64,000 bases of DNA from Macrostomum lignano (GCA_002269645.1 NIVC01000536.1:124001-188000), one strand, 5' to 3'; counted from the first letter of the stretch, positions 1 through 64,000 are shown. Numbers and translations are program-made. The notes: generated by a model not told the origin, from the sequence alone.

Positions 1-13691: not shown

Positions 13692-16600
13692 TCAGTCGTT
13701 CGCCGACTGCTGAACAGCCGGCAGTATCAGCCGCCAGAAGCTCTCCATTGCGGCGGCCGCCTGCAGCTCTTCGAGGGCCTCCTTTGCCAGTTGCGGCTGC
13801 TGCTGAAGCTGCTGCTGCTGCTGCTGTAGCCCCGTAGTGGTGCCAACGCCCAGACCGGTGGAGCCCAGGTGTGAAAACAGGCTCAGGTAGTTGTGCAGGG
13901 CGAGCGCCTGCTGCAGTTGGCGAGTCTGCTGGCACAGAAGCTGCTGCTGCTGCTGCGATGAGCCGGGCGCCTGCGGTGGGCAGAACAAAGGTTGCTGAGC
14001 CGGCGGGAAGGGCAGCTGAGGCAGGTGCGGGTAGCCTGAGAATCCGGCGATGGGGCTGAGAGGCTGGGAGCCGGAACCGTCTGATTCTTCGGGCTCAGCC
14101 AAATTCTGAGTCTGCGGCTCCAGCGGCAGTGGCTGTGGCGGCGGAGGCTGCGGAGGCTGGATGGTCGGGCGATGAGGCGGCTTTCTTCTACGATGAGGCG
14201 CCTGATGCTGGGGCGGCTGCGGTTGCATCTGCGACTGAGGTGACAGCTTGGGAGTTCCGCTGCCCGCTGGTCGGTTGAGAATTGAGATCGATATGAGCAT
14301 TGAGTGCCACTATCCGATCCAATTGTGCCATCTGAGTGCCACTATCTGATCCAATTGTGCCATCTGAGTGCCACTATCTGATCCAATTGTGCCATCTGAG
14401 TGCCACTATCCGATCCAATTGTGCCATCTGAGTGCCACTATCTGATCCAATTGTGCCATCTGAGTGCCACTATCCGATCCAATTGTGCCATCTGAGTGCC
14501 ACTATCTGATCCAATTGTGCCATCTGAGTGCCACTATCCGATCCAATTATGCCATCTAAGTGCCACTATCCGATCCAATTATGCCATCTAAGTGCCACTA
14601 TCCGATCCAATTATGCCATCTAAGTGCCACTATCCGATCCAATTATGCCATCTAAGTGCCACTATCCGATCCAATTATGCCATCTAAGTGCCACTATCCG
14701 ATCTAATGATGCCATCTGAGTGCCACTATTTGATGTAATGATGCCATCTGAGTGCCACTATCCGATCTAAACTGGCATAGCAGTGTAAACTGGCATAGCA
14801 GTGTAAACTGGCATAGCAGTGCCACTATCCAATCTAAACTGGCATAGCAGTGCCACTATCCAATCTAAACTGGCATAGCAGTGCCACTATCCAATCTAAA
14901 CTGGCATAGCAGTGCCACTATCCAATCTAAACTGGCATAGCAGTGCCACTATCCAATCTAAACTGGCATAGCAGTGCCACTATTCGTCACTCACTTCTCG
15001 CCACCGCAGCGTCCTGCCCTGCCGAGTCAGCGAGTTTCCCAGTCGCAGCGGCCGCTCCCTGAACGCCGCCCTCTTGCTTTCGGCACTTGGCTCGCCTGTT
15101 CTGAAACCACACCTGTTCAGGTGAAGGTGGATTTATGTACAAACGTATTGGCATTCTTGAGACTACTAATAAAACTCGGGCATTAGGATAAAGTTGAGAG
15201 GTCGAGATTTATCTGCTAGTTTAAAATCAAATCGTATGTGACTAATGGCAGCCTGGAACCAGCAACTGAGGTGTCAGAGGCTCTAAACTGAGGTGTCAGA
15301 GGCTCCAAACTGAGGTGTCAGAGGCTCTAAACTGAGGTGTCAGAGGCTCTAAACTGAGGTGTCAGAGGCTCTAAACTGAGGTGTCAGAGGCTCTAAACTG
15401 AGGTGTCAGAGGCTCTAAACTGAGGTGTCAGAGGCTCCAAACTGAGGTGTCAGAGGCTCCACACTGAGGTGTCAGAGGCTCCACACTAAGTAATCAAGGA
15501 ATCAATTTCAGTGACTCAAATCAAGTGTCAGTGACTCAAAAAAGCGTCAGTGACTCAAATCAAGTTTCAGTGACTCAAATCAAGTGTCAGTGGCTCAAAT
15601 CAAGTGTCAGTGACTCAAATAAAGCGTCAGTGACTTAAATCAAGTGTCAGTGACTCAAATAAAGCGTCAGTGACTCAAATCAAGTGTCAGTGACTCAAAT
15701 CAAGTGTCAGTGACTCAAATCAAGTGTCAGTGACTCAAATCAAGTGTCAGTGACTCAAATCAAGTGTCAGTGACTCAAATCAAGTGTCAGTGACTCAAAT
15801 CAAGTGTCAGGGACTCCAGAGCGCAAAGCCACACCTACCTGGACGCGAGACTCAGACAGTCCGAGCCGATGGCTGAGTTCCTCTCGCATGAAGGCATCCG
15901 GGTAGTGAGTCTCCTCGAACAGCCGCTCGAGTTCGGTCAGCTGGTCCAAGGTAAAATTAGTTCGATTCCTTCGCGGTTTCGCCTTTGAGGCGGCTGCGGC
16001 GGCTGCGGCTGCGGTGACTGCGGCTGCGGTGACTGCAGGTTGCTGATGCTGAGCCATGGAGGCGTCGCGAGCTTGTAAAATGTTTAATTAGGCATTCAAA
16101 TTTCCGAAATCAGATCGGTAAGGATTTGAGGTCAAAGAAAGTTATAGAGAGGGCGAAGGGTGGGGTCACAGAGAGGGAGAGAGGGGTTCTCAGAGAGGGA
16201 GAGGGGAGTCACTGAGAGGGAGAGAGGGGTTCTCAGAGAGGGAGAGGGGAGTCACTGAGAGGGAGAGAGGGGTTCTCAGAGAGGGAAAGGGGGGTCACTG
16301 GGAGGGAGAGAGGGGGTCACTGAGAGGGAGAGAGGAGGTCACAGAGAGGGAGAGAGGGGGTCACAGAGAAGCGCAGTGGCAGAGAGATGGGCAGGGGGTC
16401 ATAAAGAGGGGGAAGTGTTCTCATAAGATAGAATGATCGCAGAGATATAACAAAGAGATAGAATGATCGCAGAGATATAACAAAGAGATAGAAGGATCGC
16501 AGAGATATAACAAAGAGATAGAAGGATCGCAGAGATATAACAAAGAGATAGAATGATCGCAAAGATATAACAAGAACTGGCAACTCACCATCGTACTCAG

Positions 16601-16712
16601 CACCTGAGCAGTTGTCAGCTGATGGGCAGAGTCGCAGGCGGCATGCAGCAGCTTCTTCGCCTTCATCAGCCGGCTTCGGGTCGCGAGGCTCAGGAGAACC
16701 CGACTCAGACAT
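13692..16712 (-). CDS. shox: SHOX/SHOX2-type paired-class (Q50) homeobox protein, ~349 aa; exons complement(16589..16712, 15839..16071, 14995..15112, 13692..14266)
   Basis: Homeodomain [46 protein letters not shown]|[14 protein letters not shown] matches the SHOX signature ([54 protein letters not shown]). The intron is at the canonical VQ|VW position. All introns are GT-AG with compatible phases (1,0,1) and total 1050 nt. The last exon (Q/P-rich) is the least certain. Confidence 0.9.
14300..14980. repeat. Two adjacent related arrays in SHOX intron 3: 32-bp (GAGTGCCACTATCCGATCCAATTGTGCCATCT)n then 31-bp (AAACTGGCATAGCAGTGCCACTATCCAATCT)n
   Basis: Directly visible; both share AGTGCCACTATCC. 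Confidence 0.93.
15265..15490. repeat. 22-bp tandem repeat (CTGAGGTGTCAGAGGCTCTAAA)n, SHOX intron 2
   Basis: Directly visible. Confidence 0.93.
15505..15792. repeat. 20-bp tandem repeat (GTGTCAGTGACTCAAATCAA)n, SHOX intron 2
   Basis: Directly visible; most units contain TGACTCA. Confidence 0.93.
16150..16575. repeat. GA-rich tandem units plus a 30-bp repeat (GAGATAGAATGATCGCAGAGATATAACAAA) x4-5, SHOX intron 1
   Basis: Directly visible. Confidence 0.85.
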
Positions 16713-17258
16713 CTGACCGACTCTCCTACCTGTGTGCCGCTGATTTGAAACCAATTTCCACTGTTGGATCGGCGAGCCGAGAATTAGCTGGGAGGAAAAC
16801 CGGCAGAAATGCTTGGAATTTTATTGCAAAAAAGCGGAGCCCGCCGACCCCCCCAAAACAGCGCGAATGGTCAGGCGTGGGGAGAACGAGAGAATAGTGG
16901 GGGGGAAGGGGGTTGCAGAGAGGGGGGTAAGGCAGCTTTTGGCTTTTCGTTGAGGCAAAAAAGCAAAAGGAATTAAAAGGAGGGAAAGTGTGTGTGTGTG
17001 TCTGTGTGTGTGTAAAGGGTTGTGGAGTGGCCGCCGTGTGAGCCTAGCGAGCGAGGCGAGCTGAAGCCGACGACTCTCTAATCAAGTTAATACAGCGCTG
17101 GGGAGAGGGACAGCTCAGAGCGGGGCCAATTGGTAAAATAATATGCGCTGCGGCGGTGGGGAGGCGGACAGGGAAAGCGATTGGGGAAGTAGAGACCGGA
17201 GCTCTTCGGTCAGCGGGACAATTTTTGGTATTAATTTCAGCCCTTTGACAAGCCACGT

Positions 17259-17268
17259 TAATTAATTA
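17259..17268. promoter_or_regulatory. Paired-class homeodomain dimer site P2 (TAATTAATTA) ~550 bp upstream of the SHOX ATG
   Basis: Exact TAAT-NN-ATTA match in a GC-rich upstream region; function inferred only. Confidence 0.3.
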
Positions 17269-18214
17269 AATAGCCCTATCGCTTGTCGCTTATCAAATTG
17301 ACCAGGCCGGGCTGGGGTGGCCGGGGGCTTAGGGGAGGCCCCACCCCGCCATCCCCGCTGCAATAACCGCGGCTGCCTCCCCACGGTCCCCCGGGAATGT
17401 GTTGAAGGGGAAATGGGGAGAGGGGGGCATCCGTCCCCCCCCTCTCTAGGCTGCTCTCCCCCCTGTGTGACTTCAGCCCGGCCCTCGCTCCCCATTGGAA
17501 ATTTGCCCCGGTTCGAATCCAAAGCCTTGGCTATAGAGCTTAATGCGCTGGAGGGCAGGCAGGGGGTATCGATTCTGCGCCCGGATCTGGGGGCGCCACC
17601 GACCCCGCCCTGTAATCCGCTGCCCATGCCCGCTGGAGCATCCCAAAATCGAAAGCCCCACCCAGTTCTGCTCCCTTCGCAATCGACTCCCACTAGCCCT
17701 CCGTCATCTCCCGCTATCCTCCCTGCTCACCCCAGCCCTGTTCTCCCGTTCTTTCCACTCCACACCCGCCACCCCATCTCCCAGCCCACCTCCACTTATC
17801 CCGCGGGTGACCTGCCTGCAATTCTTCTCCTAGACTCCGCGCGAGTCCCCTACCAATGCAGCTCCACCCGCCTGTTGCTCCTCAGCCCATCCATCCTTTC
17901 TTATCTGTCCCCCCTTCCCCAGCCTCTTCTTTCCCGCTAAATTTTTAAGCAACCATTGCAGGCGGGGCAAAAACTATCGAGAGCAAATAATTGTGCCATA
18001 ATCTGAGGGTTGTTAGTCAGTCAACGACACGCACACACACACGCTCTCTCCCTCTCTCCCCCTCTCTCTCACATTACTCTCTACCTCTACCTGTCTCTTT
18101 CGCTCTCTTTCCTAAAATATTTGCGTTTATAATAGCCCTGAGGAAGAAAATACAATATTCGAAAGATCGGCACTTTGCTTTTACATCTGTGTTACCTTGT
18201 CAGTTGCTTTGGGG

Positions 18215-18216
<2 letters not shown>

Positions 18217-18288
<72 letters not shown>
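18217..18288. repeat. (CT)n microsatellite
   Basis: Directly visible. Confidence 0.95.
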
Positions 18289-18290
<2 letters not shown>

Positions 18291-19789
18291 GCTCCTTGCT
18301 CTTGGCTTATTAAACCAGCTAAGAGGATCGCGCTCCCCCTATTTCAGCAAGGTTTCTATCATAGCCTAGGTAAGCCTAGCCTAGGGATTAGCCGTTAGCC
18401 GAGGTGACGACGACCTTTTGCTCCTCACGCTGCTGCTCTCCCCATGGGGACGGAGTGGGAGAGGCGAGGGGAGAGGGGAGGGGCGCAAATTACTTGGGCA
18501 AAGCCTCCCCTCGCAGATCCCCGATCTCTCTCATTAAGCACCGCCGCCCAGGCCGCCAAAAGCCGCTAGCCGAGTCACCAATGCACGCATTAGCCCTGCT
18601 TACTGATATATAGCAGGGGAGAGTCAACACAGGCGGCCCAGTACAATGCTTGCTCGCTTTTGAGAAACAGAAAGGCGGGGTGCTCGCGGGAGGGGAGGGG
18701 GATAAGGAGAAGGAGAGAAAGGGAAATAGGGATCTAACAGTCCCGAGGCGGAGAGACAAACACGCGGTGATATCCCGACAAAATGAAGGAGGCAGTTGAC
18801 TATTTTTGAATAATAGTTAATCTAAAATAATACTCGTTAATATACCACAGCTCCTGAGTTCGATTCCCGCGCAGTATTCGCTTCTTGTTCGGGATTCTAG
18901 TTCATAATTAATATTCGCAGGCACCCTGGCACAATGCCTTCGGCGTCACAACCAGCTGTGACGTCAGTCTTCCCATTCCGCTTGACTCCTGAGCACCATA
19001 CAAGCGCGCCAATACTGTACACAGGCAATAAACAATAAACAAAACAAATTCTGACACTGCTGCGCGGCAGTCGGGCCGGATAATAATCGCTGGCAAGGGG
19101 ATTAAAAAAGGGAAATCGGGGCCGGCTTAGGAAGGAAGAAGACGGTAGAAAGAGGGAACGGCAGAGCTGAAAGAGGGCGCGGCGCGGAGGGGGGTGGGTG
19201 CGGAAGAAGCCGAGAAAGCAGCGGATCTGAGAGAATCAAGGGCCTGCTTGAGACCGGATGGCTGAGACACCTGGCTTGCTGCTTCCCAGCCAGGTGCAGA
19301 GGCGGACTGGAAGGGGCGGATGACAAAATCGATGGCATTATGTTCGAGCGGGACGACATCGCCCACCTGGCGACGGGGGAGATTCGATCAACCAACTCCC
19401 CCGAGCAGCTTTGCACCTGTTTGGGCTGGAGGCTGGGGGGGGGGGTTGGAGCCCCCGGCTTCTGCTGTTAGCAGAGCGCGAGGGGAGGTCAGTGCTTTGC
19501 CTATCGTCTTTGCACACCTTTTCGATCTCTAATAATCCCTATGAGTTTATCTCCCGTCCGCGTTTTTCGCCCCTGAGGTCTTTTTTCATTCATCTACGAG
19601 AATTAGATGAGTAGCGCAGAGCCGAGGTCGGGGCTCAAATAGTATTTTTATCCAAATTGAGGCGTCTGAACTGGCTCGTGACTATTAATACAACCCAGAT
19701 GAGACAGATCCCATCTAGCCAGCTCTCGGGAACTCACTTTGAGGTGCAAGGGAAATATTAAAAAACTATCTTATATGTATTTATCCAAG

Positions 19790-22090
19790 TGAGAGACTGA
19801 GATCTAAGTGAGACAGGCTGAGATCTAAGTGAGAGACTGAGATCCAAGTGAGACAGGCTGAGATCTAAGTGAGAGACTGAGATCCAAGTGAGACAGACTG
19901 AGATCCAAGTGAGACAGATTGAGATCTAAGTGAGAGACTGAGATTCAAGTGAGACAGACTGAGATCCAGGTGAGACAGACTGATATCTAAGTAAGAGACT
20001 GAGATCCAAGTGAAAGACTGAGATCTAAGTGACACAGACTGAGATCCAAGTGAGACTGATTGAGATCTAAGTGAGAGACTGAGATCCAGGTGAGACAGAC
20101 TGAGATCTAAGTGAGACAGATTAAGATCTAAGTGAGAGACTGAGATCCAAGTGAGAGACTGAGATCCAAGTGAGAGACTGAGATCTAAGTGAAACAGATT
20201 GAGATCTAAGTGAGAGACTGAGATCCAAGTGAGACTGATTGAGATCTAAGTGAGAGACTGAGATCCAAGTGAAAGACTGAGATCCAAGTGAGAGACTGAG
20301 ATCCAAGTGAGACAGGCTGAGATCTAAGTGAGAGACTGAGATCCAAGTGAGACAGGCTGAGATCTAAGTGAGAGACTGAGATCCAAGTGAGACAGACTGA
20401 GATCCAAGTGAGACAGATTGAGATCTAAGTGAGAGACTGAGATCCAAGTGAGACAGACTGAGATCCAGGTGAGACAGACTGATATCTAAGTAAGAGACTG
20501 AGATACAAGTGAAAGACTGAGATCTAAGTGACACAGACTGAGATCCAAGTGAGACTGATTGAGATCTAAGTGAGAGACTGAGATCCAAGTGAAAGACTGA
20601 GATCCAAGTGAGAGACTGAGATCTAAGTGACACAGACTGAGATCCAAGTGAGACTGATTGAGATCTAAGTGAGACAGATTGAGATCTAAGTGAGAGACTG
20701 AGATCCAAGTGAGACAGACTGAGATCCAGGTGAGACAGACTGAGATCCAAGTAAGAGACTGAGATCAAAGTGAGAGACTGAGATCCAAGTGAGAGACTGA
20801 GATCCAAGTGAGAGACTGAGATCTAAGTGACACAGACTGAGATCCAGGTGAGACAGCCTGAGATCCAAGTGAGAGACTGAGCTCCAAGTGAGACAGACTG
20901 AGATCCAAGTGAGACAAATTGAGATCTAAGTGAGAGACTGAGATCCAAGTGAGACAGACTGAGATCCAGGTGAGACAGACTGATATCTAAGTAAGAGACT
21001 GAGATACAAGTGAAAGACTGAGATCTAAGTGACACAGACTGAGATCCAAGTGAGACTGATTGAGATCTAAGTGAGAGACTGAGATCCAAGTGAAAGACTG
21101 AGATCCAAGTGAGAGACTGAGATCTAAGTGACACAGACTGAGATCCAAGTGAGACTGATTGAGATCTAAGTGAGACAGATTGAGATCTAAGTGAGAGACT
21201 GAGATCCAAGTGAGACAGACTGAGATCCAGGTGAGACAGACTGAGATCCAAGTAAGAGACTGAGATCAAAGTGAGAGACTGAGATCCAAGTGAGAGACTG
21301 AGATCCAAGTGAGAGACTGAGATCTAAGTGACACAGACTGAGATCCAGGTGAGACAGCCTGAGATCCAAGTGAGAGACTGAGCTCCAAGTGAGACAGACT
21401 GAGATCCAAGTGAGACAAATTGAGATCTAAGTGAGAGACTGAGATCCAAGTGAGACAGACTGAGATCCAGGTAAGACAGACTGAGATCCAAGTAAGAGAC
21501 TGAGATCCAAGTGAGAGACTGAGATCCAAGTGAGAGACTGAGATCCAAGTGACACAGACTGAGATCCAAGTGAGACTGAGTGAGATCTAAGTGAGACAGA
21601 CTGAGATCTAAGTGAGACAGATTGAGATCTAAGTGAGAGACTGAGATCTAAGTGACAAAGACTGAGATCCAAGTGAGACTGATTGAGATCTAAGTGAAAC
21701 AGATTGAGATCTAAGTGAGACAGATTGAGATCTAAGTGAAACAGACTGAGATCCAAGTGAGACTGATTGAGATCTAAGTGAGACAGACTGAGATCTAAGT
21801 GAGACAGATTGAGATCTAAGTGAGAGACTGAGATCCAAGTGAGACAGACTGAGATCCAGGTGAGACAGACTGAGATCTAAGTGACACAGACTGAGATCAA
21901 AGAGTGAGACTGAGTGAGATCTAAGTGAGACAGACTGAGATCTAAGCGAGACAGACTGAGATCTAAGTGAGACAGACTGAGATCTAAGTGAAACAGATTG
22001 AGATCTAAGTGAGAGACTGAGATCTAAGTGACAAAGGCTGAGATCCAAGTGAGACGAATTGAGAATTAATTGAGATAGATTGAGATCTCA
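19790..22090. repeat. 19-21-bp satellite (AGACTGAGATCCAAGTGAG[AC])n with ~500-bp higher-order period
   Basis: Array directly visible; the variant TGATATCTAAGTAAG recurs at ~19981, 20480 and 20981. Confidence 0.95.
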
Positions 22091-22564
22091 GTTGAGATGG
22101 ATTGAAATTTAAGATTTAGAGAAGTCATAAGGTTCGACAGAGAAAGAGTGGCTGAGGGTGACTGAGACACAGCAAAGGGAAAATGAGGCACAGCACGGCC
22201 TCCCAGTGCACGGCAGGGCCAAGTTAAAATTTGATCCAGACAGAGCCCTTCCTCCGCAAATGCTCAGCAAATTGCTTGGATCTCCGGTCATAAGCAGAAG
22301 ACCGGTGCGGCTAAGGGAAACAGATTTGCCGAACTCGACAGGGGGAGGGGCGGAATTGGGGAGCGGATATCTCCCGCTGCACCTGTTGGATTCGCAAGCA
22401 GTCGTGGGGCGCAAGGATTCCCTTTTCCAGGAAAGCTGCAGATCGGAGCAGCCAGCCACCCCCAGGCAATGGGAGCTCACGATTCCGACTCGGATTTCAA
22501 ATGCATTGAATGGCTTGGAAAAACTGGGAGGGAACGAGTTTGAATGGAATAACGCTTGTTTTCC

Positions 22565-22955
22565 TAATAGACACCCAACTCACTCCCTGTCCTCAAGACA
22601 CCCACCCCACTCCTTGCCCGCGAGACACCAACCTCACTCCCCGACCCCGAGACTCGCTGCAGCCAAGACACCCACCTCCCTCCCTGGTTCCGAGCCACCC
22701 ACCTCCCTCCCTGGTTCCAAGCCACCCACCTCCTTCCCTGGTTCCGAGCCACCCACCTCCCTCCCTGGTTCCGAGCCACCCACCTCCCTCCCTGGTTCCA
22801 AGCCACCCACCTCCTTCCCTGGTTCCGAGCCACCCACCTCCCTCCCTGGTTCCGAGCCACTCACCTCAGTCCCTGCCTCCGTGACACCCATCTCACTCCC
22901 TTGCGCCCAAGACACCCACCTCACTCCCTTGCGCCCAAGACACCCACCTCACTCC
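22565..22955. repeat. 27-bp repeat (CCACCCACCTCCCTCCCTGGTTCCGAG)n nested in CAAGACACCCACCTCACTCCC-type units
   Basis: Directly visible; the flanking unit is the same family as the 23.8-kb array. Confidence 0.88.
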
Positions 22956-23161
22956 ACTTGCTTAAATTTAGGGCAGTCTAGGGAATCAGATCAGTTTTTA
23001 AGCCTCATTACTAGGCATAAAATTTTAAGCGTCCATCGAGAACAAGCCAGCAGAGCAACTGTATTATTATCAAGTATATTTTGTTTTCCAGCTCGAGCTG
23101 AATTAGGAGCAGCATCGAGCGGCACTCGCAGGTCAGGACGCCGTCGGAGTCCCCAGTCGCC

Positions 23162-23172
23162 TAATTAAATTA
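23162..23172. promoter_or_regulatory. Paired-class homeodomain dimer site P3 (TAATTAAATTA)
   Basis: Exact TAAT-NNN-ATTA match within a cluster of TAATTA/TAATTG motifs ~6.5 kb upstream of SHOX. Confidence 0.3.
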
Positions 23173-23754
23173 CAAGCAGGCGAGCCAATTAATTGTGTTT
23201 GCCCATTCTGTTTAATCAAAAATTCACCCTCTCTCTACTGCTGACACTCGGCTCTGGACTGAAGAGAGAGCGAGTAGGCCGGAGAAGAGAGGGTGAAAGT
23301 GGACAAGTTCCTCGTGCTGGTGGGAGGGTAAAGCAAGTACTTCGACTCCTACCATTCCTTTCTCCGCGGAACTCGAGAGCCAGCGAACATTAATTAGCCT
23401 GAGCAAGAGGGGAGCACACAGACGGCGAGATAGCAGCGGCAAACGAGATATTCGATTGAGTTTTAGTTCCTATGTGGTTATTATTTGCAAATTCAGAATA
23501 TTGCAGAGTGACGCTATTAGGCATCCAGATCAAATAAATAAGACTGCTTTTTGGCAAGGAACTCGGCATTTTGGCGGCACCATGCACTATATGTAGGGGA
23601 GGGTTGATGAACAGTCGAATTTAATATAGTGGTAGATTAGAAAGAATTAACGTCATTTTAGCAATTGGAGACAACCGTCATTTAAATACACCAGTTCTGG
23701 CTTTAATGAGGCAACCAAACCACGTAACTCACTCCCTCTGTCTCAGACAGACGG

Positions 23755-24065
23755 CTCGCTCCCTACCTCCGAGACACTCACCTCACTCCCTCGCGCCCAA
23801 GACACCCACCTCACTCCCTCGCGCCCAAGACACCCACCTCACTCCCTCGCGCCCAAGACACCCACCTCACTCCCTCGCGCCCAAGACACACACCTCACTC
23901 CCTCGCGCCCAGGACACCCACCTCACTCCCTCGCGCCCAAGACACCCACCTCACTCCCTCACGCCCAAGACACACACCTCACTCCCTCGCGCCCAGGACA
24001 CCCACCTCACTACTTTGCGCCCAGGACACACACCTCACTACTTTGCGCCCAAGACACCTATCCTA
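23755..24065. repeat. 28-bp tandem repeat (GCGCCCAAGACACCCACCTCACTCCCTC)n
   Basis: Directly visible, ~10 copies. Confidence 0.92.
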
Positions 24066-25957
24066 CTCCCCGCCACAGAATCACCAACCCCAACTGGCTG
24101 GTGTGCATTTTCTTAAAACGTAGAACACTTCCCGGTCCCTAAGAAATGCAAACTGATTATTCATGAAAACGCCGCAGTACAATTTGATCCCAGAAATTAG
24201 GCGTGCAAAGGAGCAGAGAAAGAACCCAGGGGTGCTCCGGAATTGAATTTTTACGATCCCATATAGCAAAGCTGCACCCACCTCTTGCGCAGTTCGTGTT
24301 TCGGCTACCCAAAATGGCTTCTCAGGCCTGGTAGGAGGGTGGGCACATAAATTAAGGCACGATTTGCTTCGTGCTCTTGACAGGCAAGATTAAGCTTTCT
24401 CCTCTTTCGCGGGAGAAATTCTTGAGCTCCCCCATATACTTGGATTGCTGCTTCCTTCAGCAGGCCCCCCTAATCCTATTACAGCCCGAATGCTGCGTGC
24501 AACTGGGGTAGCTGGAGTTGAGGTGGCCGACCGTCAGCCAATTTGCTGTTTTTTTCACCCGCAAGACTGACCCAGTGGCTAAACTTCTTTTTTTGCTTTC
24601 ATTTCATTTCGTTAAGTAAAATACACACGCGCGCGCGAGATTCGGGGGCCGGGGGGGGAGTGGGGGATAAAATTAGGGTTCCGAGATTTCCTCCCGCCTG
24701 ACCTTGGCCGGGTATTAATCCAATCCGATCTGGAAATTTTATTTGATCGATTTGCGCTGCGCCGAGGGGGAAGAATCGCGAGCTGACGTCACGCTGGATT
24801 TCACACTAAACAGGGGGACACGAGCCGCGCGCATTTATTGATCGGGTGGGACTTTGGTGAGGGGGGCGGCTAGAGGGCGCAGGCCGGAGGTTATGGCCCC
24901 GCCCCGAGCGCACAGTTCCTTAATTGCCCGCCCAATATTTCTCACACCTAAATCATCCCTTATAGAGAGAGCTGAACCCAAGCCCAGCTCTCGCAGGCCT
25001 TCTGCGTGATTAAGCAACGCGCATGGAGTGAGCGGGCGGCCCCCGCCCCGCGACCTTCTTTCCTTCCTAAATTAGCGGCGCGATACCTCCGATTCTGCCT
25101 GCAGGCCTCCAGCGATTGGGGGGGGGATATTGAGCTCAGGCAGCTCAGCAAGACGGGACCGGGAGCGATGATGGGTTTGGAATTAAGCCAACCCCCCCTC
25201 CCAATTAAAAAAGGCCGAAATTTTCGCACTTCTGATGATAAGTGCCTCTCCCTCTGCCCTTCTCTTAAAAAAGAAGTAATTGCAGGATGAATAGGGTTTA
25301 GAGTTCCCAGCCCATCTCACCCCATGCTTTAGAGTAGCGCCCATCATCCATTAGGCTCGGTAATTCGCACCCTGCTCGTGTTGCATTTCGGCCTAATTGC
25401 GGCGTCCAATTTGTGATTTCTTAAAAACTGAAGCCCACTGGAAATTTAAGCAAGCAAATTTAACAGTGAATAATAAAATGCAATTTTCACATTTTACACT
25501 CTCAGTCTCATTAAGCGCAGACAGGCTTGATTAGCTGCTTTATTTAAATTCATCAAACGTCCAGTTCTCTGTACTACTTCAAATAAGCAGTAGTATCTAG
25601 CGGGCTGAGAGAAATTTCAGATCTTTTGAAAAATTAAATAAATACTTGAATTAATAAGCAACGATTGCATCGAACAAATAATAAGTTTTCAGAGCAGAAT
25701 GATTCGTGCAGCAGGCTCGCTGGTTTGCTTAGTTATGATTTGCAAAAGAACACAATCATTGTAAGTCAAATATGACAGCGAAATGACTAAGAGATGTAAA
25801 AAACAATATAATTTATAGCCTAAAGTGTTAAAACAAATACTTATTTTGATGCCTGATATCAACAAAAAGTTATAAAGCTAATTTTTCTGCTATTTCGGTG
25901 CAGGATTCGATATATTTGGTAAGAAAAAATATTTTTGTCTAATTTATTAGCTGATAC

Positions 25958-26135
25958 GTACATTGATTCTATTTTTAGAACGCCCACTGAATGGATTCGA
26001 TGGTGCGTACATTGATTCTATTTTTAGAACGCCCACTGAATGGATTCGATGGTGCGTACATTGATTCTATTTTTAGAACGCCCACTGAATGGATTTAATG
26101 GTGCGTACATTGGTTCTATTTTTAGAACACCACTA
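25958..26135. repeat. ~49-bp repeat x3-4 (TACATTGATTCTATTTTTAGAACGCCCACTGAATGGATTCGATGGTGCG)
   Basis: Directly visible. Confidence 0.9.
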
Positions 26136-26694
26136 AATGGACTCGCTGGTGTGTAGCTTGATCTAATATACTAACCCTTGGGAATTATTGCAAATTTTTA
26201 ATTTGCAAAAACGACCTTATAAATTAATTAGCATATTATTACAAGCGTAACGTAGCGTAAAATTGCGGATTGAGATGCAGAAAGCTTGTTTCTTATCATG
26301 TGAGGATGACTTACAACAAAGTAAAATACATTTGAGACTTGATTAAGCGTCAAGCAGCAACATATAAGCACTTTCTATGCAACTAGGATGTGTTAATAAA
26401 ACAGAGTCGAAAACCATTAAAATATTGAATACACGACCCATTAAAAAGTAACAAAACGATTTTAAAAAACCTTTAATAGTGACTTCTGATGAAGGGGAGA
26501 GTCAACAAGTACGAGTATAAGTGCATCAAACGATAAAAGCATCAATCATTCTTACATTTGCTACATAGTTTTAACTTCAACCATTGTTATTGATTTTTAC
26601 TGATGAACAATTCAAGGACAAACCGGTCACAATGCAAACCATCAATGTTATATACACGGCTGCGCTGAATGGGTTTGCGATGATTGACTGCTGC

Positions 26695-26855
26695 TAACCT
26701 AAACCCAAACCTAAACCCAAACCTAACCTAAACCCAAACCTAAACCCAAACCCAAACCCAAACCTAAACCCAAACCTAAACCCAAACCCAAATCCAAACC
26801 AAACCTAAACCCAAACCCAAACCGAAAGCTAAACCCAAACCCTAACCTAAAGCTC
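26695..26855. repeat. Interstitial telomere-like hexamer tract (AAACCT/AAACCC)n
   Basis: Mixed CCTAAA/CCCAAA units ~130-290 bp past the zinc-finger gene stop. Confidence 0.85.
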
Positions 26856-26980
26856 AAACTTACATCTTTGGCAGTCAATTGTCGTGCCCTCGCGCCAAAT
26901 TGGTGAATTTCCCTTAACACACCAGTTCATATTACGAGATGCAAACAGTCGGCAAAGAACACTGCGAATTTAGAAACAGT

Positions 26981-27571
26981 TCAACTAGAAACATTAGACG
27001 AAGCCGGGGCCGAGGCGGACTTGCCAGCCTTCAGATTGCGCATGGTCTCCTGGTGCTTGACGAATTTATCGTAATATTCGTGACCGGGCGGTATCTGGCC
27101 GTTCATCGCCCGCAGGGTGTGCTTGTAGCCTTTGCGGTGCGCTTCCAGCAGCTCGTCAGAGCTGACGGTCACTTTGCACAGCTCGCACAGCTTGCCCTTG
27201 GCTTTGACTGGCGGCGGGGTGTGTAGGAGTTCGTGTACAGATGGAGTAACAGCATCTTGGGACATCATTGGGCCAGTATAAAACACACAAACCGGACTTA
27301 TTGACAGCGCTATAATGATGGTCAGAAGGACAGACGAGCACGCTGACAGACATACAGACAGATAGCCAGACAGACAGACAGACAGTCAGACAGACAGTCA
27401 GACAGATAGACAGTCAGACAGACGGACAGACAAACAGATAGACAGTCAGACAGACGGACAGACAGACAGACAGACAGCCAGACAGTCAGACAGACAGTCA
27501 GACAGACGGACAGACAAACAGATAGACAGTCAGACAGACGGACAGACAGACAGACAGACAGCCAGACAGTC

Positions 27572-27604
<33 letters not shown>

Positions 27605-27795
27605 GTCAGACAGACGGACAGACAAACAGATAGACAGTCAGACAGACGGACAGACAAACAGATAGACAGTCAGACAGACGGACAGACAGACAGACAGACA
27701 GCCAGACAGACAGACAGACAGACAGACAGACAGTCAGACAGACGGACAGACAAACAGATAGACAGTCAGACAGACAGACAGACAGACAGATAGCC

Positions 27796-27869
<74 letters not shown>

Positions 27870-27915
27870 TCAGACAGACAGACAGACAGAGACAGACAGA
27901 CAGACAGAGACAGTC

Positions 27916-27948
<33 letters not shown>

Positions 27949-30900
27949 GAGACAGTCACAGACAATCAGGCACTCACTCATCTGCTGCTGGTGCTGCTGG
28001 TAGGCCACCCGGTGCGCCTTGGAGTTGAAGTGGTGCTCAGCCTGGCTGAAGGTGGTGAACTCGGGCACATCGCACACAGAGCACTTCATGTGGTGCCGTT
28101 TGCCCAGCAGTTTCTGGATCTCGGCCTTGGGCATCTGGCTCAGCGCGGCGCTGTGATTCACGTTGGATCCGGGCGGGAGCATGGGGCCCAGGGTCTTGGC
28201 TGAGCCCTTCTGCTGCATCGACTGCATGGCCTGGACAGGTGAGCATGGATTACCAACTTGTTTTGAAATTTTCACCGCTAAATAGCCAGGATCAATTGCC
28301 CACTCGAAAGTCTAATCAAAATCATAATTCAGGCGGGAAATCTTTAAATTCACCATGAACCACATCTTTCCCGAGCCTCACCTTGACCTCGGCCACTTTG
28401 TTCTTCTTGCTCGTGATGAGGGCGGCCGCAGTTGGATCGCCAGAAGCTTTAAGGGCGTTCAGGTGTTTCATGCCGTTCAGGTGGGTCTGCAGGAGGCCAA
28501 GTGGGGCACGAGTTTTGTAATTCAGCGATGCCTGACTTACCTGCTTACAGATTAGACCGAAACACCAACCTGACCCTAACACCCTACCTGGGGAACCTGA
28601 CCCCAACACCCTACCTGGGGAACCCGACCCCAACACCCTACCTGGGGAACCCGACCCCAACACCCTACCTGGGGAACCCGACCCCAACACTCTACCTGGG
28701 GAACCCGACCCCAACACCCTACCTGGGGAACCCGACCCCAACACCCTACCTGGGGAACCCGACCCCAACACCCTACCTGGGGAACCCGACCCCAACACCC
28801 TACCTGGGGAACCCGACCCCAACACCCTACCTGGGGAACCCGACCCCAACACTCTACCTGGAGAACCTGACCCCAACACCCTACCTGGAGAACCTGACCC
28901 TAACACCCACCCTACCTGGGGAACCCGACCCCAACACCCTACCTGGAGAACCTGACCCCAACACCCTACCTGGAGAACCTGACCCTAACACCCTACCTGG
29001 AGAACCCGACCCCAACACCCTACCTGGAGAACCTGACCCTAACAACCTACCTGGAGAACCTGACCCTAACACCCTACCTGGAGAACCTGACCCTAACACC
29101 CTACCTGGAGAACCTGACCCCAACACCCTACCTGGAGAACCTGACCCCAACACCCTACCTGGAGAACCTGACCCCAACACCCTACCTGGAGAACCTGACC
29201 CTAACACCCTACCTGGAGAACCTGACCCTAACACCCTACCTGGGGAACCCGACCCCAACACCCTACCTGAAGAACCTGACCCTAACAACCTACCTGGGGA
29301 ACCCGACCCCAACACCCTACCTGGGGAACCCGACCCTAACACCCTACCTGGAGAACCTGACCCTAACACCCTACCTGGAGAACCTGACCCTAACACCCTA
29401 CCTGGAGAACCTGACCCTAACACCCTACCCCAACACCCTACCTGGAGAACCTGACCCTAACACCCTACCCCCAACACCCTACCTAGAGAACCCGACCCCA
29501 ACACCCTACCTGGGGAACCCGACCCTAACACCCTACCTGGGAACCCGACCCCAACACCCTACCTGGGGAACCCGACCCCAACACCCTACCTGGAGAACCT
29601 GACCCCAACACCCTACCTGGAGAACCTGACCCTAACACCCTACCTGGAGAACCTGACCCTAACACCCTACCTGGGGAACCCGACCCCAACACCCTACCTG
29701 AAGAACCTGACCCTAACAACCTACCTGGGGAACCCGACCCCAACACCCTACCTGGGGAACCCGACCCTAACACCCTACCTGGAGAACCTGACCCTAACAC
29801 CCTACCTGGAGAACCTGACCCTAACACCCTACCTGGAGAACCTGACCCTAACACCCTACCCCAACACCCTACCTGGAGAACCTGACCCTAACACCCTACC
29901 CCCAACACCCTACCTAGAGAACCCGACCCCAACACCCTACCTGGGGAACCCGACCCTAACACCCTACCTGGGAACCCGACCCAACACCCTACCTGGGGAA
30001 CCCGACCCCAACACCCTACCTGGAGAACCTGACCACAACACCCTACCTGGAGAACCTGACCCTAACACCCTACCTGGAGAACCTGACCCTAACACCCTAC
30101 CTGGGGAACCCGACCCCAACACCCTACCTGAAGAACCTGACCCTAACAACCTACCTGGGGAACCCGACCCCAACACCCTACCTGGGGAACCCGACCCTAA
30201 CACCCTACCTGGAGAACCTGACCCTAACACCCTACCTGGAGAACCTGACCCTAACACCCTACCTGGAGAACCTGACCCTAACACCCTACCCCCAACACCC
30301 TACCTGGAGAACCTGACCCTAACACCCTACCCCCAACACCCTACCTAGAGAACCCGACCCCAACACCCTACCTGGGGAACCCGACCCTAACACCCTACCT
30401 GGGAACCCGACCCCAACACCCTACCTGGGGAACCCGACCCCAACACCCTACCTGGAGAACCTGACCCTAACACCCTACCCCCAACACCCTACCTAGAGAA
30501 CCCGACCCCAACACCCTACCTGGGGAACCCGACCCTAACACCCTACCTGGGAACCCGACCCCAACACCCTACCTGGGGAACCCGACCCCAACACCCTACC
30601 TGGAGAACCTGACCCCAACACCCTACCTGGAGAACCTGACCCTAACACCCTACCTGGAGAACCTGACCCTAACACCCTACCTGGGGAACCCGACCCCAAC
30701 ACCCTACCTGAAGAACCTGACCCTAACAACCTACCTGGGGAACCCGACCCCAACACCCTACCTGGGGAACCCGACCCTAACACCCTACCTGGAGAACCTG
30801 ACCCTAACACCCTACCTGGAGAACCTGACCCTAACACCCTACCTGGAGAACCTGACCCTAACACCCTACCCCCAACACCCTACCTGGAGAACCTGACCCT

Positions 30901-32038
30901 AACACCCTACCCCCAACACCCTACCTAGAGAACCCGACCCCAACACCCTACCTGGGGAACCCGACCCTAACACCCTACCTGGGAACCCGACCCCAACACC
31001 CTACCTGGGGAACCCGACCCCAACACCCTACCTGGAGAACCTGACCCCAACACCCTACCTGGAGAACCTGACCCTAACACCCTACCTGGAGAACCTGACC
31101 CTAACACCCTACCTGGGGAACCCGACCCCAACACCCTACCTGAAGAACCTGACCCTAACAACCTACCTGGGGAACCCGACCCCAACACCCTACCTGGGGA
31201 ACCCGACCCTAACACCCTACCTGGAGAACCTGACCCCAACACCCTACCTGGGGAACCCGACCCCAACACCCTACCTGGAGAACCTGACCCTAACACCCTA
31301 CCTGGAGAACCTGACCCTAACACCCTACCTGGGGAACCCGACCCCAACACCCTACCTGAAGAACCTGACCCTAACAACCTACCTGGGGAACCCGACCCCA
31401 ACACCCTACCTGGAGAACCTGACCCTAACACCCTACCTGGAGAACCTGACCCTAACACCCTACCTGGAGAACCTGACCCTAACCCAAAATTACATTATTT
31501 TTCGCTTGTTTTCTTCATAGGTAAGTCGCATTTTTGGTTAAAAAGTAAGTCGCACGGCCGGTGTAAATCAGCGGCTTGCGCATGTATGGCAGTAATTACA
31601 ATGTTGCTTGAAGTGCGCCAGGATACACACCCCTGCCTCTCTAAACAAGCAAAAACTAAAAAAACTACAGCACTAGTCCGCAAAACTTGCCTGCATGAGC
31701 TCCGGCTGCAGGGTCAGGTCGCACAGCTGGCAATAGACATCGGGATGCTTAGCCTCCTTCTTGCGTTGAAACTCGGCGTCGCGCACCTTCTTGGCGTGCT
31801 TGGCACCGTTGATGTGCATCTGATAGGCGGCCTCGCTGGTGCACTTGGCGTCGCACAGGGAGCACATGAGAGCTCCGTCAACTGACATTGGCTGGTCGCC
31901 GCTTTGGTTACTACTAGATGCCGCCGCTCTCTGCTGTTTATTCAGCATCTCCTGGTGCTGGACGGTGCCCAGGTGGATCTGTAGCATGTTCTCGTCTAAT
32001 AGGTTGACATTGCACAAGCTGCAGAAGAAGTTGCTCAT
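26981..32038 (-). CDS. Matrin/U1-type C2H2 zinc-finger protein with five fingers (ZNF346/ZNF385/ZMAT3-like, putative dsRNA-binding), ~326 aa; exons complement(31691..32038, 28382..28486, 27978..28230, 26981..27255)
   Basis: Five widely spaced C-X2-C-X11..13-H-X5-H fingers: CSLC..HLGTVQH, CSLC..HINGAKH, CQLC..HLNGMKH, CSVC..HFNSKAH, CELC..HRKGYKH. Phases 0,0,1 are compatible, total 981 nt. Intron 1 needs a GC donor (CAG|gcaagt). Orthology not determined. Confidence 0.85.
27338..27966. repeat. (CAGA)n-type microsatellite, zinc-finger intron 3
   Basis: Directly visible. Confidence 0.95.
28565..31485. repeat. 27-bp satellite (CCTACCTGG[G/A]GAACC[C/T]GACCC[C/T]AACAC)n, ~105 copies, zinc-finger intron 1, with ~430-bp higher-order blocks
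   Basis: Directly visible; the variant CCTGAAGAACC recurs at ~29270, 29700, 30130, 30710, 31142 and 31358. Confidence 0.97.
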
Positions 32039-33939
32039 CTTGTGTGTGGGAAAGCAGATGCTTGCATGCATGAATGCAAATTATACACACATATATTCAC
32101 ATGATTATAAAACATACATGCGCAACTGCTGGCCGACCTGGCCGATCTAGCCACGTCACTGTAAATTGTGGTGGACCAAGGGTAGGTCGCAAAAATGCCC
32201 ACCCAAAAGAATAGACGTAGTAATAATTAGATGACGCGGCATTTAGCCCTAATAAGACAGTTATAGTTACTCCAACCGTTTACCCAAAATTGTGTTAATT
32301 TTTTATTTAGGATCAAACGGCCAATGTAAATCAGAGGGTTGCGAGAAAACTAGCTTTGGCACAACTTGACCATGGCTTAAATAGGGGCCATTGATATCTT
32401 TAGTATAGACATGAGTCAAAATCTATCTTAGATTCTAATCTTATCTTATCTTAGCAACAATAACTAATATTTCTTAGCAACAACAACAATAACAATTAAG
32501 GCTAAATGCTGGTCATCTAATTAGTACTACATCTATATTTTTCAAATCTAGGCATTTTTGCAACTTAATGTGGCTGGGCCCCTTGCCAACCAGATAGATC
32601 AGCTAGGTATTGCATATGCATGCTTTTATGTATAAGCAGAAGCCTATATAAAGAAACTAGCTAATTCACTTATATTAGAAACTATTTTATATTCTAAAGA
32701 ACTTTTGGTTAAAAGAATTGTACTACTTATAATTAGGAGATCTAAGACTTAAAGTAATAAATGAAAGCAAAATTAAGTTCAAGCCTTGGCTTTGTTAAAA
32801 TGGCTAAAACAAAGTCCTATCTTTGACTTGACTTATCAATAGTATTAATATTACTAGATATTACTTTGTAGGCTTCTTTGCAGGTTTTTTGCCAGAGACA
32901 AGGTACAAAATTTCACTATATACCCAATTTCAAGGTGTGATTTTAAGGCTCAGAGTGCAATTTCTTTTATTAAATGAGGCTTAAGCCTTAAAAGGAAAAA
33001 TAGATTATGTGACCATACCTAAACTGCATCCACTTTTCAATATCAGGGTGCAATTTCAAAATTTATGGTGCATATATACACACTCTATGCACAAAAAGCC
33101 TAAAGCAAAGGTCAAGCAAAAACTATATACAAAAAACAAAAACATTTAATTTTAAGTTTCTAAGTTATGTATTTGTATATATATAGGCCTAAGGCCTGCT
33201 TGCTTTTTATTTTATAGTAACATATAATGAAATATTTGTAAAAAAACTTTAGAAGCAAAAAATATTTATATAGATGCCAAATATAGGCCTATCCTATGTT
33301 TAACCTAAATTAAGGTCTCCAGTGAGATTTTGAAAGTTTCAAATTTACAAGCTATTTTTTAGATATGTATCTGATAGAAGACAATAACAGCATTAAAAAA
33401 TGGCACCTTGCAGATACCATAAATTGTGACTAGCTGATACCACAAATTTTTATTAAGTACCAGGTAAACCCTTATTAGAACTGTTACAATTTTTTCAAGA
33501 TTAAAATCAGCTGAAACATTGTTCAAATTTAAAATGACATTGAATGACATCATGCTCATTCCTCAGCCTTGATATTTTTCTACTAATTCTCAGATCCACA
33601 CTAGCAATATGCAGCCTGTTGCTCTTTTTCTTTGCAAGGTTGAAGGTGGCATAACCAATATTTTATGCCTGTAAGCTGAAAGCCACCATGGAAGAGCTCA
33701 TGATGGTATTTAGCACAATGATTCTTGATGACTGTCAGGAGGACAATCAATGGCACCTCCAAGCTAATATCTTGCTCAGCCTAGACTTCCTCATGACAGA
33801 CCATGTCATTGTAAATAAAAGTCTTAAAAAATGTTAGTTTTTTTGTTTCGGCCTTTGTATTCTATGCCATGCTAATCTTATCAATAAATCAATATATACA
33901 AGGACTTTACTAAAACAAATTTTTGTACACTTTGACTGC

Positions 33940-35200
33940 AGGTGCTAATTGATAAAATGCACCAGATCCTGGTAGAACTAGAACAAGCAATTCAGCAACT
34001 TGTCATGCATATTTTCTGTGGGATGCACATGATAGTGAACTTTCTATCTGTTGCTAAGGTTGGCCTGCACATATTTAAGCACTATGTGTTTGCTGATTCT
34101 GTGAGGGCTATGTTGCTTCCTTGATTTTGACCATCCAAAGTTGAATCTGGCATGCTGCACCTTATTTGCAAAGTGTGCAAAGCATTTCATCATAATGGCA
34201 ATGAATAATGCGGCATTGGCTACCCTTTGGCAATTTACCTTGAAGCCCATGGAAGACTGTGGATGGAAGATTTCTATAGAAACTACATATGTGGCTTTTC
34301 TAAATGGTGGCACTATTTTCTGGCAACAAAAAATCTTGCTCAATTTTCTGATAGAGTATCTGGCCAGCAACTGCTTATTGTTTATGGTATATGCTGACTT
34401 GGCATCACCATTGCTTCTCTGTGACTACTGTGCTTTTGGCCTTTTCAATATTTTGTTTATTCAACCATTGTGGGTTCTATTGCATTGCAAGGACATTACC
34501 ATTCTAGATATGAATAAGTGCTACAAGTGTGCCATTGCATGGTTGCATAGCCTAGATTTTGGCCATCCAAGGTTGAATCTGGCATGCTATACCTTATTAG
34601 CACAGCCTATAAAGCTTTAGTGAATGCCATTTTTGTATCTAGCAAGATGGATAGTGCTTTTCTAGAGCTGTGTAATACTCTCATGCAGGAAAATTACCTT
34701 ATTGATACATGGACTATATTCACAGCAGATCCTAACAATGCACTAGACAACAAGCTAGTTGGCCACGCCCAACAGGTTATCATGGTGCATATGGCTGTGC
34801 TCATAGAGCGGGAGGTTTAAGAACATCTACCTAATGATGCTAAGAAAGCTACCAAAGGACATGGCCACACTAGCATAAACTATTCCAAAGGAAAATGTGC
34901 CTGGCAAGTGTCTTGTAGTTCTTGATTATCTAGTCACTGACTATCCAAATATATACCCTATGACACATGAAGCCATGTTTTATTTAGCTAAAATAGCATT
35001 GCCTAATGGATAGCTGCAAAGTCTAAAGAATAACAATGCAAAACAATTGCTTGAGCACAAAATATTTTTGCAATGATAGAAATGCAATAGAAAGAAAATG
35101 ATATAGGTGTACAGAAGCGTTAGCAAGAGATCCTATATATACAACTTGCCAAAAAGCAACACAAAATGGATAGTGAAAAAGTGGCATACATGTTCCTGCA
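33940..35200 (+). pseudogene. Decayed DDE-type (RNase H fold) DNA-transposon transposase remnant; superfamily not assigned
   Basis: Broken frames read HIFCGMHMIVNF (CxxH-like), ESGMLHLICKVCKAF, FLNGGTIF...VYADL...CAFGLFNILFIQPLW...ILDMNKCY, LIEREV*EHLP and TIPKENVPGKC (where an ER-type catalytic motif would be expected). There are many stops and frameshifts, plus a ~45-nt internal duplication (34131/34563). Resemblance to invertebrate transposase-like proteins is from memory; no TIRs found. Confidence 0.5.
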
Positions 35201-37519
35201 ATTGCAGAATCAAATTGTGAAATAAAAGTAAATTTAAATGGAAAGTAATTATTTTGAAAAAATGAAAGAAATCTTAGCATGTATTGACTTCTCGCTATAG
35301 AGAGTATCAGCAAAAAAGTAAAAAAGTGAAACAAAGGAGCAAAAAAGTCATTTGATACGCCGTGATACTAGAAAATGAAGCTTGTAATAAGTCTCATTTT
35401 TTCTGGGATTCAATTACAATTTTTCCAGGTTGGAAAAAATTTGGCATATACTGGCATATCAAATAAATTGTATGAGATTTTAGTCAAGTGTACATTCAAC
35501 TTCAAGGTGTTCTGCACTATGGCTAAGTAGGAGAAGGCAATTGTTTCTTAGCTATAGCTTTCTAAGCTGATCATTAATGAGTGTTTCATTTAGAGTCCCT
35601 ACTATATTTTAAAAGGAAGTTCAATAATTTCTTTCCTTTTTTTATCACTTTTTGTTTAGAGTTTTGCTTCCTAAAAGATCATATGAAACTGCACATTTGA
35701 AAGATATATTTTTCTAGTTTTTTTTAATGAATTTTTTTGGATTTTTGTAATAACCAGTTTAACATAGCATGCTAGCAATTTAACTTCAAATTTTTAGAAA
35801 TTTTTCATCAAATTAGTGCATTGGAGTCCCTACCTATATAATTAAGCCTAATAAACCCTATAAAGAAATAAAGCCTACCCTATAGTCTATACGCTATACT
35901 AATATTATCAACATAGCTTACCTAGAAAACTGTAAAGAACCCAGAGTCCCAGAGAATTTTGAATATTTTGGCAAAAAAATGCAATCAAAATTACTAAATC
36001 AGTTCAATCTCTAGAGCATTACATTACAGAGAAGCATACAAACCTTAGAGATTTAGTATATTAATATATATTAGTATATATTTAGTGTAATTATTTTGTA
36101 TATTTAGATAATTAGATATTACATATGCAAAAACGCACCATGGCCCATGCTACAAAGAGTTTGTGGTGTTCTAATTCTATCAAAAGATTTCGTTTTGCTT
36201 GGTACAAATCCTTATACAATTGGAGCCAGCCAGAATGCATTTTGAGATTGAATGGGCTTAGGCCCATCTATTGAGTATTTACACTTTTATTATAAAATTA
36301 TAAAAGTTATAGAATGGAAAAATAATTAAAGAGGATTAAAAAGCTTTCGTATTGGAAAAGTAGATAATATAATAGCCCTTTCCTTGCTGTACCAGAATAC
36401 CATGCACGCCTTTCTCTATGCCAACGCACCACAAAATCGGAAAATGCATTGTCTGTAATAGTTCTATCGGACTATATATGGTCTTAGTGTAAATTGTAAA
36501 TGTTTTTAATTGTGTTACTTAAATCAGACTGTGTTAGTGTTACTAGTTACCAGTACCAGAGTATAATCCACATTACATGGCTGCTCTGTTCCTGTTAGCA
36601 GCATGACTCTATGATGGTCGATGTTGATGGTGTGTGCGATCACGGGCTCATCACGATGCAAACAATGCAAAAACAACAGAAAAAACCGCAAGAATTACAA
36701 CTATTTTAACAACAGAATATTCTAAAAGTTGTGAAACTGAATTAAAGTACTCTAAGAGAAAAATAAAAAAGTAAATAAATAAATGCTCTTTGCGTTAAAC
36801 CACAAAAACGTCGTGTTTAATTTCCTTTGGTTTTCACCTTTCCATCACTTATTTTAAACCCACATTGCCATGATTAAAGCGATAATCAACTAGGAACCAA
36901 AAAGGTTCAGATTGTTTATCTTAGAGTAAAATGACAAAGATAAAAAACATTAATTCTGAATATTTAGGAGAAGAACTACAAAGACGTCAGTAACTCCAGA
37001 CTAGAGCATCAAAAAATTATCAGTAATTGTCTGAAAAGACCACTCAGTGAGTACTTAAATGAAGCAACATTTTCTGGCAAATTAAGACATTTTGAAAGTT
37101 TTACAGGTTGCGACTGTATCTTCTCTGTCAAGTGTTTCAGTAAGTTTTTCAAGGTCACAAAAAGTGTATTTTTTACCCAACAAGAAAATTTTATAAGGAG
37201 CTTTAAATGTACTGCACTATGGCTTCCTTGAAAAAGCAAAAACAGTTTATTCGCTATATAGTCCGCTGCGATCATGAAGGATTTAAGGATATATTACAAC
37301 AGTCAACAGTATTAGATTAGAACTTATGTGCTTAAAAATAGGCCTATTTTGTACATTGATTTTACAATACGAGTAAACTATAAATTGCAACTTATTCTTG
37401 CCCAGTTCATTTATATATGGGAACGAGAATTGGACACTCATATTGTTTGCGTTTGCGAACCCCTTTTGCAGTTTTAGGGGCTCGAATTAACAAGAAATTG
37501 GTTCCATTTGTTGGATGTA

Positions 37520-40500
37520 ATGAAGTCAAACACGAAAAACACAAAGAACTTTGGAACCGACTTACTCAGAGCAATTAATTCAGGAAACCTGACATCAATT
37601 GACCATTTCATACAGCATGCAAGCGATGTTGACTCTTTTTATCAGCTCTTTGACACTAAAGGATCGCTGCTATACCTGGCAGCATCTGTGGGTCAAGAGG
37701 CTATTGTACAAAGACTGCTGCAAGCTCAAGCCGACGTCAATCTTAAAGCCGCAGATGGCGACTCGTCCTTACATGTAGCTGCAAGAAACGGCCATTACCG
37801 TGTTGTGAAAATCCTCATCGAAGCACAAGCCGATCTTGATATTCAAACAAAGAGAGGAGCCACGCCACTCTACATTGCGGCCATGAGAGGCCATCATGAG
37901 GTGGCTAGGTTACTAACTAGTGCGCAGGCCGACCTCAATGTTCAACAAGTGCACGGAGCAACAGCACTATACATTGCCGTGCAGGAGGGTCATCGCAAAG
38001 TTATTGAGTCGCTTATAAACGCTGGTGCCGACGTCAACATTAAAATAAAGAGCGGAGAAGGACCATTGCACTATGCCTCCCAGTCTAATCTTCACTCGTT
38101 GGTTGACATACTGCTACGAGCCTACGCTGATCAAAACATTCTTCAGGATGAGGGCGCTTCGCCTCTGATAGTTGCTTGCCAGTTGGGCCACTTAGGCATG
38201 GTAGAAAGGCTTTTGAGTGCCATGGCCGATCCATCTGTGGAGTCTACCGCTGGCTTCACAGCACTGCACTTGGCGGCGCAGAATGGGCATCATCGGATTG
38301 TGCAAATTCTGATGAATGCCGCAGCCGAAACGGTTCACAAGGATTGGCAGGGATATTCACCGCTTTATATGGCCGCCCAGAACGGGCACACTCGAGTTGT
38401 CCAGGCTTTTATTGCCGCCCAGGTGAATGTCGATCTCCAGACTAAATATGGTGCTACACCTCTGTATATTGCTGCCGGTAAGGGAAAAAACGACATGGTG
38501 AAGCTGCTTCTTGGAGCGCAGGCGAACATGGATATTAAGCGTCATATGACGAGCGACTCGCCGCTTTACATCGCGTCTCAAATGAACAACAGCCGTGTCG
38601 TTGAAACTCTCGTCAAATTTCAAGCGGACTTGAGCTCACAAATTAGCAATGGCTTCACACCACTTCACATCGCTGCTCAGGAGGGACACCAGAAGGTGGT
38701 TAATGTTCTGTTACGAGCTGGTGCCAATGCCAGTCTTCGGGATTTCAACGGATTTTCGCCACTCTACTTCTCAGCCCAGAATGGGCATCGGAAAGTGGTG
38801 GATGCACTGGTCACTCAAGCCAACGCGGATGTCAATATACAAGGGTTCGATGGAGAAACAGCATTGCACGCTGCGTCCCAGCTGGGCCATCATGGAATCG
38901 TACAGGTGCTCATTAAGGCACTATCGGATCCTGACGTTCAACAGTTGCACGGCTGTACAGCAATCTACCTGGCTGTGCAAAACGGGCACAGTAAAGCAGT
39001 GGATGTGCTGATCGAGGCGCAGGCTGACGCTAACATTCAGCCATCAAAATGCAGTCCTCCGTTGTACTCAGCAATACTTAAAAATCACAGGGAGATGGTA
39101 GAGAATCTCATTATAAAGTCCAGGGTCGATGTTAATCAGCAACGAATCGATGGCATCGGTGATTCGCCGCTTTATTTGGCAGTGGAAAGCGACAATCGAA
39201 ACTGGGCGATCAGGATGCTGCTGCACGCTCAGGCGGACGTGAATCTGCAGACTAGCCGCTTAGGCTGGTCACCGCTGCACCTGGCCTCACACGAAGGCTG
39301 CTTGAAAGCCGTTAAAGCTCTGGTCGCAGCTCAGGCCGACGTTGACTTGGCGACGCTAAGCGGTGAATCCCCAATCGCCTTAGCAATCCGACAGGGCCAT
39401 AATCAGGTGATCGAAGAGCTCAACAAAGCGGAGGCAACCACTTTTCCGAAAGTTCCTTTAATTCATGAGCTTCAGCCCGCGACCGAAGTGACGGGACAAG
39501 TTTTGCAGGAATCTGTGTAAGTAATAATATCTTTTTTAGTGACATGCTTATTTGTTGTGTTCATTTGTTGCTGAAGTGTACCACCAGCTCAATTTCTTTC
39601 AGCTCAGATCCAAGCGACTCGGATCTCAGCCGTCGCCTTCACTCTAGTCTTGTTAAGTCAGGATTCGTTCACTCGAGGGCCACCCTGCAGAGTGCAGTGT
39701 CCGACGTTCTGCAGCAGATTCTGCGCCAGCGAGGCGTCAGACTATCGCAGGAGTACATGTTTATCGTTGGCAGCTACTCAGAAGGCTGGGGCAACAGTCT
39801 GACCTGCTTTGACGGAAAACCAGACGTAGAGTCTGACATTGACATGATGCAGCTATTCGTCGGCAGGAAGTATCACTTGAAAGGAAGCTGTCAGTGCAAG
39901 TCGGTGCCAGATTCGGAAAACTTTGTTCAGTACGAGAATGGTCACATCTTGTGCTCTGGATTCGGTAAGCTTTTCAAATCTTAGCTATATGCGTGTATAC
40001 TGTATTCTGCTGCACTCATAACTTACAAAAGATCAAAGATACTAATCAAAACATGCTGAATTGCCTGGGTGCCTTTTGTTCTGTGAGTGCAGTCGTGTTG
40101 TTCGAGGCTCTATACCTGACCGACAATTGACGGCGTTGTTAAAGGTGGTGGTCGAAACTGTCGAGACCATCCTGCTGTACAACGCCGAGATCTGACAGAT
40201 TCGCTCGAATAGATATTCGACGCAGCGCAGACTAGCCGCCGCAGTCCACCTCAGCAGTAGGTGCTACTGCTGAGGTGGAAGGCTCCCTACGTGCGAGGGA
40301 TCTTCGTCTTGGTACGTCTCGTCGACTGCCTGATGGCTGATGCTGGTGTCTCCACTCTGTCAGCGGTGCAGTCTACTTTCACGTCTAGGCCCACGCCTAT
40401 GCTGCCGCTTTTATGACTTTGCGGCGTATCGCTTTATTGTTGTTGATACGCAAAAATCGCACCACGATAGTTGACCTCTGACTAAATGCACTATGCTTGA

Positions 40501-41981
40501 CTTTCGCAGCGTCCAGTCCGGCCAGAGCCTCCATCGGATCGATCCTAGCCCAGCGGCCGGCCGTAGACCAAGTGAGCGCATGCGAGCTCTGCTCCTACCC
40601 GCCCGTGCTGCCGCTACAACCAGCCCGGTTAGTCAAGTCCAACATTCCCGAGAGGACTTTACGGTCCCTGCAAGCGGCATTGCAATCGCCCGACTTTCCC
40701 TGTCACGTCGTTCACGCAGCGCCGCCAGGGCAGGGAGGCGAGCAGCTCAGAGTGAGTACAACATTTCTAGAGAACCGGCTGCTGCGAAGCTTGAGTACCA
40801 TACAGGGCCAGGTGTTTGTGACTTTAAAGTATCTCGTAAAGAAGGTGATCGGGCGCAGGGTCAATGGAGTCAAAGCTTACCATGCCAAGACGCTGGTATT
40901 CCGCTTACTGGACGAAACACCAGCCCAGCGATGGCAGCCGGATCAGCTGGTGAGCCTCGTGAGACAGGCGCTGCTGATGTTGTTGGACGGGTTGGAGAAT
41001 AGCAACTTAACTGCAGACAATCGAATCTTGACTCATTACTTCTTAAACGACGCGGGCTTGTACCTCAAGGGCAGCGATCGCAGCAGCACTGACAGCATCG
41101 CAAGTGTGCTAAAAGACTCGATAAACCGGCTGCCAGAGTTGCTGACTGAATTTGAGAACAGCTTGCGACTAATCGATCCAACCGCAGGATTTCGCTTTCA
41201 TCCGTTTGTAGTCCTGCCGCAGTTGTATCCACACCAGACACCGCTACCGGATCCGACAGCTGTGGAGTACCATCAGATCTACGATGTTGTCTGCGAAGCC
41301 ATGCTGCTGCTGTCCAGCTCCGCTGTCAAAGACACGGAGTTTCTCGCTCGCCTTCTCGGCCGGCTACCAGACAGAGCTGCCTATTCGACTAGGGAGGCCC
41401 TGCGGGCCATGGCTGGCCTGAAGCTTGGCTACGAGAGCACTGCGAAGCGGATCCTGCTGCACAGCCTGGGCCATCAGACTGGCCGAGGCATACCCTGGTC
41501 GACTGCTGCCAGCGAAGTGACTAAAGACGAAGAAACAACAGAATACGTGTGGAAACACCTGAACGGCTGCGATTCAGCGTTCAAGTTTTGCCTCAGATTC
41601 GACCGGCGTCCCGTGTTCGAATTTCTGCCAAAATTTCCTAGAGACGTCTTTCCCACTTTTCTGCAACAGGTGAGCGTTACCGATTACTATATGAACTTCG
41701 ACGCTCTGCTCAGGTGTCTTCAGTTTGAGCTGCTAGCTACAGACACGACCCCTGGCGCAATGGCCTGGTTTAACGACGTTGCTAAACGACAGAGCGGCGA
41801 CGCGGACCTGCAAGAAGTGCTGACGGCTCTGCACTTCTGTCCGGACGCGGAGCTGCTGGATGAACTGGTCAGCAGCCACGAAAGCATCGTGTCCGAAGCC
41901 ATCAATGCTGGCTGTAGCGAGGCGATAAGAGAATGGGAGCGATTTCTGCGGATTAAACAGGTGATTACAATGAGAAGCTGA
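37520..41981 (+). CDS. Ankyrin-repeat (~19 repeats) plus Mab-21/cGAS-like nucleotidyltransferase (cGLR-like) fusion with C-terminal extension, ~1276 aa; exons 37520..39516, 39603..39964, 40510..41981
   Basis: Exon 1 carries ~19 TPLH/Y.AA..GH..VV..LL..GADVN repeats. The ORF-track stop at 39518 lies inside a gtaagt donor (39517), and an 86-nt intron joins in frame to tttcag|39603. Exon 2 has the NTase motif IVGSYSEGWG...ESDIDMM. A phase-1 intron leads to exon 3 with AVDQVSA (third acidic residue) and the Mab-21 helical lobe LRVSTTFLENRLL...LKYLVKK...VKAYHAKTLVFRLLDETP..RW...LTHYF. Total 3831 nt, in frame. Confidence 0.85.
40130..40380 (+). mobile_element. Degenerate non-LTR retrotransposon (LINE) fragment, post-RT C-terminal region, in intron 2 of the ANK-cGLR gene
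   Basis: GTCGAGACCATCCTGCTGTACAACGCCGAGATCTG translates to VETILLYNAEI(W), resembling the RTE/CR1-type VES.LLYG.E.W motif, followed by frameshifted remnants. Confidence 0.5.
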
Positions 41982-42799
41982 TCAACTCATCAGTACCGGT
42001 AGTTTGTAATTTTCCTGCGATATTTTCTTTTCAGTCCGCAGCTTCAATTGCCGATCAAGTGATCATCGAGCCAATCCACGAGGAACAGCTGCAAACGGCA
42101 TTGGCTGGCACAGACTCCGGAGCAAATAAAGTGACGCAACTGTCATAAATTATAACTAAACTGTTGAGCTAACTACTAACCCTAAGCAATGTCCAACACG
42201 GTGTTACCAATGCCTCGTATTAATTAACAATCGAGGGTTTCCCGGCTTTCCTCACAGATTTACTGTCGAACACAACTTACTTCTGCATCACACTCAAACA
42301 CTGCAAATACTGCTCTAGTAGCAAACACTGCTCCTTGAAATGACTGATTGACTGATATGGGAACAAGACAGGTAAAAACTCCCCTCCCCCAGACTCGTCT
42401 TTTTTTACTATTTTTCGACTTTTTCAAATCGTACAATGTAACAAATGATAACCCTTTTGGCTGGAATTCAATTTACTAGATGCTATTTTTACTTTCAAAG
42501 ACTGTCTCGAAAACAGCCTTAAAGGTATTCCATATGAACTTTTCGTATAGTATCCCGAATTTAGAACTCTTCTACGCTTGTAAGCTTTCGCTTTTGCGTA
42601 TTTTGTTTTTTTACGTTTTCTATATCTCTTGTGCGACATCAATTCAGGGCTTCTGCACGAAAATTGACCGAGGGAGGTGTGTGCATCCGTGTGCGTGATC
42701 AGAGGTCAGCGAAATTGCTGCCCGCCTCCTCAGGGTCGACTGTGGCTTTTGGTTTGAAGCAGTGCCCGAAATACCCGCTGCAAACTACTTTAGATCTTC

Positions 42800-43745
42800 T
42801 TCTCCTACTGCTGTCTCTGTCTGCTTCTACTGCTGTCTTTATCTGCTTCTACTGCTGTCTCTATCAGCTTCTACTGCTGTCTTTATCTGCTTCTACTGCT
42901 GTCTCCCTCTGCTTCTACTGCTGTCTCCAACTGCTTCTACTGCTGTCTCCCTCTGCTTCTACTGCTGTCTTCCTGTGCTTTTACTGCTGTCTCCCTCTGC
43001 TTCTACTGCTGTCTCTATCTGCTTCTACTGCTGTCTCTATCAGCTTCTACTGCTGTCTTTATCTGCTTCTACTGCTGTCTCCCTCTGCTTCTACTGCTGT
43101 CTCCAACTGCTTCTACTGCTGTCTCCCTCTGCTTCTACTGCTGTCTTCCTGTGCTTTTACTGCTGTCTCCCTCTGCTTCTACTGCTGTCTCTATCTGCTT
43201 TTACTGCTGTCTTCCTGTGCTTTTACTGCTGTCTCCCTCTGCTTCTACTGCTGTCTCTATCTGCTTTTACTGCTGTCTTCCTGTGCTTTTACTGCTGTCT
43301 CCCTCTGCTTCTACTGCTGTCTTCCTGTGCTTTTACTGCTGTCTCCCTCTGCTTCTACTGCTGTCTCCCTCTGCTTCTACTGCTGTCTTTATCTGCTTCT
43401 ACTGCTGTCTCTATCTGCTTCTACTGCTGTCTTCCTGTGCTTTTACTGCTGTCTCTATCTGCTTCTACTGCTGTCTTCCTGTGCTTTTACTGCTGTCTCT
43501 ATCTGCTTCTACTGCTGTCTTCCTGTGCTTTTACTGCTGTCTCTATCTGCTTCTACTGCTGTCTTCCTGTGCTTTTACTGCTGTCTCTATCTGCTTCTAC
43601 TGCTGTCTTCCTGTGCTTTTACTGCTGTCTCCCTCTGCTTCTACTGCTGTCTTCCTCTGCTTCTACTGCTGTCTTCCTCTGCTTCTACTGCTGTCTTCCT
43701 CTGCTTCTACTGCTGTCTTCCTCTGCTTCTACTGCTGTCTTTATC
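42800..43745. repeat. ~22-bp tandem repeat (CTGCTTCTACTGCTGTCT[CTAT/CCCT/TCCT])n between the convergent ANK-cGLR and cytohesin genes
   Basis: Directly visible; source of the false Cys/Leu-rich ORFs. Confidence 0.95.
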
Positions 43746-44304
43746 TGTTTGTACCGCTATCACCTGTATTTATCTAATTAGTGATTTATTTTAAACACTA
43801 ACTCAGCAAATTCCTACATCATAACTATATAAACATGTAAAAAATAGACGAGCGAGCTTGCATAAACAATCAATCTTTCAGCAAATTAATGATTATGGAC
43901 ATCGATATTGCAGGGTCCGATGTTATTTATAATCTGTGTATTATTTCACAACAAAAATATAGTCTAAAAGACAAAATGAACCTGGCCTTTAAGCCAAACA
44001 CTCATTTATTCGATGCTACTGACAAGAGTAGTATTAAAAAATCAAATGATATTTTTCCAAATTAAAAAATATAGCCACAAATAAAGCAAGTAAGAAACTG
44101 CTTAGAAGCGTAATAATACTTAACGACGCGACAAAAATGAATAAACAAATTCCAATCTCAGAACAGACAATCACAGTATTGAGTTGCACTATTAATAAAA
44201 CTATTATTTTAAAGTAGATCAGCAAATCAGTATTTACAGCTCGATGTAGTCGAAAAATGGCAAAAATCAACGCATTCTGAAAGAGGTTTAATGAACATCA
44301 GATA

Positions 44305-44705
44305 GCCAGGATTGGGATAGATTCCCTAATTCCATGGGAAACTAAGAGATCAAGGATGCTGGGATTGGGATAGATTCCCTAATTCCATGGGAAACTAAGA
44401 GATCAGGGATGCTGGGATTGGGATAGATTCCCTAATTCCATGGGAAACCAAGAGATCAGGGATGCTGGGATTGGGATAGATTCCCAAATCCCATGGGGAA
44501 ACTAGGGGATCAGGGATGCTGGGAATTAGACCAGAGGATATCTTAGGGGATCAGGAATGCTAGGTTTGGGATAGGCTCCCAAATCCCACTGGGAACTAGG
44601 GGATCAGTGATGCTGGGATTGGCACAGATTCTCAAATCCCATTGGAAACTAAGAGCTCAGGAGTGGGAATGGGATTAAGGGATAACCTAGGGGATCAGGG
44701 AAGAT
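44305..44705. repeat. Degenerate ~53-bp repeat (GGGATCAGGGATGCTGGGATTGGGATAGATTCCCTAATTCCATGGGAAACTAA) x7
   Basis: Directly visible. Confidence 0.85.
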
Positions 44706-44918
44706 TATTTAATTGCAATAAAGACGATTTATATCTGCTACACATGTAATCTTTAAATCTGACACTAACCATGATAAAATAAAAATTAAGGAGTTGTGCG
44801 GAACGTACATTCTGTAGAACAGATTGGTCAAGCGATTATGCAGCGCTAATCTGTGCATGCGGCACGCACGGGCAGTCCTAGAACTGCCACATCCGTGAGG
44901 GAGCGCCGCAATCGCGAA

Positions 44919-47900
44919 TCACTGCGGCACGGGCTGCGGCTGGTAGCTTAAACTCCGCTTGACAGTGAAGAAGCGCTGCTCTTGAATGCTGTCCGTGAGG
45001 GCGCGAACCCAGGACTGCAGGTCGTCCAACGACTGGGCGGAGAACTTGTACACGCTGTGCCTGCCGGCCACCACCGAGTTGGACGAGTCGGTCTTGTACG
45101 CCTCGATCCGCTCGTCTCGATGGCTGAACAGCTCGAAGCAGAAGCTCTTAGCCTTGTCTGGCGCTTCGCGAACACCCAGATCCCTTAACTGTATGATCCC
45201 CTTGGGATAATTGCTGGACTTGTCAGCCAGGTAGCTGAGCTGGCCGCCGTGAAGCATGCAGTAGCGCCGCTTCCAGGTGCGCACCTTGCCGCCCTGGAGT
45301 TGCGTTGGGGTGTTAGATGAGATTGACAGCTGGGACAACCGCGGGGCAATCTTTATTAGCATTAGTATTAAATCCTTTCTTAGTTCAAAATCTCGCTAGT
45401 CAAAGCAATTGTTTTCAAAATCTCATTGCTCACGAATTATTGGTTTTTAAAATCTCATCTCTCACGAATTATTGTTTTCAAAATCTCATCCCTCACGAAT
45501 TATTGTTTTCAAAATCTCATCCCTCACGAATTATTGTTTTCAAAATCTCATCCCTCACGAATTATTGTTTTCAAAATCTCATCGCTCACGAATTATTGTT
45601 TTCAAAATCTCATCGTCACAAACTATTAGCTACAAAATCTCATCCCTCACGAATTATTGTTTTCAAAATCTCATCCCTCACGAATTATTGCTTTCAAAAT
45701 CTCATCCCTCACGAATTATTGTTTTCAAAATCTCATCCCTCACGAATTATTGCTTTCAAAATCTCATCCCTCACGAATTATTGCTTTCAAAATCTCATCG
45801 TCACAAACTATTAGCTACAAAATCTCATCGCTCACGAATTATTGTTTTCAAAATCTCATCGTCACAAACTATTAGCTACAAAATCTCATCCCTCACGAAT
45901 TATTGTTTTCAAAATCTCATCCCTCACGAATTATTGCTTTCAAAATCTCATCCCTCACGAATTATTGTTTTCAAAATCTCATCGCTCACGAATTATTGTT
46001 TTCAAAATCTCATCGTCACAAACTATTAGCTACAAAATCTCATCCCTCACGAATTATTGTTTTCAAAATCTCATCCCTCACGAATTATTGCTTTCAAAAT
46101 CTCATCTCTCACGAATTATTGTTTTCAAAATCTCATCCCTCACGAATTATTGCTTTCAAAATCTCATCCCTCACGAATTATTGTTTTCAAAATCTCATCC
46201 CTCACGAATTATTGTTTCCAAAATCTCATCCCTCACGAATTATTGTTTCCAAAATCTCATCTCTCACGAATTATTGCTTTCAAAATCTCATCCCTCACGA
46301 ATTATTGTTTTCAAAATCTCATCCCTCACAAACTATTAGCTACAAAATCTCATCCCTCACGAACTATTATCTGAATATTAGCTTTTGAACCCCCCCCCCT
46401 TAGAAAACGATTCGTTTCAGTTATTCACAAAGAAGACTCGCGCAATCCTTCAATTCAGCCGAACCCACCTGCTTGTACAGGTAGCCCTCCTTGATCACAT
46501 TGCACACGCTGTGCAGCAGGTCCTCAAAGGAATCGCCGCCATTATTAACAAACGGCTGCAGCCGGATGTCCTCGTAGATGTCGCGGACAAAGGCCCGGTC
46601 CAGGTCGCGCAGATCCGCCCTCTCCAGCATGGCCTGAAAGTCCTCCGGGCTGCCGATTCTGCGGGGGTGTGGGATCAGCTGATTGGATGTGGGATCAGCT
46701 GATTGAGTGTGGGATCAGCTGATTGGATGTGGGATCAGCTGATTGACTGTGGGATCAGCTGATTGAGTGTGGGATCCGCTGATTGGGTGTGGGATCCGCT
46801 GATTTAGGGTGTGGGATCCGCTGATTGGATGTGGGATCAGCTGATTGGGATGTGGGATCCGCTGATTGAGTGTGGGATCCGCTGATTGAGTGTGGGATCC
46901 GCTGATTGGGTGTGGGATCCGCTGATTGAGTGTGGGATCCGCTGATTTGGTGTGGGATCCGCTGATTGAGTGTGGGATCAGCTGATTGGGTGTGGGATCC
47001 GCTGATTGAGTGTGGGATCAGCTGATTGGGTGTGAGATCCGCTGATTGAGTGTGGGATTCGCTGATTGGGTGTGGGATCCGCTGATTGAGTGTGGGATCC
47101 GCTGATTGAGTGTGGGATCCGCTGATTGAGTGTGGGATCAGCTGATTGAGTGTGGGATCAGGGAAAGGTCGGGGAAAGGGGCACGAAGGGTCCGAGCCTG
47201 TGAGCCCACATCACCACAGATCCGCTGATTGGGGTGTGGGATCCGCTAATTGGGTGTGGGATCCGCTGATTTGGGGGTGTGGGATCCGCTGATTGGGTGT
47301 GGGATCCGCTGATTGGGGTGTGGGATCCGCTGATTGGGTGTGGGATCCGCTGATTTGGGGGTGTGGGATCCGCTGATTGGGTGTGGGATCCGCTGATTTG
47401 GGGGTGTGGAACCCGCTGATTGAGGTGTGGGATCAGCTGATTTGGGGGTGTGGGATCCGCTGATGGGTCAGATGGGATCAGCTGATTTAGAGGAAGGAAG
47501 CGCGTCGTACGCGAGACTGTGGAGGATCGCAGCCAGGGTCAGTACGCGAACCCGGGTCGGGGAAAGGGGCACGAAGGGTCCGAGCCTGTGAGCCCACATC
47601 ACCACAGATCCGCTGATTAGGGTGTGGGATCCGCTAATTGGGTGTGGGATCCGCTGATTGGGTGTGGGATCCGCTGATTGGGTGTGGGATCCGCTGATTG
47701 GGGTGTGGGATCCGCTGATTGGGTGTGGGATCCGCTGATTTGGGGGTGTGGAACCCGCTGATTGAGGTGTGGGATCAGCTGATTTGGGGGTGTGGGATCC
47801 GCTGATGGGTCAGATGGGATCAGCTGATTTGGGGGTGTGGGATCCGCTGATTTTCGGGTGTGGGATCAGCTGATTTGGGGATGTGGGATCTGCTGATTTT

Positions 47901-50900
47901 CGGGTGTGGGATCTGCTGATTTTCGGGTGTGGGATCAGCTGATTTGGGGATGTGGGATCAGCTGATTTTCGGGTGTGGGATCAGCTGATTTGGGGGTGTG
48001 GGATCAGCTGATTTTCGGGTGTGGGATCAGCTGATTTTCGGGTGTGGGATCAGCTGATTGGGATCAGCTGATTAGGTGTGGGATCAGCTAAAATACAAAA
48101 TTTGATGAGCTTGTTACATTCTTTGAGAAATGTCTAAATACGAATTATTACAAAGCCACGCGCCGCGCTAACCTGGTTGTTTTATCCTTCTTAGCGTTCT
48201 CATTGTGCAGCGCAGTGTTGAGAATCATGCAGGCGTAGCACAGGACAAAAATTCGATCGGCGCTGAGTGGGAAGTCAGGATTCTGAGAGGCGAACGACTT
48301 GGCGAACACCGAGATGCAGCGCTCGATCACCTGCGATGAGAGAGATTTGAGGGCGCGTTAGCGAACTGGAACTGCGACATTAGAGTTATTCTAATTTAAC
48401 AGTAAGCAACAAAATGAAGCACTAAGATGGTAGCATTAAACTTAACATGAAGTGACGCAGATTGAGCCTTCAACCTCTCTCTCTCCCTCTTACTCGCTTC
48501 TGATTGGCTCTTCAATCTGGAAGAGTCATGTCTTCAGTTTTGATATCTATCAACACAGTGTGACCTTATTTGACTTCACCGTGACCTTAACCTTGACCTC
48601 AAAAACCATAAAACATGACCTTCTGTGAGTAAAAACTAGACATCAGATGCAAATTAACAGCAAAAATATTTTTCAAAATTGTTTTATAAATAAATAATTT
48701 AACCAACTAGTAGAAAACAGACAGAACAGGTGCGTTAATTAAACCGTAAATAAAGGATTCCGACTCGACACCATCAGAGAGCAGGTCCACTTGGTTATTG
48801 GCGTCTGTGTTTGATGGTAATTTATTTTATTGCACATTCATTCATAAATACATGAATGAAATTATATAGATTGATAGTCTGCATCAAGAATTACCTCTAG
48901 ATGTACACGATTTATACAATTCAGACACGGGAGCCAAGAGCCTGATGTACCTGAGGCTCATGAGTCAGATTTAGATGAGCCAAGAGCCTGATGTACCTGA
49001 GGCTCATGAGTCAGATCTAGATGAGTCAATTAGAGCCTGATGTACCTGATGCTCACGAGTCAGATCTAGATGAGTCAATTAGAGCCTGATGTACCTGATG
49101 CTCACGAGTCAGATCTAGATGAGTCAATTAGAGCCTGATGTACCTGATGCTCACGAGTCAGATCTAGATGAGTCAATTAGAGCCTGATGTACCTGATGCT
49201 CACGAGTCAGATCTAGATGAGTCAATTAGAGCCTGATGTACCTGATGCTCGCGAGTCAGATCTAGATGAGTCAATTAGAGCCTGATGTACCTGATGCTCA
49301 CGAGTCAGATCTAGATGAGTCAATTAGAGCCTGATGTACCTGATGCTCACGAGTCAGATCTAGATGAGTCAATTAGAGCCTGATGTACCTGATGCTCACG
49401 AGTCAGATCTAGATGAGTCAATTAGAGCCTGATGTACCTGATGCTCACGAGTCAGATCTAGATGAGTCAATTAGAGCCTGATGTACCTGATGCTCGCGAG
49501 TCAGATCTAGATGAGTCAATTAGAGCCTGATGTACCTGATGCTCACGAGTCAGATCTAGATGAGTCAATTAGAGCCTGATGTACCTGATGCTCACGAGTC
49601 AGATCTAGATGAGTCAATTAGAGCCTGATGTACCTGATGCTCACGAGTCAGATCTAGATGAGTCAATTAGAGCCTGATGTACCTGATGCTCACGAGTCAG
49701 ATCTAGATGAGTCAATTAGAGCCTGATGTACCTGATGCTCACGAGTCAGATCTAGATGAGTCAATTAGAGCCTGATGTACCTGATGCTCACGAGTCAGAT
49801 CTAGATGAGTCAATTAGAGCCTGATGTACCTGATGCTCACGAGTCAGATCTAGATGAGTCAATTAGAGCCTGATGTACCTGATGCTCACGAGTCAGATCT
49901 AGATGAGTCAAGAGCCTGATGCATGAGTCAGATCTAGATGAGCCAAGAGCCTGATGTACCTGATGCTCGCGAGTCAGATCTAGATGAGTCAGATCTAGAT
50001 GAGTCAGATCTAGATGAGTCAGATCTAGATGAGTCAAGAGCCTGATGTACCTGATGCTCACGAGTCAGATCTAGATGAGTCAAGAGCCTGATGCATGAGT
50101 CAGATCTAGATGAATCAAGAGCCTGATCTACCTGATGCTCACGAGTCAGATCTAGATGAGTCAGATCTAGATGAGTCAAGAGCCTGATGTACCTGATGCT
50201 CACGAGTCAGATCTAGATGAGCCAAGAGCCTGATGTACCTGATGCTCGCGAGTCAGATCTAGATGAATCAAGAGCCTGATCTACCTGATGCACACGAGTC
50301 AGATCTAGATGAGTCAATTAGAGCCTGATGTACCTGATGCTCACGAGTCAGAGCTAGATGAGTCAGATCTAGATGAGTCAAGAGCCTGATGTACCTGATC
50401 CTCACGAGTCAGATCTAGATGAGTCAAGAGCCTGATGCATGAGTCAGATCTAGATGAGCCAAGAGCCTGATGTACCTGATGCTCACGAGTCAGATCTAGA
50501 TGAGTCAGATCTAGATGAGTCAAGAGCCTGATGTACCTGATGCTCACGAGTCAGATTTAGATGAGTCAAGAGCCTGATGTACCTGATGCTCACGAGTCAG
50601 ATTTAGATGAGTCAAGAGCCTGATGTACCTGATGCTCACGAGTCAGACTTGAGAATCAAGAGTCAAATTAAGATAGTGTAAGATGCCAGCGAGTGAGATA
50701 CTCAGAGACAATATTTAGATGCAGCCAGGCCCGCACTCACCTGGCTCTCCCCAGCCACGGCAAAGGTGCCCAAAAATTCTCTCAACGCCTGCATCAACTT
50801 TTTGCCGGCAAAGTTAAACAGGCCGGCGAAGGCGTCTAGGGTCTGCACGTTGAAGGGCTTGCTGTGCGCGAAGTAGTCCCCGACTGCCCGCCTGCTGAGA

Positions 50901-51761
50901 TTGGTGGACTGAAATAGAAAGCTGGCCACGGCGGCTGGAGTGTTCTCAAGCAGGCCCTGCTCAACCAGGTAGGCGATGCCTGTGGCCGGCTTCAAATTGA
51001 ACTTGTTGCGGCCTGTGAGCAGGGCCTGAATTGTTGAGTTGGTGGAGTGGCATAGAAATGGCAATAAGCTGGCAATAATGGCAGTCTGAAAGTCAATCTG
51101 ACAAACAATATGCCAGTCTGACAGTCAAATTGGCAGTCTGACAGTAAAAATGGCAGTCTGACAGTCAAATTGGCAGTCTGACAGTAAAAATGGCAGTATG
51201 ACAGTCAAAATGGCAATCTCACAATCAAAATGGCAGTCTGACAGTCAAAATGGCAATCTGACAGTAAAAATGGCAGTCTGACAGTCAAAATGGCAGTATG
51301 ACAGTCAAAATGGCAGTCTGACAGTCAAAATGGCAGTCTGCGGTAAAAATGGCAGTCTAACAATCAAAATGGCTTTCCGACAAGCAAAGTGGATTTTTCA
51401 CAAGCAAAATGGCAGCCTGGCTAGTTAAGCTAGCAGACTGGCAATCAAAATGACAATTTATTTCTATAATCCTAGATTTTCAGGCCATATTTCGTATTTA
51501 TATTTATAATCAAAATAACAGTAAAAAGTTGATCACTTGGCAAACAGCCAGACCCACCTTATCCCGCTGACTTGTTGCTTCAAAAGCTTCGCCACCGCCG
51601 CCACCACTGCCGATGTCCATCTCGCGAATTTCGCGATCAAGCGACTCCAGCTCGGTGCGCAATTCGGTCAGCTCAATTTCCAGGGTTCGCTTTCGCTGCT
51701 TGAGCAGCTCGAGCTCGTTGACCTGCTCCGGCAGCCAGCCGCTGGTGTCTGGCCCCTCCAT
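44919..51761 (-). CDS. cyth: Cytohesin/ARNO/Grp1-family ARF-GEF (coiled coil, Sec7, PH), ~403 aa; exons complement(51558..51761, 50741..51025, 48173..48330, 46469..46658, 44919..45293)
   Basis: N-terminal coiled coil; Sec7 GRNKFNLKPATGIAYL...ALREFLGTFAVAGESQ|VIER...LNTALHN; PH EGYLYKQ|GGKVRTWKRRY...PKGIIQL...CFELF...YKFSA...LQSWVRAL. GT-AG introns with phases 0,0,2,0; total 1212 nt. Confidence 0.93.
45410..46372. repeat. 31-bp tandem repeat (CTCACGAATTATTGTTTTCAAAATCTCATCC)n, cytohesin intron 4
   Basis: Directly visible, ~30 copies. Confidence 0.96.
46660..48090. repeat. ~20-bp tandem repeat (GTGTGGGATC[C/A]GCTGATTG[A/G])n with two unique inserts, cytohesin intron 3
   Basis: Directly visible; abuts the 46658 acceptor. 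Confidence 0.95.
48930..50648. repeat. 49-bp satellite (GAGCCTGATGTACCTGATGCTCACGAGTCAGATCTAGATGAGTCAATTA)n, cytohesin intron 2
   Basis: Directly visible; homogeneous core with variant units at the edges. Confidence 0.97.
51062..51420. repeat. 21-bp tandem repeat (AAAATGGCAGTCTGACAGTCA)n, cytohesin intron 1
   Basis: Directly visible. Confidence 0.92.
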
Positions 51762-53329
51762 GCAGTGACACGATTTTCTAACTTCAGACTACTACTTATA
51801 GTAGGACTTTGAGAATAAACTCGTATTTTAACAAATTGTTATTAAAGATTTAAGAATGCCAATCACTTTATCTACCTGCCTTACTTGCTTACCCTGGACA
51901 AACGTGATCTTTACAAAGTTTTTTAGGCTACTGGGTGAGCTACTATCCAATTCCTAGAAACTCTGGAAAAGGTTGTGTTGCAAACTAGATCTCTAGTTAT
52001 TGCCAAGGGTTAATAGAATAGGTGGCAATGCCTGTGCTATATTTTATATCTAGATACATTGATGTCCCCTTCAGCTAAGCTAAGTAAGCTAGCTACAACT
52101 AAGCACACAAACTTCACTTGTCTTCTACTATAATTATGGTCATAGCCTATTAGATATTATACCAACTATGGTAAAATAGGTATTTATGGTACTAAAGGAT
52201 ATTTAGTTGGATTTAAAATTAGTAAACTAGCAAGCAGTGCCCTCATTAGGGAGCCAAAAAATGCAGTACAAAAATTTAAATAAACTACATATAGCATCTC
52301 TTTGCGATAACCCCAGCAATTCTATATAAGCCTAACATCTCAGCAATCCCCCCACGAGCCTTAACATACCAACCTCCCCTCCTTGACATCTCAGTGATGC
52401 CTTAGTCTTAGATGCCCCAATAAGCCTTAAAATCTAAAAAATCCCCTGTTAACCTTGAAACCTTGAGAGAGTGGCTAAAGATTTTTTTATAAATCTTTGA
52501 ACAAAATTTAAGTTTAACAGCTAACAAAATGAAAAGTATTTAAACAAGGAATTGAAAAACAGGTATTATATGAACTTGATCATTGATTGAGAACAATTCT
52601 TCTAGTAGATAATTAAAAAAAGTTTCTATGTATTCAGTTAATATCAAATATCTAGATGTTTAGATAGTTAACAATATTACTTGTACTATATTAGGCATTA
52701 AAAACTAAGGATACTTTTAAAAGAAGAAACAAATGAAAAGAGGGCATTTAAAACAAATATTTAGATCAGCATTAATTTTTGCAATTAAAGTATTTACAGT
52801 AGGCCTATACAAATATATGTGTAATGCAGTAGCAATTGCACTGGCATTTGTAAATGAAAACAGGCAAGAAAATACAAAAAGAAGATATAGTTTTAAGGAG
52901 TCTGGTGCAATAATAGATTCAATTGATATAAGATGGGTAGCAACAACATGGTACACATGGGGTGTTGTCTAAGTTTTCGTGTTGGTTGTGATTTGTGAAG
53001 GAAGATTATTTATGAGGTATCTTACAATTAATCTTCTTACAATAAATATTACATTAATTATATAGTCAACAGTCATTAGATTAGGTTAGGTATAGCCATA
53101 TAGACATTAAAGCAGATTTTTGGGATAGGGAATGGATATCAGCTAATTTGCTATCTAATATACTAAAAATATTAGCTAAATGCTAATATCAGCTATAAAT
53201 GGTCAGCTAATACAGTCAGTCCAAGTATGCTTTTAAGCCAGTGTGATTCATTTACCATACTAAAATCTAAATATACTAAATCTCTTAAGGTTTGTATGTT
53301 TTATTGAATGAATGAGTGAATGAATGTCT

Positions 53330-53850
53330 CTAACGCTCTAGAGCTCGCAATTCTTGTTTAAGTTCTAAAATTTGACAGTTTAATATTTCTCAGAAAATAC
53401 ATTCTTCAAAAAATGAATGCTCATGAATTTCAGTTTTCACGAAAGCCGGAACCCATGTAAGCTAAGAGTCAAAAATGGACCAAACCTAATGGTGTAGCAG
53501 ACGCAATGCTTAGCGATGACAAAACTTTATACACAAATTTTATACTGTTATATGAACATATTTTTGTTTATCCATGGCTTTATGAATAGAAAAATCATTT
53601 AAGCGTAAAAATCCGAGACTTGTAAACTTACGTACGCTGCTTGGGCTAGTGACCACAATATCAGTTATAGGTATAGCAAGGTAAAAATTTTTAAGGTAAA
53701 ATGATTCGTGTGCTTTTGACGATGATGATTAGGGTGAATTGTTGTTTAATCTTGTTAAAAAATAAAGCAAATCAAGTAAGTTTGTATTCTTCATAGGCCT
53801 ATTCTTTTTTTCTCCTGCGCATCGCTTCGTTTAATCTGATTTCACTCAAT
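53330..53850. promoter_or_regulatory. Candidate bidirectional promoter / 5' non-coding exon region for cytohesin (-) and TMEM164 (+)
   Basis: CpG-retaining island between two CpG-depleted blocks. It has a minus-strand donor-like gtaagt (aaacttac ~53625-53632) and plus-strand donor-like sites (aag|gtaaaa ~53680; caagtaagt ~53774). Inference only. Confidence 0.3.
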
Positions 53851-54351
53851 CAAGCTTATCCAACGGGAAAATGAGTTGGATTCTGAATCAGTGAATGAAA
53901 GATTCAGAATGAAAGAATACCTTTGTGCAGAAGTGGAAGGCTTAGGCCTGTTCATATTTATCATGGTTGTATCAGTTCTTTATAAAATTGTAGGCCTAGG
54001 CCTAGCTAATAATAGTTGGACTAGATTCTAGCATTCTATTTTCAACCTAAATTTGTTTTTTTAGGTTCACTCATGTGCCAATGTGTGGCAGAACTAATGT
54101 GGCAACTTAAGTTGCAACTATTTATGTTTAAAAAATATAATACTCAATCAAAGCTGCTTGAAGCCTTGAAAAGGGTAATATTGACTTGTAGACCTAACCC
54201 TAATATAAAATAAATCCATAAATACTAGCTTCTATAAATAGGCCCATCTTAATAGGCCTAAGCCAAGGTTCTAAGTCAATTCAGCTAAACTCTTTAACTA
54301 TATTAATAATTAAGTAACAGACCTAGCTATTTAAATTGCTAATTGTCTCAT

Positions 54352-54524
54352 CAGTAGTGTAACCAGAAATTTTTCAAGGGTAAAGTCCCAGGAAGGGGGG
54401 GTGGTGGAGGGGTGGCTCTGTTTTTGGCAAAAATTTGCTTGGTCCCCCCTTTGATTTTTTTTCAGTCCCCACCTAAGGGGGGGCAACTGCCCGGCGCCTC
54501 CCGCCCCCCCTGGTTGCGCCACTG
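54352..54524. mobile_element. hAT-family MITE, 173 bp, 15-bp TIRs, 8-bp TSD TGTCTCAT
   Basis: Left end CAGTAGTGTAACCAG; right end CTGGTTGCGCCACTG (reverse complement CAGTGGCGCAACCAG). TGTCTCAT is at 54344-54351 and 54525-54532, with G/C-run subterminal motifs. Confidence 0.85.
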
Positions 54525-54577
54525 TGTCTCATAGACATAGTATTTATATTTAATATCTATTAAATCTATTATTAATT

Positions 54578-55020
54578 GGCAGTTGTTATTTGTCCGGTGA
54601 CTGGATGAATAGCCTTTTTACTATTTGTTTGGTTAAATTGCTAACTGATGAATATTCTAGATTTTTAAGACCTTTTCATGTATACTGATTAATATTTTGT
54701 TATATACTAGTAAACACTAGTGTACATGTATAAGAAAAGCAGTGTATTCAATTTGGCATAATTTGGTGTATAAGAAAAACACTAGTATAACAACATAATA
54801 ATCAAGATACGAATAAGAAGTCTTTGAAGTCTAGGATCACCGTTGTAGTTTCTATAAAATAGATAGGCCTATTTTAGCATTATCAATTTAACCAATCAAA
54901 TAATAAAAAGCCTATTTGCCCAGTATTAACCAGATGAATAGGAAAGCATGGCCATTATCTAGTAACCGGACAAATAACCACATTGCTATTTGTCTGGTCA
55001 CTGGACAAATAACAACTGCC
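54578..55020. mobile_element. Non-autonomous TIR element (~440 bp) with ~24-bp TIRs and a probable 8-bp AT-rich TSD
   Basis: GGCAGTTGTTATTTGTCCGGTGAC ... GTCACTGGACAAATAACAACTGCC, with internal GGACAAATAAC subterminal repeats. TTATTAAT flanks both sides, allowing a 1-nt register ambiguity. Confidence 0.65.
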
Positions 55021-56362
55021 TTATTAATTATGTTGGCAGTTTCCTAGTTTCCTGTATTACATTATTTTGATACTAAATTTTAAGCAAATGAACCAGCTTA
55101 CTAAAGGATACTTAAAATAGATAATATATATAAGTCTTTAAACTATGGAGGTCTTAAAACTAAAAGTAATATTATATAGAAAGGCCTAATATAGTAATGG
55201 ATCCCCTAGTCAAGATTAAAGGTAGTTTCCAAAGTATTTCTTTGGATAGAATTGGCATTAGAGACTAAAAGGAATAAGCCAGTGTATTTTAGCAAGTAAA
55301 CTTTATGCATAAACTTTATGGGCCTACTTATAGTAATCCATAATCTTTTATAGTAAACTTTAACTTTAGTAAAATATTTAATTATGTTTTATATTGAAGA
55401 TTAGTAATACTTAATAAACTATTTTGTTTTTTTATTTAAATTTTAGTAGGCCTATCAAAATAATTTAATATAAGAAACTAAGAGATTGCTAATATATCTT
55501 ACCATATACAAGCTATATATAAACTTTATTATGTTTGAACTTGCCATCATTATAACAATACCTTTAGACAATTAATTAACTATATAACAATATAATGTCT
55601 CATATATACATAACACAATGCCAAACAAGCCAATCTGGCCAATTGGCAAGAGGCCCTAGCTTTACCTTACCAAGGAAAATTGCAAAATTCCCACCCAAAA
55701 TAGATATAATACTAATTAGACAATGAGACATTTAGCCTTAATAATGTAATCATAGTTATTTTATTTTTATTCTTTACCTAAAACATATTAATTTTCTTAG
55801 ATTTCTTTTATATACTTAAGTTGCATTTTTGGTCAAAAAAGTTTTATAGATGGTGTAAATCACTTTGGTTATGCATATATATATTATCTAATATCTTATT
55901 GCTAAACAAAGGTTATGTTTAATATTTCTTAGGTAGCATTAGCAATATAATATTAGGTTTGAGTCTTGTAATAATATTGGCTAATGTATCTCTGAATACT
56001 ATAAGAATATACTATAAGAGTATACTTATATACTACAAGAAAGAAGCCTAATGCAACCTTAATACATTAGTACACTAGGTTTTTACTTAAAATATCTTGG
56101 TAAATTAAATTGGAAAATAGGTATTTTGAGTTTAATTAGTCTATTTTTTAAAATATTTTATTCATACAATTTACATAGCTAATTTAACTAATTAAGTAAC
56201 ACAAATGTCACATTTTCAGCTATAATAAACTTAATTGCAGTCATCTATTCATCAATATTTACCCAAGATTAAAATTATTATTTAAAAAATATAAATTCTA
56301 TCAGCTACTTCCTAGCCATCCCAGGTCTGCAGACAAGCAGCTAAATTTAGTCTGATCAAACT

Positions 56363-59300
56363 ATGCACAGTTTCTTTGGATGGACCTACTCTGGAATCAA
56401 CTTCAGTGTTGATGGAGCTGGAGGCATTGAATGCCATCAATACCTGAGTTTGCAGCAAAAGATAGCTGAGACCATTCCTTGTTTAGCTTTGGCTGCTTTT
56501 CAGCTTAGCTTAGCCTGGAAATTTATTCACCTGCCACCAGTTTCCATGGCAACAGCACAGCAACAGCCAAGTCAGATTGATTTAAAGATATTAGGGATTC
56601 TGCACGCCCTGGTGTTTGGCATAGAAATTGGCTTCAAGTTGTCCACTAATAGCATTATTTGGCTGCTGAATCCTTGCCATGTCATCACTATCATACAGGT
56701 GGGTATAGTCATGTTCTTATTTTCAAATTAAGTCAAAGTTTTTCATTATTTCACCTTTTATCTCGCACCACTTTAGATTGTGCTGCTCCTCATGCCACCT
56801 TGTCGGTGCACCACTGGCTTATTCCGTTTGATGATTCACCTGCTGAATGGGCCTCTGCTCGCTCTGTTGCTGCCTGTTGTTAACACTAGAATGGTGAGTA
56901 ATTGACTCCCAACCCTCTCATATCCCCAGTATTGACTCCCAGCACTCTGAGATCCCAGTATTGACTCCCAACCCTATCAGATCCCCAGTATTGACTCCCA
57001 ACACTCTGAGATCCCCAACATTGACTCCCAACCCTCTCAGATCCCCAGCATTGGCTCCCAACCCTCTCAGATCCCCAGAATTGGCTCCCAACCCTCTCAG
57101 ATCCCCAGCATTGCCTCCCAACCCTCTCGGATCCCCAGCATTGACTCCCAGCACTCTGAGATCCCAGTATTGACTCCCAACCCTCTCGGATCCCCAGCAT
57201 TAACTCCCAACCCTCTCGGATCCCCAGCATTGACTCCCAGCACTCTGAGATCCCAGCATTGACTCCCAACCATCTCGGATCCCCAGCATTGACTCCCAAC
57301 CCTCTCAAATCCCCAGCATTGACTCCCAACACTCTCAGATCCCCAGCATTGACTCCCACCTACTAAGATCCCTAATTTAAACATTTTCAATCTATTGCAA
57401 ATGAATACTGAAGTCAAAATGTAATTGAAATAATAATTTAACCGCGCATATTTTCAGTTAAATGGCGAAGTATTTGTTTACTATGCTCAGCACGTGCTCA
57501 TCTTGGCGCTGCCTCTGTTTCTAATCAGGCGCGGTTTTAAGGACGGTGAGTTTATACGAGTATTATATGTGCTCGTATATATAAAATTAGAGCACTTAAG
57601 TAATGTCTCAATTATTCATACTACACTCGTACTATGCGGTTATGTGAAGCTCTGGAGCAGCCATTACCATTTGTACTTTTTGTACAATTAACAGCAACAG
57701 TACTAGCGGGATGTTCTGCTTCCATCCAAAATGACATCTTATCCGGTACAGATTTCCCTTCGAATCTCCTCATTTTCAGTGGCTTCCGGGTGCCGAAATT
57801 GTTTGAAAGTTCATTTTAATCACTATACGGAACAATCCAGCTAGTTATCCATCCATCCAAACATCCGGCTAGCTGGCAAACACACCCGGCTAGCTGGCAA
57901 ACACACCCGGCTAGCTGGCAAACACATCTGGCTAGCTGGCAAACACACCCGGCTAGCTGGCAAACACATCCGGCTAGCTGGCAAACACATCCGGCTAGCT
58001 GGCAAACACATCTGGCTAGCTGGCAAACACATCTGGCTAGCTGGCAAACACATCCGGCTAGCTGGCAAACACATCCGGCTAGCTGGCAAACACATCTGGC
58101 TAGCTGGCAAACACATCTGGCTAGCTGGCAAACACATCCGGCTAGCTGGCAAACACATCCGGCTAGCTGGCAAACACATCTGGCTAGCTGGCAAACACAT
58201 CTGGCTAGCTGGCAAACACATCCGGCTAGCTGGCAAACACATCCGGCTAGCTGGACTTAAATGTAGAGAACAAAATTTTAGGTCAACTTGCGAAATTTTT
58301 ATGTTTCTGAGTTTGGGTGCAGCCAGACAGACCTGTCAGGGAGGAAATTCCCTTGGTAGCATAGAGGACATGGGCGGCAATCCCGTTAATAGAAAAAATT
58401 AGTATATTGGATTTTCTGTACACAAAAATGTTTAGGGACTAACTTCTCACATTTCCTGAGCTCTTTCCTATCTCTCCCTCTGTAACTCTAAGCCTTCCGA
58501 ACTTGCTCTTCTGGAACGAGGGGAGATGGGGCGGAAGCATTCCTATACTCTACTTGTTTTGCACTGCTGCTGTCACTGTTGCATGTCTCGTGTTATTTTA
58601 AAATAATTAGAGCTTGTCCATTGCTGGGAGCTGTCTGGGTGGTGGAGTATCCATCCGTGTCCTGTTGCTAGCAGTGCCAGTATTATATATGTAGATTGGC
58701 AGCGCAATGCTCTCTTAAACCGTTAATTATTGCAGGCGTATTCACTACGGAGCCGATGCTGGACTTCTCCTGGGTTATACTGGCCCAGGCGGTGCAGAGC
58801 ATCTATCATTTTGTAGTGTTGCAACCGATCTCATGCGTGAGTTGGTCTTGTTTTTTATTTAATTATCTCTATAGGGGGTTGTAGACTAGTGGTTAGTGCG
58901 TCCAACTCACGACTGAAAGGTCCTTGGTCCTTGTCCTTGAGCAAGACACTTACTCTGCATCGCTTCAGTTCACCCAGCTGTAAAATGGGTGCCAGCATTA
59001 GCTGGGGTAATTGAGAGGGTGTGTGGCGACTCCCCCAGTCGTTTGACTGAACAGCCGTACGCAGCCTTCAGATGCGCCGCTCAATAGCTGCGGCTGAGCT
59101 GTTGGTTGCACATCTGCCAGGTGTAATAATTATTATTATTATTATCTGAATTCTAATTTGCCAGTTTCATACGAGGGGTGTCCCAGAAGTAGTGTCGCTT
59201 TTGCTTGCTTCCACAAGTATTAATGTGTGTTTAAAAATCATATGCCTTAAAAGTTAGCGGCTTATTTTAGCTTTCATGCCACGCAAGTCCGATTTTTATA

Positions 59301-60704
59301 AGTGCTTCCTGCTGTAAGCAGCATGTATTTTTTCGCATACCCTTTGGCCATAGAAATACACACCGCATAGTGCTTCTATGCTTCTATGCTCTGTACTTGA
59401 TCAGCTGTACTTGTGGCTTTCTTCTGACTGAGCATAGAAGCACTATGCGGTGTGTATTTCTATGGCCAAGGGTATTCGAAAAAATACATGCTGCTTACAG
59501 CAGGAAGCACTTATAAAAATCGGACTTTCGTGGCATGAAAGCTAAAATAAGCCGCTAACTTTTAAGGCATATGATTTTTTTAACACACATTAATACTTGT
59601 GGAAGCAAGCAAAAGCGACACTACTTCTGGGACACCCGTCGTAATTTTGGTTGAAAGTTCTTTAGAGTCTGATTGCAAGTTTTACGAGTAATTGCTAGGT
59701 GTTCAAGCTGATCAGTGCAGTTGTAATAAAACTGTTAGCAGTGCAGTACGATTTCGCCCTCCCTTACTGCAGTGAGGCATATCGAGTGTACTTTGTCAGT
59801 GTTATACTTTTATATTCACTTTTACGTTAATATACTAATCTATAATTTTATATACTTTGATCTGCAACTACCGGCGCCTCTTGATAAGCCAGTGTGTGGA
59901 CTCTGCGTGAACGCCTGACTTTTGACTTTTGCTTATCATTGAATGTGGCGCCATACGCCCTGCTGCGAGGCTCGACTAAGTCATAGCCTGGATTTTAAAC
60001 TCTGCTACCATATTGTGCTCATGCGCCTTATTAACTGAAAAAATCGATCTCTCTACATGTAATTATGGGTTATTGAGAAAATGGAAGGTTATGACCGATT
60101 TGTTTATGGCTATTGGGGGTTATGACCGTTTTTGTGGCTACTGGGGGTTATGACCGATTTGTTTATGGCTACTGGGGGTTATGACCGATTTGTTTATGGC
60201 TACTGGGGGTTATGACCGATTTGTTTAAGTCTACTGGGGTTTATGACCGATTTGTTTATGGCTACTGGGGTTTATGACCGATTTTTTATGGCAGAACAGG
60301 GATTATGACCAATATGGTCTTTACAGAATGAATTGCTATGACCCATTTTGATGCGGTTTATGACCCGAATCGATCATTCAAAGATAGATGATTATGACGG
60401 ATATGATGCGGTCATGCATAGATGGTTATGACCTGCAATTCCGCAGATGACTCTGGTGAATCTGGACAACATCATGTGCCCAGCAATTTCGGACCCGTTC
60501 CGCGGCCTGCACTATCGCCAATGGGCGGTGTTCCACCAGACCCTGCTGGTGACCATATTTGGAAAGTGCTTGACTAGCGTTTATCGTAGCATTGTTTGGT
60601 CCATCGACTGTCGAAGTTCGGTTGTCGCCGAGAGCCAGACCGCCGATGCCGAGGCTAAGGATCTCAGCCCCGGTTCCATCAATGGCCACGCGAAGGAGCA
60701 GTGA
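56363..60704 (+). CDS. TMEM164: TMEM164 (membrane acyltransferase family), ~299 aa; exons 56363..56698, 56777..56893, 57458..57545, 58736..58836, 60447..60704
   Basis: Conserved motifs W.YSG....[19 protein letters not shown]......[27 protein letters not shown] and [28 protein letters not shown] introns with phases 0,0,1,0; total 900 nt. The catalytic Cys (NPCH) and His (QH) equivalents are present. Confidence 0.93.
56902..57365. repeat. ~30-bp tandem repeat (CTCAGATCCCCAGCATTGACTCCCAACCCT)n, TMEM164 intron 2
   Basis: Directly visible; begins ~8 nt after the donor. Confidence 0.93.
57860..58256. repeat. 21-bp tandem repeat (GGCTAGCTGGCAAACACATC[C/T])n, TMEM164 intron 3
   Basis: Directly visible, ~19 copies. 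Confidence 0.95.
58874..59145 (+). mobile_element. tRNA-derived SINE with a CORE(MIR)-like central domain and (ATT)n tail, TMEM164 intron 4
   Basis: A-box-like head GTAGACTAGTGGTTAGTGCG; centre GTCCTTGAGCAAGACACTTACTCT...TCAGTTCACCCAGCTGTAAAATGGG resembles the MIR/CORE consensus (CCTTGGGCAAGTTACTTAACCTCTCT...CTCAGTTTCCTCATCTGTAAAATGGG); tail AATAATTATTATTATTATT. The B-box appears deleted. Confidence 0.7.
59172..59641. mobile_element. Tc1/mariner-type foldback MITE, 470 bp, ~211-bp near-perfect inverted arms, TA TSD
   Basis: TA|CGAGGGGTGTCCCAGAAGTAG...CTACTTCTGGGACACCCGTCG|TA; arms ~59172-59382 and 59431-59641 with a 48-bp spacer. Confidence 0.9.
60085..60310. repeat. ~30-bp repeat (GGGGTTATGACCGATTTGTTTATGGCTACT)n, TMEM164 intron 4
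   Basis: Directly visible; decays toward the 60447 acceptor. Confidence 0.88.
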
Positions 60705-61289
60705 GGCAAACATAATTGACCCGATTCGCATATTTCATGCGCTTATTCCTACTAATAGTAGCGTATTTCTCCAATGTGATTCTTTCATATGTTATCTATT
60801 GTTAATGTTTATTGATATAGGGGGCACAGATAGTTGCTCCAGTCATAATATTTTATTTGTACGAGTATTTTCGATACCTAATTACTCAACTTTGATTAAT
60901 TAAATGGCATTTTGAACTCTCTCTCTGATTGATTTATTGTTGACCCTTACAAATAGTCTAGTCGAAGCCAATCTGTGTAACACTATTTTTTTTTCGCCTC
61001 TTATTGTACACCACACTTTTTAATTACCAAGTCACTTTTTTGTCACACAACTCTTGAGTATTATTAATTATTAATTTATTATTTGTATCGTTTATCGCGA
61101 TTTCATTTTCGATTAATAAATCGTTTGCATGTACGCTTCGCTAGATTTGTTTATTTATTTGTCTCATTGATTTTTTGCATGTAGCAGCCGCCTGCTGGTT
61201 CGAATTGCATCTCCGTTTTTTTATGATTCGAATTTGATCGCAGGCGGAACCCTGTGGCTGTTTATGCAGTGTCTCTGCCCACTGCTTCC

Positions 61290-62185
61290 CACTAACTTTC
61301 CCTACCCCTCTCTATCTCCCTCTGCCCCTCTCTACCCCCTCTAACCCCTCTCTCTCCATATACCCCTCTATCTCCATCTACCCCCCTCTATCTCCCTCTA
61401 CCCCTCTATCCCCCTCTATCTCCATCTACCCATCTGTATCTCCATCTACCCCTCTATCTCCCTCTACCCCCCTCTATCTCCCTCTACCCCTCTATCTCCC
61501 TCTACCCCCTCTATCTCCCTCTACCCCTCTATCTCCCTCTACCCCCCCCCTCTATCTCCATCTACCCATCTGTATCTCCCTCTACCTCTCTCTATCGTCT
61601 TCTACCCTCTCTATCTCCCTCTACCTCTCTCTATCGTCTTCTACCCTCTCTATCTCCCTCTGCCCCTCTCTATCTCCCTCTACCCCTCTCTATCTCCCTA
61701 TAACCCCTTTATCTCCATCCACCCCTCTCTACCCTCTATCTTCCTCTACCTCTATCTTCTTCTACCCTCTCTATCTCCCTCTGCCCCTCTCTACCCTCTC
61801 TAACCCCTCTCTCTCCATCTACCCCTCTATCTCCATCTACCCCCTCTATCTCCCTCTACCCCTCTATCCCCCTCTACCCCCCTCTATCTCCATCTACCCA
61901 TCTGTATCTCCATCTACTCCTCTATCTCCCTCTACCCCCCCCCTCTATCTCTATCTACCCATCTGTATCTCCCTCTACCTCTCTCTATCGTCTTCTACCC
62001 TCTCTATCTCCCTCTACCTCTCTCTATCGTCTTCTACCCTCTCTATCTCCCTCTACCCCTCTCTATCTCCCTGTAACCCCTTTATCTCTATCCACCCCTC
62101 TCTACCCTCTATCTTCCTCTACCTCTATCTTCTTCTACCCTCTCTATCTCCATCTACCCCTCTCTACTTTCTCTATCTTCGTCTA
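61290..62185. repeat. CT-rich low-complexity repeat (CTCTATCTCCCTCTACCC)n with an internal block duplication
   Basis: Directly visible. Confidence 0.9.
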
Positions 62186-63094
62186 CTTTTATAGGTCCCT
62201 GCAATTTAATGTACTACATGCAAAACGCAAAATCGAACTCAATGCCCATGTCCCCGATCTGCATCATTTTCTGTTTCTCAATGCCCTACAATTTACGTGT
62301 CTTATATTGCATCGCAGATCATCACACTATTTTGTTAAACTTGGCTTGTTTCATGACCTCTCCTACCTAGCCTATTCTAGGAGTTATTTATTTTCTTCAA
62401 TCTAGAAAAATGGTATTTACAATGGAATTAGACATTGTTTCTTTGTGATAGAGATTCCGCTTATTATTTGATTTTCTATTATCGCATTCCTCATCTGTGC
62501 TAGGGATGTTTGCACTTTTACTCGCATAGACAGTGTATTGCATAATGACCGCACAATTCAACCTACTTAATATGTCCTGTTTGTCCTGTAAACTTCCAGT
62601 GTCACCCATCGGCATGCAAATGCTGTTGTGTTGTAAAACCAACTATTAAACGCCATAATTAAAGGCTAAAGTATTACTACTTAATCCTATTTTTTTACTA
62701 ACGCATTCAGTCCGAACTTTTTTCATTCTGTTTTTTTTTTCTGTTGCAATTTATTAAACATAATTCACTTTCTATTTAAGATACAAAGTGCTCCGTTGTA
62801 CTTAAACTGCACAACCTTTAATCAAGGTCATTGAAAAATTGCTTTTCAAAATTTATTTAATTGTGTCTATTGGTTTGCAGATAATTATTTTGTATTTAGT
62901 AGGAATGTTAAATGTGTTACTGTCTTGATAATTGAGATTATCGCGTTTTCAACTTAATATCATATTTACTTATTTAATATTATTTATTTTGTTACTTTAA
63001 TTAACGAAAAAATAGTTAACATTTTCTATCTAGAATTGCTCCAAATTCCCAATCAAACATTAATCTCCCCAAATACTCTAATCTCCCCAAATCT

Positions 63095-64000
63095 CCATAT
63101 AGATTCGCCTCTAATCTCCATCTAGATTCGCCTATAATTTCCATTTACATGTAGATTCGCCTCTAATCTCCATCTAGATTCGCCTATAATCTCCATCTAG
63201 ATTCGTCTCTAATCTCCATCTAGATTCGCCTATAATCTCCATCTAGATTCGCCTATAATCTCCATCTAGATTCGTCTCTAATCTCCATCTAGAGTCGCCT
63301 CTAATCTCCATCTAGATTCGCCTCTAATCTCCATCTAGATTCGCCTCTAATCTCCATCTAGAGTCGCCTCTAATCTCCATCTAGATTCGCCTCTAATCTC
63401 CATCTAGATTCGCCTCTAATCTCCATCTAGATTCGCCTCTAATCTCCATCTAGATTCGCCTCTAATCTCCCCCAATCTCCATCAGATTCGCCTCTAATCT
63501 CCATCTAGATTCGCCTCTAATCTCTATCTAGATTCGCCTCTAATCTCCATCTAGATTCGTCTCTAATCACCATCTAGACTCGCCTCTAATCACCATCTAG
63601 AGTCGCCTCTAATCTCCATCTAGATTCGCCTCTAATCTCCATCTAGAGTCGCCTCTAATCTCCATCTATATTCGCCTCTAATCTCTATCTAGATTCGCCT
63701 CTAATCTCCATCTAGATTCGCCTAAAATTTCCATTTACATGTAGATTCGCCTCTAATCCCCATCTAGACTCGCCTCTAATCACCATCTAGAGTCGCCTCT
63801 AATCCCCATCTAGATTCGCTTCTAATCACCATCTAGAGTCGCCTCTAATCTCCATCTAGATTCGCCTCTAATCTCCATCTAGATTCGCCTAAAATTTCCA
63901 TTTACATGTAGATTCGCCTCTAATCCCCATCTAGAGTCGCCTCTAATCCCCATCTAGATTCGCCTCTAATCACCATCTATATTCGCCTCTAATCACCATC
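63095..64000. repeat. 23-bp tandem repeat (CTAGATTCGCCTCTAATCTCCAT)n, running off the window end
   Basis: Directly visible. Confidence 0.95.

What the first reader, a model, noticed from the sequence alone, without database searches (positions are those of the whole stretch)
37520..41981. Hidden ankyrin-cGAS-like receptor (ANK-cGLR) fusion with an intact-looking catalytic triad
Seen: three ORFs that the track lists separately join through canonical GT-AG introns (39517-39602 and 39965-40509) into one frame of ~1276 aa. It reads ~19 ankyrin repeats, then an NTase core (GSYSEG...ESDID...AVDQV), then a Mab-21 helical lobe (LKYLVK, KAYHAKT, RW, HYF). Established: hG[S/T]-Xn-[D/E]x[D/E] plus a third Asp is the Pol-beta-type active site used by cGAS and cGLRs to make cyclic dinucleotides, whereas developmental MAB21L proteins lack a functional triad. 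Inference: this is an innate-immune sensor in which a long ankyrin solenoid acts as a ligand- or partner-binding module controlling second-messenger synthesis. I cannot tell without a search whether this architecture is already described in this lineage.
Basis: partly seen in the sequence, partly recalled or inferred. Interest (0 to 1): 0.88.

Follow-up and report, generated by a model that had tools for sequence, protein, structure and literature searches.

The report
Flatworm ankyrin-cGLR fusion gene, already catalogued
The three reading frames do join into one Macrostomum lignano gene for a long ankyrin-repeat array fused to a cGAS-like enzyme with an intact-looking active site, but the gene, its large family and this architecture are already in public catalogues, and no activity, ligand or downstream receptor is known.

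Summary
ORFs 37508-39520, 39544-39984 and 40497-41981 join through GT-AG introns (39517-39602, 39965-40509) into one 1276-aa frame. Two annotated paralogs have introns at the same positions, the second in the same phase. A database model of the same gene crosses the exon 2/3 junction identically.

The protein has an N-cap plus 18 ankyrin repeats, then a cGAS/Mab21 nucleotidyltransferase core, then a family-specific C-terminal domain of about 265 aa. G-S, D-I-D and the third Asp are kept in about 91-96% of 46 family members and in 23-24 of 24 distant cGLRs. An AlphaFold model (pLDDT 92) matches cGAS, coral Sp-cGLR1, MB21D2 and MAB21L1 best.

A short third intron (41961-42034) and a fourth exon (to 42148) are likely, giving 1307 aa.

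The organism is Macrostomum lignano. UniProt A0A1I8IF24 is essentially this gene. Li et al. 2023 list ankyrin-cGLR fusions, including M. lignano entries, and cloned five M. lignano relatives; none is labelled among their 15 selected active enzymes.

Catalysis, ligand and receptor remain inferred. STING in this species was not tested. Interest is low to moderate: a correct reading of a known orphan family.

The parts
37520..39516 (+). Exon 1. ATG start, N-terminal cap, 18 ankyrin repeats and a linker (aa 1-665 plus two bases of codon 666).
   Evidence: ORF and splice reading. Pfam Ank_2 E = 5e-140 with 17 Ank stretches. An in-frame stop lies 14 codons upstream of the ATG.
37652..39454 (+). Ankyrin-repeat array: 18 repeats of about 33 aa (aa 45-645), preceded by a cap helix region (aa 13-44).
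   Evidence: Repeat table by period; Pfam.
39517..39602 (+). Intron 1 (86 nt, GTAAGT...tttctttcAG, phase 2).
   Evidence: Paralogs P0003 and P0040 have an intron at the homologous place, between the post-ankyrin linker and the first NTase helix. The database model A0A1I8IF24 instead appears to use donor 39363 and acceptor 39607, which would drop the last repeat and the linker; my reconstruction reproduces its junction.
39603..39964 (+). Exon 2. N-terminal spine helices and the first half of the NTase core. Gly-Ser is at 39769-39774 and Asp-Ile-Asp at 39835-39843.
   Evidence: Conservation: G56/S57 44 of 46 family and 24 of 24 distant cGLRs; D78 44/46 and 23/24; D80 42/46 and 24/24.
39965..40509 (+). 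Intron 2 (545 nt, GTAAGC...ctttcgcAG, phase 1).
   Evidence: Same position and phase (G|GT after ...PG[YF]) in paralog loci L001 and L002. Junction GF|ASSPA is identical in A0A1I8IF24.
40510..41960 (+). Exon 3. Rest of the NTase core (third Asp at 40566-40568), the Mab-21_C helical lobe and the family-specific C-terminal domain. If intron 3 is not removed, the frame continues to the TGA at 41979-41981.
40815..41105 (+). Mab-21 HhH/H2TH-like lobe (Pfam PF20266), containing LKYLVKK, KAYHAKT and HYF.
   Evidence: Pfam 26.0 bits against a cut-off of 24.1. A Macrostomum-only profile hits cGAS over this stretch at E = 3.7e-5.
41181..41978 (+). Family-specific C-terminal domain (about 265 aa, mostly helical with a small sheet). 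No Pfam family matched at E <= 1 and there was no confident PDB match.
   Evidence: High-confidence AF2 model. The only PDB fold matches beyond the cGAS-like part have probability <= 0.1. The domain is conserved across paralogs.
41961..42034 (+). Putative intron 3 (74 nt, GTGATT...ttttcttttcAG, phase 0).
   Evidence: The tail of A0A1I8IF24 (SAASIADQVIIEPIHEEQL...) maps to 42035-42100. Splice signals are shown. The tail is not conserved in paralogs, so support is a gene model plus signals only.
42035..42148 (+). Putative exon 4 (37 aa, SAASIADQ...KVTQLS, stop at 42146-42148). It gives a 1307-aa product.

Best explanation
This is one protein-coding gene of the free-living flatworm Macrostomum lignano, with three exons and probably a fourth. 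It encodes an N-terminal solenoid of 18 ankyrin repeats, a cGAS-like receptor (cGLR) nucleotidyltransferase domain with a complete active-site signature, and a C-terminal helical domain found only in this family. It belongs to a large expansion of such genes known so far almost only from Macrostomum, and most members with enough upstream sequence carry ankyrin repeats.

Most likely mode of action (inferred): the enzyme is held inactive. Binding of a ligand or partner switches on synthesis of a nucleotide second messenger from NTPs, which a downstream receptor reads. The ankyrin array and/or the C-terminal domain is the most probable binding site.

Shown here: gene structure, domain architecture, conservation of catalytic and nucleotide-pocket residues, and the fold. 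Inferred: catalysis, product, activating ligand, the role of the ankyrin array and an immune function.
For: - Splice model in frame with consensus signals.
- Intron positions shared with annotated paralogs in GCA_002269645.1, the second in the same phase.
- The same gene is modelled as a single ankyrin-to-Mab-21 protein in UniProt A0A1I8IF24, near-identical over the shared parts.
- Pfam finds ankyrin at E = 5e-140 and Mab-21_C above its cut-off.
- The deep profile search gives 85 cluster representatives at E < 1e-30. Every family member whose source I looked up is M. lignano, apart from one unnamed metagenome contig. Next come proteins with Pfam Mab-21 NTase plus Mab-21_C domains, one of them from the clam Mercenaria, at E 1e-14 to 1e-9.
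- The family-plus-distant profile hits Sp-cGLR1 (8gjy) at 3e-28 and cGAS at 2e-20. It places D140 on the SVD(I/L) third Asp, R201/S203/E208 on WRLSFSxxE, and Y244/K247 on SYHVKT.
- Catalytic residues are kept in 42-44 of 46 family members and 23-24 of 24 distant cGLRs.
- AF2 model has pLDDT 92.3 and pTM 0.93. G-S follows strand 1, D78/D80 open strand 2 and D140 lies on a core strand.
- Foldseek best hits are cGAS (E = 5e-7, TM 0.58 on target length), Sp-cGLR1, MB21D2 and MAB21L1.
- 41 of 93 family members with an NTase N-terminus have at least 3 ankyrin repeats upstream.
- Li et al. 2023 classify this Macrostomum family as cGLRs and list the ANK-cGLR architecture.
Against: - No activity is known for any member. 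Five M. lignano relatives (30-36% identical) were cloned in the Li et al. screen as constructs that start at or just before the first NTase helix, without ankyrin repeats. None carries the label given to the 15 selected active enzymes.
- Pfam's Mab-21 NTase model (PF03281) does not hit this protein directly.
- The single sequence finds nothing in PDB. The Macrostomum-only profile reaches cGAS only at 3.7e-5, and only over the C-lobe.
- I could not read model coordinates, so co-location of the three carboxylates was not measured.
- STING in M. lignano was not tested. The planarian Schmidtea lacks both cGAS and STING, and the parasitic flatworms seen in Li et al. Table S5 are listed with none.
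- No RNA-seq was available for the junctions.
Confidence: 0.75

Rival explanations
1. The cGLR core itself senses double-stranded nucleic acid, as in cGAS, Drosophila cGLR1 and Sp-cGLR1. The ankyrin array is not the sensor but an adaptor that positions the enzyme or recruits downstream partners.
For: The characterised active cGLRs with a known ligand respond to dsDNA or dsRNA. The core alone has a mildly basic predicted pI of 8.4, while the ankyrin part (6.3) and the C-terminal part (5.5) are acidic.
Against: The five ankyrin-free Macrostomum constructs in the Li et al. screen, where poly I:C and ISD45 dsDNA were supplied as potential activators, are not labelled among the selected actives. 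The whole protein is acidic (pI 6.35), whereas Li et al. report that nucleic-acid-sensing cGLRs are more positively charged. The family keeps two extra modules that nucleic-acid-sensing cGLRs do not need.
Confidence: 0.2
2. It is a non-enzymatic Mab21-fold scaffold, like MAB21L1 or MiD49/MiD51. It may bind a nucleotide as a cofactor but acts through protein-protein contacts of the ankyrin array.
For: MAB21L1, MiD51 and MiD49 are among the fold matches. No product is known for any family member.
Against: G-S, D-x-D, the third Asp and the pocket residues R201, S203, E208, K227, Y244 and K247 are kept in 42-46 of 46 paralogs that are otherwise only about 27-54% identical. That pattern is expected under selection for catalysis. 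Li et al. describe Mab21L1/2/3 as lacking a predicted functional active site.
Confidence: 0.1
3. The fusion is a gene-model artefact. The ankyrin ORF and the Mab-21 ORFs are separate genes, or the locus is a decaying pseudogene copy in a repeat-rich region.
For: No transcript data were available here. The window is dominated by minisatellites. The public model of the same gene differs from mine at intron 1, inside exon 3 and at the 3' end.
Against: The frame is open for 3.8 kb with no internal stop or frameshift and aligns to paralogs along its full length. Splice signals are consensus. The same three-exon layout occurs in two annotated paralogs with the ankyrin and NTase parts in one model. 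41 family members carry the same fusion.
Confidence: 0.03

Closest known systems
UniProt A0A1I8IF24 (Macrostomum lignano, 'ANK_REP_REGION domain-containing protein', 1145 aa)
   Same: Essentially the same gene. It is near-identical apart from a few substitutions over the shared parts, has the same ankyrin-to-cGLR fusion and the identical exon 2/3 junction, and its tail maps to window 42035-42100.
   Different: It is an automatic model. It lacks the first 48 aa, appears to use a weaker upstream donor that drops the last ankyrin repeat and linker, and replaces about 58 conserved residues of exon 3 with 6 unrelated ones. It is not annotated as Mab-21 or cGLR.
Macrostomum lignano cGLR clade in Li et al. 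2023 (PMC9980059): PAA86972.1, PAA45980.1, PAA57558.1, PAA93208.1, PAA68676.1; ANK-bearing PAA67649.1 and PAA58690.1
   Same: Same family. Identity is 30-36% over the cGLR part, with family-HMM E values of 1e-67 to 1e-105. The motifs are shared: GS[FY]xEGWG, SD[IV]D, RVSTxxLE, LK[TS]YH[AV]KT and FHPF. Table S2 lists PAA-prefixed entries (the prefix of the M. lignano proteins in Table S3) with Ank_2 domains.
   Different: They are different paralogs. The cloned constructs start at or just before the NTase helix, without ankyrin repeats, and have no label as a selected active enzyme.
Characterised metazoan cGLRs and cGAS (Sp-cGLR1 8GJY, human and mouse cGAS, Drosophila cGLR1)
   Same: Bilobal Pol-beta NTase plus Mab-21_C fold. 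G-S, D-x-D and the third Asp are shared. So are the R-x-S...E and Y-H-x-K-T pocket motifs.
   Different: Only 13-16% identity in the structural alignments. This protein adds an 18-repeat ankyrin array, a C-terminal domain of about 265 aa and a family-specific Cys/His cluster (H91, C96, C98, H114, C148, H186) that the distant cGLRs lack. Ligand and product are unknown.
Repeat-fused cGLRs of other phyla (Stylophora pistillata ANK- and death-domain cGLRs; TPR-cGLRs; the clam Mercenaria protein and unnamed relatives found here)
   Same: The same design principle: a cGLR core joined to a repeat-type interaction module. The nearest relatives outside Macrostomum in the deep search are about 700-aa proteins with Mab-21 NTase plus Mab-21_C domains and long C-terminal extensions, one with a weak TPR hit.
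   Different: The repeats in those nearest relatives lie C-terminal rather than N-terminal. Identity is 16-23%. The fusions are probably independent events.
MAB21L1, MB21D2 and MiD49/51
   Same: Same fold.
   Different: Li et al. describe Mab21L1/2/3 as lacking a predicted functional active site. This family keeps one.

Membership tests
cGAS-like receptors (cGLR; metazoan cGAS/DncV-like nucleotidyltransferases, Mab-21 superfamily) | Pol-beta NTase h-G-[GS] motif after the first core strand | tested here: met
   IVGSYSEG. G56/S57 are kept in 44 of 46 family members and 24 of 24 distant cGLRs. In the model the motif follows strand 52-55 and opens helix 57-60.
cGAS-like receptors (cGLR; metazoan cGAS/DncV-like nucleotidyltransferases, Mab-21 superfamily) | Catalytic [DE]-h-[DE] pair and a third acidic residue on a core strand | tested here: met
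   D78-I-D80 and D140. They are kept in 42-44 of 46 and 23-24 of 24 sequences. D140 aligns with the SVD(I/L) third Asp of cGAS and Sp-cGLR1 in the profile alignment.
cGAS-like receptors (cGLR; metazoan cGAS/DncV-like nucleotidyltransferases, Mab-21 superfamily) | The three carboxylates converge on one metal-binding site in three dimensions | tested here: inconclusive
   Secondary-structure positions fit: D78/D80 at the start of strand 78-92 and D140 in strand 138-147. Model coordinates were not readable, so no distances were measured.
cGAS-like receptors (cGLR; metazoan cGAS/DncV-like nucleotidyltransferases, Mab-21 superfamily) | Mab-21 C-terminal helical lobe (Pfam PF20266) | tested here: met
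   26.0 bits against a gathering cut-off of 24.1, at residues 223-319 of the C-terminal part.
cGAS-like receptors (cGLR; metazoan cGAS/DncV-like nucleotidyltransferases, Mab-21 superfamily) | Direct match to the Pfam Mab-21 NTase domain (PF03281) | tested here: not met
   No hit at E <= 1. The link is transitive only: the family profile finds proteins that do match PF03281, and the fold matches.
cGAS-like receptors (cGLR; metazoan cGAS/DncV-like nucleotidyltransferases, Mab-21 superfamily) | Overall bilobal cGAS fold | tested here: met
   AF2 pLDDT 92.3. The top 36 PDB matches are all cGAS, Sp-cGLR1, MAB21L1 or MB21D2, with E down to 5e-7 and TM 0.48-0.58 on target length.
cGAS-like receptors (cGLR; metazoan cGAS/DncV-like nucleotidyltransferases, Mab-21 superfamily) | Synthesis of a nucleotide second messenger, switched on by a ligand | not testable with these tools
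   This needs biochemistry. Relatives in the Li et al. screen carry no label as a selected active enzyme.
cGAS-like receptors (cGLR; metazoan cGAS/DncV-like nucleotidyltransferases, Mab-21 superfamily) | A cognate receptor (STING or other) in the same genome | not tested
   No M. lignano genome or proteome could be searched with a STING profile here. Literature searches found no statement for this species. The planarian Schmidtea lacks STING.
Ankyrin-repeat proteins | Tandem repeats of about 33 residues with the TPLH...GH...V..LL...GA..N signature | tested here: met
   Ank_2 E = 5e-140 and Ank E = 1e-110 with 17 stretches. 18 repeats in register at a period of 33-36 residues.
MAB21L1-type developmental Mab-21 proteins | Mab-21 fold without a functional active-site signature | tested here: not met
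   The fold is shared, but the active-site signature is present and conserved. It is therefore not of this subgroup.

The most novel reading that the evidence does not exclude
The Macrostomum ANK-cGLR clade could be a protein-sensing branch of cGLR immunity rather than a nucleic-acid-sensing one. In this reading the variable-length ankyrin solenoid recognises a pathogen protein or a perturbed host protein, in the manner of the repeat sensors of NLR/STAND receptors. The family-specific Cys/His cluster and C-terminal domain would couple that binding to catalysis. The product would be read by something other than a canonical STING, given that other flatworms examined lack cGAS and STING. Nothing here excludes this, and nothing here tests it.
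Probability: 0.15. Interest if true: 0.7.

Novelty: already known. Interest (0 to 1): 0.3.

Why it matters
Li et al. 2023 report that most flatworms have no cGLRs beyond Mab21-like proteins. The planarian Schmidtea lacks both cGAS and STING. Macrostomum lignano instead carries a very large private expansion of cGLR genes, mostly fused to ankyrin arrays.

These are orphan receptors: no ligand, product or receptor is known. The relatives tested so far were cloned without their ankyrin part. A correct full-length model such as this one is what would be needed to test whether the repeat array is the missing activating module.

M. lignano is a laboratory model, so the question looks tractable. The finding itself is a correct re-discovery, not a new kind of system.

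Tried and rejected
- Single-sequence search of PDB with the C-terminal 610 aa found nothing meaningful.
- The first AF2 run, with 11 close paralogs, failed in the NTase core: residues 44-213 had pLDDT < 50. It was discarded in favour of the 70-sequence run.
- The second word-indexed homolog search, using the profile, returned only close Macrostomum paralogs. The distant relatives came only from the exhaustive profile search.
- tblastn of the spliced protein against the window found no second copy or fragment.
- Pfam hits on other long ORFs of the window (Phage_tail_C, Yae1_N, FAM222A, TrAA12) have zero or one matched stretch and lie within or overlap tandem-repeat arrays. I rejected them as low-complexity artefacts.
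- Literature searches for STING or cGAS in Macrostomum gave nothing specific.
- I considered using the last homolog search for STING and decided against it. A flatworm STING would share few exact words with any query I could supply, so a negative result would mean nothing.
- An OAS-like or bacterial CD-NTase affiliation was considered and set aside. Those fold matches are much weaker (E 0.02-0.4) than the cGAS and cGLR matches.
Full report
**Observation**

The window is eukaryotic DNA.

Reading the junctions base by base gives two introns. The first has donor GTAAGT at 39517 and acceptor tttctttcAG ending at 39602. The second has donor GTAAGC at 39965 and acceptor ctttcgcAG ending at 40509.

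Joining 37520..39516, 39603..39964 and 40510..41981 gives 3831 nt. The product is one open frame of 1276 aa with a single terminal stop. An in-frame stop lies 14 codons upstream of ATG 37520. The first residues resemble the N-terminal cap that precedes the ankyrin repeats in paralogs.

**Support for the splice model without RNA data**

- Macrostomum lignano paralogs read straight through both junctions. An example is ...YINGHVKIPGY|ASSPATPF...PAVDQV in P0003.
- UniProt A0A1I8IF24 (P0038) is near-identical apart from a few substitutions over the shared parts. It has exactly the same exon 2/3 junction, GF|ASSPA.
- Two annotated paralogs in assembly GCA_002269645.1 (P0003 in locus L001, P0040 in locus L002) have the same three-exon layout. 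Each has a middle exon of about 115 aa. Their introns fall at homologous positions, and the second is in the same phase, G|GT after PG[YF].

Together these make a gene-model artefact very unlikely.

P0038 also shows that the gene probably continues. Its tail, SAASIADQVIIEPIHEEQL, maps to 42035-42100. A 74-nt intron fits in phase 0 at 41961-42034 (GTGATT...ttttcttttcAG). Exon 4 would then end at 42148, giving a product of 1307 aa. The tail is not conserved in paralogs, so this remains a likely but unproven correction.

**What the protein is**

The first 666 aa are ankyrin repeats (Ank_2 E = 5e-140). There are 18 repeats in register plus an N-terminal cap.

The remaining 610 aa hit only Pfam Mab-21_C, at 26.0 bits against a cut-off of 24.1. 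They do not hit the Mab-21 NTase model, and the single sequence finds nothing in PDB. The family is therefore divergent.

An exhaustive profile search found 726 relatives at E <= 0.001 and 85 cluster representatives at E < 1e-30. Every family member whose source I looked up is from M. lignano, apart from one unnamed metagenome contig. Below that block, at E of about 1e-14 to 1e-9, come proteins of about 700 aa. Those I scanned match both Pfam Mab-21 NTase and Mab-21_C above threshold, and one is from the clam Mercenaria.

Two profile searches of PDB sequences gave:
- The profile of family plus distant relatives hits Sp-cGLR1 (8gjy) at 3e-28, cGAS at 2e-20, MB21D2 at 4e-15 and MAB21L1 at 5e-13.
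- The Macrostomum-only profile reaches cGAS at 3.7e-5, over the C-lobe only.

**Active site**

Residues are numbered from the first residue of the 610-aa C-terminal part.

| Residue(s) | Family (46 sequences) | Distant cGLRs (24 sequences) |
|---|---|---|
| G56 and S57 | 44 | 24 |
| D78 | 44 | 23 |
| D80 | 42 | 24 |
| D140 | 43 | 24 |

The profile alignment places D140 on the SVD(I/L) strand that carries the third catalytic Asp of cGAS and Sp-cGLR1. It places R201/S203/E208 on WRLSFSxxE and Y244/K247 on SYHVKT. The assignment of those cGAS residues to the nucleotide pocket rests on my own knowledge of cGAS structures. All of these residues are kept in 45-46 of 46 family members and 22-24 of 24 distant cGLRs.

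**Fold**

A first AF2 run with 11 close paralogs failed in the NTase core. A 70-sequence alignment gave pLDDT 92.3 and pTM 0.93.

In that model G-S follows the first core strand. D78 and D80 open the second strand, and D140 lies on a later core strand. This is the Pol-beta NTase topology.

The 36 Foldseek hits against PDB with E <= 0.001 are all cGAS, Sp-cGLR1, MAB21L1 or MB21D2. The best is E = 5e-7 with TM 0.58 on target length. MiD49/51 follow, and bacterial CD-NTases and OAS3 are much weaker.

I could not read the coordinates. Co-location of the three carboxylates is therefore inferred from topology, not measured.

**Features beyond a plain cGLR**

- The last 265 aa or so form a confidently modelled, mostly helical domain with no confident PDB match. 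It is conserved across the paralogs.
- A Cys/His set is kept in 35-45 of 46 family members but is absent from the distant cGLRs: H91, C96, C98, H114, C148 and H186. A zinc site is a reasonable guess, but it was not tested.
- Predicted pI is 8.4 for the core, 6.3 for the ankyrin part and 5.5 for the C-terminal domain.
- Of 93 family members that include the NTase N-terminus, 41 have at least three ankyrin repeats upstream, and 30 have too little upstream sequence to tell. The fusion is thus the usual architecture of the clade. This gene sits at the long end of the range.

**What is already known**

Li et al. 2023 (PMC9980059) make three relevant statements or listings.
- Some cGLRs carry tetratricopeptide or ankyrin modules, and most platyhelminths have no cGLRs beyond Mab21-like proteins.
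- Their domain table lists PAA-prefixed accessions with Ank_2 domains; PAA is the prefix of the M. lignano proteins in their Table S3.
- Their screen table contains five M. lignano proteins, entries 89-93, cloned as constructs that start at or just before the NTase helix.

Those five proteins are 30-36% identical to the cGLR part of this gene and match the family HMM at 1e-67 to 1e-105. Enzymes selected as active carry a label in that table, and the five Macrostomum rows have none. This does not prove the five are inactive.

The planarian Schmidtea has neither cGAS nor STING (PMC13563047). M. lignano also retains Mx proteins, reported there in only some invertebrates, and contributes a sequence to a published RLR phylogeny. 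I found no statement about STING in M. lignano and had no means to search its genome.

**Mechanism**

Best supported: an orphan cGLR-type nucleotidyltransferase kept inactive until a ligand or partner engages it, which then makes a nucleotide signal. Conservation of the whole active-site set across paralogs that are otherwise about 27-54% identical argues for retained catalysis and against a MAB21L1-like scaffold.

Which module senses the ligand is open. The acidic overall charge and the lack of reported activity for ankyrin-free relatives in a screen that supplied poly I:C and dsDNA favour the ankyrin array or the C-terminal domain over the core groove. This support is weak.

**Verdict**

The gene, the family and the architecture are already in public catalogues. 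Function remains unknown.

Noticed in passing
window 40245-40279 (inside intron 2): A perfect 16-bp inverted repeat with a 3-nt loop (TCCACCTCAGCAGTAG / CTACTGCTGAGGTGGA). It is unique in the window. Its meaning is unknown.
   Followed up: partly
window 1-64000, for example 251-811, 19783-22087, 28567-31483, 42798-43740, 45408-46368, 48937-50647: The window holds more than 30 different minisatellite arrays with units of 4-60 nt. Most other long ORFs, such as 42631-43794, are translations of these arrays. I found no other clear protein-coding gene among the ten longest other ORFs I scanned.
   Followed up: partly
window 32001-38000 and 52001-56000: These are AT-rich blocks (GC 30-36%) set among repeat arrays with GC of 42-59%. 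The gene starts at the edge of the first block.
   Followed up: no
residues H91, C96, C98, H114, C148, H186 of the cGLR part (window about 39874-39945 and 40590-40706): This Cys/His set is conserved in 35-45 of 46 Macrostomum family members but absent from the distant cGLRs. It may be a family-specific zinc site, at a different place in the sequence from the cGAS zinc thumb as I recall it.
   Followed up: partly
L002 1-2728 (GCA_002269645.1, NIVC01001035.1): Two genes lie just upstream of the ANK-cGLR paralog P0040. The first is cut by the locus edge and has LRAT and Peptidase_C14 (caspase) domains. The second has LRAT alone.
   Followed up: no
P0032 (1346 aa), P0037 (1409 aa), P0045 (3379 aa): These family members have other architectures. 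P0032 has two complete cGLR units in tandem. P0037 has a cGLR part followed by Cys-rich repeats that look EGF-like to me. P0045 is a 3379-aa model with the cGLR unit at residue 2092. Some may be chimeric gene models.
   Followed up: no
P0022 (504 aa, JGI metagenome contig of 2867 bp): This family member is about 40% identical and comes from an environmental metagenome, not from the M. lignano assemblies. The family therefore probably exists in other organisms that have not been sampled as genomes.
   Followed up: no
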